The translations under genes were made by a program, and so were the position numbers. DNA of 64,000 bases from the NCBI RefSeq assembly GCF_964204645.1, contig NC_134026.1:18076150-18140149 (forward strand). Direction: 5' to 3'. Position 1 is the stretch's first letter; the number at the start of each line of letters is the position of its first letter. The stretch comes from Tubulanus polymorphus (lineage: Eukaryota > Animalia > Nemertea). Of this stretch, positions 1 to 64,000 are shown in pieces. Under the pieces are notes generated by a model. That model made no database searches and had not been told where the DNA came from. It was given only the letters and a program-made list of their open reading frames with translations.

Positions 1-236
1 GGTACCCCAGCTATAGTATAGTGTCACTGTTTTTGATTTTCTGGGGGACTTTTTTGAAATTTCCAACTTCACAATTTTTCACTTTGTCCAACACTTCACC
101 GATTCTCCGACACATTTCACCATCATCCTGACACGGCTTGCAGCTGCTATCGTGTATCTCGTCTCGGTTCTTGTCCGACAGCCGCAGGACACAATACCGC
201 CGTGTCGCTATCTCCGCGCTTCCCTATAACATGGTT
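1..236 (+). repeat. Terminal/junction repeat copy 1 (cut by window edge)
   Basis: Near-identical to 61026..61262 (direct; 1-nt indel and 1 substitution seen) and to the reverse complement of the 60614..60932 arm; diverges after ...ATGGTT at 236. Confidence 0.97.
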
Positions 237-297
237 AAGGGTGGTCTAGATACACAGGCACACGCAGTGGTTCTCTATGTTCGGCGGAATGACTTGG

Positions 298-316
298 CTT
301 ATTTCTCCTCTCGTAA
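298..316 (-). repeat. Single hr-like 20-mer unit
   Basis: CTTATTTCTCCTCTCGTAA is the reverse complement of the GTTACRAGAGGAGAAATAAG unit found at five other intergenic sites. Confidence 0.8.
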
Positions 317-379
317 TACAGTGGAAATTCAATCGGATATATAACTGCTACTACATGTTATGAACGCTTATAAATATAA

Positions 380-1115
380 TACTGTTTCGTTCACTCGCAC
401 CTTACGTATGCGACCCTAATTTGGGGAAATGGATCCAATGTTTATATTGACCCTCTATTTCGTTTACAAAAGAAAGCCATTCGTATTATAACCCATTCTC
501 ATTGGTTAGCTCATACATCCCCTATTTTTAGAAAACTAGAAATCCTAAAATTACGTGACATTTATAAATCTCAATTAAGTACTTTTGTATTCTCACAGAT
601 CAATAACAATCTACCTTCTATCTTTGATAATTTTTATAACCTTAGAAACTTCAAACGACCGTCTCGGCACCTTTTAAGTCTAACCGTTGATTTCGCTCGA
701 ACAAATTTCAGAATTAAATCTCCAAAAATCCAGGGTGCTAGAATTTGGAATAGCTTATCCAATAAACAAAAATCTTCAAAATCATCTGTTCACTTCAAAA
801 GCTCTCTAGTTAAAAATTTGATTTCGACCTATTAAATTCTTTATTTCGTGGACGCCATTATTGTACATATATTATATCTTTTTTTTCCATCAATTTTGTG
901 TGTGTCTTGTAACGAATGTAAGTGAGGGTGAATGGCGTGTGCATGCGAGTGTGTTTGTTACTGAGGGGTAAGGACTCGCATAAGTCTACTTTGACTTTTC
1001 CTTACTCCTCGCATAATATATTGTTACTTTTAATAACTTACTATTATGTATATATATATTTCTTGTTACAATTTATTTGCAAAATAAATCTAATCTAATC
1101 TAATCTAATCTAATC
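380..1115 (+). mobile_element. 5'-truncated non-LTR retrotransposon (CR1/L2-group LINE) 3' end
   Basis: Frame 380..835 (not in ORF track) reads YCFVHSHLTYATLIWGN...LFRLQKKAIRIITHSHWLAHTSPIFRKLEILKL...GARIWNSL...FKSSL, a typical LINE ORF2 C-terminus; then 3'UTR and (TAATC)n tail at ~1086..1115. Confidence 0.9.
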
Positions 1116-1267
1116 TTATTGTGAACAATCAAAAACTAAAAATGAACTCGGTATAAGGTACTATATATATGATTGTGTGTTTATTAGAATGAATAAAAAT
1201 TGATTTACAATTAATTATACAAAATTTACAAGTTTCTTTCATTTTCATTTGGGTATGTGTGTTGTTC

Positions 1268-3943
1268 TTAGAGTAGTTCATCGTCTTCGTCGTAAAAATC
1301 ACTATCCTCGTCTTCGCTGTCACTATAACTGTTGTGGTCTTTTTTGCGGCGTTTTTGGAGTTTTGTTTTTTCATCAGCATTGTCAGCGTCGTCTTCATTG
1401 CTTTCGGATGAGCTTTTGTCGGCGTCTTCAGAATTTGATGATTTATTCTTACGACTATGCCGTTTTTTCAAAGATTTAAATATCAACGTATTTAAACCAC
1501 AAAACTGATAAACGGCTAAAAACATCAAACTCTGAATACAAAATGCAATAAGCGACAAAAACCCGCCGCTAGTAAGACAAGTGATCACCTCCCCTATACC
1601 GCCTGGCAGTGCGTTTAAAATGTCGTGGAAACCTTTCAGTGGCCCTTTGTTAGCGAATGATTTGTCTAAATCCCTAAAGTCCAGAGATCTATTGAGTCCC
1701 TTTTCCATTTCCTTGGCAAACACTTTTACCCTTGCATTGGTTAAGGCGGCTGCCTTTTTCATGTCTATTCCATATTTCTTGATACTGGCTACCACATCTT
1801 GCAACGGCATTGACCATTTGAGTTTGTGAATTTGAATAGGGGTAAGATCGTCGTGAAAAGACGGCCATAGAGCGTTGTTTCCTTGAAGAGTGTTGCCTCC
1901 GATTTCGCTTGGAAGATATTCATAGTCTTTGTTGTCCAAAAAGTTCTGAATTAAAAACGAGTTGATGGGTAAACGAAACGTTATTTCCTTTAACGTATCT
2001 CCGGCAATCGGATCCAATTCACAGCCGCTAAGAACAGACGGTAGGATAAATCCTTTGGTGGCGAGCGAACAGAAACAGGGTATGGACATTATAGAGAACA
2101 CTTTCGGTGGTATGTCTTTGGTATCGGCGTGTGGACAAGTTAAAGTCCATACATCGTTTTCTCTACTGCTTGCGTGTATTAAAAACAAGTTTGACTGGCC
2201 GATTTGCATTGCGTGACCCTCGTGACTGTGACTTGTGTGATAGAAGTCGCATTTTTCGTTAATCAGATCGACTGAATTTTTAAACAGAGCAGTTTCACAA
2301 GTTTGAACGACGGTCGTGTGTTGCATTAACGGCACCATTTGATTACAAATGTACATAGAGCCAACTTTTGAATCTGAAACTCCCTTACAACTCTTGAGAT
2401 ACTTATGCGAGGTGGTCAAGTAATATTCGCCTGAGCCACTTATTGCAATGTAATCAGCTACATTAACAATTCTCGTACTACCAGAGACCAAGGGGTTGTA
2501 GTTATCGGAACCGAACTCTTGATGGGGTTGACGCCTAGCTCGTGCATCGACACCCGTTCGTACGTCTACATCAAATGTGTGGATTCGGTACAAGTTCAAC
2601 ATGCTATCGAGATGTTGTAGCGGCATGGACAGAGAGATGTAGAGAAATTTTGAACTTATCGTATAAGCGATACTGTTGTCTAAAGTGTAGTAGGTGATTG
2701 GATTTTTATGCATGAGTTTAAGCCCGAAGGGTTGAAAAACGCCTTGGCCTAGTTTTTCCGTAACTCTTCGTATTTTATCTTGAATCATCTGGACACTTAT
2801 AATTTCTGGTGGTAATAGTCCGCGTGTGTTCATCGTTATAATACCATGCATCAGCAATTCGAGTTGGTGTTCAATATCGTTACACATCATGCTTGCCTTA
2901 GTGGCCTGTGGGTAAAAATCAAAGTATAATCGCTGGACAATTTTTGTCATAAGAGCAGTTCTAGCATTAACGGTGTCTTCCATAGCCGCGTCCTCTTGAG
3001 CTAGTTTTTGATTTTCAAAGCTGATTTCACCGATTTCTTTTGTAATGGTGCGTGATGCGTCTCGTTGGGTTTTGAATTTGTTGTCCCAATGAATTTCGAC
3101 AGAATGCAACTCGTCACTGTGAGAAAATATAGCATTTCGTGCCGATTCCGCAGCTAGCCTGGTCTCTTCGATGTGTTTGGCCATAGTGTTAACCATATCC
3201 ATGCTGGGTAGACCGAACACGTTTGTGGCAATACTAGTAGTGAGTTTAATACCGGGTAAGTTGTGAACAAAATCCAACACTTTTGCGCCTGTTGATTTTT
3301 TGCCAGAGTTTAACGGGTCAAAGGAGGAATCGTATCCGTCGTCAGTGCCACCACTGTTATCGTCCGCAGCACGTTTCTTACGAACATGTTCGTTTTCATT
3401 TTTTATGGGCAATTCCTCTCTATTCAACGGGTCGTTAATAACGCTGTGTTTACTTGGATCTTTTACGTATTTATCTTTACCGTGCTGCTCTTTTGCTTTA
3501 AAGTCGTTTGTTATAGGCACTGTACCCAAAGCTTTCTCTAACACAGCACCGACCATCACAATCTTATCGTTACATCGTTGATTATGTTGTTTGATAATTT
3601 TGTTAAACAATTCACATTTTAACTTTTTCAGATTGTCCGTATCGCATTTCATAGGCGGAATCATTAACGAGTTGCGTATTTTTAGAGTATCGGGTAATGG
3701 TATAGCAAAAGTGGTCGTGTAAGAAGTCGTTCCTTGACTACCACCTGTAACGAGCTTGCCCATATATTCAAACATCGTACCGTAGTTGGGACGCAACAAG
3801 TGTTTGCCTTGTCCACCGTCTTCGCTACTAGGTTTGGATTTGTCTACATCCTCGTCCTTTAAGTTGACTAGATCCATTTTAACGCCAGATGCTAGAAAAA
3901 AGACAAGTAAAAAAACACAACGCCACATTGACGCCCACTCCAT
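1268..3943 (-). CDS. Envelope glycoprotein, probable class I fusion protein (F/env-like)
   Basis: 891 aa; signal peptide, NYGxxF motif, furin site RKKR-AA near aa 190, heptad-like helical region, Cys-rich ectodomain, C-terminal TM (GGFLSLIAFCIQSLMFLAVYQF) and basic/acidic tail. Confidence 0.75.
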   Translation of the reverse strand: MEWASMWRCVFLLVFFLASGVKMDLVNLKDEDVDKSKPSSEDGGQGKHLLRPNYGTMFEYMGKLVTGGSQGTTSYTTTFAIPLPDTLKIRNSLMIPPMKCDTDNLKKLKCELFNKIIKQHNQRCNDKIVMVGAVLEKALGTVPITNDFKAKEQHGKDKYVKDPSKHSVINDPLNREELPIKNENEHVRKKRAADDNSGGTDDGYDSSFDPLNSGKKSTGAKVLDFVHNLPGIKLTTSIATNVFGLPSMDMVNTMAKHIEETRLAAESARNAIFSHSDELHSVEIHWDNKFKTQRDASRTITKEIGEISFENQKLAQEDAAMEDTVNARTALMTKIVQRLYFDFYPQATKASMMCNDIEHQLELLMHGIITMNTRGLLPPEIISVQMIQDKIRRVTEKLGQGVFQPFGLKLMHKNPITYYTLDNSIAYTISSKFLYISLSMPLQHLDSMLNLYRIHTFDVDVRTGVDARARRQPHQEFGSDNYNPLVSGSTRIVNVADYIAISGSGEYYLTTSHKYLKSCKGVSDSKVGSMYICNQMVPLMQHTTVVQTCETALFKNSVDLINEKCDFYHTSHSHEGHAMQIGQSNLFLIHASSRENDVWTLTCPHADTKDIPPKVFSIMSIPCFCSLATKGFILPSVLSGCELDPIAGDTLKEITFRLPINSFLIQNFLDNKDYEYLPSEIGGNTLQGNNALWPSFHDDLTPIQIHKLKWSMPLQDVVASIKKYGIDMKKAAALTNARVKVFAKEMEKGLNRSLDFRDLDKSFANKGPLKGFHDILNALPGGIGEVITCLTSGGFLSLIAFCIQSLMFLAVYQFCGLNTLIFKSLKKRHSRKNKSSNSEDADKSSSESNEDDADNADEKTKLQKRRKKDHNSYSDSEDEDSDFYDEDDELL

Positions 3944-4053
3944 CTTGTGTCCGCGCGTCGTGGCTAGGTAACGTTTTTTGGTTACGTTTTTGGGTATCGC
4001 GGTTATATATTACCAAGTGTGTCCAAATTTTTCAATCATAATGTTTTAGAAAT

Positions 4054-6384
4054 TTGTGTCTAAAACAACTCCACCCACTCACTTACACCGATGTGACGAT
4101 GAGTTGCTCATATTCTAGTAATAACGTTATAAAAAAGGACAAAATAGAAAAAATTCGTACCCACATTATTGAAAATGTACAAGAATTATATTCAACATTT
4201 CCATGGACCGTACTACCCATTGTATCGGCTCGGAATTGCAGCAAAGATGGAATTAGACGAGTATTGGAACAAGAAATGCGCGATCTATCGTTGACAAGTA
4301 GTTTTGTTAATGACTTTGTTAAAAAGTTTGCCACAAGACAACAACTCTTTACTCCGTTTTCAAAACACATGTTGATTTTGATAGACATTCTATCCACATG
4401 TTCATACGTTCTACGTATAGATTCGTTAAACACAATTTCAGAGTGTTTAATACCCTACTCCCAAGGAACCAACCAATATTCGAATTCAATGCTGACCAAA
4501 TGTGCGCGGTTATTAAGAGAGTTTATGTCGCTAAATACAAATAGTCAAGTCAGTTTGGCCAAGATAGAGACGGCGTTAGAAAAACTCACGCGAATAACCC
4601 AAGATTCAAACTCTACAAATAAAATACTAGTCAAAGTATCTAATTATGCTAAACTACACACAACGATGAGGGGTAAAATCAAGCGGCAGTTGGACATACT
4701 CGTGGTTGACTATTTGACCAAAAGAATGACGTACATTCCCGACGAGACTGAAACAAGACCAGCCTACCCCACATATAACTCTACACCTGTACCCATAAAC
4801 GTAGCTAGAAACGCGGCCATTCACAACTTGTGCTACTACAGAGTCTTTCGTTTGCCTTTACACAAGTTGATATCGATATGTTTGGCCGAGAACAGAATAC
4901 TTTTAAGTGTACTTTCGGAACTTCGACATAGCCATAGTCTGGCCGAATTGGCGCTAAGAGATGATATGATTTCGGCAACTTGTGGTAGAATAAAGCGAAA
5001 ATTGATTGTCATGAATGTTCAAGGCGGCTGCACTTGCACGATTATGTGTAGAGGATGGGGTGTTGACTTTACTAACGCTAATAGCGGAGCTACCGAGCCC
5101 ACCATCGGTACAATATTGGACTCAGTGATTCAAGCGACCAAATCGATCAAAGTTTGTAATCGCTGCGGTCACTCTGTCGATGTGAGGAACAAAAAATGCT
5201 CAAGATCACAACTGAGGATAGAAATTACAAACGTCAAGTGTACGAGTTGTTCACTGGACGGGTGTCCAAGTTTTACCGAAAGCCAACTATACGTCGATGC
5301 GCTAAGTCCACAGTCCTATCAGTACACACACAAGTTTCATTTTACCGACATAGTCAATTTGGTAGAATCGATACAGAGCAAAGACTACTCATCTGGTCCA
5401 GAAATGCGATACACGGGTCAATGTTTCGGCGGTAATAGACTATGCACAAACGAAGTGAGAGGAGTGTTTAAGACTTCCACCAAACTCAACCAAATGTTCA
5501 CTCATGTTACTGATCGGAGCAAGAAAATCGGGTCGATGGTATCGGCTGCAATACTTACCCCTGACAAGGTTGACGAGTTAAACTACGGCGGGGTTAGCAA
5601 CACAACCGACAAGAAATTGGTACACTATCATTTCGCTGAAATGAGTGCGTTCATGTGCACGGATTGTTCTCGTGAAAAGGCAACGTACATGTTGTTTGCC
5701 GATATACCCATAGGTTTAACAAGCACAAGCGGAGGTACCAACAATTCGTTTGCAGATGCTATGGGTGAACAAGACAACGTGGTCCATTCGATATTATTAC
5801 CAGAGACCACAAAAGGTTGTTGTAAGAAAAAACTCTGTGCTAGTACGAAAACAAAGACAAGTGCAGAGGGTAGTACCGACACAAAGTATTGTAATCTCAA
5901 GGAGCAGCAAAAATCATTTGTCAAGTTCACACGTCGTCTAAACAGCGGGAAAATCGGTGGTGAAAAATCAGAAAAATTCCAAAAACCAACTCAAAGTTCC
6001 TGCGACTTGGCCACAGACGATAACGAACGACTTCAGTTCTATTACACAGTCAGTGGCAAATTATTGGATAGAGATCCGAGAGACAATATGACTTGCATAT
6101 CGAAAATGGTCTATTTCATTGAGCAGATCCACAGCAAGTCAGTAAAACAGCACCAAGGGGGAAGCAAAGGTAGCACCATTAATTGTGTAGAGATTGCGTC
6201 GTTGGTTCGACCGTATATGTGCAGGAGTTGCAAAATCAAGTTAATGTGTCCTCACATGACCATAAGATATAGACAATTTTTAGAAACGTACAGCAAATTA
6301 ACACAAGAAACCAAGAAACGAATTGCAGTTACCCATTATAGACAAGTGCTTATTTATTTGGTAGCGCAGAACATAATAATGTGA
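4054..6384 (+). CDS. Cys-rich viral protein, putative multi-zinc-finger
   Basis: 776-aa ORF (likely ATG at 4099); CxC, CNRCGH, CTSCSLDGC, CTDC and CRSC motifs. Confidence 0.6.
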   Translation: MCLKQLHPLTYTDVTMSCSYSSNNVIKKDKIEKIRTHIIENVQELYSTFPWTVLPIVSARNCSKDGIRRVLEQEMRDLSLTSSFVNDFVKKFATRQQLFTPFSKHMLILIDILSTCSYVLRIDSLNTISECLIPYSQGTNQYSNSMLTKCARLLREFMSLNTNSQVSLAKIETALEKLTRITQDSNSTNKILVKVSNYAKLHTTMRGKIKRQLDILVVDYLTKRMTYIPDETETRPAYPTYNSTPVPINVARNAAIHNLCYYRVFRLPLHKLISICLAENRILLSVLSELRHSHSLAELALRDDMISATCGRIKRKLIVMNVQGGCTCTIMCRGWGVDFTNANSGATEPTIGTILDSVIQATKSIKVCNRCGHSVDVRNKKCSRSQLRIEITNVKCTSCSLDGCPSFTESQLYVDALSPQSYQYTHKFHFTDIVNLVESIQSKDYSSGPEMRYTGQCFGGNRLCTNEVRGVFKTSTKLNQMFTHVTDRSKKIGSMVSAAILTPDKVDELNYGGVSNTTDKKLVHYHFAEMSAFMCTDCSREKATYMLFADIPIGLTSTSGGTNNSFADAMGEQDNVVHSILLPETTKGCCKKKLCASTKTKTSAEGSTDTKYCNLKEQQKSFVKFTRRLNSGKIGGEKSEKFQKPTQSSCDLATDDNERLQFYYTVSGKLLDRDPRDNMTCISKMVYFIEQIHSKSVKQHQGGSKGSTINCVEIASLVRPYMCRSCKIKLMCPHMTIRYRQFLETYSKLTQETKKRIAVTHYRQVLIYLVAQNIIM

Positions 6385-6417
6385 CAATTTGCAATGAATA
6401 ATGATAAATGACAATAA

Positions 6418-8076
6418 CTAATTGGCGGCGGTTAATTGCATTGGAGGAAGACAAGTCAGATTTGTGCCATCGAGAGTGCACAGTGCTTGGGTAATGTGAT
6501 CCAAGTTGGCGTTGCTAATATGAACCACGTTGCCCCATTGAGATTTTGGTATGTGAATATCACTGTTCTCTCTCTGTTGTTTATAATAATCGAATAAATG
6601 ATGAGATATATGTCTAATTTGAAGTGTTGTATTTTCTTCACAGTCTTTGGGATGAGGCAGTGTGTGTTTGAGAATTGGAATGAGCAAGTTGTCATACACA
6701 TGTTGTAACGTCACTTGTTCGTGTTTGTTGTTTGCTCCCTGTCCGGCTGCGGTGGCCACTTTATTTCTCAAACACAGTAAATGTTTTTGTTTTTTACACA
6801 TATCGTCCAATGCATCTTTGGGCAACTTATCACTCTTGCCTTTCTTGCTAGTGATTCTAAGCATGCTATTAAGCACAGAGGGGTGTAATGGAGTATTCGG
6901 ATCACAGTCGAGTAGCCAACTACGTTTGAATCGTTCATCTTGTCCATTCATAATTCCCAACACTGCCATCCGGTACATGCAATATTTGTAAATGTTTAAC
7001 TGAATTTCGCCCTTGATCGTAGTAGACACAGAAATGTTCGTGGAAGAGTTATAATCACTTTCGTGAGTTTTTATGTCTTCTATGACCATGGACGAATAAC
7101 CATCATCGAGTGACCCTGACTCTGAATCCGAATCATCCGACTCACACACCCCCATAGAAGCGTAAAATTTATCTAGACTAGATATAAACTCATTTTTCTT
7201 TCTGTCCTTTGTCACGATTTTCACTCGGTCGATACTGCCTCGAAGAACGTACATCTCCGTCATTCGGTCCAGAACGACGTTTGTTCGGGGTAAAGGACAG
7301 ATGAAGGGTAATTCGTACACCTCGCCTTGAAAACACAACATTTTCAACGCGTTGGTAGTCCTTATCATTTGAAGAGCTGCCTTTCGAGCTAGACAATTTA
7401 TTCCCGGTAGTGTATTTACATGAGCTATTGATACCAGGGGTAAATCGTCGTATATATCATTTTCACAATTAGCAATAGTTATTATGGGCATGCCAAGCGT
7501 AGAGTGAATTGTTGTGCCGTGCGTGTGCTTTAAACCTCTATAAGCATTTATAAAAGTCTTAATGTTGACCGGATCTTTGGGTACGAAACGACTTGTGCTT
7601 TTTTTCTGGGTACTTGTGTTGTCATCATCCGGTACATCACCGTCTGTTGAAATAGACCCATCCTGCGCCGCCACTGGTTGTTGATCTGATGATAGAGTAT
7701 CGTCGCCGACCTCATCTTTTTGTTGTGAGACAGCGGATATTTCGGATTCTTCCTTGGCTTCGAGCTCCTCCAATTCTTCTATCATCTTTTTCGAACAACC
7801 GAGACCAACTTTCATTTGACTTTGACCCCTGTTGCGTCGCCAATTTACAAGATGTTTGCCTTTATTACCCAAAGCGGCAGCACACCCAACACATGTTACG
7901 AACAAAAGTTTTTCACGGCCATCATCATCAGTTTGATCACCGTTTTTGGCTGTGGTTTTAGTTTTTTTATTTTTTGAACACTTTTTGGGGGTATTATTCT
8001 CTTCGTCATCTGCCTCACTATTGGAAAATGTTGAAGTTGGTTTCTGACGTTTCGGCATTTTAAAATATAGTAACAC
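6418..8076 (-). CDS. Hypothetical viral protein
   Basis: 552-aa ORF, probable start MPKRQK; basic N-terminus, CxxC, acidic tracts. Confidence 0.7.
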   Translation of the reverse strand: MLLYFKMPKRQKPTSTFSNSEADDEENNTPKKCSKNKKTKTTAKNGDQTDDDGREKLLFVTCVGCAAALGNKGKHLVNWRRNRGQSQMKVGLGCSKKMIEELEELEAKEESEISAVSQQKDEVGDDTLSSDQQPVAAQDGSISTDGDVPDDDNTSTQKKSTSRFVPKDPVNIKTFINAYRGLKHTHGTTIHSTLGMPIITIANCENDIYDDLPLVSIAHVNTLPGINCLARKAALQMIRTTNALKMLCFQGEVYELPFICPLPRTNVVLDRMTEMYVLRGSIDRVKIVTKDRKKNEFISSLDKFYASMGVCESDDSDSESGSLDDGYSSMVIEDIKTHESDYNSSTNISVSTTIKGEIQLNIYKYCMYRMAVLGIMNGQDERFKRSWLLDCDPNTPLHPSVLNSMLRITSKKGKSDKLPKDALDDMCKKQKHLLCLRNKVATAAGQGANNKHEQVTLQHVYDNLLIPILKHTLPHPKDCEENTTLQIRHISHHLFDYYKQQRENSDIHIPKSQWGNVVHISNANLDHITQALCTLDGTNLTCLPPMQLTAAN

Positions 8077-8078
8077 GA

Positions 8079-10574
8079 TTAAAATCCAAATGACATGGGT
8101 ATAGACTTGCGAATTTTACGAATGTCGTCTTTGCTCAATACTTCTTTTTCCTCATTGGAGAAATGACTTCTAGCCGTGGCAGATCGTGTAACCATCACGT
8201 TGGTGTTTGTACGACCACCGAGTACAGAAATTCCCGCGGATGAAGTCCCAGGTACAGGATTGTCTATGTCCATTGGAGAAATAGTATTGTGGTCCTGTTG
8301 ATCACCAGATTTGTCAGCAGACTTGGCAGATTCGTCTTTTTTGTCATTTTTGTTATCCGAACTTGCTGCAACCGCTGATGATTTAGCTGCCGCCTCGGCC
8401 TCCAACTTGGTTTTTTCTTCGGCGTCCGACTTTGCTTTAGCTGCAGCAGTTTCGGCATCTTTTTTCGCCTTTTCTTCAATGGAACGTTGTTTCTGTTCGT
8501 CCTGTGCCTCTTTCTGCTTCTGCATAAATTCGAATATAGATTCAATTTTTTTGCTCAAGTCATTGCTACCACTATCGGTTGTTGATGCCGATGCTGCTGT
8601 AGACTTGGATTCGTCAGTTTCCATTTTCTCATCATTTGAGCTCGGACTAGGGGTAACGTGAGAGACTTTCATCTTTTTATTTTTGTCAGAAGCTTCTGGC
8701 TCTACGGGTACATCAACTTGCTTGTTTTTTCGAAACTTGATGAATTCTTCAAATTCCTTCTTGTATTTTGATTTAACTTTGTGCATGTTTTTAACCTTGG
8801 ATGATTTTTTTGCAGAAGAGCGGGTATCATCGTTGTCACTGTCGCCACTATCACTCTCAGAGGCATTGCCACTATCGTCTTCTGACTCTGACTCGGTATC
8901 GGATTCATCACTCTGTTCATCACGACGTCTCTTGGTAGATTTAGACTTCTTATAACTGCTGCGTTGCTTAGTAGACCCCTTGCTAGCCTTTGACTTGGAT
9001 TTTTTCAATGCAGTCGTCTTTTTTTGAGATGCTTTAGCGAGTTCGTCTTCTTTCTGCTGTTCCTTTAAAACTGCCAATACCTTAGCTTTAAGTTTCTCGT
9101 CCTGATTTCCAGCGGTTGTTGCAACATTGCCCGGATGATGATAGTGTTGTTGAGGCATTTGGGTATTATACGGTCGTTGATATTGAGATTGATTCATCAG
9201 CTGTGAATGATATCCACCACCTTTGCTGTATGGGTGAAATATATCGCCCCAGTCGCCACCACCACGATACATTTGCTGATTTGGCGGAGATGTCGGTTGT
9301 TGGTTTTGTTGAAATCCATAATGATCAGTTTTCAACATCGAGTTATTTGGATAACATCCAAAACCACCACAGTTGGTAGAATAACAGTGATGGCTGTGCT
9401 GCGACGGCGGTGGTGCTTGTGGATTTGACTGGGTTTGATTTGTGTTCATTGTGTTCGTTGCTGATGTCGGCTGTCGTACAACGGCGTTGGTACAAGGATC
9501 GATAGAATAGTGAGTATTTTCTCGTCTGTTTAATAAAGTGACTACAGGCGTACCTTGGTTGGACGATGAGATAATGTTATCCTTTCTCACGTCATCTAAT
9601 ACACTTTTTAGCGCAGTCTTGAATTGCTCGGTGCTTATAGAAGCACATACATCGGCAGCAGTGGTTGACATATTGTTGTCTGAGGGTAATTCTGCGATGG
9701 TTGGCGTGAGTTGGTTCCCACTGTCTTCACTTGTCGATATAGTTTCACAACCAAACAACGGCTGTCCGTAATGTAATCTTTTCGGGGGTATTTTTAACAT
9801 GGACAGATCCTCTCTCATTTTCGTGACGTGATCTACTTTGTAGCTGCCGATGTTGCCAAGAATGCTCACGTACTCATCGGTAGACAAATTCTCGATCGGA
9901 CCGCGGTATACAGATTGTAAATGATCGGGTACGGTTGGAAAATATTTCGCACTTAGCGTAATTGAGCCCGATCGCTTACCGGCCAAACACATGGCCATCG
10001 CCGTCACTTTCGACTCTTCGCCTTTGATATTCGAGAGACTAACACCACCTAGTGAAGACAGTAATTCATTTTCACCTGTAATATCCTTGGACCACGGTAA
10101 CGGATCACCTTCCTCGCGATCAGGGTCGATCTGTCTGGGTAAATTAGTTGAAATGAAATTATCAGACGATGTGTAGGGTTTGAAATTCTCCAAGTTCAAC
10201 AATCTAGACTCGGCCCGTTTTTGATAAGCCCTAATAAAATGAGGATTCGTAACTAAGTATTTAACAAGTATATGTCCTATAATTTTATTATTTTGATCAT
10301 CGCTGTCACTTTCATCAACATCAATATTATCAAACTTTGTGGGTAAGCCGTTTACAAAATCTAAAGAGTACACACTGCCAGTAACCAATGAATCCTTGTG
10401 TTCGACGTTGGTAACAATTTCAGTTTCAGAACTCTGGAACTCTTTTACCATATTCTCCGCGACCAATTTAGATATAACATGATTCTTGTTCTTTTTGGTA
10501 CCGGTTGACGACTTGTTCGTATCATCCTTGGTAACTAACGCGGCAACCGCGACACAATCAAACACTGGATTCAT
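8079..10574 (-). CDS. Herpes-type capsid maturation protease (assemblin) plus scaffold polyprotein
   Basis: TNVEH59KDSLVTGSV resembles NINH..VVG.V; GGVS179LS resembles GLSLS (catalytic Ser); AMCLAGKRSGS resembles ALCxxGRRxGT (oxyanion loop); followed by a long Q/P-rich, basic NLS-like, coiled-coil scaffold region with a hydrophobic C-terminus. Confidence 0.8.
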   Translation of the reverse strand: MNPVFDCVAVAALVTKDDTNKSSTGTKKNKNHVISKLVAENMVKEFQSSETEIVTNVEHKDSLVTGSVYSLDFVNGLPTKFDNIDVDESDSDDQNNKIIGHILVKYLVTNPHFIRAYQKRAESRLLNLENFKPYTSSDNFISTNLPRQIDPDREEGDPLPWSKDITGENELLSSLGGVSLSNIKGEESKVTAMAMCLAGKRSGSITLSAKYFPTVPDHLQSVYRGPIENLSTDEYVSILGNIGSYKVDHVTKMREDLSMLKIPPKRLHYGQPLFGCETISTSEDSGNQLTPTIAELPSDNNMSTTAADVCASISTEQFKTALKSVLDDVRKDNIISSSNQGTPVVTLLNRRENTHYSIDPCTNAVVRQPTSATNTMNTNQTQSNPQAPPPSQHSHHCYSTNCGGFGCYPNNSMLKTDHYGFQQNQQPTSPPNQQMYRGGGDWGDIFHPYSKGGGYHSQLMNQSQYQRPYNTQMPQQHYHHPGNVATTAGNQDEKLKAKVLAVLKEQQKEDELAKASQKKTTALKKSKSKASKGSTKQRSSYKKSKSTKRRRDEQSDESDTESESEDDSGNASESDSGDSDNDDTRSSAKKSSKVKNMHKVKSKYKKEFEEFIKFRKNKQVDVPVEPEASDKNKKMKVSHVTPSPSSNDEKMETDESKSTAASASTTDSGSNDLSKKIESIFEFMQKQKEAQDEQKQRSIEEKAKKDAETAAAKAKSDAEEKTKLEAEAAAKSSAVAASSDNKNDKKDESAKSADKSGDQQDHNTISPMDIDNPVPGTSSAGISVLGGRTNTNVMVTRSATARSHFSNEEKEVLSKDDIRKIRKSIPMSFGF

Positions 10575-10647
10575 TGCTGGATCTTAAAATGTACATAATA
10601 GGCAACTATTTACAATGTTTCGTTTCAAATTCTCAAATCATATTTTT

Positions 10648-10866
10648 CTATATGCCAGTGTATGGACTGTAATGGGTACCAGTCAAGAAAATTTGGCTAA
10701 CAATCGTAACCGTAACAGTAAGTATCGCCATGGTGTTGAGCACAGTCCTGAGCTTTACTTCTCGACTGTACTTGGTAAAAAATCGCTTCTGACCCTTGCA
10801 TCCCGCAAGAAACTCACTCATATGAGTTTCAATGTTATCTGCTGTCATCGACATGGTGATTGACAA
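10648..10866 (-). CDS. Small putative membrane protein
   Basis: 72 aa with hydrophobic stretch VLNTMAILTVTVTIVSQIFL; fills the gap between co-oriented genes. Confidence 0.35.
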   Translation of the reverse strand: MSITMSMTADNIETHMSEFLAGCKGQKRFFTKYSREVKLRTVLNTMAILTVTVTIVSQIFLTGTHYSPYTGI

Positions 10867-10984
10867 ATTTACTTGACTTGGGTATTTTTGTAGAAAAGAT
10901 AGACACTACTTTGCGTGAGATCAACAGACTTTAGTAAAAATATATATTCTTCAAGCTAAGTCCAAATGTAAAAAAATTAACTGT

Positions 10985-12241
10985 CTAAATATCAAAGTAG
11001 TCTTCGTTATTTATCAACTGTCTGTCCGATGTAGCAGGATCACAAGCAGTTAGTTCGTGTCGAGGGTGATAAAATGTACCTCTACAATTTTGTCGGTTCA
11101 GTTTTTTATGGCGTATAACCAAGACCAACAAAACAACCAACAGTCCTTCAACAATAAAGACTACAATTCCAATTACAATCGGTTTCGTATGAACGTCGTC
11201 GCTGCCGCTGGTAGACGCTGATTTGTTCTGGGTAGTTAAATTGTTGGTGTTGTTACTTCCTCTAACTACAGCTAATAGAAAAGTATTGTTGTCGCGTATC
11301 TGTGGTGGTGCTGGATCAACCTCAGTTGAATTGTGATAATCTATTATCGCTGGAATTGGTACCGTCGCGTCGATGTGTTCAACCTTGATTGTAGGTAGAG
11401 GTTTTGTTACGATAGCAGGTGGGGTTGGTTTTGTATATGTAGGCAAGGTCGGGTTGCTCCTTAAGTCCGGCTCTTCGTGTTGGTGAACAGGTGGAATTAG
11501 CTGTCGTCTTTGCGGCGATGATGTCCACATATCTCTGAGGATATGTTTTGGAACTTTTACCACATGATCGTGTTTTGCAACATCAAAGTCACAAGACAAG
11601 TCTAAATCATCTCCTAGTTGGTAAAAATACGACTTTAAACTTTTCTTAGTAATTTTGAATGCAACTAAACGAGATGGGTGTTCGCTAAGTTCATCTTTTG
11701 TTTTATCAACACAATCGTATCCAGTACATGTCCAAAACCTTATTTCCTCAACAGCGTGTGCATCTTCGAATGATGTAGAAGCAAGAAACCATCTGCTGTT
11801 ATCATACAACTTGGTCTTGTGGTCTTGGTCGTATTCAACACGATGTATGTAGAGGTTTAGTCTCTGGGTATAATATGGAGATTCCGGACACAAGATTTTT
11901 ATCCCTGGTTCATCTTTCGCAGTTTGGTTGAATCGATTGGGAACTTCACAATCTACAATGAGTTCTTTACTTGTCCAGTCGTAGTCAAATCTCACTATTA
12001 ACGGATTTGATGAGTTGTAGAAATAACAATCAGAGTAATTTACTCGAGTAGGTTGAAAACTACCATCTCCCCATGTGGCAGTCACGTTATTTGCGAAGTA
12101 CACAAATGTTAACAGCGGAACAGAGATCATCATCTCCGGTAGTTGTGCGGTGGTGTGTGTTTCAAAAGATAATAACACAAAGTTATGTGAAAATGACCTC
12201 ACTATATGATGAATATAATCGCGCGATGTTTCATCAGCCAA
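10985..12241 (-). CDS. Type I membrane glycoprotein with P/T-rich stalk
   Basis: Signal-like segment from MMISVPLLTFVYF, Cys-containing ectodomain, several N-x-S/T sites, TM IVIGIVVFIVEGLLVVLLVLVI followed by RHKK. Confidence 0.8.
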   Translation of the reverse strand: MADETSRDYIHHIVRSFSHNFVLLSFETHTTAQLPEMMISVPLLTFVYFANNVTATWGDGSFQPTRVNYSDCYFYNSSNPLIVRFDYDWTSKELIVDCEVPNRFNQTAKDEPGIKILCPESPYYTQRLNLYIHRVEYDQDHKTKLYDNSRWFLASTSFEDAHAVEEIRFWTCTGYDCVDKTKDELSEHPSRLVAFKITKKSLKSYFYQLGDDLDLSCDFDVAKHDHVVKVPKHILRDMWTSSPQRRQLIPPVHQHEEPDLRSNPTLPTYTKPTPPAIVTKPLPTIKVEHIDATVPIPAIIDYHNSTEVDPAPPQIRDNNTFLLAVVRGSNNTNNLTTQNKSASTSGSDDVHTKPIVIGIVVFIVEGLLVVLLVLVIRHKKLNRQNCRGTFYHPRHELTACDPATSDRQLINNEDYFDI

Positions 12242-12584
12242 TCAAAAGCCGTTCTACAAAAGGTGAGAAAAAAAATCTCACAAAAAAATATTTTTTCAAG
12301 ATAACTCATCATTTTTATTTCATCAACTCAATTTATACTTCAACATTTACAAGTGTCAATTGTTCTGGGTAAGTTTTCGAAATGAGGTAGCTCTCTTATC
12401 CTATTGCCGGAAAAACCGACTGCCATTTGTCTGATTTTACTTGTGTGTTCGCTCTTGAAGAATGCGGACAAAGTGAACACCGCAGTAACACACTAATAGG
12501 TATTTATATCAGGTTACAAAAATCGTTTCCAAACATTTCTAACTATAACTTTATAGCGCTAATGAGATTTTGCTCATTACAAAG

Positions 12585-13023
12585 ATGGCGTCTTTACCAA
12601 CAATACCCACTTGGCGAACAGAGCCTGGTGAATGTTACGTTTGCAAGCATGATTTTTCCAAAGGCAGCACACCCATTGACTCTGTGGTTATTACCTACAG
12701 CAACCAAACCAAAGTAAAATACACATACATTCATCGAATACTGAGAGTTTTGTTAGTATAACGACATCTGCACGATTTGTGCGATCAAGACGGTGGATAG
12801 AAATGGTCTTGTTCACTGTCCACATGGATGTAGCCCCACAAAAGATTGCAACCCTGAGCTATTGCCGTGGCACGATTCAACACCGTTCAGCTTTCCTTGG
12901 AAGTTTGCGTTCAAGGATATGTGTCAACACTTTTACATATATGGGATAATATTTTTTAAACCAAACACAGACTACCCAGATACAGACACAGAGGAGGAAA
13001 TCAAGAAGAAGATTGAAATTTAG
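12585..13023 (+). CDS. Spliced RING-like zinc-finger protein (exons 12585..12713 and 12757..13023)
   Basis: A 43-nt GT..AG intron (12714..12756) joins CYVC in exon 1 in frame with ICTIC...HCPHGC in exon 2, giving 131 aa. Confidence 0.55.
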
Positions 13024-13104
13024 AGTGAATACATCAAATGTAAATCTTTTTATTGAATACAAATAATAATATAAAATGGTATTATATTAGAACTTGTCTT
13101 AGTT

Positions 13105-13641
13105 TTAGTCTCTTGAGTAGACTTGTGACAATTTGCTCACGGATGGTGAATTTGAAAGCAGTCTATTTAGCCTGAGGTAGTTGTAAAGTTCTTGTTCAAA
13201 TTCACGATCATTGTCTTCAACACAGAATCCATACGGCAAAATAACATATCCAACATTTGGCTGTGCCTCTAGGTATCCTTTTGGAGCAAATGCATGGATG
13301 TATTTGCCTGCGTTGTATCCTGTCATCGCAAACCGAATATATTCAAATTCAGATAGATCAGATGACAAGTTAGAAAGTTCCAATAGTTCTCGTTTGTCCT
13401 TATCAGGTAAATATTTGTTGTAATTGTGGGTAAGGTAGTATCGCACTCATTTGCAAGCTCCCGTTGTTAGATGTTGGCATTCGAGCCAGAGTTTTACGTC
13501 CGTTTGAATGAACAACGGGCTGCCGATGAGATTCACGTCTGTTTTTTCAATACGATCCACCAACGCGTTTAAAGTCAAGTCAACAACGTGTTGCGGTCCG
13601 TCATAGTCGAAGTATTCTTGTGCTATCTTTGATGATGCCAT
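13105..13641 (-). pseudogene. ~178-codon gene split by one in-frame TGA
   Basis: ORFs 13447..13641 and 13105..13446 are in the same frame, separated only by TGA at 13447..13449. Confidence 0.7.
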
Positions 13642-13736
13642 TTTTTTATTTTTTTGTTGGTCGTGATACTCTGCGTGGGTAACGAAAGAGTGAAGTTCAC
13701 ATACACGACAAATGTCCTTTTATTTCGTGTATCGGG

Positions 13737-13821
13737 TTATTTCCCAATTTCTCACCCGCGAGTTACAAGAGGAGAAATAAGGTTACGAGAGGAGAATTAA
13801 GGTCCGATAAGGAGAAATAAC
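13737..13821 (+). repeat. hr-like repeat cluster
   Basis: TTATTTCCCAATTTCTCACCCGCGA followed by 2 good and 1 degenerate GTTACAAGAGGAGAAATAAG units. Confidence 0.9.
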
Positions 13822-14394
13822 ATAATTCCGATATTTTTGTTGAGATTTAGGCCAATTTTGAACTTGTCATCATACCAGTTATCGATGTTGGTTTCAAGCA
13901 TACACAAAACACCAGCTCCATTAACCATTGTTAGCATGGTTGGTCCCGCCTCTGCCATTCTCTTCATATCTGCAGGCACAGTTGTGAAGTACGACTCACC
14001 ATGACCCTGCTTGTATTTTCTCAACACTTTAAGTATCGACGTTCCACTGATGAAACAACCTTCTCTTGTCCATATACTGTTAATTTTATTTGGGTGCAGT
14101 ATTTCGGTTGGTAAATATTTGAATGGCAACATACACACTGAAAAATAAATAATATATAATTATAAATCAAGGGACATATATGAGGTACTTGTTGAGGAGC
14201 TTGGCTAGACCTTGAGGAGCTTGACTTAGAAAATGAGGTGCGTATATTAAACATAACTTACCTCTTTCCGTTGTATTCTTCGGTCACTTTTACCAAATTA
14301 TTGATAAATTCCCTTGGTGGGGGGGTTTCATATTCTTACAAAACATCTTTACAGTTTCTATTGTAATAAATCTTGTCCTGTCGAGAGTTTCCAT
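13797..14394 (-). pseudogene. BRO-N-like domain gene, probably spliced and disrupted (paralog of the 37100..37535 exon)
   Basis: KINSIWTREGCFISGTSILKVLRKY...LTMVNGAGVL aligns with KINGIWTDNGCYISGVSVLKMLKKY...LTMVNGAGIL; acceptor TTTTCAG at 14138, donor GAG/GTAAGT at 14261; upstream exon shifts frame at a C7 run. Confidence 0.5.
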
Positions 14395-14406
14395 CAGCAG
14401 ATGTCC

Positions 14407-14507
14407 TTTTCTCCATTTCTCACCCGGGTTACAAAAGGAGAACTAAGGTTACAAGAGGAGAAATAAGGTTACAAGAGGAGAAATAAGGTTACAAGAGGAG
14501 AAATAAG
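14407..14507 (+). repeat. hr-like repeat cluster
   Basis: TTTTCTCCATTTCTCACCCGG plus four tandem 20-bp units (14428..14507). Confidence 0.92.
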
Positions 14508-14537
14508 ACAAGCCCGATATTTGTGGTTCAATTTCAA

Positions 14538-14875
14538 TTATTCTAACATTTTTACGCACACTGTCCAAAATCCATCTACGGGATCTCTTTTGACGGTGTA
14601 AATGCTAAATAAGTTACTTTACGTTTGTTGATCCCTAGGTGGTCGTGAGCGTAATTTTCTTCATGTTTTGGATCGGTAAAACTCACGTCGCTCTTGATCG
14701 GATCTCTGGATGAAAACAAGATATATCGAAGACCCTCCTCTAGGTGCCTGACTGCGATGCCACCATGACCATCTCCTCTGTTTATGGGTAAAAGGCGATT
14801 GTCTCGTTCCATTGCGTGTTGGGCTAACCGAGTGAAGAGACAGCATACACAAACGAAAATCCCCTCACAATCTCT
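14538..14875 (-). pseudogene. Duplicated 3' end of the 15449..17029 gene
   Basis: Near-identical to 15449..15799 with a 13-bp deletion between CTAAA direct repeats that shifts the frame. Confidence 0.92.
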
Positions 14876-15121
14876 TAAGCAAATTAATTCTATTTCATTC
14901 AGTGTGGACAAACACCAACCTTACTCAGTCAATGACAAGTGTATGGAATTGCTAGATCTACGAGACATACCACTAGAGTTGCTGTACTTTTTCTTGTTCG
15001 AGTCTTTATATTTCAATAGACAAGACGATGATGAAAGAGAAGTGGCCATTTGCTACAATGTACTACGCGGCACGAGTTATAGACATGAACATCAGAAGAC
15101 GACTCAATGGTGGTGGTAGTG

Positions 15122-15193
15122 TTCAGATGGATCAGATGACAAGTTAGAAAGTTCCAATAGTTCTCGTTTGTCCTTATCAGGCAAATATCTGTT
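15122..15193 (-). repeat. 72-bp duplicate of 13348..13419
   Basis: Direct copy with few substitutions of an internal part of the 13105..13641 gene. Confidence 0.9.
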
Positions 15194-15208
15194 TGGAACT
15201 TTATGATC

Positions 15209-15283
15209 TTTTCTCACTTCCGGGTTACAAGAGGAGAAATAGTGGTTACGAGAGGAGACATAGCGGTTACAAGAGGAGAAATA
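15209..15283 (+). repeat. hr-like repeat cluster
   Basis: TTTTCTCACTTCCGG plus three GTTACRAGAGGAGAMATA units at 21-bp spacing. Confidence 0.88.
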
Positions 15284-15310
15284 AACCTCCTTCTATAGCC
15301 CCGCAATGAT

Positions 15311-15436
15311 ACTTCCAACTGAAATCTCGGTTCTCCCAACTGTCATCTTGGTTCTCTCAACTGTCATCACATACTCCCAACTAAAATCTCGGTTTTCCCA
15401 ACTGACATCTTGGTTCTCTCAACTGTCATCTCGAAT
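15311..15436 (+). repeat. 21-bp minisatellite, 6 units
   Basis: Consensus CTCCCAACTGTCATCTTGGTT; CAACT core at 15316, 15337, 15358, 15378, 15399 and 15420. Confidence 0.85.
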
Positions 15437-15448
15437 CTCAAAACGAAT

Positions 15449-17029
15449 TTATTCTAACATTTTTACGCACACTGTCCAGAATCCATCTACGGGATCTCTT
15501 TTGACTGTGTAAATGCTAAAGTCGCACTCTAAATATGTTACTTTACGTTTGTTGATCCCTAGGTGGCCGTGAGCGTAATTTTCTTCATGTTTTGGATCGG
15601 TGAAACTCACACCGCTCTTGATCGGATCTCTAGATGAGAACAAGATATATCGAAGACCCTCCTCTAGGTGCCTGACCGCGATGCCACCATGACCATCTCC
15701 TCTGTTTATGGGTAAAAGGCGGTTGTCCCGTTCCATTGCGTGTTGGGCTAACCGAGTGAAGAGACAGCATACACAAACGAAAATCCCCTCACAATCTCTA
15801 GCTGCGTTGCTTTCCTTTCCGATGTAATTCACCTTTGGGTCGCTGGGTCCGTTTATGGCGTTGTACTTTAAAACGTATCGATGAAGACTCGACCTGATAG
15901 TGTCTATAATGCTCACCCACTCACCCACACTACTAATCGTTGGTATCATGAACTTTAATGAAGACATGACAAAATTGGGTATAATGACTGGACCTGGAGA
16001 GTTGGTATGGGGGAAATAACGAGTTGTATACGTACAATTTTCACCTCTTGAACATTTAAGATTCAATGCGTTGACGATTTCTTGAAGTTTCTGTTTTTCT
16101 GTTGGTGCTAGATTTAAATCTTGTATAATTTTCTCTTGAATGTTGGTAGTTTCTGGAGCAGCAGTCGCACCGCCTTCACACTCATCTGGTGAGGTTGGTG
16201 GCGGTTTGGTAAATTGAGCGTTCATGTCTCCGGATAAAATTGCTGGTACGATATAAGGAAGGTTGGATAGAAACAGTCTATGAGCCCTGTCTAAATTTAA
16301 ATTGAGTGGTATATCATCAATACAATAAGTTGCCTCTGCGGTTAGATGATCCACAGTATCGTAGGTAACGTCTGGTAGAGATGCACTATTTCCACCGGAC
16401 AACGTTTGGTCTAACTTGTCGATGTGTTGGAACAATAGTTGATGGAAGAGAATTTCATCTTTGTTATCGTAAGTTGTGGTGTTTGTACCTTTGGTTATGA
16501 CTCTGTCTAAATCGGTTCCTTTGTGAGTAGATAGAACATGTTCAGTGGCACCGTTGTAGACTTCTTTTTCCAATTTAACCGATTCCATGCAATTATTAAG
16601 TCTTCTGGTAGAATCGACTAAGACCTGCTCCAAGACAGCATCGGTAGCAACCAGTGGGTATGTAGATTCTTTGGTGGCCAGATCGCTAGTATTGGGTATG
16701 TGACGATATTTGGCCTCAGATTCATCATTGCACAATTCATCGTCGTCATCAAAATCATCAAAATCATCACCGTCAGATATTATAGATTCCGGGGCACTAA
16801 ATTTTGACATTAAGGTGGCTGTCGAAAATTTTAACGCGGTATCAATGTTATCATCACCCGCTTCCAACGAATGTAGACTTTGTTCTGAACCATCATCCGA
16901 GTCCTCGTCATCGTTTTCTTCGGCCACATCGCTGTTATTGTCAAGCTCTTCGTCAGACAGTACTGGATCATCGCCGCTGCAAGCATCATCGTCCGATACA
17001 TCATAATTCTCCATAGTCTTCGCAGCCAT
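15449..17029 (-). CDS. Hypothetical protein, acidic N-terminus and Cys-containing C-terminal domain
   Basis: 574-aa ORF, likely start MAAKTME at 17029; CSRGENC and CVCC motifs. Confidence 0.7.
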   Translation of the reverse strand: MAAKTMENYDVSDDDACSGDDPVLSDEELDNNSDVAEENDDEDSDDGSEQSLHSLEAGDDNIDTALKFSTATLMSKFSAPESIISDGDDFDDFDDDDELCNDESEAKYRHIPNTSDLATKESTYPLVATDAVLEQVLVDSTRRLNNCMESVKLEKEVYNGATEHVLSTHKGTDLDRVITKGTNTTTYDNKDEILFHQLLFQHIDKLDQTLSGGNSASLPDVTYDTVDHLTAEATYCIDDIPLNLNLDRAHRLFLSNLPYIVPAILSGDMNAQFTKPPPTSPDECEGGATAAPETTNIQEKIIQDLNLAPTEKQKLQEIVNALNLKCSRGENCTYTTRYFPHTNSPGPVIIPNFVMSSLKFMIPTISSVGEWVSIIDTIRSSLHRYVLKYNAINGPSDPKVNYIGKESNAARDCEGIFVCVCCLFTRLAQHAMERDNRLLPINRGDGHGGIAVRHLEEGLRYILFSSRDPIKSGVSFTDPKHEENYAHGHLGINKRKVTYLECDFSIYTVKRDPVDGFWTVCVKMLE

Positions 17030-17189
17030 GAAGCCTTTCAAGGTAGTTGGGTGTTGGATTAAAAAAACTGTACCAAATCCTTCGAATAATAACTCAAAGT
17101 ACCAATATTTGGATGTGCTGACTTTTGATAGTTGCGACCAGACAATTTCTACAGCCAAAAAGAACCAAGTCACGCTAACACATTACAAA

Positions 17190-18449
17190 ATGAGCAATCT
17201 TTTCAATAGTGATAATATACCTTGGTTCAAACAAATGAGTTCGAAACAATCTATTATCACGCCGAATTCAGAGTATCAGGACAAGTTGCTGGGTGAAGGA
17301 TATTCGCTAAAGTGTCAGAATATCGAATTTGTCCAGTGTATTAATTCTCCGTACAGACTAATTATGGAGAGGAAAAATTGTTTCCAAAAAAAGTCACTAA
17401 AAGGTACCCGTTTTGTAACCGAACTGAGATTTGTTACAATTATGGACGTGTTGGATGTCAGTGAATTGAACAACTATAGTATGCAGTACATAAAAGTTGT
17501 ACGACACGAAACCTTTGCAGGTTGTGTAGCAGATTCGGACAAATTGTTCACTGATGCAATTGCTACACTCAATGCTACTACAACAGACGGGATTAATGAA
17601 AAAAAAGAGTTTATGTACTTGTGCAAAAATGGAGAGAGTAATATATCAGAAGACATCTTATTTGACCAGGCTAGATACACAGATGACGGCGCTGAAATAG
17701 CAGATGAAAGCAGTGTAGACACAAGTCGCATTTTGTACAACTCAACTAAAACTACTCACTACAGCGTCTCAGTGGAAAATTACAAAGGCTCGGGAGCATT
17801 GTGCATTTGCTGTTCTTCAATGGACTCAAAGACTTACTTTACCCACGGTTACTTTATAAAAGACAAAGTAGAAATTACAAGTATAAGCGTGTATGATATA
17901 AGCAAAAACGGCCATAAAGCCAATCAGTTGGTGGTAGATACCTTTGACGTTTCCAACTTTACTTCTGCCTCGTATATTATCCATCTTAATGTTGTACCCA
18001 TGAGTATCGAACAAGTTTATATCGATCCATGTCTCTCAAAGGGGAGTAAAATTATACATTTGAACATGACCCATGTAGATCACCAACACCAACAAATTGA
18101 CAATGCAATCAACTCCCAGAAATTTTTCATGTTGACCCAATACAACTTGGAGCAACAAACATGGAATCGAACGATACACCAAGCATTGATCAAAGATCAT
18201 CAGCAAACCAACACAGAGCTGGGGGTGTTTCATCAACAAAAATCACCCCAGTTGTACTTAAAGATCGGAGACTACCTCACCCAATGCACAGAAGAAGGGA
18301 GCCGAGACGACGCGAAAGGCGAGCTGATCGACAGGATCGGTCGACTGAAACAGATGGTGGCCAGCAGATTCGGGGGACCTCCACTGACTCCCATACGTCC
18401 ACCCGTTCGCAAAGTCAAAATAAAGGCCAGGACGAAGAGACGGTGTTAG
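17190..18449 (+). CDS. Hypothetical viral protein
   Basis: 473-aa ORF; likely ATG at 17190 (AAAATGA), divergent from the previous gene. Confidence 0.7.
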   Translation: MSNLFNSDNIPWFKQMSSKQSIITPNSEYQDKLLGEGYSLKCQNIEFVQCINSPYRLIMERKNCFQKKSLKGTRFVTELRFVTIMDVLDVSELNNYSMQYIKVVRHETFAGCVADSDKLFTDAIATLNATTTDGINEKKEFMYLCKNGESNISEDILFDQARYTDDGAEIADESSVDTSRILYNSTKTTHYSVSVENYKGSGALCICCSSMDSKTYFTHGYFIKDKVEITSISVYDISKNGHKANQLVVDTFDVSNFTSASYIIHLNVVPMSIEQVYIDPCLSKGSKIIHLNMTHVDHQHQQIDNAINSQKFFMLTQYNLEQQTWNRTIHQALIKDHQQTNTELGVFHQQKSPQLYLKIGDYLTQCTEEGSRDDAKGELIDRIGRLKQMVASRFGGPPLTPIRPPVRKVKIKARTKRRC

Positions 18450-19099
18450 AGGAGGGACATAATGCTACAGCCACACCCGTACCCACTGCTAGTTATTACC
18501 CTCGTGCTGCCGTATCGGAAATTAAACTTGGTGGTGCCACCGCTCAAAAGTCAAAGTCTCTATCTCTGGAAGAAGATATCGAGAAATTGTCGTTTGAACG
18601 TGATTTATTTCGGTTAGCGGCAAAGGATTCACTTACCGGACAACAACAAAGAGAAGATAGAGACGTGGACTTGTCACGAACGGCCCACAAACTCCGTGCC
18701 GAAGACTATCTAAAAAGGTCATCAAAACTCAACGCAGAAGTAAACAAGAAAAAGCAAAAAGCCTTTATTTTATCTAACATTCAAGATGCCAAAGGCGAAT
18801 ACATTTCACAACGTTTAATACAATCACATGTTCAGCGTGGCAAAAACGATTTGGAAGCAATGAAAAATTTCTTTGACACTAATAATCTATCTTCGGATAC
18901 TCTAGCTGACAATATTGACGATTTCGAAGAGTTATTATATTCACTGGAAGATGATCATTCCAGTATTAAATCTTCTAAAATATTATCCAAAGGTGTTTTG
19001 AGAATGAATTACAGCGATAGCGATGCAAGCGACGAAGACAGTGATTTACAATTTACAATCAAAAATTGCCCAGAAGTTCATAAACTGAATAAATTTTAA
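18161..19099 (+). CDS. Hypothetical protein with helical C-terminal half
   Basis: 312-aa ORF overlapping the upstream ORF by 289 bp; true start uncertain. Confidence 0.55.
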   Translation: MESNDTPSIDQRSSANQHRAGGVSSTKITPVVLKDRRLPHPMHRRREPRRRERRADRQDRSTETDGGQQIRGTSTDSHTSTRSQSQNKGQDEETVLEEGHNATATPVPTASYYPRAAVSEIKLGGATAQKSKSLSLEEDIEKLSFERDLFRLAAKDSLTGQQQREDRDVDLSRTAHKLRAEDYLKRSSKLNAEVNKKKQKAFILSNIQDAKGEYISQRLIQSHVQRGKNDLEAMKNFFDTNNLSSDTLADNIDDFEELLYSLEDDHSSIKSSKILSKGVLRMNYSDSDASDEDSDLQFTIKNCPEVHKLNKF

Positions 19100-19211
19100 A
19101 TATTCAATGATTATTGTTTTTGTTTCCGTTGTAACATGTAGACGTAGGTAGTGTTAGCCGAAATTACATTTATATCCCACAAGGCACGATCGATGCCCGC
19201 AATTCTGGACA

Positions 19212-19847
19212 TTATTGTTTTTTTGGAAATTGAATACTCAAATAAACGGTTGATTGATATCGTTGGTAAAATTCATTAGACACAAGAGCGATAGTTCGGT
19301 TCATACTCCAAAGATTGTTAAATCTGCACTCTATGGTAGTTGTATTCGGAACCAGCACACCTTGGGCGATTTCGGTTGGCATGTATGGTAAAGTTCTCCA
19401 AAAATCAAAAGCCAGTTCAGTCGCGGAAGACGACGGTAGAAACATAGGAGATGTTATGTTCGTTGTAGAAGAGAGCGTGGTTACGGTTTTGGGTAAAGTT
19501 CCTTCTTTTCGTAACGTAAACATTAGTTCACCTTCAGAGGTTTTCGACACTAACCATTTCTCCATGTCGTACGCAGGCCACTGAGATATGTTCACGTTCG
19601 GTTTGTTCTCCGTAATATTACACCATTCACCAACGTCTATGAGGAAATCAACTTTAACACTGTTCGTGTACTGTTGCTGATTGTTGAAGTAGACTAGTGT
19701 GTATACATTGTCGTCTACACTGATAGAATTGGGTAAAGTATCCATGAAAGACCAGAAGCGCACAGATTTGATAACTCTAGCCGGGAACTTGAATTTAATG
19801 ACATTGATCGTTCCTGCGTGGGCAGCCATGAATAACCGGTCTGTCAT
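19212..19847 (-). CDS. Hypothetical beta-rich protein
   Basis: Likely start MTDRLF at 19847; the N-terminal extension in the ORF track runs into the LINE tail. Confidence 0.6.
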   Translation of the reverse strand: MTDRLFMAAHAGTINVIKFKFPARVIKSVRFWSFMDTLPNSISVDDNVYTLVYFNNQQQYTNSVKVDFLIDVGEWCNITENKPNVNISQWPAYDMEKWLVSKTSEGELMFTLRKEGTLPKTVTTLSSTTNITSPMFLPSSSATELAFDFWRTLPYMPTEIAQGVLVPNTTTIECRFNNLWSMNRTIALVSNEFYQRYQSTVYLSIQFPKKQ

Positions 19848-19884
19848 TGTCACCAAAAGTTTGGGCACTGAACACATATAGATA

Positions 19885-21082
19885 GATATATATTTTTCCA
19901 ATATAAATTATTTACAATATAAATGTTATAATATTATTATGTACATTATATATATATATCGGAGGGATACCACCCATAGCCATGATGGCTGTAACCGAAG
20001 CCGGCGGGTGGCAACCCAAAATAAATAATAATAATCTAATAAATAATAATAATGATAATAAAGAAATATGATGATGAGAATAGTTCTTCAAAATATCTTT
20101 AGATATTAAATGCGACCAAAAAGAAAGTTGAAATGATAGTGAAATGACAATGAAATGAAAAAAATGTTAGGATGAACAATGGACCTAGTAGAAATGAATA
20201 TTCATTATATTATAAACTTATATTAGGAATAGCTGTTAACAATAGATTTTTTGTACTGTCTAACAAAAGTTGGATAGTTATTACATTTGCGGATTGCACC
20301 AGGTAAATTTTGAAACAAGATTGCTGATTTTGAAAGAAATGACTTGTTGAAGAGGGTAGAAGTGTGTTTGGCAATTCTTGGATTATTTCGGCTACGAGTA
20401 TTGTAGTTATGGTTTGAAGCATTCGTGTCAAAAAGTTTCATAATATTCGAAGGCAGTTGGGACTTAGTAAATAAAAATGAAAATTTAGCCAATTCAAGGT
20501 TAACGAGGTCATCAAATTTGAGGATGCCATACTTTTTAAAAATGGGCGTGGAAGGGGCATTGTATTTACAATTGTCTATGAGTCTGACTGCTTTTTTCTG
20601 GAGTTTAAATAATCTGTTAGCCTGTGATCGTGAAATTAATGGTCCCCATAGATGTAAAGCGTAGGTAAGGTGGCTGTGAATATAGCTGAAATATAAAAGT
20701 TTTCTGGCATGACTAGGTAAGAAATGCTTTAATGAGTTCAAAAGATATATGTTCTTTGATATTTTAGAGCAAAGGTGTTCAACATGTGATTCCCAAGTCA
20801 AATTTGAATGTAGATAAAGACCAAGAAATTTACAACATGAGTCAATTTCAATACTTTTATCATCAAGGTGAATTTTTAAGTTACCTAGATTATCTCTGTT
20901 TTTTATAGGATGAAAAATAATGCAAACAGTCTTGTCAGTGTTGATTGTGAGTTTATTTGCATTGAACCAATCTTTAATAGAATGAAAATCAATAATAATT
21001 TTTTCAATGCTAAGATGTGAATTTGTTGATGTTATATAAATAGTTGTATCATCAGCGAATAATGGTGACAAAACTGTCAATT
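19885..21082 (-). mobile_element. 5'-truncated CR1-like LINE
   Basis: ORF 20223..21080 with RT motif LFADDT, CKFLG, IHSHLTY, LQKKAVRLI; AT-rich 3'UTR and TATC-type tail; candidate 9-bp TSD ATATAGATA (19876..19884 and 21083..21091). Confidence 0.92.
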
Positions 21083-21227
21083 ATATAGATATTTAAAACA
21101 AACAAAAAACCTAACCCCAATAACTATATTTTTCTAACACAAAATTGTTATCACAAGTGTACGAAAAGCCATTATCAGTATGTGTATATGGGCGGCCATC
21201 ACCGCCAAAACTTGATTAAACTCGTAA

Positions 21228-21348
21228 CGTCGTGTCTAGAGTCACATCGTCAAGTCTAAAATCATAACGTCAAGTGTAAATTCATAACGTGACAAGTCTA
21301 AAGTGTATATATTAAGTTTAAAGTCATAACTTTAAGTCTGGAGTAATA
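21228..21348 (+). repeat. Degenerate ~20-bp tandem repeat
   Basis: About 6 units of CGTCAAGTCTAAAATCATAA-like sequence. Confidence 0.65.
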
Positions 21349-21441
21349 CGTGAAATATCGTATCGTCGGGTCTTAATACAAAATGTCGCCAGATGGCGCT
21401 GGAGTATGATAATATTACGTCAAGTTACTTCCGGAATCCTT

Positions 21442-22439
21442 AATAATAATAATAATAATAATTTAATTTGTATAGCGCCCTTTTCACTGTGGAACAATGT
21501 TCAACGGCGCTTTGATAGTTAATTGTAGGCAGCTTTGAAAAGGTGAGTTTTTAATGAACACTTGAAGGTTGATGCTGATGTTTCTGATCGAATAAACGGT
21601 GGTAAAGAGTTCCAGATTTGAGGCGCAGTAACAAGAAATGAACGGCCACCGAACATTTTGAGTCGATAGGGATGTGTAGATATAAGGTCCAGTGATGCAG
21701 ATCGAAGTTGACGATTAGGCACATACGGAATAACTAGGTCACAAAGGTAACGTGGCGCTAATCCTCTGAGACAATTAAAGATAATCCAAATAAGTTTAAA
21801 GGAAATCCTAGAACGAACAGGCAACCAATGTAAGTCTCGAAGTATAGGCGTGATGTGTTGACGAATAGGAGTTAAAGTAATAATGCGAGCTGCTCTATTT
21901 TGCAGCAGTTGCAGCCTGTTTAAATACATTTCAGTATTTAATCCAATAAGACAGGAATTACAATAGTCGATACGTGAAATAACGGTAGACTGTATCAAAA
22001 GTTTGGTCGATTTAACTGTTAACTGTTTACGAACTATTCCTATGGTACGAAGATGGTAAGACGCTGATCTAATGACTGCTCTGACATGCGGCTCCATCGA
22101 TAACTGCGGATCGAACAAGACACCCAAATTACGAATTGGGACACACGTTATCGGAATAGCTACATCACCAACTGAGATCGATTCGATATCAACGGAACAC
22201 AGAGATTTTGGAGAACCGAATAGCATGGCCTCAAACTTATCGGGATTACACATTAACATATTTAATAATAACCACTGATATATATCCGACAGCTTAGTTT
22301 CGAGGCTGCGTAAAAGCACAGAACAACGCTCATGATTACATTCAAGACTCATATATACTTGCTTGTCGTCAGCGAATCCATGGCGCTGAATAATGGAGTC
22401 TTCGCGAAAAAGTTCCGCAAGCGGTAAAACATAAAACAT
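21442..22439 (-). mobile_element. 5'-truncated L2-clade LINE
   Basis: ORF 21519..22454: FADD, RNLGVLFD, SRIDYCNS, LQNRAARII, HITPILRDLHWLPV, GRSF..APQIWNSLP, LKTHLF; 3' stem AGCGCC...GGCGCT and (TTA)n tail; 7-bp TSD AATCCTT (21435..21441 and 22440..22446). Confidence 0.95.
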
Positions 22440-22515
22440 AATCCTTGTAGGCATACTGGAAAACCCGGAAACAATCGGTCCGAAACAATCATTATCCAGT
22501 GCTTAAGTGTTATCT

Positions 22516-22929
22516 CAGATCTGCAGATTATCGATATGGACCAAGAAGAAGAATCTGCAAGACTACATTTTCACGGTAGAGCTAAAGCAATGTAACATGC
22601 CCGGTAACATGTTCCTGTACACCTTCATTATACTAATTCGTTATTTATTACTCTTGCAGCACGTCTGTACTCTGTTTAACTTCATCTGCTGACCTAATTT
22701 ACTATCTTAATGTATTATTCTCAAATTCCTATCCATTCATACCTGATGAAGATGCTGTAGCATCGAAACGTCGTATTATATTCTTACATTAAACATTTAC
22801 TAATCAGTCTAAAAAAGGTGTTATTTTTCTATATATTTTGTGTACCTACTATGAGTCTATAACCTAGACATATAATAGTTTGTCATGAAGACTGTGTGAG
22901 AATTGAAACTTAGAATTCTACTTATGAGG
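22516..22929 (+). mobile_element. 414-bp Penelope-like (pLTR/retrozyme-type) insertion
   Basis: Contains a minimal hammerhead ribozyme; flanked by TATCT direct repeats (22511..22515 and 22930..22934); removing it restores a TAA stop to the adjacent gene. Confidence 0.65.
22739..22776 (+). ncRNA. Minimal type I hammerhead ribozyme
   Basis: ATAC-CTGATGA-A-GATGC(TGTA)GCATC-GAAA-CG-TC-GTAT: full catalytic core, 5-bp stem II, palindromic ACGT in place of stem III, 4-bp stem I, GUC cleavage triplet. Confidence 0.85.
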
Positions 22930-24809
22930 TATCTTGATGTGTACGGTTTCGAAATTCTCCTGCCCTTTTTATTCTTCTCAGTCTTGCTGACTTTAGGTAA
23001 AGCAGGAGCAGGAGCAACGTCAGCATTTGTGTAATCCGTATCGGTGATTTCCATCGGTTCGGATTTGATTTTAACCTTATCAAATCTGGCAGAATCCGAT
23101 GTTAATCCAAAAGATGGTACAGTAGCATCAGCACCACCTGCTTGCTCTTGTGTAATCTCACTCTTGATGGACAACAAAGTCATATCGTCCATAGTGTCAC
23201 TACCTCGAACACACTCGTTCAGAGTAAGTGGCTTGATCAGTGTATTTTTGCATTCAATACACAGACCTTGACTATGCGCACACTGTTCAATATCACAGAT
23301 AACTTGTTTAACTGTATCAATGTTCATCAGCTTGTTCATATCATGGGCGAGTTCATCCAATTTACCATCGGTCACAATTTTTATGCCGTTTGTACAGAGT
23401 TGGGTAAACAGCATCTTGTTCAATTCAGTCACTCTGCTGTATTCGTGTCTCAACTTGGCCAATTTTCGTTCCATTGTAGATTGCAAGGTTGTCAGAAGCT
23501 GGCAATCGGTCGACAGAATTTTTTCAACCAGTTCCAAGTGTTTGCGCTGACCCTTGGAGTGAGTGTCGACAAGTTTCTTTCTAGCCTCTGCTTCTAGGTG
23601 TTGAAGCTTGAAGAGAAGATATTTGTTACCTTCCATCAAGTACACGGTTTCGTTTTCGGCATTGTGGAACATAAAGTACTGCGGTTTGCTAAGTTCATTT
23701 ATGGCAGAGTTGACCCCCTGTTCCTTGGCACGCGATACTTTTTCATCAGCAGAGATGGGTACGTCGATGATCAAACTACAACCGTCTTCACTTGGCGATG
23801 CAGCGACAGGTGTGGGTTCTGTTGTGGGCATTTCGACACATACTTGTTTCGTATTTTTACAAATACAATAACAGGTACAATTGTCGGAGCGACGTTTTGG
23901 CTCGTTGATCACCAGTGGGTAAATGTTCCAATTTATGTATTCACTTTCTGCAAAACGTGCCACAGTTTCTTCAATCTTGGTCTTCTTACTTTCATCTGGT
24001 ATTTCGTTGCAGCCACTACATATCACAGTGTTTGCAGAAACATCTGTGTAATGCAAATCAACGCGTCCGGTGGGTAACGATAACTTTGCAACAATGTCCG
24101 ATGGGATTTCCACAGCGTTGATTGAAAATCCGCGCGTCTTGTTGACTTCTTGGACCAACTCGCCCATTTTCAAACTGGTTGTGTACACTATGACACACAA
24201 CTCGTAGTATTGAATCAAATTTGACAAAGTTATCATTTCAAGCCGTTTTTTGGCTGCGTTGGGAAAATTATACTCCTCAACACCGTGTGCAGCAACATGG
24301 GTATTAAATTCGTAGATGCGTTTCAAATCCTTCATTTTACGTTCACATACCTCTGCTCTTTCTGTAAAGTTTTTCATCTTTGTCCTCTCCGTTTCGTGTA
24401 GAACGTAGATTACTCTTGCTGGCTCGGGTAACGTTTTCCTGTAGGATTCGGCCTTTTTGGAGCGAGCGCTTTTCTGATGGGTAATACACAACGGAGTAGA
24501 TTGCGATTCACCAACAACAAGAACATCATCCACTGTTTCATTTAGGGTAAGATCGGAACCAGCAGCAATAGCAGCAGAGTATTTGTGATCGTCTCCATGC
24601 AATTTTAAATCCAAGTTGTGTGCGCTACCAGTCAATTTGGAAAATCCACCACCTGATAAACGATGTCTCTCTTTGGGTACAAGGTTGTCACCGCTATTGC
24701 ATCGACAAAGACAGGAACATTTGGCGTAATCCTCGAGAAATTTGAGTTTTTGGTTTTCTGTTAGAGTGTCCCAAACGAAGAACCTGTTAGTTGACTTTGG
24801 TGTTAGCAT
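22857..24809 (-). CDS. Hypothetical protein with Cys clusters and coiled-coil segments
   Basis: 650-aa ORF; the last ~24 aa come from the insertion; TATATAAA on the minus strand at ~24993..25000. Confidence 0.72.
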   Translation of the reverse strand: MLTPKSTNRFFVWDTLTENQKLKFLEDYAKCSCLCRCNSGDNLVPKERHRLSGGGFSKLTGSAHNLDLKLHGDDHKYSAAIAAGSDLTLNETVDDVLVVGESQSTPLCITHQKSARSKKAESYRKTLPEPARVIYVLHETERTKMKNFTERAEVCERKMKDLKRIYEFNTHVAAHGVEEYNFPNAAKKRLEMITLSNLIQYYELCVIVYTTSLKMGELVQEVNKTRGFSINAVEIPSDIVAKLSLPTGRVDLHYTDVSANTVICSGCNEIPDESKKTKIEETVARFAESEYINWNIYPLVINEPKRRSDNCTCYCICKNTKQVCVEMPTTEPTPVAASPSEDGCSLIIDVPISADEKVSRAKEQGVNSAINELSKPQYFMFHNAENETVYLMEGNKYLLFKLQHLEAEARKKLVDTHSKGQRKHLELVEKILSTDCQLLTTLQSTMERKLAKLRHEYSRVTELNKMLFTQLCTNGIKIVTDGKLDELAHDMNKLMNIDTVKQVICDIEQCAHSQGLCIECKNTLIKPLTLNECVRGSDTMDDMTLLSIKSEITQEQAGGADATVPSFGLTSDSARFDKVKIKSEPMEITDTDYTNADVAPAPALPKVSKTEKNKKGRRISKPYTSRYLISRILSFNSHTVFMTNYYMSRL

Positions 24810-25008
24810 TGCTGGTACAATGTCTTTTTGTTGATCTGGGTTGGTGATGTTTCCGTCAACGTTGTCAATGTTGTAATAACCTCAGAGGTCTGATAAAGTT
24901 AGAAAATATTTCGGCCCACTTTTCCACACACACACCGATATAGTTTGGCAAGAACTGGGTAGCGTATGATAGGGTACAAATCGTAACACCCATTTATATA
25001 GCCAAGAA

Positions 25009-25072
25009 AAAAACCTAACCCAACAAAAACCTAACCCAACAAAAACCTAACCCAACAAAAACCTAACCCAAC
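25009..25072 (+). repeat. Four exact 16-bp tandem repeats with telomere-like core
   Basis: (AAAAACCTAACCCAAC)x4; the reverse strand contains GGGTTAGG; similar single unit near 21105. Confidence 0.92.
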
Positions 25073-25110
25073 AAAAATGTTACAAATCGTGTCCGAACAA
25101 GTTCACGTTG

Positions 25111-25175
25111 CTTATTTCTCCTCTTGTAACCTTATTTCTCCTCTTGTAACCTTATTTCTCCTCTTGTAACCCGGG
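25111..25175 (-). repeat. hr-like repeat cluster
   Basis: (CTTATTTCTCCTCTTGTAAC)x3 exact, followed by CCGGG. Confidence 0.95.
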
Positions 25176-25397
25176 CCCCTGGGACATGTTCCCACGTAAC
25201 TTTGCATGCCAGTTTGTTTCACCAAGCTGGACATAAAATTTGCGTTTTTTCCTAGATGTTTGAGTTTTCGAAAAACTTGTGTTTTTTTCACAACCAAGTC
25301 AAAAAATAATTAACTCGAAAAATTCAATTTTACAAGTATCATATTTTTACTAAACAAATTCAGAGATTCGTTCTATTTACAAGCATACATACAATTT

Positions 25398-26564
25398 TTA
25401 CATGGTTTCATAACAAAACAAATCAATATCAGAGTTGACATCATTACAAGGGGCAACAGTTAGTCCGAATTTTTCAGCGCTTACAACCTTATATTTGCTA
25501 AAGTTATGATAAGGAACACTGATACCTGGCTTGGCAAAAATTACCAAATTGTCAATAGAGTTCCATTCAACTGAAAACGTATCTCCGGTGGGATCGTTAT
25601 TCATTAGATCGGCACCTCCGAGATAGTAGAAAAGTTTTTCACTGTTCATCACATACAGAGTTTTATATTCGGATTCTGGAACATTTGTCAAGAAGTAAGC
25701 AAGACATTTGTCACCCAAAGTAGTCCAGCAACGGTCGCAAGAATAGTCCAAGCAATCACAACAAGATATAGTAGTAATGTTTATTTTATCCAATTTCGAA
25801 ATGTATTCCTTTGACACTGTATTGTTTGTAGAAGTATCCAATTTAACGGGCGTAATGTTCACGTTTCTTCTCTCGCACAGAGGAAGAGGTGTCTTCAGCG
25901 AATCCACAATTGGGGTAAGCAACGAGGTGTGGGTAATTTCAAACCTAGCACTACCTCGACCGGAATCATCAGAGTCAATATCCATGCTATCACCGAAAAC
26001 ATCATCGTCTCCAAGCGATGTCGATAGAAGATCAATCTCGGAATCACCAATAGCAAACTTGACTTTGTTGCACTCGTAGTCTGGCGTTGATGGCTGTGGC
26101 TGTGGCTGAGTAACAGCTGCATTGTGAGTAAAGAATGTGCCGGTTTGTGTGCGTCGAAGTGTTGATGGTGTCTCGAATTGAAAGAAGTTTCCTTCTTCTT
26201 TGGCCAGTTTGCGCTTGCAATCGAAATATTTATCAATAGAGTCTTTGATTTTATTTGATGACGATCGACTATCTTTTAAACATGCGCTGGCGGCTGCACA
26301 ACTATCGTACACTGCCTTTTTCGACGGGTATTTATGTGGTATATTACACGGAGTATCTATCTCGTCTATCTCGGCGACTGTAACCTTTTTCTGTCGTTGC
26401 GGTTGATTTGACGACTGTTGATGCATGACAAAGTTCTTATGGTCGATGGTTGACTGTGCTTGCAGTTTACGTTTAGCGTCCGACAAAAGTAACGAATTTA
26501 TATTACTTTTGTTGTTCTTCTTCTGAAGTTTGTTCTTTGACAAAATGTTGGGACGAGTCTTCAT
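25398..26564 (-). CDS. Hypothetical protein with CCDC..CDRC motif
   Basis: 388-aa ATG-initiated ORF with basic N-terminus. Confidence 0.7.
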   Translation of the reverse strand: MKTRPNILSKNKLQKKNNKSNINSLLLSDAKRKLQAQSTIDHKNFVMHQQSSNQPQRQKKVTVAEIDEIDTPCNIPHKYPSKKAVYDSCAAASACLKDSRSSSNKIKDSIDKYFDCKRKLAKEEGNFFQFETPSTLRRTQTGTFFTHNAAVTQPQPQPSTPDYECNKVKFAIGDSEIDLLSTSLGDDDVFGDSMDIDSDDSGRGSARFEITHTSLLTPIVDSLKTPLPLCERRNVNITPVKLDTSTNNTVSKEYISKLDKINITTISCCDCLDYSCDRCWTTLGDKCLAYFLTNVPESEYKTLYVMNSEKLFYYLGGADLMNNDPTGDTFSVEWNSIDNLVIFAKPGISVPYHNFSKYKVVSAEKFGLTVAPCNDVNSDIDLFCYETM

Positions 26565-26693
26565 ATTTTCTTAAGTGTTGTAGTAACTCGTAAGAAGTGC
26601 AAGGAACGAATGAGTTATTCTTTTGTATCTATACAGAATGTCCGAAGGGTTACAAAAAATGTATACTTCTACAAGTCCAAAATTTTCCTAACT

Positions 26694-28157
26694 TTATTTA
26701 GTTACCACTACTTTTTTCGTACTCCCGAACAAAGAAATGTGTCCAAAACCATTTTTCTGCCTAGTTATGCTGTCTCTGATCAGATCCTTGTGGTCTTTGC
26801 AATCACAACCGCCAACATTGTCAGATTTTCTGCTATCTTTTGAAAATGTATACACTAAACGCGATAGAGTCTGTGCTCGAGTAACTCGGCTATTTTGAAA
26901 CTTGGCTATAGCAGCCATATCAAAAGATAGCCTCCTGTTACCCAATACATTACTCTTTGTTTCCACAAGCCACCATGCTCTGTGAATATCTTCAATAGAG
27001 ATATTATCCATTTGTGTGAGATCGATAAAAGTCTGTTCATTTACGGACAAGATATCTTCATTTCCATTGCCTGTGTCATCGCGATCCGTGGTTGTAGCAC
27101 TGTTACTGCTACTGTCTTCGATTGACTTTAGTTTTTGAAATACACAATTGCATTTGAATCGCAAACGTTGCTCAATCTCGTCCGTCTGACCATAAGTTAC
27201 AAAATGCATTTTACACCTTGGACAAATTCTAGTTTTTGTTATACTGGTAATGTTAGAAGCGTTGATGGGTCCGGGTTCTGTTAACTTTTTGGAGACGTTT
27301 CCTTCCTCCTCTGGGTATGTTGGAGTAATTGTGCCAGCCAAATCTTCTACAACAATTTCAAACGAATCCAGCATGGCCGTATATTTCACCAAATCGTTGG
27401 TTCGGGTATTATACCGGACTATAGCAAATGGGTTAAGTTGAGCAAATTCGGAATCATCCGCTGTTTTGACTTGTTTTTTACCTAGCATCATGTCGAGCTG
27501 CTCTGAAATCATTTCTACATACATTCTTCTCAGTATATCGGACACTGTTAACAAATTTGACACGCCACCGGTCGGGTGATAAACAGAAACGTGGTCTATA
27601 CCTCGGTGAAGTCCTCTTTTAAACTTTTCATATTTATAAATTTGATCTGGGTAAAGTAAAATTCTAAAAAATGTCATTTGCACATTTCGATATGATTGTC
27701 TTTGTGACATGGTCATATGTACTATGCCTCCATTTCTCCAATGGGGTACGTAAAAGGACGAGTTTTTCACGTAGTCTGTATAGAATCGATATGCTGTGTA
27801 AACTCGTTCTGTGGCTACATATGCAGAGTAGAATTCATTTTTGCCGATATAGGTGATTTTGTTATCTTCGACTGTGTTGTCGAAAATCTTGTGTTGACCT
27901 ATAACGTTTCTCCATTCGTTATCAAGGGTAAGTAAGGCATTTTGTAGCACCTCTATAAATGTTACCAGTCTACGGATAAATTGGTCTCTATGACCGGTAG
28001 TGGTGAAAAATACCAAGTCGGGCAAAAGAGAACTCAGAGTTTTCATAGCTTGTATAAATTCTGCCCAATCGTTGACACAAGATTGTGCCAGAGCATCGTA
28101 TACGTTTATTTTACAATTCATTTTAACAAGCAGCACGAGATAGAAAGTAAAGTTCAT
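26694..28157 (-). CDS. Hypothetical protein with zinc-ribbon-like CPRC...CNC motif
   Basis: 487-aa ORF. Confidence 0.72.
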   Translation of the reverse strand: MNFTFYLVLLVKMNCKINVYDALAQSCVNDWAEFIQAMKTLSSLLPDLVFFTTTGHRDQFIRRLVTFIEVLQNALLTLDNEWRNVIGQHKIFDNTVEDNKITYIGKNEFYSAYVATERVYTAYRFYTDYVKNSSFYVPHWRNGGIVHMTMSQRQSYRNVQMTFFRILLYPDQIYKYEKFKRGLHRGIDHVSVYHPTGGVSNLLTVSDILRRMYVEMISEQLDMMLGKKQVKTADDSEFAQLNPFAIVRYNTRTNDLVKYTAMLDSFEIVVEDLAGTITPTYPEEEGNVSKKLTEPGPINASNITSITKTRICPRCKMHFVTYGQTDEIEQRLRFKCNCVFQKLKSIEDSSSNSATTTDRDDTGNGNEDILSVNEQTFIDLTQMDNISIEDIHRAWWLVETKSNVLGNRRLSFDMAAIAKFQNSRVTRAQTLSRLVYTFSKDSRKSDNVGGCDCKDHKDLIRDSITRQKNGFGHISLFGSTKKVVVTK

Positions 28158-28193
28158 TGGGTAAATGTGGCTAACTACAGCAAATGTAAAAAA

Positions 28194-28643
28194 CTACCAG
28201 AGAGATCTGTACTCTATGTATTCAGAGAGGGTATGAGCATCGAATGGAGCGTCATATTCACAGTCTGAACAATAATCTGGCTCATATGGATGGTCTCTGT
28301 GATTTTTATTGCAGAAGAGAATGGCTTTCATTCTTTCTACTGTCCAGTGATCGCGTAGATAGTCAATTTCTTCGTCGCCTGACGCTGAGGAATATATCGT
28401 ATATCGGTCATCATCACTGCTACTATCATCACTGCTGTCTTCCTCGTCATCTGTTTCATCTTCCATATCATATTCATCTGTTGTTTCACCAGTTTCAACA
28501 TCGATGACATTTCCAACATTATTTAAGTCAAAATAAATTTTCTGTGCAGCAATTGGAGATTTTGGCGCAGAGACTTGAGAAATCGGTACATTCTCTTCAA
28601 CTTGTTCTGTTAATTTTTGTAACTCGTTTTCCGAACCGGACAT
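28194..28643 (-). CDS. Small acidic protein
   Basis: 149 aa, D/E tract, C..H..H..CxxC; AAAATG start and upstream TATATAAA. Confidence 0.65.
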   Translation of the reverse strand: MSGSENELQKLTEQVEENVPISQVSAPKSPIAAQKIYFDLNNVGNVIDVETGETTDEYDMEDETDDEEDSSDDSSSDDDRYTIYSSASGDEEIDYLRDHWTVERMKAILFCNKNHRDHPYEPDYCSDCEYDAPFDAHTLSEYIEYRSLW

Positions 28644-28976
28644 TTTTGTAACTTTTTGGTTACTTTTACTTTATATTGAAGAGATGTGTTCAGTTTTAAC
28701 AAGGGTAACGAAATGTGCGTACTACAGCGGACTTGGTGATTTTATATAATTTGAGCGGGTAACCTCGTTTTTTCCTCACCCTTTAACCCACCAAAAAACA
28801 AATGGAACGATAAAAACATCTATTACAGCCCAAAAAAACGTGTTTTGTCACCTTTTATTTTCTTATTGTAATTGAAGAGTTATGCAAACAAAGTCAGAAG
28901 TTAGTCTAGACACGAAAATTTTGTTTATCTTGAGATTGTTCCTTTTCTCTCACTTCATTTCACACAGTCAGTCGTC

Positions 28977-29531
28977 ATGGGTCTCACTGAAAACGAGTTG
29001 ATCGCCATATTACTTGTGGTGTCAAATGCAATCATGGTTTTCATTTTAGACATAATTATAGTGATGTTATATTACCTGAAGAAGGACTTTCATCATTTAC
29101 GAAAATCTATCACCGATCCAATTGATCACTCACCTACTATCGTGTTCAAGCAACCACCTCAACCAACACCGACATGTCATCCGCCACAACGGTCTTGCTG
29201 CTTTAGATCTGGAAGCGCATCAACTCACACTAATGGACATGGAAATGGTGTCAACTTCTTTACGTTTCCACCGACACCTCGATTGACAACACGACATAAA
29301 CTCAGACAACACAGTAACTCGTTCAATGGTCATCTACCACCAATACCGGCAAGAGAAGAAGAGATCAACAGCGAATTTATAAGTAACAATAACAATATAA
29401 GCACTATCAAGAGATCAAATACATTACCCAGTAACGGACTTGTTAGATCGAACAAATGGCCATTACATAGACAAAATAGCGATTCATCAAATACTAATGA
29501 TATTCCGTTACTACCCATGAAAACACGATAA
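28977..29531 (+). CDS. Single-pass membrane protein with N-terminal TM
   Basis: LIAILLVVSNAIMVFILDIIIVMLYYL followed by KK and a disordered P-rich tail. Confidence 0.72.
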   Translation: MGLTENELIAILLVVSNAIMVFILDIIIVMLYYLKKDFHHLRKSITDPIDHSPTIVFKQPPQPTPTCHPPQRSCCFRSGSASTHTNGHGNGVNFFTFPPTPRLTTRHKLRQHSNSFNGHLPPIPAREEEINSEFISNNNNISTIKRSNTLPSNGLVRSNKWPLHRQNSDSSNTNDIPLLPMKTR

Positions 29532-29641
29532 AGGCGAGAACAGTAATTGTAACGGAGCTGTTGCCCATTCTTTGATTTATGCTGAAATTGGAGATTAGGT
29601 AAAAATGTCATTCGTAAGGCATTGAAAGTAAATTTGTAAAT

Positions 29642-30601
29642 ATGGCTGTAAACTGGATACTTGATCGTATAGCCGGTTTCGGCATGTATCATATAAATTT
29701 TATAGAAGATTTAAAAATGTTGTATTTTGATATAAAATCGAAAAATAACCGTGGAAGTGTTGGTGAAAATTCAACAAATGCCGATATAGACTTTTTGTTA
29801 ACGGATTCAGACGTGTTGTGTATGGATATGCGGACAATGTTGTATAGAGACGCTAGAAAAAACGTGGTAGATGCTTTAGCTATCGACTATATCAATCTTG
29901 GAGAAAATGTGGACTGCTTATTCAAAATGTTACAAGATATGGATGTGGATCAATCCTTAATTACCCATTACGCGGTGTTGATCACTTCCAAACCAAATGT
30001 ACCCAAAGAAGTTTACGACAATTTGTATATAAACTGGAAAAAGTGCAAGGACTTGTTGCCGTTGTTAAAAGTAAAACAACGCATGCAACAGAATGGTAAA
30101 GTGGTTGCAGCAGATACAGGGAATGAAGAAAACATTTACGACGTATGTCACTTGTCGTTCTATGCGGCTTTGAACCAGTTTACACCACAAGCTACGGTCG
30201 GCAGTGTTTCGGAAGCTGTCAGTAAGCTACTGGTGGACGTCAACAAAAAGGCCAAGATTTCAGAGATAACTCATAAGGGATTCCACATGATGAACAAGAT
30301 CGAAACCGAACGCGATGGCGACGAAAGACGATTGCCGCCGGTTACGAATTTACCCTCGAACAAATTAGTTACAAATTTTTCGGGCCAAGATTCATCCGAG
30401 ACAGAGTCGTACGGAAGCGGAGTGAGTTTACCATTGTTACCCAGTGTGCCACGAAATGGACCAGGAAGTACGGTTAGTGATACGTCACTTTCCTCACCCG
30501 AGTTACAAAATACAACAGAACCCCCCAGGGGTTATGAAAAAAAGTATAAAAGCAAAAGGGGAGCAAAGTTACTTTCAGATGGTGGTCAGTTTTTGGTTTA
30601 A
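29642..30601 (+). CDS. Hypothetical viral protein
   Basis: 319-aa ORF, first of a tightly packed co-oriented cluster. Confidence 0.72.
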   Translation: MAVNWILDRIAGFGMYHINFIEDLKMLYFDIKSKNNRGSVGENSTNADIDFLLTDSDVLCMDMRTMLYRDARKNVVDALAIDYINLGENVDCLFKMLQDMDVDQSLITHYAVLITSKPNVPKEVYDNLYINWKKCKDLLPLLKVKQRMQQNGKVVAADTGNEENIYDVCHLSFYAALNQFTPQATVGSVSEAVSKLLVDVNKKAKISEITHKGFHMMNKIETERDGDERRLPPVTNLPSNKLVTNFSGQDSSETESYGSGVSLPLLPSVPRNGPGSTVSDTSLSSPELQNTTEPPRGYEKKYKSKRGAKLLSDGGQFLV

Positions 30602-30634
30602 TAGGTACTTGCAACATCAACAATACGTTACAAA

Positions 30635-32755
30635 ATGTCGTCTCCAGTAGTATACTTTACCCATACTTCGGCTGAATCTCTATCGGATCCCGAAACGGAT
30701 CCAGAAAGTTTCCAATTACATAAGTTTGACTTGGTTACTTGTAAATCTTCACTCGTACTAGAATCATCGGTATTCGTTCACCCTTACCCACAAACAAGTG
30801 CCAGACCCGATTCGTGTAAGGACAGTAGGAAAAAATATACAAAAGTCGTTAATAGACCTCATATTTATGCAAAAGATAAGAGATACAAGTTCAAAGATGA
30901 CGGTGGTGATGTGTCCTCTCAAAAGCAAATTGACATCGTGAAAATCAATTACGGTGTTTTAACTCCAAGTGCCCAAAACGTAATCGCGCTGAAGACTGAT
31001 CTTTATCGAAAATCAAACACCGTTGTTTTGATTCGATTCGATAACAAGAAAGACATTCAAGAATTTATTCGTTCGTTTCACGGTCTGGATAGCGATGCCG
31101 AAGTTGACCATCTGTTCACGGTTAACAAAACCACCTCTCAAGTAAACGTTTTGAACTCTGCCAATTTTCTCTTTACTCTGTTCTCCAATGATGAAACTGC
31201 CAAGAGACCACATATGTTTTTTAATCCGTACATTTGGGACATTTACAAGGCGACCGGTAATTTTTCGCATCTAAGATGGATCGATTGTATTGAACCCGTT
31301 GAGATACTTCCCTTCTCTGATGACGCTGGCGGTGAAGTTGGCTCAGAAGTTTTGTCCAAAGATTGCACAGCTGTCTTGGATAAAGCCTACGATTACTTCT
31401 GTTCAATCTTTGACGAACAAGGTAGTTTGTTACCCAACGTACATGTTCCAAAAGGTAAAACTGAATCTGACATACTCGAACTGTACAATGTCGGCGATGG
31501 CTACTTGGACAACAAGTTACACATAAGGGTTGAAACCATTGCCCAGCAACCGTTGAACGTATTTGCCTTTGAAACGGACACATTTCCAGCTGTGTTGGTC
31601 GAACAAAAACATAATATCATGATGGATCCGGGTATTAAGCAGTGGATGGAGAGTTGGCTCACCAATCCCCATTACAATACACTCGAGTTTTTCTACACAA
31701 ATCTAGACTCACCTGTTATTGCTACAACGAACTCGTTTACCCAGAGACTGCATAAAGCAATTTACAAAGACCAACATTACATCGTGAAGGTCATTCAAAT
31801 GTCTAGACGAGATATGGTCTTTGGAGTTGTCTATCAGCCAGAGCCGGTGTTTAAGCATAATTTTGCAACAAAGGTCAAGTCGTCTGGAAAAAAATGCGAC
31901 CATCAACAAACAAGTATACCGTTACCCGTAGTGAAGGTGTTTACCAGTGAAATCAACAGGAATCTCGTCCTTGTAAATCTCCTCGGCATTGTAAACGTGG
32001 TTAACGAATTTGGTGAGTTGTTGTATCGCCAATTCAATCTGCCAAAATTCACCGATCATGAAATGCTGTGCGTGCCAGAATTTCTACGGAACTTTGCCAA
32101 TAAACTGTTTGAAAATCCCGATTACTTGAAGCAATTCATTTTTGCCTTTATCAAGTCGTACTCGAAGAACGGAGTGCCCAGAAATGCCGTGACCGAGTTG
32201 ACATACGGTGCAAAAACCAAAATGATTAAGTTATTGCTAGACACAATTTTTACCTCTACAAACGGAAAGATATTTGACGTTACTTTGATGGAAGATGTTA
32301 AATTCGAGACAGGTTACGCGGATAGCAGTGCAAGTCAGGCCGAGGAAAGTGGTAAAGTAGTAGAACCGTATCACGGATTTGTATACCAGATGGCCGATAT
32401 GTTGTCTATGTCCATGTTGGCTATAACTTATACGAAAATCGACACCAGCATCGCCTCCAAAAATAAGACATTACCCAAATCTGCAACCGCGTCGTCCGCA
32501 AATCAACAATCAGTTGCCGTGAACCCAAACAGTCGAGCTGCAATTCAAGAAAAATTAGACAGAGAAGCTGCGGCCAAGGCAGCAGAGGCCGAGGGAACAA
32601 GCGGCGAGGCTAAATCGGAACAAGTTGTAGAAAGCTACTCGAAGATACCCGTTGACACATTTGTACAGTGCGGTCTCCATCATAACTTTATTAACATTAA
32701 CAAAAGTTGCGAAGAAGCCGTGTTACGATTCATGTTAGGTGGTTGTTACAGTTAA
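30635..32755 (+). CDS. Hypothetical viral protein
   Basis: 706-aa intact ORF with AAAATG start. Confidence 0.78.
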   Translation: MSSPVVYFTHTSAESLSDPETDPESFQLHKFDLVTCKSSLVLESSVFVHPYPQTSARPDSCKDSRKKYTKVVNRPHIYAKDKRYKFKDDGGDVSSQKQIDIVKINYGVLTPSAQNVIALKTDLYRKSNTVVLIRFDNKKDIQEFIRSFHGLDSDAEVDHLFTVNKTTSQVNVLNSANFLFTLFSNDETAKRPHMFFNPYIWDIYKATGNFSHLRWIDCIEPVEILPFSDDAGGEVGSEVLSKDCTAVLDKAYDYFCSIFDEQGSLLPNVHVPKGKTESDILELYNVGDGYLDNKLHIRVETIAQQPLNVFAFETDTFPAVLVEQKHNIMMDPGIKQWMESWLTNPHYNTLEFFYTNLDSPVIATTNSFTQRLHKAIYKDQHYIVKVIQMSRRDMVFGVVYQPEPVFKHNFATKVKSSGKKCDHQQTSIPLPVVKVFTSEINRNLVLVNLLGIVNVVNEFGELLYRQFNLPKFTDHEMLCVPEFLRNFANKLFENPDYLKQFIFAFIKSYSKNGVPRNAVTELTYGAKTKMIKLLLDTIFTSTNGKIFDVTLMEDVKFETGYADSSASQAEESGKVVEPYHGFVYQMADMLSMSMLAITYTKIDTSIASKNKTLPKSATASSANQQSVAVNPNSRAAIQEKLDREAAAKAAEAEGTSGEAKSEQVVESYSKIPVDTFVQCGLHHNFININKSCEEAVLRFMLGGCYS

Positions 32756-32764
32756 AAAATAATA

Positions 32765-34276
32765 ATGAACTTTTTAGCCGAACACACAGACCTTGGTCTG
32801 TTGCATACTAAATTTTATGAAAATAAACTGAAAAGTGAAGAAACAGTAGGTGCCAACTCCTCGGCTGCACATAACACCATTGACCTAACTGATTTCATAC
32901 CCGGCTTACACGAAGATATTGGAGAAAACGAGTTGTACGTTGTTATGACCGACACAACGAAGGCAGCTTCGTTCAATGCAGGCAAATTCGATACGGAGGA
33001 AAAAACCGATACCCAACGCATTCGACAGTTGATAGAGAAATTTCTCAAGACGGAAAACGTGTCGCATATAATTGACAAAGATGCCATAGCACAAAATTGC
33101 TACACTTTACCCCATTTACTGTCGTCTACGTTAGCAAAGGACAATAAAGTCTCGTTATTCACTTCGTTGTGGTTAAACACAATGGGAGCCATAAATTCGC
33201 AAAGTATAGTGGAGGTTCTGGAACATTTTGCAAGTGAAAGTGTGCACAATCCCACGGCGTTGTTAGAAGAAATCAACGGTGGGGATAGTGCTGTAGGAAC
33301 GATAACCGACGATGATTGTCATTCGGATAACACGACCGTGTTGAATCGCAAAATGAACAAATTGTTGAACGATATAGCCTCGAGTCACGCCAACCACGGA
33401 GAAATCATGAGCATCACAAAAGAGATGGTTGATGAATTAAAACGATCTTGTTGGGAATTGGTTGTGCATCCAAAAATTCTGGCAACCGATATCATTCACC
33501 ACGAAATCTTTACCTATATGATAGAGTCAGCGGCCAGTAGACAAATGTTTAACGATATTCTATTTGACCCGGCAACGAACGTCACTACCATTGAACATTC
33601 GGACTATATTGGAGAGGTGAATAAAGCTGAGTTGAACATGTCAGATCGCCCGATCGACTTGTCCGATCACGTACCTATTATGGCAAGGACCGTGGCCAAA
33701 CTTATATTACCCAAAAGATTCACGTTTCCAAATTCAGACTCTTACCCATTGTACAATCAAGTATTCAACGTTATTCTTGGGATACTGGGCAGTGACATTA
33801 TGTACCTGGACTCTATAATAAAAATGTCTTGGTTCACATCGACCAAGTCTAGCACAGCTGTGTTGGATAAATTGCGGAAAGTTGAGCAGAGCGTTGAGAA
33901 CGAATGTGAAAAAATCATAAAGTCCAACAATTCAGGGGAGGCTGTTCCAATTGAAAAGAAACTAAAGTTTTTGTGGACTAAAATTACCGCGATGGTTGTC
34001 TGGGTGACAGTGTTTAATTATTTGCACAAAGACAACGAACGTAAAGTTCCCTCAATTTGCATAGGTCGAATGGACGATATGGGGAGTCAATCTGGTGAAA
34101 AACTTTTGGTCAGTGACAGTAAGCCTGATCGATTGGCTATGAACGATTACACTCTGTACTTTGAAAATTACGAGTATTATATAAAAATCCCATCATCTCA
34201 TTCACGTAGAAGTCTTGTATATAAATGTAATGACTATAAAAGTTTGATATTGCATGGCTTGAATAAATTTCTGTAA
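32765..34276 (+). CDS. Hypothetical viral protein
   Basis: 503-aa intact ORF 9 bp downstream of the previous gene; AATAAA at its end. Confidence 0.78.
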   Translation: MNFLAEHTDLGLLHTKFYENKLKSEETVGANSSAAHNTIDLTDFIPGLHEDIGENELYVVMTDTTKAASFNAGKFDTEEKTDTQRIRQLIEKFLKTENVSHIIDKDAIAQNCYTLPHLLSSTLAKDNKVSLFTSLWLNTMGAINSQSIVEVLEHFASESVHNPTALLEEINGGDSAVGTITDDDCHSDNTTVLNRKMNKLLNDIASSHANHGEIMSITKEMVDELKRSCWELVVHPKILATDIIHHEIFTYMIESAASRQMFNDILFDPATNVTTIEHSDYIGEVNKAELNMSDRPIDLSDHVPIMARTVAKLILPKRFTFPNSDSYPLYNQVFNVILGILGSDIMYLDSIIKMSWFTSTKSSTAVLDKLRKVEQSVENECEKIIKSNNSGEAVPIEKKLKFLWTKITAMVVWVTVFNYLHKDNERKVPSICIGRMDDMGSQSGEKLLVSDSKPDRLAMNDYTLYFENYEYYIKIPSSHSRRSLVYKCNDYKSLILHGLNKFL

Positions 34277-34658
34277 ATGTTGTAAAAAATACACATTTTT
34301 CTTGAGTTACTTTTTGTTAAAGGAACAAAAATGAGGAACAAAAAAACGACATTATAAATAAAATGTCAGGTTTGTCCTTTTTAGAGTGGGTCGTTATTTT
34401 ATCCATTCAACATGGATCATGACGATGATGAGGTCGTATCTTACAGAATGACAACGAATTTGGGAATTCGGCAGTGAAAGGGTTAAAGAAGTAATAGCAC
34501 CACAAGCAATTGCTAATTCGCTATCTTGGACACTAAGCGTTCAATTTATTATTTCAATTTCCTTTATCTTGACAGTGGCTATGGCAATAGCCAATATATT
34601 CTGTCGTAAAGGCCAAAAGCAACGTTAAGCACGCAATAGACGCCAAAGAGCTGCCGAG

Positions 34659-35042
34659 ATGTTGGAAGAGGTTCATTTTAGAAACCACCACCCATATAGA
34701 CAAGGACGACTTGATAGAGTTCGCAATCTTGACCGCCAATTCAACTTGGATTTTCAAAGGTTTATGAATCGCGTTGTTGAAGGCGGTAATCCTGTCGGTA
34801 AAGTCGAGAAACACAATGTGGAAACATATTCAATCAATGACGCCGCTGATACCCATATCGATACCCAAAATATTGCTGAAGACTCTGTGAACTTGTGTAC
34901 TATTTGTTACATAAAAGAACGTGATGTAGCAATTGTTGACTGTGGACACTCTTTCTGTTGTACCAGTTGTGTAAAATATTTGGAAAATTGTTCAATTTGT
35001 CAATGTAGGATAAGATATGTATTGCCGTACTACAACAGTTGA
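34659..35042 (+). CDS. C-terminal C3HC4 RING-finger protein (IAP/MDM2-type RING), 5' part possibly disrupted
   Basis: CTIC...DCGHSFCCTSC...CSIC; an upstream in-frame ATG (MAIANIF...) is separated by one TAA. Confidence 0.8.
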   Translation: MLEEVHFRNHHPYRQGRLDRVRNLDRQFNLDFQRFMNRVVEGGNPVGKVEKHNVETYSINDAADTHIDTQNIAEDSVNLCTICYIKERDVAIVDCGHSFCCTSCVKYLENCSICQCRIRYVLPYYNS

Positions 35043-35075
35043 ATTAAATTATGCGTTCAAAATATTCGCTCATGC

Positions 35076-35121
35076 CTTATTTCTCCTCTTGTAACCCGCG
35101 GGTGAGAAATGGAGAAATAAG
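35076..35121. repeat. hr-like imperfect palindrome
   Basis: CTTATTTCTCC-TCTTGTA-ACCCGCGGGT-GAGAAAT-GGAGAAATAAG: perfect 11-bp outer arms and a 10-bp palindromic core. Confidence 0.9.
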
Positions 35122-35294
35122 CGAACATGTGTTCAGGACGTAAGAAAATATTACAAGTTAGGAAATTTTTGTAACACAAAAACTCTGACAATACGAGATA
35201 CGAAATATTTTGTAACCTATTTGTTACATTTTTCAATCAAGTATAAAAGGACGAAAGATTTTACTTCTAACACACAACACCACATCTCACCAAA

Positions 35295-36284
35295 ATGATG
35301 TTGACGTTATTTTTCGTAGTGATTGTGGCTTGGACTGGATATTCGTATGGACAAGGCTCAACACCTTCGTATCGATATATAGTTGGTGCAGAATTTATTC
35401 GAGACTCATATGAATGGACTGTGCCAATACGTAGTATACCAAAACTAAAAGGCTGGATAAATTCTTCATTGGCTACCACGGGGGCAGGTTGTAAAACTGA
35501 CCAGGGCATGTATAGCGAGTGTTCGTTAAGAATATACTACACATACGATAAACCAGAAGAACACTACTTGTTAACACATGGCCATTACGATTGTTCGGAT
35601 TTAAAATACGGCAACGATTGGTATTGGAGTACGACAACTTTTGAGAAAGGTGTGATAGATGGCGATATTTTAAAAAAACTTCACATGTTTTGGACTGTCA
35701 CCGTACACCTCGAGTTTGCTAGGGCGGCTTTTTCTTTATGTAATGAAACTTGGTACTTTCGTCGCGTATCGTCGAAAGAATATCCCAGAGGACAATTTTG
35801 GAAAATGGAGACGAAAGATCGTCTAAGACTAAACTTACCAAACTTACCTCGACCAAAAGACGTGGAAATAATTTACACCGGCCGCAGTGACGAGTTAGTC
35901 GACCAAACCGACCCAGTAAAGTCAAACTATCGATATCTACTTGTCGCGCCTTGGTCTACTTTAACAATCGACCCGAATGTGACTACTACAAAGCCGCCAA
36001 CAACAACCGTCACAACCATCACCACCACAGAGAGAGATACTACTACACCCGCAACGACAACTACCCATTGTCCGATATACCCAGCTCCGACCGAAAGACC
36101 AATACCACGACCACTTCCACCGTCAAAATGACAGTGCAGTGATAATAACACTATTTTGCTATCCATGGCAACTGCGATTGTATTTTTGTTTGTGATATGC
36201 TGTGGTCTGACGATAATCGTGATATGGCTTGTTAACAAAATCAAGAAGAACAATCAAAGTGATGATAATGAAAGACTTGTGTAA
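35295..36284 (+). CDS. Type I membrane glycoprotein with in-frame TGA before its TM anchor
   Basis: Signal peptide, Cys ectodomain, Thr-rich stalk; TGA at 36129..36131, then 50 in-frame codons including ILLSMATAIVFLFVICCGLTIIVIWLV-NKIKK; TATAAAA at 35242. Confidence 0.78.
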
Positions 36285-36385
36285 AATCGTGATATAAGTA
36301 TAAATTTTGTATATGTACATAAAATAATATAACCAGAATTTATATCATTTATATCATGTTTTATTTTATTTCGATTTATTTTCAT

Positions 36386-36680
36386 TTACAGTTCTACACA
36401 TGTTTTCAGTACATGTAGTTCAAAGTAGCGATCTCTGTTGATTTTCTTCACGATGTTCACATTTGCTGTTTTGCCGAGCAAGCCTTGGTGGTCAATTACC
36501 ACCTGACCTCTGGTGTATTGTCCATTGCACTCAACTGTAGCATAGGTCGAATACACTTTTTTTCGTCACTTTATCAACCAACACGTTTCCAGACACCGTG
36601 GTGATGCCAGCAGCCAGGGCCATAAGTATTGCCTGGGCATCGTCAAGACCAGCGTCGATGTCAATAACAAACTTGGTCAT
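36386..36680 (-). pseudogene. Internally deleted inosine-uridine-type nucleoside hydrolase gene
   Basis: Not in ORF track. N-terminus MTKFVIDIDAGLDDAQAILMALAA-GITTVSGNV (DxDxxxDD motif) fused out of frame to C-terminus ATVECNGQYTRGQVVIDH...NVNIVKKINRDRYF; TATAAAA ~45 nt upstream. Confidence 0.85.
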
Positions 36681-36815
36681 TTGTAGAGTCTGATTGAAAG
36701 TAAAAAGTGACCGTTGTTTGTTTTTATACTCGTGTTATAATTTGTTAGTTAGGAAATATTTATTTCACTCAGTACCAGTAGTCCATTCTGTTCATTCACA
36801 CTCAAACTTTCAACC

Positions 36816-37986
36816 ATGGCAGTTGACCCAATGGCTGTTCATTCAATACGAGAAATTGTCAGATTGAGACAATTATGGACAGGTATTGATGCTCCAAACG
36901 AACTCATGGAACTAATGACAAATGGTTTCCATTGGCCGGGATAGTGGTTTCTTTGAACCAGACCATGGTTTCCATTGGCCGGGATAGTGGTTTATTTAAA
37001 CCAGACCATGGTTTCCATGGCCGGGACAATAGTTTCTTTGGGTCGGATGATGGTTTTCAAAACACATTTATTTTCACATATTTTTATATTTTTTTTCAGA
37101 GATTACAAATACATATGTGCTGAACTTCTACCCATGGATATAATGGACGTGAAGATCAACGGAATATGGACAGACAACGGCTGCTACATTTCTGGTGTAT
37201 CTGTTCTAAAGATGTTGAAGAAGTATACTACTAGAGACAGAGGGGAACCGACCTTTGCTAGTGAGCCCGATGAGTATAAAATGAAAGCTGTGGTGGGCCA
37301 ACATTATCTAACCATGGTAAACGGCGCTGGTATTCTGAAAGTGATCGAGAATAACATAGAAAAGTGGCAACACAACCCACGGGTTGTTCAGATGTGTGCT
37401 GCTTTGGGCATTACGACTGAGTTCAAGTCAACGACAGCACTCGACCCGGTTAAACCAATTCCAAAAGAGAAAAAGACATTCGCTCCAAGACCATCACGAC
37501 ATCTCGCACAGAGAACAGGCAATCATGCCACTTAATAAAGGAAATGGCACAGAGGCCTTTGGGTCCTTGTTAACCGGATTCCTTAGCCATTTGGCTGAAG
37601 AACGGAAGGAAAAAGAACGCGAACGGGAACAAGAACGTTTGGAGAGAGAAAAATGGTATGCAATGATAAACGCTGAGTGGAATAGAATTGACAAGATTAT
37701 AATTTTACCCAAACAAATACCTACAAAACCCATACCGTCAACTTCAGCTACTGTCTACCCCGAAGGCTACACCAACTGCCAAGAAATCTACGGCCGAAAA
37801 AGCTACCCCGATCGCCGCAAGAAAATCTACAAGCAAGCAGGCATCCAAACGCAAAGCTTTACCCAAACGCAAAGTTGTCGTAATGGTTCAATGTTTAATC
37901 TCTCACTCTTGTTCACTTTCTTCTTCTTCTTCCTCCTCTTCTTCTGTTTCACTAGGAGACTCGTACTTTATTTGTTCAGAGTCTGA
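36816..37986 (+). CDS. BRO-N-like domain gene, probably spliced; 3' part in a second frame
   Basis: ACCATGG start at 36816, strong polypyrimidine acceptor at ~37099, exon paralogous to 13797..14138; exact splice structure unresolved. Confidence 0.45.
36922..37049 (+). repeat. 43-bp tandem repeat, 3 copies
   Basis: ATGGTTTCCATTGGCCGGGATAGTGGTTT... starting at 36922, 36965 and 37008. Confidence 0.9.
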
Positions 37987-38110
37987 TAAAAAATAAAGGA
38001 CTTTCAACAACTGCGATTATTATAATATGTGCCGTATGTGTGGCATTATTTTTATTTATATTGGTAATTATTTTCGTTACAAAAGTTTTATGAATACAAA
38101 TACAATATTT

Positions 38111-40411
38111 TCAAATTTCAATACTCAATAGTTCTGAATCCGAAACGTCTTCTTCCCAATCGAACAGAGTCACTTCTTCCACGGGTTTATCCGACTCTAG
38201 ACGAACATCGATCATTTCAAATTTTACAGCCGGATTACATTTATGTTTTAGATATTCCGGCGGTAGATGAACTTCGTTGGTGCACTGAATAAAATTGAGT
38301 CCAGACTTTGACTTGGAAACGCATCGTGTCTTTGTCATTGGGTAGAAAATTTCATCGGGAGCAGTGGAGTGACATGAATTTGTAATGTCCCCGAGCGGTC
38401 TCTTTTTAGATGTTATGTTCTTTTGGCGATAATTTTTCACATCTTCTCTATCCCGCTTCACTCTGGATTCGAAAAATGATCGCACATAATACATTTCGGG
38501 TAATTCGGTACCAGTGGTATCTGAGCCGTAAAACTTTGCCATTTGTTCGATCAGTAGACGTTGCATGCGTTCCATGGTGTAAGTGGGAAATTCCTCCACC
38601 ACAGCATAAGCAAGTCCCATTCGGTTAACAGCTCTCCATCTTTGGTCTTCGGGCATCTCGTCTAAGTTTTCCTTTTCTGCCTTTATGAGTGCAACGTGAA
38701 CTGATTGTGGCTCTATCATATTTACGACCACAGCCTGTTCTAACATCTGCATTCCAAAAGTTCCTTGTGGGCATACTAGTATGGGTGCCTTGTCAAAAAC
38801 CTCTATGAGGATGGGTTTATTTTCGAGGGAATCGACATCGAACAATATCAACATAGCCTTGCCATGTTTGGGTATAACGTGTTTAGAGTGAGTGTAGAAG
38901 TTCGGATCGTATCCCTTGCTTTTGTCGAGATGACAGGTAGACTTGGCTTCATCAACACACGGACACTGAGATTCTTCTGGTGTGATGCTAAACGACAGTG
39001 GGAACTTGTCTTTGGGAAATTTTTCAGTTTCGAACGGTTCGTTTTGTAAATGTTCGGCAGCTAGATACCTGTATTTTTTTGCGTATCCTGTAAATGACCC
39101 TCCACGCACTTTGGGTTTTTGTACAAGCTTGTCGCAAGATTGCAATTTTTCTATCGTCATATCGACCAACATTTGTCTTCTAGTTTCCTTGTCCGTTGTG
39201 TCCATGACCGATTGCATTTCTTCGACCGATATAGTAGGATTTCCAAAAGTTTTCAACTCAAACACAGCCAGACAAGGATTTTCCAAGATGGAATGATCGG
39301 CGACGGCAGTTGATGTTTTGTGGTGTTGAGTTACTGATGGCGCTTGGGTACAAGCAAATAGGTCGTCATCTGCCGTCATCACCATATCTCCGTCACTGTC
39401 TCGATCCGTGGGTATGTAAGCGTATTTGTTGAGAACGGAATCGCTAAATTGACACATGTCGTTCATGTATTTTTCAGGATCTTCTTCATAAGTTATATCG
39501 CCGTCGGGAGTGCTCGTCATAAAGGGTAAATTGTTGTTGAGATATCTACCACTGAGATGGGCATGTAGAGTTTTGTTTTTTGGATTTTTCACCAAATGAT
39601 CAACAACTTGTCCAAATAGATAGTCAAACGCGAGGGCATGAAAGTATGTTCCGGCTTTAGCTGCATCGTTCGTAATGAAATGATCGTTGCCAATATCATT
39701 CTGTATCGCCACACAACTTTCTATAAGCCCACCTTCGATTTTTTCTATCTTTGCCTTGACATGAGACAAAAATCCCTCGTCGTTCGCCAAACAATCATCG
39801 TTGTCCACCAAACAATCATTATCCGACATGGCTCTTATATCAGATCCAAAACTTAGTGTCTGAAGCCATGTCTGTGGACCCATAAGAGTTGACCATGTTC
39901 GTTCTATGACATTTGGGTCAGCATAAGAAGCCACATCTCTACCTTCAACGAATAAATTGGTTTTCGTCCAATTACAAAAACCTTGATTGTGCAGGGTACA
40001 TTCGTGATATGCTCGCCATACTCTATCTTGATCGCACAGTTGTCGTGTTTTTTCTCTATCGATGGTAGAGTTGTACGACGACGGTTCTTTAATATATTCT
40101 AACACGCATAATCGCAACGTTTCTCTAAGTCTACCAAACAGGGTAAGATGTCGTGATTTATTTAAGGTGTTGTGGGGAAAGTTGCTATTTGCAGCAATAG
40201 CTTCATCGGGTGAAATTTTAGTAACCAATGGTTGAGGTATAGGAGTAAGTATTTTTTTCTTGGTTACATTTGGCACAGGCTGTTTTTTGGGTACGTTATT
40301 TTTCTTCGCATTGTTCTTTTTCGGACCCGAGGCGGGCGAAGATTTGGTGGTATTTTTAGCAGCAGCCTTTGCCATTTTTAGAAATGGCACTTTGTCCTGT
40401 CTGGCACGCAA
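38111..40411 (-). CDS. Alkaline exonuclease (PD-(D/E)xK, lambda-exo/YqaJ/herpes UL12-like)
   Basis: AAKAGTYFH, LPFMTSTPDG, LAVFELKT and MQMLEQ motifs in the expected order; likely start MAKAAAK at 40375. Confidence 0.78.
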   Translation of the reverse strand: MRARQDKVPFLKMAKAAAKNTTKSSPASGPKKNNAKKNNVPKKQPVPNVTKKKILTPIPQPLVTKISPDEAIAANSNFPHNTLNKSRHLTLFGRLRETLRLCVLEYIKEPSSYNSTIDREKTRQLCDQDRVWRAYHECTLHNQGFCNWTKTNLFVEGRDVASYADPNVIERTWSTLMGPQTWLQTLSFGSDIRAMSDNDCLVDNDDCLANDEGFLSHVKAKIEKIEGGLIESCVAIQNDIGNDHFITNDAAKAGTYFHALAFDYLFGQVVDHLVKNPKNKTLHAHLSGRYLNNNLPFMTSTPDGDITYEEDPEKYMNDMCQFSDSVLNKYAYIPTDRDSDGDMVMTADDDLFACTQAPSVTQHHKTSTAVADHSILENPCLAVFELKTFGNPTISVEEMQSVMDTTDKETRRQMLVDMTIEKLQSCDKLVQKPKVRGGSFTGYAKKYRYLAAEHLQNEPFETEKFPKDKFPLSFSITPEESQCPCVDEAKSTCHLDKSKGYDPNFYTHSKHVIPKHGKAMLILFDVDSLENKPILIEVFDKAPILVCPQGTFGMQMLEQAVVVNMIEPQSVHVALIKAEKENLDEMPEDQRWRAVNRMGLAYAVVEEFPTYTMERMQRLLIEQMAKFYGSDTTGTELPEMYYVRSFFESRVKRDREDVKNYRQKNITSKKRPLGDITNSCHSTAPDEIFYPMTKTRCVSKSKSGLNFIQCTNEVHLPPEYLKHKCNPAVKFEMIDVRLESDKPVEEVTLFDWEEDVSDSELLSIEI

Positions 40412-40783
40412 ATCAGAATAAAGCGAACACTGCGTTCCAATGCTTTTATATTAAAGTCCGATAAATGGGTAACTAAATATTTTCGGACTTTTTGATGATG
40501 TTAGAAATTTGTACAAAAGTTATATTTTTATGTTTCACTCCAAGTGCTCTGAAAACAGTACATCTATGTTACCGGTGTTGGTATTTTTTTTCTTAGATCT
40601 GGATTTTGAACGATGCCCCTTCTCCGATGATCTGTCTCCGCCACGACTCCTGCTACTGCCTTTCGTAGCTAATGAACTATGTGTCTGTTTTGGTCGGTCA
40701 TCTGCTGTTTCTGTATCTAAAACAGGATCTTCTTCAGACGTTCCGGCCCAGCACCAGTGGATATTTCAGCTTGTTGTTCACCT

Positions 40784-43396
40784 TCATCTTCGGAAACGTG
40801 AAGCATGAGGCGAAGGGGTTTTTGATTTTGGTGACGGGTTACTGGATCGCGATGTACTCGGACTAGAAGTTTTAGCACTTGGACTTGGACTTCGTCTGCC
40901 AAAACTAGACGACCAATACCCGAACGGCATTTTTGTCTTTGTGTATTCAGCGAGTTTTCGTTCCTCTTCTTCTCGCATAGTATTCCACAACTTGTCTCTG
41001 TGTTCGGCAACTTGTTGGTGGGCGTCTCGTAGTAAAGTATCGACCTTGCAACGATGAGTTAACATTTTTGTTTGATAATCACTAGTCATGCGGTCCATTT
41101 CTTCTCTTGCTTCCTCGTATATACGTTGTACTTTCCCACGCACTTGTAGAATCAACGCTTTTTCTTGTTCTTCCAATTCTTCTGTTTTCTCCTTTAGTTT
41201 TGGGAAAATATCTTCGAGCTCGTCTTTCAATGCCCTTATTCTAGATGGGTCAGAGTTATTTTTCTTCTCAAGTTCCTTTAGTTCTGATAATTTTTGTAGC
41301 ATGTTTTTGAATATGAGCTCCATGCGTTGTTCCTTTAACTTTTTATAATTTTCGATATTTTCGAGGGTAACTTTGCGTATACGTAGTGTGTTATCGTACA
41401 TATGAACCACGTATTGTTTTATTATTTCCACCGCGGACTTGTGCATCGTTTCAATGATTGCCTTTACCTCAGTTGTTATTTTATTAACCGCCGGCACTTC
41501 ATAGCTCTCAACATTGCGAATCTCGTCTTCGACTCCAGACGAAATGCCCAAAATTCCTTCTTCTTCAACCCTTCTGTAACTATGAGTGTTTTCAGCTAGA
41601 ATTTGGATAAATTTGTTTGCGTCTCCTACCATATTCAATATGGGCTTATTGTATTCATATTCTTTATTCTCGTCCTCGTCGTATATTATTTCATCAATGA
41701 TCGTTTTGGGTATACTGTTTGTGTCTATCAACAGTTCGTCCTTTTGTAAAAGTATAGATTTCACCAAATGTAAAACATCTGTACTTTCGGACAGTGAACT
41801 GGGTGAGGCTATAGTACCAGAGCTGGACGATGTTCCACCACTGGCCGTTCTACCAGACAATATATTCGAAACGTGATCGTCGTAGTTAACCACTGTCGGT
41901 GTTTCTAGTCGTCGAAACAACGTTTCTCGCTCATCGACTAATGTGTCTAGTTTCTTGGCCTTGGATTTGTAAGGCATGCCAAATGACATGGCGTCAGGAT
42001 CTGTTTCACCGCCGAATATATTTGGATAATATCCTGGGTAACTAGGCATAAACATGGACGGTGGTGGTGCTCTGCCACTGCTGCCTCTACCGCTGCTGCT
42101 GCTGCTGCTGCTTATAGTGGAGCTGCTACTTTTTGGTGGGAATAGAGTAGCGTCAATTTTTCTCTTGGTTGCTCCACTCGATGATGGTACCGAGCTACTG
42201 CCGGCACCGGTAACACCACCTCCACTGCCTGAATCGGGTAAAGTGTAAGCACCATAGCCACTCAGCTCTGTTGGGTAGGTAAACGAACGAGATTTCCAGT
42301 CTTCTCCTATGTCAACGTAGTAAGATGGTATTTGTACCATTCGTTTACCGTTGCAGTTGAATACCTTTAATGAATCTGTCGTAACGGGCACACTACCTAT
42401 GGGTATAGTTAAGATTTGATTCATTTGAATCTTGTCTTTGTGCTTGGGACCGTTGTTGATGCATCTTTGGATAATCTGACGTTCCACTGCCTGTATGTTG
42501 TTAGATTCTGGTTCCAACACAAACACGGTTACATATGAACTCTCGTAGACAGTTTCCTTGGTATCTTTAATAACTCTACTGTGCCAGCCGGCATCTTCCT
42601 TGCCCTCGAACTTGAATTTGTTCAATCTTTTGCGCATGGGTGCTTTTCGCTGATTAATTTTTGCTACGGGTTTTGAATTATCAACGACAACGTCTGGGTA
42701 CGGCGCAATACACATGTAGAGATAGCAGTTGTTGGTTAGCAGTTTTTCTCGCCCAAGTAATCTACTGTCTTGTATTCTGATCGGCGTGTTTCGGACGTCT
42801 TTCACTGGGCCGTGAGCGTATATTCTCGTTTGAATTGTATTGTTGCCGGGTATGGGCATCATTTCATTCCTGTTCAGCGCAGCAATACCAATCGGTGTAA
42901 TGCATTCTTTTATTTTATCCAGTGGTGATTCTATTGGGAAACTAAAGCCTGCTGGTGTTTTCATGTAGACGTTTTTGTTTTTCGTTATAGCTGTGTAGGT
43001 AAAGTCAAACAACGGACTTTGACCAGTTTCAAAGTCTTCTCGGTTATTTAGTGACAATAAGATGTCGTCGAGTACTTCTAACGGAAAAACCGTCATGTCG
43101 CTATACACCGAACTCACACCGCCCCTGTGTGCCATATAATCGCAAAACTTTGTATTTGCGATGTCTATGTCATTCGCGCCTAGTGGTCTGAGTTTAAGCT
43201 GTATGTTACTGGTTTCTAACATGTCCATCATGTTAATCGGAAAGGGTTTCTTGTTTTTTTCTTTGTTGATGAAACATTTTTCTCCCATCACAACCATGTA
43301 GGACATCGGTTCGGTGGCGTTAGTGGCCAGATCTTCGTTCGGGTAGCTGCCAATGGATCCGCCCGAGAGCCATGTCTGTGTTGGTGGCACGAACAT
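40784..43396 (-). CDS. Large hypothetical protein with S/G-rich linker, long coiled coil and S/R-rich tail
   Basis: 870-aa intact ORF. Confidence 0.78.
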   Translation of the reverse strand: MFVPPTQTWLSGGSIGSYPNEDLATNATEPMSYMVVMGEKCFINKEKNKKPFPINMMDMLETSNIQLKLRPLGANDIDIANTKFCDYMAHRGGVSSVYSDMTVFPLEVLDDILLSLNNREDFETGQSPLFDFTYTAITKNKNVYMKTPAGFSFPIESPLDKIKECITPIGIAALNRNEMMPIPGNNTIQTRIYAHGPVKDVRNTPIRIQDSRLLGREKLLTNNCYLYMCIAPYPDVVVDNSKPVAKINQRKAPMRKRLNKFKFEGKEDAGWHSRVIKDTKETVYESSYVTVFVLEPESNNIQAVERQIIQRCINNGPKHKDKIQMNQILTIPIGSVPVTTDSLKVFNCNGKRMVQIPSYYVDIGEDWKSRSFTYPTELSGYGAYTLPDSGSGGGVTGAGSSSVPSSSGATKRKIDATLFPPKSSSSTISSSSSSSGRGSSGRAPPPSMFMPSYPGYYPNIFGGETDPDAMSFGMPYKSKAKKLDTLVDERETLFRRLETPTVVNYDDHVSNILSGRTASGGTSSSSGTIASPSSLSESTDVLHLVKSILLQKDELLIDTNSIPKTIIDEIIYDEDENKEYEYNKPILNMVGDANKFIQILAENTHSYRRVEEEGILGISSGVEDEIRNVESYEVPAVNKITTEVKAIIETMHKSAVEIIKQYVVHMYDNTLRIRKVTLENIENYKKLKEQRMELIFKNMLQKLSELKELEKKNNSDPSRIRALKDELEDIFPKLKEKTEELEEQEKALILQVRGKVQRIYEEAREEMDRMTSDYQTKMLTHRCKVDTLLRDAHQQVAEHRDKLWNTMREEEERKLAEYTKTKMPFGYWSSSFGRRSPSPSAKTSSPSTSRSSNPSPKSKTPSPHASRFRR

Positions 43397-43487
43397 GGTG
43401 TATAAAGTCTGGGTACAGAGATACTCGATGCGGTATGGGTTAAATACAGTATTTTGGGCTGTGGCTAATATAATTTTAGTGAGGGTA

Positions 43488-44252
43488 TTATTTTATCATG
43501 GCTACCAAAAGTATTGTGTATAATGTTAGAGATATTGCAACTACGAGTCGTGATTGAAGAGTGGAATATTCCATGTTCATAAAATCACCACCACCATGGA
43601 TGTGTTTCTGGTACAATAATTGATATTCGTGCAATGGAAGAATTTCATCTTTGCAAATTTCACTATGAACGCCAACATTGTCGGTGTTTGAACATTTTGA
43701 TTTGTCCGAGTTGCCAGCGGAATTGTCATTCTCGCAATTTTTTATCCGTTCATTTTCCATCAACAAATTGTGTCTTATGTTTCTCAGTCGTTTGATATTT
43801 TCCGCAGACGTTTCTATCTCCTCCCGCAATGAAGTTACTCTATCGCCCAAAACAACATTTTCACGACTCATCTCTGTCATTTTCCTATCTAATGATTGTT
43901 GGTCATTTTCAATTTTCACATTATCGGCTATTTGTTTGGTTTTTGTATTTTCCAATGTAGACAACTCTTCGGTGAGATGTGTTTGTAATGTTTTTAAATT
44001 TTCAACTTCTTCGGTGACCGTTGATGCAGCCGTACTAGCAGTAATCAAATCATTCAATTTGTTAACTTTATCTATAAGTAAAGCTTCGTTAGATATACGA
44101 AGTTCATTTTCTTCGCGCAACAAGGCGACCTCTTGTACTTTGAGTCTATCGATTTCTGGTGTTATAGTATTAAATTCCCTTTTTAGATTTTTAGTTTCGG
44201 TTTCGCGTTCACCGATTTCCCGGGTAAACCGGATTTTTACACCGACATCCAA
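43488..44252 (-). CDS. Coiled-coil protein with C-terminal TM anchor (5' end uncertain)
   Basis: Heptad-rich ~150 aa and terminal LVVAISLTLYTILLVAMIK; no ATG at the ORF start. Confidence 0.55.
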   Translation of the reverse strand: MDVGVKIRFTREIGERETETKNLKREFNTITPEIDRLKVQEVALLREENELRISNEALLIDKVNKLNDLITASTAASTVTEEVENLKTLQTHLTEELSTLENTKTKQIADNVKIENDQQSLDRKMTEMSRENVVLGDRVTSLREEIETSAENIKRLRNIRHNLLMENERIKNCENDNSAGNSDKSKCSNTDNVGVHSEICKDEILPLHEYQLLYQKHIHGGGDFMNMEYSTLQSRLVVAISLTLYTILLVAMIK

Positions 44253-44679
44253 ATTTGCAAAGAAGACAAAGTAACAGAATCATCAACTATCACCAGGTTG
44301 ACCCGGGAGACTCGCAAACGTCAAGTTTTCACAACTAGGGCATTGGATACCAGTAGAATGCTAGACCAAGATTACTTATACTACCAGCACTTGATCAAAA
44401 GATTGCGAGCAGAATTGAAGAGGAGAGCGGAGGATAATGGGGACTTGTCGTCTTGAGTTAATACTTTTGTTCGCGTTATAACAGTCACCAATGTTAAACC
44501 TCAATCAACCAATGCTTATTGCAAGGACTCAAATATGTGGTACATTTACCGTGTTGTGTTGACGAAAGAGTACGGAGATGTGACCACGTTGGCTGAGGCC
44601 CCAGCTCTACCCATGGGTCATGCAGCAACTAGACAAGGCCGAAAGCATTATTTTCTGTGTGGAAATGGAGACAGTCAGA

Positions 44680-45739
44680 GTGAATTACGGTCATAACGTC
44701 CTCAAGTCAAAACGTCCTCAGGTCAAAACGTCCTCAGGTCAAAACGTCCTCAGGTCAAAACGTCCTCAGTCAAAACGTCCTCAAGTCAAAACGTCCTCAG
44801 GGCAAAACGTCCTCAGGTCACAACGTCCTTATGTCAAAACGTCCTCACTAATATCAAGTCAAGTAGATATATTTGTTATTATTATTTTTAGTTTATAACT
44901 GCCACTTTTCTTAGTTAGGTCTTCATCATTGTGGTTTGCTCCCCTGACAAGCATCTGTTTCTTACCACTGTGAATATACAGGGTAGTTGACTAAAACTTA
45001 GTTACTTCCAGATATGGATGATGATGGTCGGCGACATATCAATCTCGGGAGAAACCCAGGATCTTGTTACTAGGATTAGGGCGCACTCGCGTCTCCCTAT
45101 CCTAAGTACTAACCATATATTTTGTTCATAAACTTCATGAATTCTTAAAATCATTGATGTAAAATATAAATTAAGTGTAATAGATTTTGACACAGAAGTG
45201 AGTTAAAGTCGAGATGGTTTGGGTAATTACTAATTTGCCTGTTAATTGAGACCATGTTTGATGCCTATCAGCAATTTGCTTTGATTTCCTTGATCAAAGA
45301 GAACCAAATTGAAAAATGTGACATATGAATGATCAGAAATAAAAGCTCACTGGTTTGCTTCAATTAGAAGACCAATTGCCCGAAATTAATTATGACTTTG
45401 ATCTATGCATTTCTATATATACAGTAATTGCATTAATTAGCAATTACCATCTCGACTTCAACTCAATTCCATGTCACATTGGTTATAGATTTTTCAACAT
45501 CTATATATTCAAATAGACGTTTTTTTGCATTGATAAAAAGCAGTATGAAGTTTTAGGACTATTTTAGGTTGTTCTTTATCTGTTTATTCTTGAAATAAAG
45601 ATACAATCGTAAGATATCAATGAGTTCTTTGAACAAGGTGAGGACGTTTTGACTTGAGGACGTTTTGACCATCAAACTGAGGACGTTTTGACCAACAAAC
45701 TGATGACGTTTTGACATGAGGACGTTTTGACCTGTCACC
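44680..45739. mobile_element. Non-autonomous foldback/MITE-type DNA transposon
   Basis: Ten tandem GTCAAAACGTCCTCA units (44690..44847) and five inverted units (45639..45731); flanking direct repeat GTCAGA (44674..44679 and 45740..45745); internal inverted repeat ~45188..45476; no transposase. Confidence 0.88.
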
Positions 45740-45811
45740 GTCAGACTCATCGTCGACCTCCTGATTGTCACTTGGGCAGCTGAACGGAGCAAGTCCATCT
45801 ACGAAATTTAT

Positions 45812-46453
45812 CTACTCAGAGTCTAGCATTACGGGTATATCGTGACATACACTAGACAGTGTATAGTTGTGAAGTTTCAATTTGACATAATGACTGGAGG
45901 CTACGGGTTTTTTCGTAACATAGACAAAGGCAATATTGTTCATGAACATGTCCGATGATATTGTCGACATTAGTTTTTTCATTGCCCCTATAAGTTCATT
46001 GAGTTGAGTTGTGTGAAAGTCACAAGTGCACAGGTAAGAGAACACGGTCTTTGTTGTTTTCCCTTTTTGTTGATTAACGTATTGGGTACATTTGAGTTTC
46101 GTGATTTCAAGTAACATTGTCCTCCAACATATAGCAAATTGACTGTTACGTCGTCCCTTGCGAAGAGATTGCCATACAGATCTAGGTATTTTTATTTCTG
46201 GAGTTGGGAATAACAGCAACGGTTTCAATACCTTTCTTTTCACGGGACAAGTACCAACTTCATCAGCTGGTCGTTTTACGGCCCTGTTTATGATGGAGCG
46301 TGTTCGATCCAAGAGCATGTTACCAGAGCAGCGACGGGTAGCCATATTTTGTTGCATCATCCGTTTACGTTTTTCTTTTATCGGGGTAGGATTTGGAAAC
46401 TGCGACGGAGGTGGTGAGGAAAACATGATATTTTTTCGTAACTCTTTCACCAA
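45812..46453 (-). CDS. Basic hypothetical protein
   Basis: 213-aa ORF (ATG at 46426), CTC..H motif, TATAAAA upstream at ~46519..46525. Confidence 0.62.
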   Translation of the reverse strand: MVKELRKNIMFSSPPPSQFPNPTPIKEKRKRMMQQNMATRRCSGNMLLDRTRSIINRAVKRPADEVGTCPVKRKVLKPLLLFPTPEIKIPRSVWQSLRKGRRNSQFAICWRTMLLEITKLKCTQYVNQQKGKTTKTVFSYLCTCDFHTTQLNELIGAMKKLMSTISSDMFMNNIAFVYVTKKPVASSHYVKLKLHNYTLSSVCHDIPVMLDSE

Positions 46454-46559
46454 TATCTTCAGAACTCACCTCTTGGTGGCAGACAGTGTTCTGACAAAAT
46501 GTTTCTACTGACTTGGCCTTTTATACGATTTTTCCTCACCATAAAAAAGGTAACAAAAA

Positions 46560-49500
46560 TTATCTACCCGTAAAACTTAACTCGTGTAACATTTCTGATA
46601 GATATTGAAAGCGATTAACTTCTAACTCTATCTCTAACTTTAATTCATCATCCTTTTCACTGTCCGATTCCGACTCCTCTGAATATTCACTCTCGCTGCT
46701 TGATGTAACAGATTCTCGGTCCGATTCCCAGCTTTTTAACCTTGGTGATTTTGGCGATTTTGGGTCGTCTGTTTTTTTCTCCTTTTCTATTACTGAAATA
46801 TCTACTTTTTCTTCTCCCTCAAATAGATCAGTTCTTAACGGTGGAGTATTTTTGATTTCTCTTGGTGGAATTGATAATTTCTTTTTTGGTGTGCTCACCA
46901 ATTGTATTGGAGGAGGGTCATCTCTGAACTCTACCGTTCCGTATACATCCGAATAATCGTAGTCATACTCTTGATTTAGATCGTTTTCTAAATCCTGAAA
47001 CTCGTCTCTTTTTTGCTCGACCAATTTTGACGATAGAGCATTTTGGCGCGATGTCGGCACAAACGTGTTTGACTTTGTCATTAAATCTTCTACATAACTG
47101 TCTAACTTTTTTGTATCGCTGGGTAATTCCAAATTAGTGGGCGCGTCAATTTCGTTTCTTGGTTTCATAGGTCCGGGTTTTGGAAATCCTTTAAGTAATT
47201 CCGTTATTCCTTCGACATTGTCTCTGACCACATTTCGTTCGTCTAACAGTTCTTGTAGCAACAGTCTCATTTCAACTCCGACAGGATTTTCTTTATTCCA
47301 CATATCCACACTTTTTTTAATTTCAGCAATCACAGCTGCTCCCGATTCTACTTGTTGTACTAGCGACCCGTCCAATACACTTGTTCGCACAGAATCGATC
47401 AATTTGTTTGCACCCTGATCTGGTGGCTGCACAACTTGTGGATCGGGTGGTGTGGGTATAGGTACAGGTGCTGGCTTCGGTGTTTTTGACACAAACGGAT
47501 GGACTAAAGGCGGTTGTTTTGGGTGCCCCGGATGCGTTTCTTCGTTTATATTTACCATGGGTAATTTTGAAGTTTCCAGTATCACACGGTCAATCATTTT
47601 CGATGTTTTCACGACTTGTGCAGATGGCTGATCTTCTGGCTCTGGCTCTTTTGGTGGTGGGGGTGATGGACGTCGTTCTTCTGGTTGTGAGGCGGTAGAT
47701 GTGGATGGTTGTGGGGTAGAGGTGGATGGCTGTGGCGCTGTCGGTTGATTTCTTGCGACTACCTGTTCAATAACTTGTAAAAGTTGCTTCTCACTTATGC
47801 CATTGAGCACTATAACCTGTTCTTCATTTTCACTCAGCGGTGGCTGTGGTGGAGGGATAGAGTTTGTGAATTTGTCGATGGTTTTGTCTATGGGTACGTT
47901 ACTGTCGACCAATTCAGAAGCTTCAATGTCGTGAGTAGCAAAAATCAATTGTTGTTTTTTTCGATGTTTCTCTGTTTGCATGGCTTTGGGAATATCTTCG
48001 GATTCTCCCAACTTCAACTCCTCTATGGCGTCTGGGTGTTTGTAGTTTTCTAACTTGAATAACAATCTGTCTGGGAAATGGGCATCTGCAGTTACATATT
48101 CAAACGGTCCTTGTTCATTTATGGCTAAATCCCTGTTGCCGCTGTATATTCTTCGCAATTTTATTAAAGTGTTTACGTACACATCGTCCCAAAACTCTGG
48201 TCTCATAATATCTGCCAATTCCTCTAGCGACAATGATTCGAGTCTCGTTTTAGTATTCATCACGGTGGGTAGGTAATATCTGATGACAGAAGCCACGTTG
48301 TCGTATTCTCCGCGTTTATTGCTCTCCAGACCCATCATATCTATTAGATCAGCGAGTGAATGTTGCAACTCTCTAGTTTGCTCATCATCGTCCTCTGATT
48401 CTACGATTTTTTCGTATGTCAGAAACCCATCACCACCGTTGTACAAATTCTCCATCAGATTCAATGTGGTATACAATTTCTTGGTTACACCCATGCGGAC
48501 TTGTGTTTTTTGAGTTTTTACATAATTCGGTCGATATTCTTCGATTACCATGTGCGATACTTCACAAAATAAATTTCTATCCATGCCTATGTTGCCCGTT
48601 ATCAAGTTGTCTCTGTCTATGTTTATTTCTGGTGATGAGGGTAAACTTTCAACCGCCACTCTCCTGCCTTCCTCTCCACTATATATGACGCTCAAATCGG
48701 TTTCAAAATGGTGACCTGCTGTAGCACCGCCGATAAAAGACTCTATTTCTTCTTTGTTGATTTGATTGCATATGTCAATAAACGAGAATTGTTTTGACAT
48801 TATAATATCGACTAGAAAACTTTTCAAGAACAAGTTCATGACTTTGGTGGACTTGGGGTCGATTCCCGAAGTTAGAGTGTTGACCACGTTTTCAAACTCC
48901 TCTCGGACTCCCTCCAATATCACACAAGTGTATTTTGGTGATTTTTTACCACCCGTTACGGTTGTTGTGTCCGGCGACGAAACATTCTCTTCTCGCTTGG
49001 CTACCAAATATCTGGTCAACAATTCCTTGAGAAATTCGCCTTTGGTTTTTGAATGTCGAGCTAACATCGTGTACATCCCCACATATTCGTCCAATTTACC
49101 AGACATTTCCATTTGACTAGGACTGTCCATGGTACAATTGAAAGTCTTAGTTGGTCGGGTATTCTGTTTGGTATTTTCATCTATGGTCAACTGTGTTAGA
49201 TCAAGTTGAAATGCCAGTAGATCCTTTCTGGTATTATTTTCAGTAATCACATCAACAGCATTGGTAACCATTTGACCACACAAATCGGCCAATTGTTGCA
49301 GAAGGGCGTGATAGAAGGATTTGTTTTCGTAATAAGCACTAGTTTCACTCGGTTCCATGTTTCTAACAGCTTCGCTTACTTCTTTAATAATTGTAGCTGA
49401 CAGGGAACTGACTAGCGCATTAATCAATTTCAACGCCAATTTGTGTGTATCGTCTATATCTTTATCCTTCGTAGTCGATTTGATATATGGTGTTGTAACG

Positions 49501-52500
49501 TACTTTGTTGAACGAGGTCCTTCCGTGCCTATTCTATCCTCCATCAAATTTACGAATAATTGTCGCCTGTTGGTATTATTGTCTCTTCTGTTTCTGTTGA
49601 CTGTGTTGTCTGGGTAAAACTCGTAGAACAGTGACAGTATGTTTTTTACAAATTTTACAGTCTCAGGCGTCATATTCATATAGTCTAGTTTTGCAGCGGG
49701 ATCTAGTGAATTTAGAAATAGTAACCATCGCCACCACCTAGCGCCGTGTTCTTCCTGTTTGTCTACTGCCTTGTCTTTGCTTAGTTCTCTGGTGACTTTT
49801 TTGTACACGTCGTGGACATTCGATGTGGTCACTTGGATATCTCTGTTGGTTGAGTACACGGTGTCGGATATTTTTTTCTTCAAAGTTGTAATCGTGTCTC
49901 GCATTTCTTTTAAGACAGTGTCTACAAACGGTTTTCTGGCGTTGTTCAACCACCAATCTGCCAAGGGTTGTAAATATTCGGGTAATCCTTGTTGGATTTT
50001 TGTCGTCACTGGATCTATGGGTATGAATTCAAACAAATTGCTGAGATCCATTTCCACAAAGACCGGACTTAGTATGGTAGAGTTGACATTGTCCATGTTT
50101 TCAAAATAGGCATAGTCACTCAACATACGGAAATATCTTACGAATCCCATGTGACCAACACTAATTAGTAAAGAATCGACCAAGTTCTTCGTTTCTGAAT
50201 CGGTGGCAGCGTACTTGAACTGCATTTCAGACTTTTTGTGCCAGCTGACTAAACCTTTGATCTTTTTAATTCTTTCGTTATTGCTAATGGCCGTGCCACC
50301 ATATTGTGACCAAGAAATATGAGACTCTAACGTTTCTGAGGCATACATACAGAGTTTCTTTATGTTGGAGAGAAACGATTTGTGTTCTTCGCTCATTGTC
50401 CAATATTTTTGTTGGTCTATTTTTGCCATAGCAGTACCGAATCTTGTATTGAGTTTTTCGCTTTCACTACTTGCACTGGATCCTGCACCAACTATTACTC
50501 CGTGTGATCTTGTTGTCTGCAGCTGAAATTGTTGCAAGTGGATTTGTGAGTTTGTTTCATCGATAATTTTACGCACTCTATTGATCACTAGTTGTTCCAA
50601 CGTAGAATCGTTGGCGTTTTCGTCTTGAATTTTGATTTGGTTGATAAGATCTCGGGTTTTATTGAGATGACGGCTAGCCTTGTATCCGTTTCTCGTATAT
50701 GGACTGACGCTGCTTAGATGTTTTGTGTGTAGCTGTGTCAATTGGGCGTAAACAACTGTATCGAGTCTTTCGAAAATGCTTGTATATGTCATCAACCGAA
50801 TCAAATCGTCAACTTTGATCATGTCCATATCGACACTTTGCATGGTTACCGTTTCCTCGACTACTTTTTTGACGCTCGTTTGTACTTGGATTCCTATCTT
50901 TTCTACGATTTCGGTAAATTTGATGAGCTTTGAAAAAGCCCAATCTCTGATACTTTCTCGACCATTGGTCCATTGTTTGTAGATCACCATTATTTTATCT
51001 ACTATGTTTTTCGTTATATTTTCCTTGGTGGTGTTAATAAGTTTGAAGTAAGCGTTCACAAAACTCATTTTGTCTTTAAAATGGTCGGTGTCGTACAACA
51101 CTGTGAAATTTCCTTCAAACTTGTCTATATCCGTAACTATTTTGTGATTGGGAGTTTGCACCACGGACACAAGATATCTATGAAAGGCCATGTAGTCATT
51201 TACGTTTGTTGTGGCCGTAGGAGTCGATGCTAGCAATACGTTATTCACTACCATCTTTATTTTGTGCATCAATCGTGTCATGACCCCTCGATACGAGGAC
51301 GACTCGAGTTGTTGCTGTGTTGTTTCGATTTTTTCTATCACTTGCTTGCACATGGGTACGACTGTATCGGTGTAGAATCCCGCCGTTGTTTGAATCATGG
51401 TATATTGTAGATTTCTAATCATCGTTGACGATTCTAAATATTTTACCGTTTCTTCGTTTATGTGAGATGTACCGGCCGACCAACCGTAAACAAGCGAACA
51501 CAAGTCCTTTATTAAATTCTCATTAGAATTGGTTACTAAAGGCACCCACGTATCTTTGACCTTTTCTGTTTGTGCTGTTTGTAAGTTGGCTTCTAATTTA
51601 GCCGGGAACGAATTCAGTTGGTTTTGGAGATCTCTAAGATGTGTGGCTATATCAAGTATGTAGCCGTACAATCTAGACTTGGTGGGATCTTGTAAATTTT
51701 GGAAATATTCCGTTTCATCTATGAGCAGCATAGCGTTTTGTTGTGCTTGTTGATTTGTGTCTGCGGCCAAAAACATGGTTTTCAACAGCGACAGTGTATT
51801 ATCGACCGTTGACATGTCGTGTATCGTGCGACCAAACAATTCACTCAGTTTACTAACTTTGTCGTTGGTTTTTGTTTTGATCACATTATCGTAAACAGTC
51901 CCAAGTGCTATCGTAAAGACATTCACTGCATCCAAGTTTTTGCCGATTGTATCGGTGTTAAGTTTATGATTATACACGATAGACTGTATTGTAGATTCCA
52001 AGTCGACTGCAAAGTTTTTCTCAAAGCCGACCGACGGTTCTTTGCGCCATTTATCTACTGCCTTGATCGTGTCATCTAATAATAACTGTGGTGCTCTAAT
52101 ACCACGACCACCTGCAACTATTAGCGACGGTATATGATTTACGGTACACGTATTTGGGTAGAGCAACGAGCGAGCGAATCCGGCAGTGGGTATGGGTATT
52201 TGAGACACAAACCAGACAATTTGTGGAGCAATCTGGTAGAAAATGTTTTTAAACGCGGCACTTGGGTTTTCTGCATGAAATTCTATGCCGTTTTTATGCA
52301 CCAACGACTTGAAACGAATATTGTTCAAATCATCTCGTCCACTAAACACCACCAAATGAATGTAAGGACAACAAGGGACGTGTGGCACATACAGACTTAC
52401 AACACCGGCATTATCGACATACAAGCAAATTGCCGATGCTGACTGCGCGTTGCCCGACTCTAAAATAAAAGTGCCTGTGTGGGTACCGTACATAGACATC

Positions 52501-52760
52501 GAGCCGACACTTGCTGAAAGCGACTGAGTTTGACCGGGAACAACAAAATTACTTTGTGTTATAATGTCCTGACAGTTGTCCGGTGTTATGAGTGAGTTGA
52601 CAGATTTATATGTAATTCCGTACAAGTTTTTGCTTGTCTGTCTGGGTATGTTAAAGGCAAAATCCGTTCTAGGTATATTTTCAAATGTGGCAGTTTGATA
52701 TTCATCTTCTTGGTCAGTTTCCATCGACTCCTCGCCACTCTCAGTCATTGCGGCTGCCAT
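46560..52760 (-). CDS. Large tegument-like protein (UL36-like architecture) with degenerate N-terminal deubiquitinase-like domain
   Basis: 2066 aa; N-terminal RQTSKN...DIITQS...FILESG...AIC...LYVPH pattern, long helical body, Pro-rich region, acidic C-terminus. Confidence 0.55.
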   Translation of the reverse strand: MAAAMTESGEESMETDQEDEYQTATFENIPRTDFAFNIPRQTSKNLYGITYKSVNSLITPDNCQDIITQSNFVVPGQTQSLSASVGSMSMYGTHTGTFILESGNAQSASAICLYVDNAGVVSLYVPHVPCCPYIHLVVFSGRDDLNNIRFKSLVHKNGIEFHAENPSAAFKNIFYQIAPQIVWFVSQIPIPTAGFARSLLYPNTCTVNHIPSLIVAGGRGIRAPQLLLDDTIKAVDKWRKEPSVGFEKNFAVDLESTIQSIVYNHKLNTDTIGKNLDAVNVFTIALGTVYDNVIKTKTNDKVSKLSELFGRTIHDMSTVDNTLSLLKTMFLAADTNQQAQQNAMLLIDETEYFQNLQDPTKSRLYGYILDIATHLRDLQNQLNSFPAKLEANLQTAQTEKVKDTWVPLVTNSNENLIKDLCSLVYGWSAGTSHINEETVKYLESSTMIRNLQYTMIQTTAGFYTDTVVPMCKQVIEKIETTQQQLESSSYRGVMTRLMHKIKMVVNNVLLASTPTATTNVNDYMAFHRYLVSVVQTPNHKIVTDIDKFEGNFTVLYDTDHFKDKMSFVNAYFKLINTTKENITKNIVDKIMVIYKQWTNGRESIRDWAFSKLIKFTEIVEKIGIQVQTSVKKVVEETVTMQSVDMDMIKVDDLIRLMTYTSIFERLDTVVYAQLTQLHTKHLSSVSPYTRNGYKASRHLNKTRDLINQIKIQDENANDSTLEQLVINRVRKIIDETNSQIHLQQFQLQTTRSHGVIVGAGSSASSESEKLNTRFGTAMAKIDQQKYWTMSEEHKSFLSNIKKLCMYASETLESHISWSQYGGTAISNNERIKKIKGLVSWHKKSEMQFKYAATDSETKNLVDSLLISVGHMGFVRYFRMLSDYAYFENMDNVNSTILSPVFVEMDLSNLFEFIPIDPVTTKIQQGLPEYLQPLADWWLNNARKPFVDTVLKEMRDTITTLKKKISDTVYSTNRDIQVTTSNVHDVYKKVTRELSKDKAVDKQEEHGARWWRWLLFLNSLDPAAKLDYMNMTPETVKFVKNILSLFYEFYPDNTVNRNRRDNNTNRRQLFVNLMEDRIGTEGPRSTKYVTTPYIKSTTKDKDIDDTHKLALKLINALVSSLSATIIKEVSEAVRNMEPSETSAYYENKSFYHALLQQLADLCGQMVTNAVDVITENNTRKDLLAFQLDLTQLTIDENTKQNTRPTKTFNCTMDSPSQMEMSGKLDEYVGMYTMLARHSKTKGEFLKELLTRYLVAKREENVSSPDTTTVTGGKKSPKYTCVILEGVREEFENVVNTLTSGIDPKSTKVMNLFLKSFLVDIIMSKQFSFIDICNQINKEEIESFIGGATAGHHFETDLSVIYSGEEGRRVAVESLPSSPEINIDRDNLITGNIGMDRNLFCEVSHMVIEEYRPNYVKTQKTQVRMGVTKKLYTTLNLMENLYNGGDGFLTYEKIVESEDDDEQTRELQHSLADLIDMMGLESNKRGEYDNVASVIRYYLPTVMNTKTRLESLSLEELADIMRPEFWDDVYVNTLIKLRRIYSGNRDLAINEQGPFEYVTADAHFPDRLLFKLENYKHPDAIEELKLGESEDIPKAMQTEKHRKKQQLIFATHDIEASELVDSNVPIDKTIDKFTNSIPPPQPPLSENEEQVIVLNGISEKQLLQVIEQVVARNQPTAPQPSTSTPQPSTSTASQPEERRPSPPPPKEPEPEDQPSAQVVKTSKMIDRVILETSKLPMVNINEETHPGHPKQPPLVHPFVSKTPKPAPVPIPTPPDPQVVQPPDQGANKLIDSVRTSVLDGSLVQQVESGAAVIAEIKKSVDMWNKENPVGVEMRLLLQELLDERNVVRDNVEGITELLKGFPKPGPMKPRNEIDAPTNLELPSDTKKLDSYVEDLMTKSNTFVPTSRQNALSSKLVEQKRDEFQDLENDLNQEYDYDYSDVYGTVEFRDDPPPIQLVSTPKKKLSIPPREIKNTPPLRTDLFEGEEKVDISVIEKEKKTDDPKSPKSPRLKSWESDRESVTSSSESEYSEESESDSEKDDELKLEIELEVNRFQYLSEMLHELSFTGR

Positions 52761-52903
52761 TTTTGTTTGGTTACGTTTTTTTCGGACCTCGTAAATTTTC
52801 GTAATCCGGAAGTTAGTTAAGTACTAAATAGAACTTTTCGTGTCCGGACGTGTCACTTTTGTACAGACGTTGGTGAGGTAACATCTAACATCTATGATAA
52901 AAA

Positions 52904-54565
52904 ATGTTACTACCCAAATCAATTTTTATAACCCATGTCCGGCGGGACTTGAAAAAATCGAAAGAGGCTGTACGGATGGAAAATAACAAACGACCGTATT
53001 ACCCACCATATCTTTGTAACTCTACCGTCTCTGATGAATGTGCAAAAGATATACACAGAATTGAACATATCCACAAGAACGGCTACTATGGCTACATGGA
53101 ATCTTGTTATATCACTCTACCATCGACAACCAATGCCAACTCAGATTGGTCAATTTACGACAAGAAATCGAAAAAAGATGAAGAAAATAATTCACCAATG
53201 TCGACACAGAAACAAGACCACTACATACCTCTGAATGTAATTGACAAACAGCACATGCACGGTGTTTACATGCTACCCGACCATGTTTTGGGTGAACGAT
53301 ACTCTGGTCTGAATAACGAATTTTGTTCGGATTGCAAAAATACCACATGTGTGGGGTCGAGAGTTAAACATTACGTTTTAAACTCTTGCGGGCCAAATGG
53401 AACATGCACCACTTATAAAAATGCAGACACTTGTATGAGCAACAACCCGTTTGGCACTTACGAATGTAAATATCGTAAAGGTACGGATAGCGATGCCTGT
53501 TTCAATAACATGATGTTTGTCGAAAAATTCAAAGAGGGTATAAATAAGGGTTATGTGAATATCAATGCTTCTAAGGGGGTCGATGAAATGTTGCTATTTA
53601 AAAGAGCCATAGAGGCGTTCGACGGTCGTGTTTCTTCGCCTAAAGATCTTCAAGATTCTTTGACTACTTGTGCATCAACGATAGTCGATCCGTTTGTGTC
53701 TGTTCGAAACGAAAGCACATTTACAGAACTCTTAAATCTAATCGGTAAAGAAAATTTCCACGCAAAAATGAAAGTCATAGAATTGGGAGATCACGGCAAT
53801 ATTGAGACGGCGGTCAAATCGCCAACAGACTCTAGTACCACAACCCCGCCAACGAAAAAAAGTTTAGAGATGCAATTTTACGAACGCAACGTGATGAACA
53901 TAAGCGGTCGGAGTTGTACCCACTCTTTGAAAAATGTTGTAATTCCACTTGTCAGTGAGGCGATGGAGTGTCAAAGGCTACAAAAATGTAAAGTCGACTT
54001 GGACTTTTTTATGGCCAATATGAAGGGACAATTGTCTACCGAAATGGGTACTCTGATACCAGCCTGGATGAACTACTTAATCGAATTCATTGCCAGGAGT
54101 CTAAAAACACACAAAATGACAACCAACGAACAAATGGTTACATTTGAAAATTATGGTGAACCTTTATTGAAAATATTACAATGTTCTAGAGAAAACAGGG
54201 CTCAGTGTACAGCATTTGCATTCGGTCGCCAAACAGGCAACAGTCTAATCGACTCTGAAGATCAAGATTTGATCACATTAAAATACAATTTACGAGACAC
54301 TGAAGACAATTTTCTAAGTGTAGATAGAATGGACAAAAATGATCATAGATACATAGACGAGCTTGGCTTTAAAAAAAGGCGAAGACAAACACAACATTGT
54401 GATCAACAATCAGAGCCTCAGACCAAGCGTCGAAAAAAATATAATTGCAAAGATTTGGGTAATAAACGTAAGCGCATGCAAGGTATTGTTAAAACTTGGT
54501 TACACGGCACTTGTAAGTTTAGGCAACACTACGACCTAGATATTCCACATATAAGTGAATATTAG
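52904..54565 (+). CDS. Cys-rich hypothetical protein with basic NLS-like C-terminus
   Basis: 553-aa ORF; KKRRR and KRRKK motifs; AATAAA after the stop. Confidence 0.72.
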   Translation: MLLPKSIFITHVRRDLKKSKEAVRMENNKRPYYPPYLCNSTVSDECAKDIHRIEHIHKNGYYGYMESCYITLPSTTNANSDWSIYDKKSKKDEENNSPMSTQKQDHYIPLNVIDKQHMHGVYMLPDHVLGERYSGLNNEFCSDCKNTTCVGSRVKHYVLNSCGPNGTCTTYKNADTCMSNNPFGTYECKYRKGTDSDACFNNMMFVEKFKEGINKGYVNINASKGVDEMLLFKRAIEAFDGRVSSPKDLQDSLTTCASTIVDPFVSVRNESTFTELLNLIGKENFHAKMKVIELGDHGNIETAVKSPTDSSTTTPPTKKSLEMQFYERNVMNISGRSCTHSLKNVVIPLVSEAMECQRLQKCKVDLDFFMANMKGQLSTEMGTLIPAWMNYLIEFIARSLKTHKMTTNEQMVTFENYGEPLLKILQCSRENRAQCTAFAFGRQTGNSLIDSEDQDLITLKYNLRDTEDNFLSVDRMDKNDHRYIDELGFKKRRRQTQHCDQQSEPQTKRRKKYNCKDLGNKRKRMQGIVKTWLHGTCKFRQHYDLDIPHISEY

Positions 54566-54618
54566 AAATAATAAAGTCCACATTTTAGTCCAAATCATTG
54601 TTCTTTGTTTTTGTAGTC

Positions 54619-55542
54619 TTAATGTTCCACAATTGGGTATCCGTGCCAATTTGAATTAGTTGGCGGTGGAATATAAAATCCTGGGTAAGGATAGGTAGGA
54701 ACTGGCTCGTATGCGTTTTTCTGTGTCGGCAAATGTTGAGATGCGGGTACAGAAATGTTCAATTCCTTTAGTTCTGTACGACGAGCTGGTGCCGATGATT
54801 TTAGCGGTGGTGGCTTTGTCTTTTTCTGCTGTTGTTGGTGTTGTTCTGCGTAGGCTGCGTCAACGGCCTTGGCGATATCCTCGTCATGGGTCATCTGTTG
54901 TTTTCTCATCTCTTCGGCATGGGTCAAGTGTTGCTTTTTCATCTCTTTTTTGTACTCTGCACATTTTGCTTCGTAGTGTTTGAGTTTCATTTTTAAATCC
55001 TCGCGTTCACTCCTTTCCCATGCACGATTTGCCTCTTTATCCCACAGTTTCTGTTGAACGTTTTCTTTTGCTTTTCGCTCGATTTCCACATTGGCCGTTG
55101 CAACTTCACAGTCAATCTCTACCTTTATTAATTCTTCGGAATATTGACCCAAACGGATCTTTGCAGCCTCGTGTTTTTTTGACATGTGAAATAACTCTTC
55201 TTTTGTACCATTCAATTCTTCCCACAGTTCCTGGGTATCTTTGCGCAATTTATCAGTGGCTGTGATCAAGACTTTAACCGCACATTGTTCACTTTTATCC
55301 ACAATATTGGCATTGGACAACAATTCCACGGCCTCGTCAACGGTCATGTCAACCGATCGCTTTTTGTCACTGACTGCTGCTGGTGATGCTACTCCTCCAG
55401 TTGCAGCTTTAAGCGACAACTTTAAAGTAGACGGTCTCTGTGGTCGTTTTAAATCTTTCGGATGGGGTAGTAGACTCGCGTAGTACTTTTCATCCAACAG
55501 ATCTTCGTCCGTGATAATCTCAATATCCGATGAATGAGACAT
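54619..55542 (-). CDS. Coiled-coil protein
   Basis: 307 aa, central E/K-rich heptads, P/Y-rich C-terminus. Confidence 0.72.
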   Translation of the reverse strand: MSHSSDIEIITDEDLLDEKYYASLLPHPKDLKRPQRPSTLKLSLKAATGGVASPAAVSDKKRSVDMTVDEAVELLSNANIVDKSEQCAVKVLITATDKLRKDTQELWEELNGTKEELFHMSKKHEAAKIRLGQYSEELIKVEIDCEVATANVEIERKAKENVQQKLWDKEANRAWERSEREDLKMKLKHYEAKCAEYKKEMKKQHLTHAEEMRKQQMTHDEDIAKAVDAAYAEQHQQQQKKTKPPPLKSSAPARRTELKELNISVPASQHLPTQKNAYEPVPTYPYPGFYIPPPTNSNWHGYPIVEH

Positions 55543-55741
55543 GGCGAGAGTGTGTTTGTATGTTGTGTGATGTTAGCAGTTCCAAGCTTCGAGTAGAAAT
55601 GGTACAGTCAGGGAAGTGACAAACCTTATATTCTACTTTCCGGACTTCCCGGTTTAATATAATTTTCTCACTTGTAACCAAAAACCGATACCAAAACTTG
55701 GGTTTTTTGTTTCATAACCAGTTTTTTTTACTTTTTTTTCG

Positions 55742-57136
55742 TTACCAGCCAATGAAAAGTTTTGAAGTTAGAATTTTATTCGTATCCATCCATTCTTGTA
55801 CCTCGTTAGAAGTGAAACTGAAAACGTATCTCGATTGTTCCATGTTTTCGCACATGACCAACCATTTTTTCAAATCTGACTTTGTTATCGTATACGTAAT
55901 GAACAGGTGATGATTACCACCAATGACCTCTGTAGATTTTTCAACTGCTCGATTCGGCGCCTTGTTATCCAACTTGACCGTGATTCTTTGTAAAATGTCT
56001 GTGTTTACCGTGGTTGATCCACCGATATTGTCCAAGTCTTCCATTATGCTTTCTATCTCCGGGGTAAAGTTGTACATTGCGTTGGTCGATTCTATTTCGT
56101 ACATCTTGACGATAGAAAATGAATGGTCTTCGTCTATATTAACCGCAGAGTAGCATTTTTTGGCAAAACCATTTCCCACTTTACTTAAAGATGGGTAAAT
56201 CCATCTGTAAAGTATTGCTTTCCATTTGTGATTTCGGACTTGTGCTAAAAACGCGATCGCGTCTTGTGTATTTCCACAATTTATCTCGTCAACATGAGGT
56301 ACGATAAATGTGTCGAGAAATTCCACACCTTTAATGGTCAAATACACATAAGGTTTAACATCACCGCTATGAGATGCTTTTTGTAAATCTCTAGTTGTGG
56401 TTTCTTCAACTCCCATGTCACCGTTATAATCGCCTGGGTGATTTGATTTAGAAGAGTCGTTGGATGCTACACCCACACTCTCACCCCCTATTGAAGAACA
56501 GGCACCCACACTGGTTGTTTCACTGGCTATGCTGATACTGTCGTCATTTTCGCTGGCCAATATCGCATTTTCCATTAACTGTTTATCTTGTTTCGGGTCC
56601 TCTGTGTTCAACAACGAATCTATTGTTAAACAAGTAGATAAAATGCAAACTGTTGATTTGTCGTTTTTTATTTTTTCGGACAAAGAGCCAACAGTGAGCG
56701 TCAGTGGGTACGGGTATAACTCTGTTTTGGTTTTTGTGTTGATTTCGGAATCTTTATCTGTTGTGTTAAAACCATCGATATCAAGTCCCTTGTCTCGACT
56801 TTGCCATAATTTTATTCTATTCCGAATCGATCGTCTGTTTTGTTGCTTGGAGACTAATTCTCCGACTGGGTACGATTGGTCTACGGCTGCCTTCATGATA
56901 CTTGGGCTAAGTTTTATAATTTTCTTTCCGTCCAATTGACCGGGACCGTTTACCACCGCATCTGTTGTCTTTCGCACGTGAGTGACTGCCTTTTTCCACG
57001 TTGCCAGTCGAATATTCTTCAATATGACATTAGTGCTATCTTGTCTTGTTTGCCGCCGCTTGTTCTTGGTTGTGGTGATGTCTTCATTAACTTCATCTGT
57101 CGACGTTGGGACTTTAATATTTTTTCTCCTAACCAT
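55742..57136 (-). CDS. Hypothetical viral protein
   Basis: 464-aa ORF starting 1 bp after the stop of the upstream gene. Confidence 0.75.
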   Translation of the reverse strand: MVRRKNIKVPTSTDEVNEDITTTKNKRRQTRQDSTNVILKNIRLATWKKAVTHVRKTTDAVVNGPGQLDGKKIIKLSPSIMKAAVDQSYPVGELVSKQQNRRSIRNRIKLWQSRDKGLDIDGFNTTDKDSEINTKTKTELYPYPLTLTVGSLSEKIKNDKSTVCILSTCLTIDSLLNTEDPKQDKQLMENAILASENDDSISIASETTSVGACSSIGGESVGVASNDSSKSNHPGDYNGDMGVEETTTRDLQKASHSGDVKPYVYLTIKGVEFLDTFIVPHVDEINCGNTQDAIAFLAQVRNHKWKAILYRWIYPSLSKVGNGFAKKCYSAVNIDEDHSFSIVKMYEIESTNAMYNFTPEIESIMEDLDNIGGSTTVNTDILQRITVKLDNKAPNRAVEKSTEVIGGNHHLFITYTITKSDLKKWLVMCENMEQSRYVFSFTSNEVQEWMDTNKILTSKLFIGW

Positions 57137-57137
57137 T

Positions 57138-59894
57138 TTACAGTTCTGTTATATCCTCGTCTTCTTTATCCAAATATTTTCGTAACAATTTGTCCCAGCG
57201 TTCGCAGTCTCGTTTTGCTGTTGTTTCAATGTGTCTGACACGGTTGGCGCTCTTGCTTATGGTGCCGATGACGTTTTCTAATATAATTTTTGCTCCATCG
57301 CCTTTTCGGTCTTTTTTATAAGTGATAGTTCTCACACCGCTCGAGCCTCGATCGTACGCGGTACCACCACCTGCCTTTGGCGACAACACTTTAGAGTCTG
57401 TTGCTCTCATGTTTGTGTAATCTAATAATAACATTTCCACAGTATTCATGTTTTTTGTCATGTTTTTGAATATCAACGAATAAAACGGAGCTTTTGATTC
57501 ATTTATTGAATTGTTCAACGCTAAAAGATGTATCAAAGTCTCGTTTCCTATCTTGTAGAACGCCATAGTTCTTACTACAAACGTGGGTAGCGATGGGTCT
57601 TGTCGTCGGCGCACGATCAAGTCTTTATTCAACACAAAGTCCTTGTCACCAAACAGCGTAATGGTCATATCCTTACTTCCTACTCCAGCACCACCGGGTT
57701 TTTGTTTTTTTGGTGTTTTCAATAGTTTTATTTTCGTTTCAGTTGGTGGATTTGTAAAAAACACGATCGTGTCGGTGGGTAGAGGTAAAAGATTGTTGTC
57801 CATTTTGAATTCTGACGTGAGCACCCTTGATGCATACAAAGGCATGGCTAGCTCATCGGCCGAGAAAATCAAAAACTCTGCAAACGCCATAACTCTTTGC
57901 AAACACGGTATCAAATTCTCCACGTAGTACCGTTCGAGTTGGTCCGGTCCAATTGATAGCGGTCTGGCTAACCAACACATGTTTTGATCTATGAATGGTA
58001 ATAAAAACGAACAACAAACACTATACCACAAGTCCGGTCGATTGATATGGTCAAATTTATCACTCTCATCTACGTCTATCATAGATTGGTCTACAAAACT
58101 TGTGTAAGCCGCATCGACCGGTTCTTCTGTTTTGCCACTTGTATACGTATAGTCAAGTGATCCAACCAACAGAGCAAGCACAATCAATTCACCGTTAACG
58201 TGGTTAACAGCTATATCGTTTTCTATATTCGTATCATTTGCCTTTTTGAACAATTCTCTCGAATCTATTGGAGCCGGTGTTGAGTGATGCATAATCCTTT
58301 CTGGGAAATACAACACGTCGTATCTGGCCGATTTTATGCCGGCTATGAGTACCGACATCATTGGATTTTTTTCAAACTGTTGTTCCTTGAACGTTTGGAA
58401 TCGGCTATACCGACCCGTGGTGTCAGTGCCTTGTGTGGTAAAACAAGTCAACGATATAGGGAGCCAGTAATGGAGTATTGGCATTTTGGACGTGATTGAA
58501 TAATTATAATAGCCCAAATTTCTCATCAACCTTGTGACTCCTTCTTCTTGTGGGTAATTTTCCATTAACATTTCTATGAAAATTCTCTGCTCTTCAAAAG
58601 TCTCGGCGTTATGGGGTAAATTTGATGCACTTCCCAACTGTTCATCAAGATATTTCGTTGTGTATTTGATGTCGTTTAGAAATTCCACATCGATTGGATT
58701 TTTTCCACGTGCCAATAGAGCTTCTGTTCTCTTCACTTCGGTCCATAGAACAAATTGTTCTGCTGATAGTGTACCTGCTTGTTGTTGATCTAAACTGGGT
58801 ATCGTTATGAGCCTTGCGTGATACGGCGTGACTTCTAGTGTTACGATAGTCGGGAGTATATTTTGGTCCAATAACATACACTTTATAGAATACAAGTGCA
58901 AATTGGGGGCTAGTGTGTAAATTCGGACACTTTGCATGTCTTCGTCAAACAGTCCAATACCACCGTGCTCCTGTGGTCCATATATTTGAATAATGCACAT
59001 TGTTATGTCTAACAAAGTTTCGGTTATCGACTTGTACGTTTGTTGGTTCTCTTTGTTGAACATGGCTTTTAAACATTCTTTCGATCTTTGTGCATACAAG
59101 TCGTTGTAAGCTTTCTGAACATGATCCGTATTTTCATATTTTTTCAGAAACTGGATGAAGTTCAAAATAACGGCAAACGATAGTTTATATACTGCTACGA
59201 AAGACGTCTCCGCTATAGCGGTTTCTATCAAGTTTGAACTTGCAATTATCATGTCCATATATTGATGAAGATCAAAATCGTCCGCAACGAAAACATCCCT
59301 GTTGAACAATTGTTCATTGATGTTTGCCGCCCGTATATGTTGTATGAGGGTATCATCGTATTGTTTTAATTGATCGTTGGTAACAGCCGAGAACAATGCT
59401 CGTCGGTCTTTTTTCACTTGTGTTTTTTCGATATAATTCGCAGTGGCACAAACCCATCTATGCCATAGCGATGTGTCGGCAAAAACTTCAATTTTATTTT
59501 GTTTCTGAACAACAGGTGACGCCATTAACAGCGTATCGGGTATATGTTTCTCTATGCTGTGTTTAAATTCACTTATCGTATTTTCCATCGACTTGTAAAA
59601 ATTCACCGTACTTATTGGTGAGATGTAGAGATCATTGTCCAAGTACTTTGCATTTTCCTCTTGCATAACACTATCGCCGCTACCTCCAAACACTTGTTCT
59701 TTCTCTGCATAGTTGGACGTTATAAGCGGAGTTAGAACAGTGTTTTTTACTGTTTCGATAGCTTGAATAGAAATGAACGAATAATCCCATTGATTAACTA
59801 CCACCGGATCGGGAGTTGGTGCTGGGGCTTGAGCGGGAGGTATCGGTGCTGCTACGACTGGTACAAGCGGACCAACACCAGCCATTTTGGACAA
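57138..59894 (-). CDS. Large hypothetical viral protein
   Basis: 918-aa intact ORF, likely start MAGVGP at 59885. Confidence 0.78.
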   Translation of the reverse strand: MSKMAGVGPLVPVVAAPIPPAQAPAPTPDPVVVNQWDYSFISIQAIETVKNTVLTPLITSNYAEKEQVFGGSGDSVMQEENAKYLDNDLYISPISTVNFYKSMENTISEFKHSIEKHIPDTLLMASPVVQKQNKIEVFADTSLWHRWVCATANYIEKTQVKKDRRALFSAVTNDQLKQYDDTLIQHIRAANINEQLFNRDVFVADDFDLHQYMDMIIASSNLIETAIAETSFVAVYKLSFAVILNFIQFLKKYENTDHVQKAYNDLYAQRSKECLKAMFNKENQQTYKSITETLLDITMCIIQIYGPQEHGGIGLFDEDMQSVRIYTLAPNLHLYSIKCMLLDQNILPTIVTLEVTPYHARLITIPSLDQQQAGTLSAEQFVLWTEVKRTEALLARGKNPIDVEFLNDIKYTTKYLDEQLGSASNLPHNAETFEEQRIFIEMLMENYPQEEGVTRLMRNLGYYNYSITSKMPILHYWLPISLTCFTTQGTDTTGRYSRFQTFKEQQFEKNPMMSVLIAGIKSARYDVLYFPERIMHHSTPAPIDSRELFKKANDTNIENDIAVNHVNGELIVLALLVGSLDYTYTSGKTEEPVDAAYTSFVDQSMIDVDESDKFDHINRPDLWYSVCCSFLLPFIDQNMCWLARPLSIGPDQLERYYVENLIPCLQRVMAFAEFLIFSADELAMPLYASRVLTSEFKMDNNLLPLPTDTIVFFTNPPTETKIKLLKTPKKQKPGGAGVGSKDMTITLFGDKDFVLNKDLIVRRRQDPSLPTFVVRTMAFYKIGNETLIHLLALNNSINESKAPFYSLIFKNMTKNMNTVEMLLLDYTNMRATDSKVLSPKAGGGTAYDRGSSGVRTITYKKDRKGDGAKIILENVIGTISKSANRVRHIETTAKRDCERWDKLLRKYLDKEDEDITEL

Positions 59895-60017
59895 GTCTTG
59901 GTATGGTTTACGTTTTAAGTACTTTTAAATACAAAACAAAAAAATTTCGGTGAGATTTTTTCTCACCTTCCTTAAGTATAAAAGTAACTTACAAAATCTC
60001 ACCTTATCTTTTTTAAA

Positions 60018-60421
60018 ATGGTCCGTATTGTCGCAAGTACTTTGGTGTTCTTCTTTTTAGCGCAGCATCAACAATATCTCTCACACCAACACCAGCCAGT
60101 GGCTTGCATTTCGTTATTTTCAGAAGAGATTTCACCTACTGTAACTTGGACACAGAACCAATGATTGCCAAAATGGTTGAATTTTCAACTAAAATTCAAT
60201 CCTTATCCATGCCCGAACGAAATCTTTTTGCCAGAGAATACGACGCAACCTTTTACAACGATCTAAAGCAGGTAACGAGAGATATGAGAAATGTTGCAAG
60301 TAATAACAACTATCAACACTGCCAACGACTACCCAGAGACATCAACAACATGATATCCAACCTAACCGCCTACATCGCCAACAGAAACACCAAGCCAACA
60401 GAAACAACGCATAAGAAATAA
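60018..60421 (+). pseudogene. Small secreted protein gene with a frameshift in the signal peptide
   Basis: TATAAAA at ~59977; AAAATGG start MVRIVASTLVFFFL; one missing base near 60060 separates it from AASTISLTPTPASGLHFV... (ORF 60104..60421). Confidence 0.55.
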
Positions 60422-60613
60422 ATTACATGAATTTTTGGTTAATTTATTTCTATTTAAATCACAAGAATGTAAATACACTTTGTTCAATAAACTTGCTGAT
60501 ATTATATTTGATGTTCTGGGGTATTTTTACTAGTCGAATCTTTGATAGACATCCGTGGTGTCTGTCTTGCTCGATCCTCATATGAACGGCGTTGGTCGAA
60601 TATTTTGAGCAGA

Positions 60614-60932
60614 CTGGTAATTTTAGGGCACTCAGTCAAATCAATTCATCCCACCAACCATGGTATAGGGAAGCGCGGAGATAGCGACACGGCGGTATTG
60701 TGTCCTGCGGCTGTCGGACAAGAACCGAGACGAGATACACGATAGCAGCTGCAAGCCGTGTCAGGATGATGGTGAAATGTGTCGGAGAATCGGTGAAGTG
60801 TTGGACAAAGTGAAAAATTGTGAAAGTTGGAAATTTCAAAAAAAGTCCCCCAGAAAATCAAAAACAGTGACACTATACTATAGCTGGGGTACCGGGGTTC
60901 TGGGGTATCTGGGGTACTTGGGGTACCAGAAA
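60614..60932 (-). repeat. Terminal/junction repeat copy 2 (left arm of palindrome)
   Basis: Reverse complement of 60987..61304 with about 1 substitution and 1 homopolymer indel. Confidence 0.97.
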
Positions 60933-60986
60933 TTAGTACTAATTTAAGTTCCAAAAATTCTGTTAAAATGGAACAGTCACCTGTTT

Positions 60987-61304
60987 TTTCTGGTACCCCA
61001 AGTACCCCAGATACCCCAGAACCCCGGTACCCCAGCTATAGTATAGTGTCACTGTTTTTGATTTTCTGGGGGACTTTTTTGAAATTTCCAACTTTCACAA
61101 TTTTTCACTTTGTCCAACACTTCACCGATTCTCCGACACATTTCACCATCATCCTGACACGGCTTGCAGCTGCTATCGTGTATCTCGTCTCGGTTCTTGT
61201 CCGACAGCCGCAGGACACAATACCGCCGTGTCGCTATCTCCGCGCTTCCCTATACCATGGTTGGTGGGATGAATTGATTTGACTGACTGCCCTAAAATTA
61301 CCAG
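60987..61304 (+). repeat. Terminal/junction repeat copy 3 (right arm of palindrome)
   Basis: Inverted partner of 60614..60932; includes the sequence of 1..236. Confidence 0.97.
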
Positions 61305-61746
61305 ACAACAATATCACCCTTTCCTAAATAAATTGGACAAGTATTTTGAATACTTTGCTGAAATCTTTATTCAAATCAACACATTCAACCCTCTAGGGGA
61401 TATAGCAGAGTCAATGGGTAGGATACCGCAACAGTATATTGTTGAAACCTAGAAAATGTAAAGACTTACCGAGCGATAATCAAGAAGCAGACAAAAATAA
61501 AACGAGGATATACTTAAATTTCTTCATCAAGAAGGGTAAAAACATTGGTTGGTTCAATGTTGTGCATGTTGATATGATATGATTGGTGATTCTTGTATAA
61601 ATTGTCAACTGAATGTAAGTAAATATATATGATTTGTAGTTTGGCACTAAATTTTGTGACATATCGATTGACTAACAACATATCTTTTATATGTTAACGA
61701 GTTAGAAATTTTGGTAACCTGGACACTCTGAACATTTATCACATAA

Positions 61747-64000: not shown

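Follow-up and report, generated by a model that had tools for sequence, protein, structure and literature searches.

The three redundant origins of HSV-1 are described as inverted boxes around an AT-rich spacer (PMC12543377). For KSHV, two oriLyt copies are reported, with an AT palindrome, a G-quadruplex (G4) adjoining the AT-rich region and dependence of the origin on that G4 (PMC10714766), and in HCMV oriLyt a G4 is given as essential (PMC11350156). Dispersed palindromes serve as origins in baculoviruses (PMC6669502). Mollusc herpesviruses have a large palindrome within the genome, which is lost when the DNA is cloned and which the account cited does not call an origin (PMC3623871).

The intergenic palindrome of ~690 bp considered here lies near the right end of a 64-kb stretch of DNA (the window, meaning the whole stretch analysed). 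With HSV-1 oriL and oriS it shares redundant copies, inverted arms around an AT-rich spacer and an intergenic position (PMC12543377), but its arms are much longer (319 nt), G4 tracts stand beside the spacer, the outer parts diverge and no OBP gene was found in the window. The oriLyt elements of KSHV, HCMV and EBV are similarly duplicated, with a G4 beside an AT-rich stretch or palindrome; as described, they are asymmetric, promoter-tied and 1-2 kb long, whereas the present element is a full dyad with two facing G4 tracts (PMC10714766, PMC11350156). The palindrome between ORF49 and ORF50 of OsHV-1/AVNV is also long, internal and from an invertebrate herpesvirus. Compared by description, one palindrome is reported there, with 168 bp missing from the cloned sequence, as against a family with G4 ends here (PMC3623871). 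Baculovirus hrs are likewise dispersed, multi-copy, palindromic, redundant as origins and variable in number; being arrays of ~30-bp imperfect palindromes in another virus group, rather than one 690-bp palindrome per site, they provide a comparison of the 'works-like' kind (PMC6669502). What the present analysis points to is a real, multi-copy, virus-associated cis element that is most likely origin-like in its action.

Table 1. Features of the palindrome, its family and the surrounding DNA (window coordinates)
Feature	Position	Strand	Remarks
Left arm	60614-60932	+	319 nt
Right arm	60987-61304	-	318 nt; inverted copy of left arm
Spacer	60933-60986		asymmetric, 54 nt, 27.8% GC
G-tract, left	60886-60923	+	five GGGG runs (four GGGGTA, one GGGGTT); predicted G-quadruplex, 5' of spacer on top strand
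G-tract, right	60996-61033	-	mirror of left tract; 5' of spacer on bottom strand
16-bp perfect AT-rich palindrome	60930-60945		arm/spacer edge
Outer part of arm	60614-60655	+	confined to the two arms of this palindrome; locus-specific yet symmetric
Shared block	60684-60733	+	common to diverged arm types; X6 depth peak ~9.8x unique at 60698
A-tract block	60838-60885	+	adjoins G-tract; common to diverged arm types; X6 depth ~6.7x unique at 60865
Third arm	1-236	+	cut by window start in outermost G-run
Right flank	61305-64000		broken reading frames
Assemblin-like protease with scaffold-like tail	8079-10574	-	main herpes-like marker
Predicted class I fusion glycoprotein	1268-3943	-	16% of the cluster's members have Baculo_F; prediction score 0.91
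Putative PD-(D/E)xK exonuclease	38111-40375	-	
LINE-like reverse transcriptase fragments	20226-21080, 21522-22502	-	two fragments, 5'-truncated
Third LINE-like fragment	380-832 (to 1116)	+	5'-truncated; (AATCT)n tail

Between the two arms there are a single substitution and, in an A-run, an indel of one base, much as an earlier sequence-only reading of the locus had it (about two positions). That reading took the palindrome to be a single one, and so missed the third arm at the start of the window and the multi-copy family to which all three arms belong. The five G4 tracts that it placed at the inner end are present and mirrored in the other arm; these two G-tracts are the sole canonical G4 motifs in the window and the only places where G4Hunter reaches 1.5 (score 1.84), and a G-quadruplex beside the AT-rich spacer is predicted. 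The spacer and the 16-bp palindrome that it emphasized do exist, but with less to mark them out. The spacer's AT-richness is modest (its GC content ranks among the lowest 8% for stretches of 54 nt, and is 18% within 60930-60951 at its edge) and the 16-bp palindrome, while the longest perfect one in the window, is of a kind of which, by our own arithmetic, about one is expected in 64 kb at this composition, so that solely its position is notable. The spacer is a candidate unwinding site. A 104-aa ORF (60968-61282), lying inside spacer and arm and with no Pfam match, is taken to be spurious. All 12 Rfam matches are far under gathering scores, and the 11 that overlap the palindrome centre reflect the hairpin of the palindrome; a sigma-70 promoter scan, a type of scan not suited to such DNA, gave chance level.

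The core of the palindrome is real DNA and not an assembly artefact. Five sequencing runs from three studies (X1-X5) contain the stretch, and X6, a raw-read run of a fourth study, was added by species label; all but X4 were aligned to the window, and X1 may be its source run. In X6, position 60932 is joined to 60986 on opposite strands in 50 of the 1,961 placed reads, with 29 start places, and 16 further reads make the spacer join at neighbouring offsets. Contigs also cross the spacer (depth 332 in X1, 62.9 in X2, 36.6 in X3 and 3.8 in X5), which brings the crossings to five runs from four studies, and the prospect raised by the sequence-only reading, that no reads would span the palindrome, has not been borne out. 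The left arm-flank junction is present in X1 record 1 and X5 record 23 and the right one in X1 record 6, each at single-copy depth, and at 60631 the right arm's letter is carried by 38 of 78 X6 reads, the arms being of about equal depth. Confirmation by reads spanning both arms, to which that reading had also looked, is partial: the spacer is crossed, but no X6 read and no contig among those listed extends through both arms as far as the unique DNA on either side, and the pairing of the two flanks via one spacer therefore rests on the window assembly. This lack, together with the 60 X6 reads that enter poly-G at 60897, is what could be urged for an assembly or fold-back artefact; given the crossings in five runs, the arm-specific letters at equal depth and the existence of both flank junctions, that explanation is refuted for the core and retains practically no credence. 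The poly-G tails are presumably signal dropout, which would make X6 undercount the spacer.

The third arm repeats the right arm directly (99.2%) at a distance of 61,026 nt and is inverted with respect to the left arm (98.7%), its flank being present in X6 (65 reads), X1, X2 and X3. A gene block of 60.4 kb is therefore bounded by inverted arms, the G-tract ends of which point outward. For copy number, contig depth is an estimate and no true count, and X3 (patchy depth) and X5 (depth 3-6) were left out. Relative to unique viral DNA, X1 has the spacer at 4.0x and the inner arm at 8.0x, an arm/spacer ratio of 2.0, and from these near-integer ratios every X1 inner arm appears to face the same spacer. 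The corresponding values in X2 are 1.84x and 4.46x, and in X6 the spacer stands at 2.0x, with higher depths in the shared and A-tract blocks (Table 1). The estimate is thus of two to four near-identical palindromes per viral copy, two of which are shown within the viral block, and of a spacer identical across them. At 60663 the third-copy type accounts for 78 of 159 X6 reads, a share equal to about two copies and suggestive of another palindrome with matched arms of its own.

Resemblance within the family is patchy in an orderly way. X6 depth at 60619-60631 is about twice unique, and loose ends from diverged arms occur in X6 at 60684 (225 reads), 60731 (71), 60733 (125) and 60840 (62). An X2 contig of 19,792 nt at depth 36.2 (unique viral depth 34.1) has two arm blocks at its end, with the ~100 nt between them skipped. 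Family members have the centre and discrete blocks in common and diverge outward of 60656 or 60684, a pattern that would be the expected trace of a functional core with protein-binding boxes; the shared block at 60684-60733 is a candidate box of this type. A multi-copy host MITE, which the sequence-only reading had allowed for, has a different copy structure, since transposon copies share their ends whereas these share their centre and differ at the outer ends. That a host foldback transposon or MITE was inserted several times into an endogenous virus has in its favour the other host elements in the window (the LINE-like fragments and a 1.05-kb element discussed below), the same inverted hexamer that starts and ends each arm (60614-60619 and 60924-60929) and the lack of X2 depth on the outer arm of the 60614 palindrome, though holes in contigs prove nothing. 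Shared-block depth, however, is at most ~12x viral unique and near-integer in X1, two copies lie in one 64-kb window, and no target-site duplication was found at the outer ends of the palindrome, just as the sequence-only reading had observed. A transposon origin is accordingly rated as quite improbable.

The window is likely an endogenous invertebrate herpesvirus, because herpes-like genes and host retrotransposon fragments share it, and the herpes context assumed by the sequence-only reading has moderate support from the assemblin-type protease. In a fold search, herpes proteases were the top 24 of the 50 matches listed (Z 4.1-5.1, rmsd 3.9-6.0, 119-143 aligned), the next unrelated structure having Z 3.6; the model of the first 300 residues is of low confidence (pLDDT 38). 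No Foldseek match reached E<=0.001 (HCMV protease ranked second, at E 0.064), Pfam assemblin was matched at E 0.89 in one of five proteins, an Atlas search with the protease gave no match, and two homologs were found among 5.8 billion proteins. The ORF has what we take to be the invariant protease motifs. An assemblin-fold protease with a scaffold tail would, with moderate confidence, place the virus in Herpesvirales. The class I fusion protein, of which no homologs were found, is a lead, and the prediction, together with a 2,066-aa ORF, fits a herpes-like virus. The exonuclease label is putative and presumes a PD-(D/E)xK motif; that ORF also has two homologs among the 5.8 billion proteins, a model at pLDDT 31 and no match among PDB sequences. 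Tegument-like labels of ORFs in the window are likewise assumed.

Pfam matched 3 of the 37 window ORFs, and above cut-off only a RING-finger protein (34659-35042, E 1.8e-8). No terminase, portal, HK97-type capsid protein or DNA polymerase was recognised among the window ORFs with Pfam and PHROGs, nor any transposase, integrase, recombinase or resolvase in the window. PDB sequence searches gave no match, and PHROGs weak matches and nothing stronger.

The LINE-like fragments, which sit between viral genes, match one another at E 1e-15 to 2e-5, and one of the three has an RVT_1 match (E 3e-4, under the curated cut-off). The 1.05-kb element (44687-45742) is non-coding and is framed on both sides by inverted arrays of a 16-bp unit. 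It is likely a DNA transposon of the host and seems to have inserted close to where a viral reading frame ends. The 7-mer that follows it recurs at 62709-62715. Residence in an animal genome is argued from the LINE-like fragments, this element and two broken blocks; integration would be into a host genome, likely an invertebrate's, no host flank being seen. A dispersed family of tandem units of 20-21 bp, one end of which carries a short hairpin, occurs at 292-316 (just beyond the third arm), 13737-13848, 14408-14534, 15210-15284, 25105-25175 and 35070-35121, and intergenic short tandem arrays at 25009-25077 and 36922-37040 have units of 16 bp and 43 bp. The broken block at 12200-15450 contains partial duplicates of neighbouring viral genes, 14579-14920 repeating the end of 15449-17029; 13800-14159 is a paralog of 37008-37535. 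At 57127-57199, six X6 reads have a 71-nt deletion and many variants are at 10-15% of reads, so that X6 carries several haplotypes or copies.

The genes to the right of the palindrome, called decayed in the sequence-only reading, do have broken reading frames. ORFs of at least 150 aa cover 21% of the right flank; among the six main gene blocks the figure is 53% in the one with LINE fragments and 76-96% in the other five. The stretch 12200-15400 is equally broken (ORF cover 0%). In X6 no indel is common within 61651-64000 (maximum 3 of 25-28 reads), and the frame breaks are therefore not assembly errors; they may reflect splicing. The companion claim, that the arms are much better conserved than these genes, mixes arm-to-arm identity with loss of frame. 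What stands of it is that the right flank diverges faster, X2 differing from the window there by 8 substitutions in 1,294 nt and in the left flank by 8 in 3,582 nt (small numbers). A short multi-copy repeat lies in the right flank at 61508-61589 (X1 depth 354 versus 80).

Rearrangement near the palindrome is seen in X2, where a 16,495-nt record at depth 34.1 matches 57000-60581 in reverse and a record of equal length and depth matches 62707-64000 forward. By that equality both are taken as one contig, with the left block inverted relative to the right. If the unseen 11 kb are colinear, the junction would be near 45,727, at most ~15 nt from the end of the 1.05-kb element. The breakpoints at 60581 and 62707 are outside the arms, and so give no evidence for inversion driven by the arms.

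Of the three functions offered in the sequence-only reading (cleavage/packaging junction, origin, or recombination/resolution site), origin fits best. That the palindrome is a repeated lytic-type replication origin of a herpes-like virus is held tentatively, at a little under an even chance. It consists of inverted arms around an AT-rich spacer, is present in more than one copy per genome (by the third arm and by the spacer depths, which are estimates), retains discrete blocks in diverged arms, is intergenic and has the only G4 motifs of the 64 kb. In the proposed mechanism, symmetric paired binding of an initiator protein to the conserved boxes in the two arms would be followed by melting of the AT-rich spacer. 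Each strand has its G-tract 5' of the spacer, and this tract would form a G-quadruplex, holding the bubble open and recruiting replication proteins, with two forks departing in opposite directions. Template switching inside the palindrome might keep paired arms alike, locus-specific outer parts included, and recombination between arms of different copies might invert or reshuffle the intervening blocks as a side effect. Pfam recognised no origin-binding protein, polymerase or helicase in the window. Cumulative GC skew has no clear turn at the palindrome, and the keto-skew maximum at 60,057 tracks gene direction. Since a G4 is reported for all human herpes packaging signals, the G-tract does not discriminate between an origin and such a signal (PMC13595911).

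That the palindrome is a junction for cleavage/packaging and segment inversion, comparable to the internal a sequence of HSV-1, is possible though unlikely. The arms would bound invertible blocks of ~60 kb and, with their G4 and T-tracts, would be the recognition sites of the terminase, which would pass over internal copies as long as the capsid had room and cleave inside the asymmetric spacer. The 60.4-kb block between inverted arms is reminiscent of the unique regions of herpesviruses (PMC12096621, PMC11092209). The a sequence, with pac1 and pac2, is described as having G-runs with T/A tracts, as G4-forming and as having internal copies between inverted repeats; pac1 itself is T-rich DNA flanked by G-rich runs that forms G4, and a headful mechanism lets internal pac copies go uncut (PMC13595911). 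The present G-runs, with their short T-containing linkers and nearby T-tracts, are a loose fit to pac1. Single contigs join an arm to unrelated DNA in or beside the G-tract (X2 at 60899, X5 at 60916, X3 at 61039), and the window itself starts within the G-tract of the third arm. Yet the packaging proposal of the sequence-only reading is weakened by pac2: CGCGGCG, a motif that invertebrate herpesviruses may or may not use, has no exact match in the window, its one-mismatch matches (42 found, 36 +/- 7 expected) are at chance, and those in the arms are ~240-260 nt from the spacer. Also against it, molecule starts and ends do not accumulate at the spacer in X6 (with integrated DNA, a library of sheared whole-genome fragments may hide them), no termini are seen, and the sole inversion, that in X2, breaks outside the arms. 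Known junctions, moreover, pair unlike signals, whereas the palindrome junction is symmetric.

One of those contig breaks bears on a quite different role, that of a telomere-mimic site of integration and excision. Here recombination with host TTAGGG would take place through the degenerate GGGGTA units, in the way of the HHV-6 telomeric repeats, and the palindrome would offer a G-rich strand in both directions, a role compatible with that of an origin or a pac signal. In the X2 contig the G-tract (from 60899) adjoins three TTAGGG units, beyond which lie 255 or more unrelated bases, and the G-rich strand continues into the viral tract. HHV-6 is described as integrating via such repeats in fixed orientation and its T1/T2, like the present case, involve G-rich hexamer-like units, a likely integrated herpesvirus and, here, one contig that joins TTAGGG; differences are that the repeats are inverted rather than direct and that there is no perfect TTAGGG array in the window, such an array being required by HHV-6 (PMC5537676). 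The virus appears endogenous with no recognised transposase or integrase in the window, but an integrase gene may lie outside it. The join is in a single contig of a single run, listed with no depth, three units are short, tandem TTAGGG is absent from the window, and the sequence reached may be another diverged viral arm. The chance of such a role is considered slim. Teratorn, an endogenous herpes-like element bounded by inverted repeats, is the other integration system to be compared; the arm ends here are not of its CCYT-type 12-19 bp form, there is no TTAA duplication and no transposase, and the true element ends are outside the window (PMC10175614).

Symmetric arms around an asymmetric shared spacer are also the layout of site-specific recombination and resolution sites. 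On that pattern the palindrome could be a hairpin-telomere resolution site, or the concatemer junction of hairpin-ended modules, and fold-back reads from hairpin ends would resemble spanning reads. Fold prediction does allow short hairpins at both spacer edges, but the predicted fold of the isolated spacer does not stand out from those of shuffled versions (z -0.21 to -0.56), the window yielded no recognisable recombinase or resolvase, and a hairpin junction would have the same unique DNA on both sides, whereas the flanks here differ and are each at single-copy depth. This is a very improbable reading.

Relatives of the palindrome were sought more broadly. Motif scans for arm and spacer found none in viral contigs, metagenome contigs or prokaryote genomes, and related-locus scans found none among 52, 174 and 13 candidate stretches. 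The viral matches to a degenerate G-tract pattern, L001-L004 (1001-1028), were rejected, as they have only a 9-bp repeat and no long inverted repeat; three of the four resemble collagen-type coding repeats. In the literature covered, which included few subscription papers, no such palindrome family is described for any invertebrate herpesvirus.

How deep-branching endogenous invertebrate herpesviruses integrate is left open by a recent survey (10.1101/2025.04.19.649669). A combination of several of the roles above would have such a virus possess a modular genome, in which G-quadruplex dyad palindromes stand between long blocks (one of ~60 kb) and act as origins, as crossovers that invert or reshuffle blocks, and as telomere mimics for integrase-free entry and exit at chromosome ends; taken whole, this is improbable. 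The virus is little sampled, to judge by two relatives each for two of its proteins and none for a third among 5.8 billion. Should the telomere lead hold, HHV-6-style integration would extend to invertebrates. The cis-acting signals of invertebrate herpesviruses are barely described in the literature so far as it was accessible, and the palindrome is a concrete, short and multi-copy candidate for one. If it is an origin, as is tentatively favoured, a herpesvirus would be using dispersed hr-like origins built as a G4 dyad.
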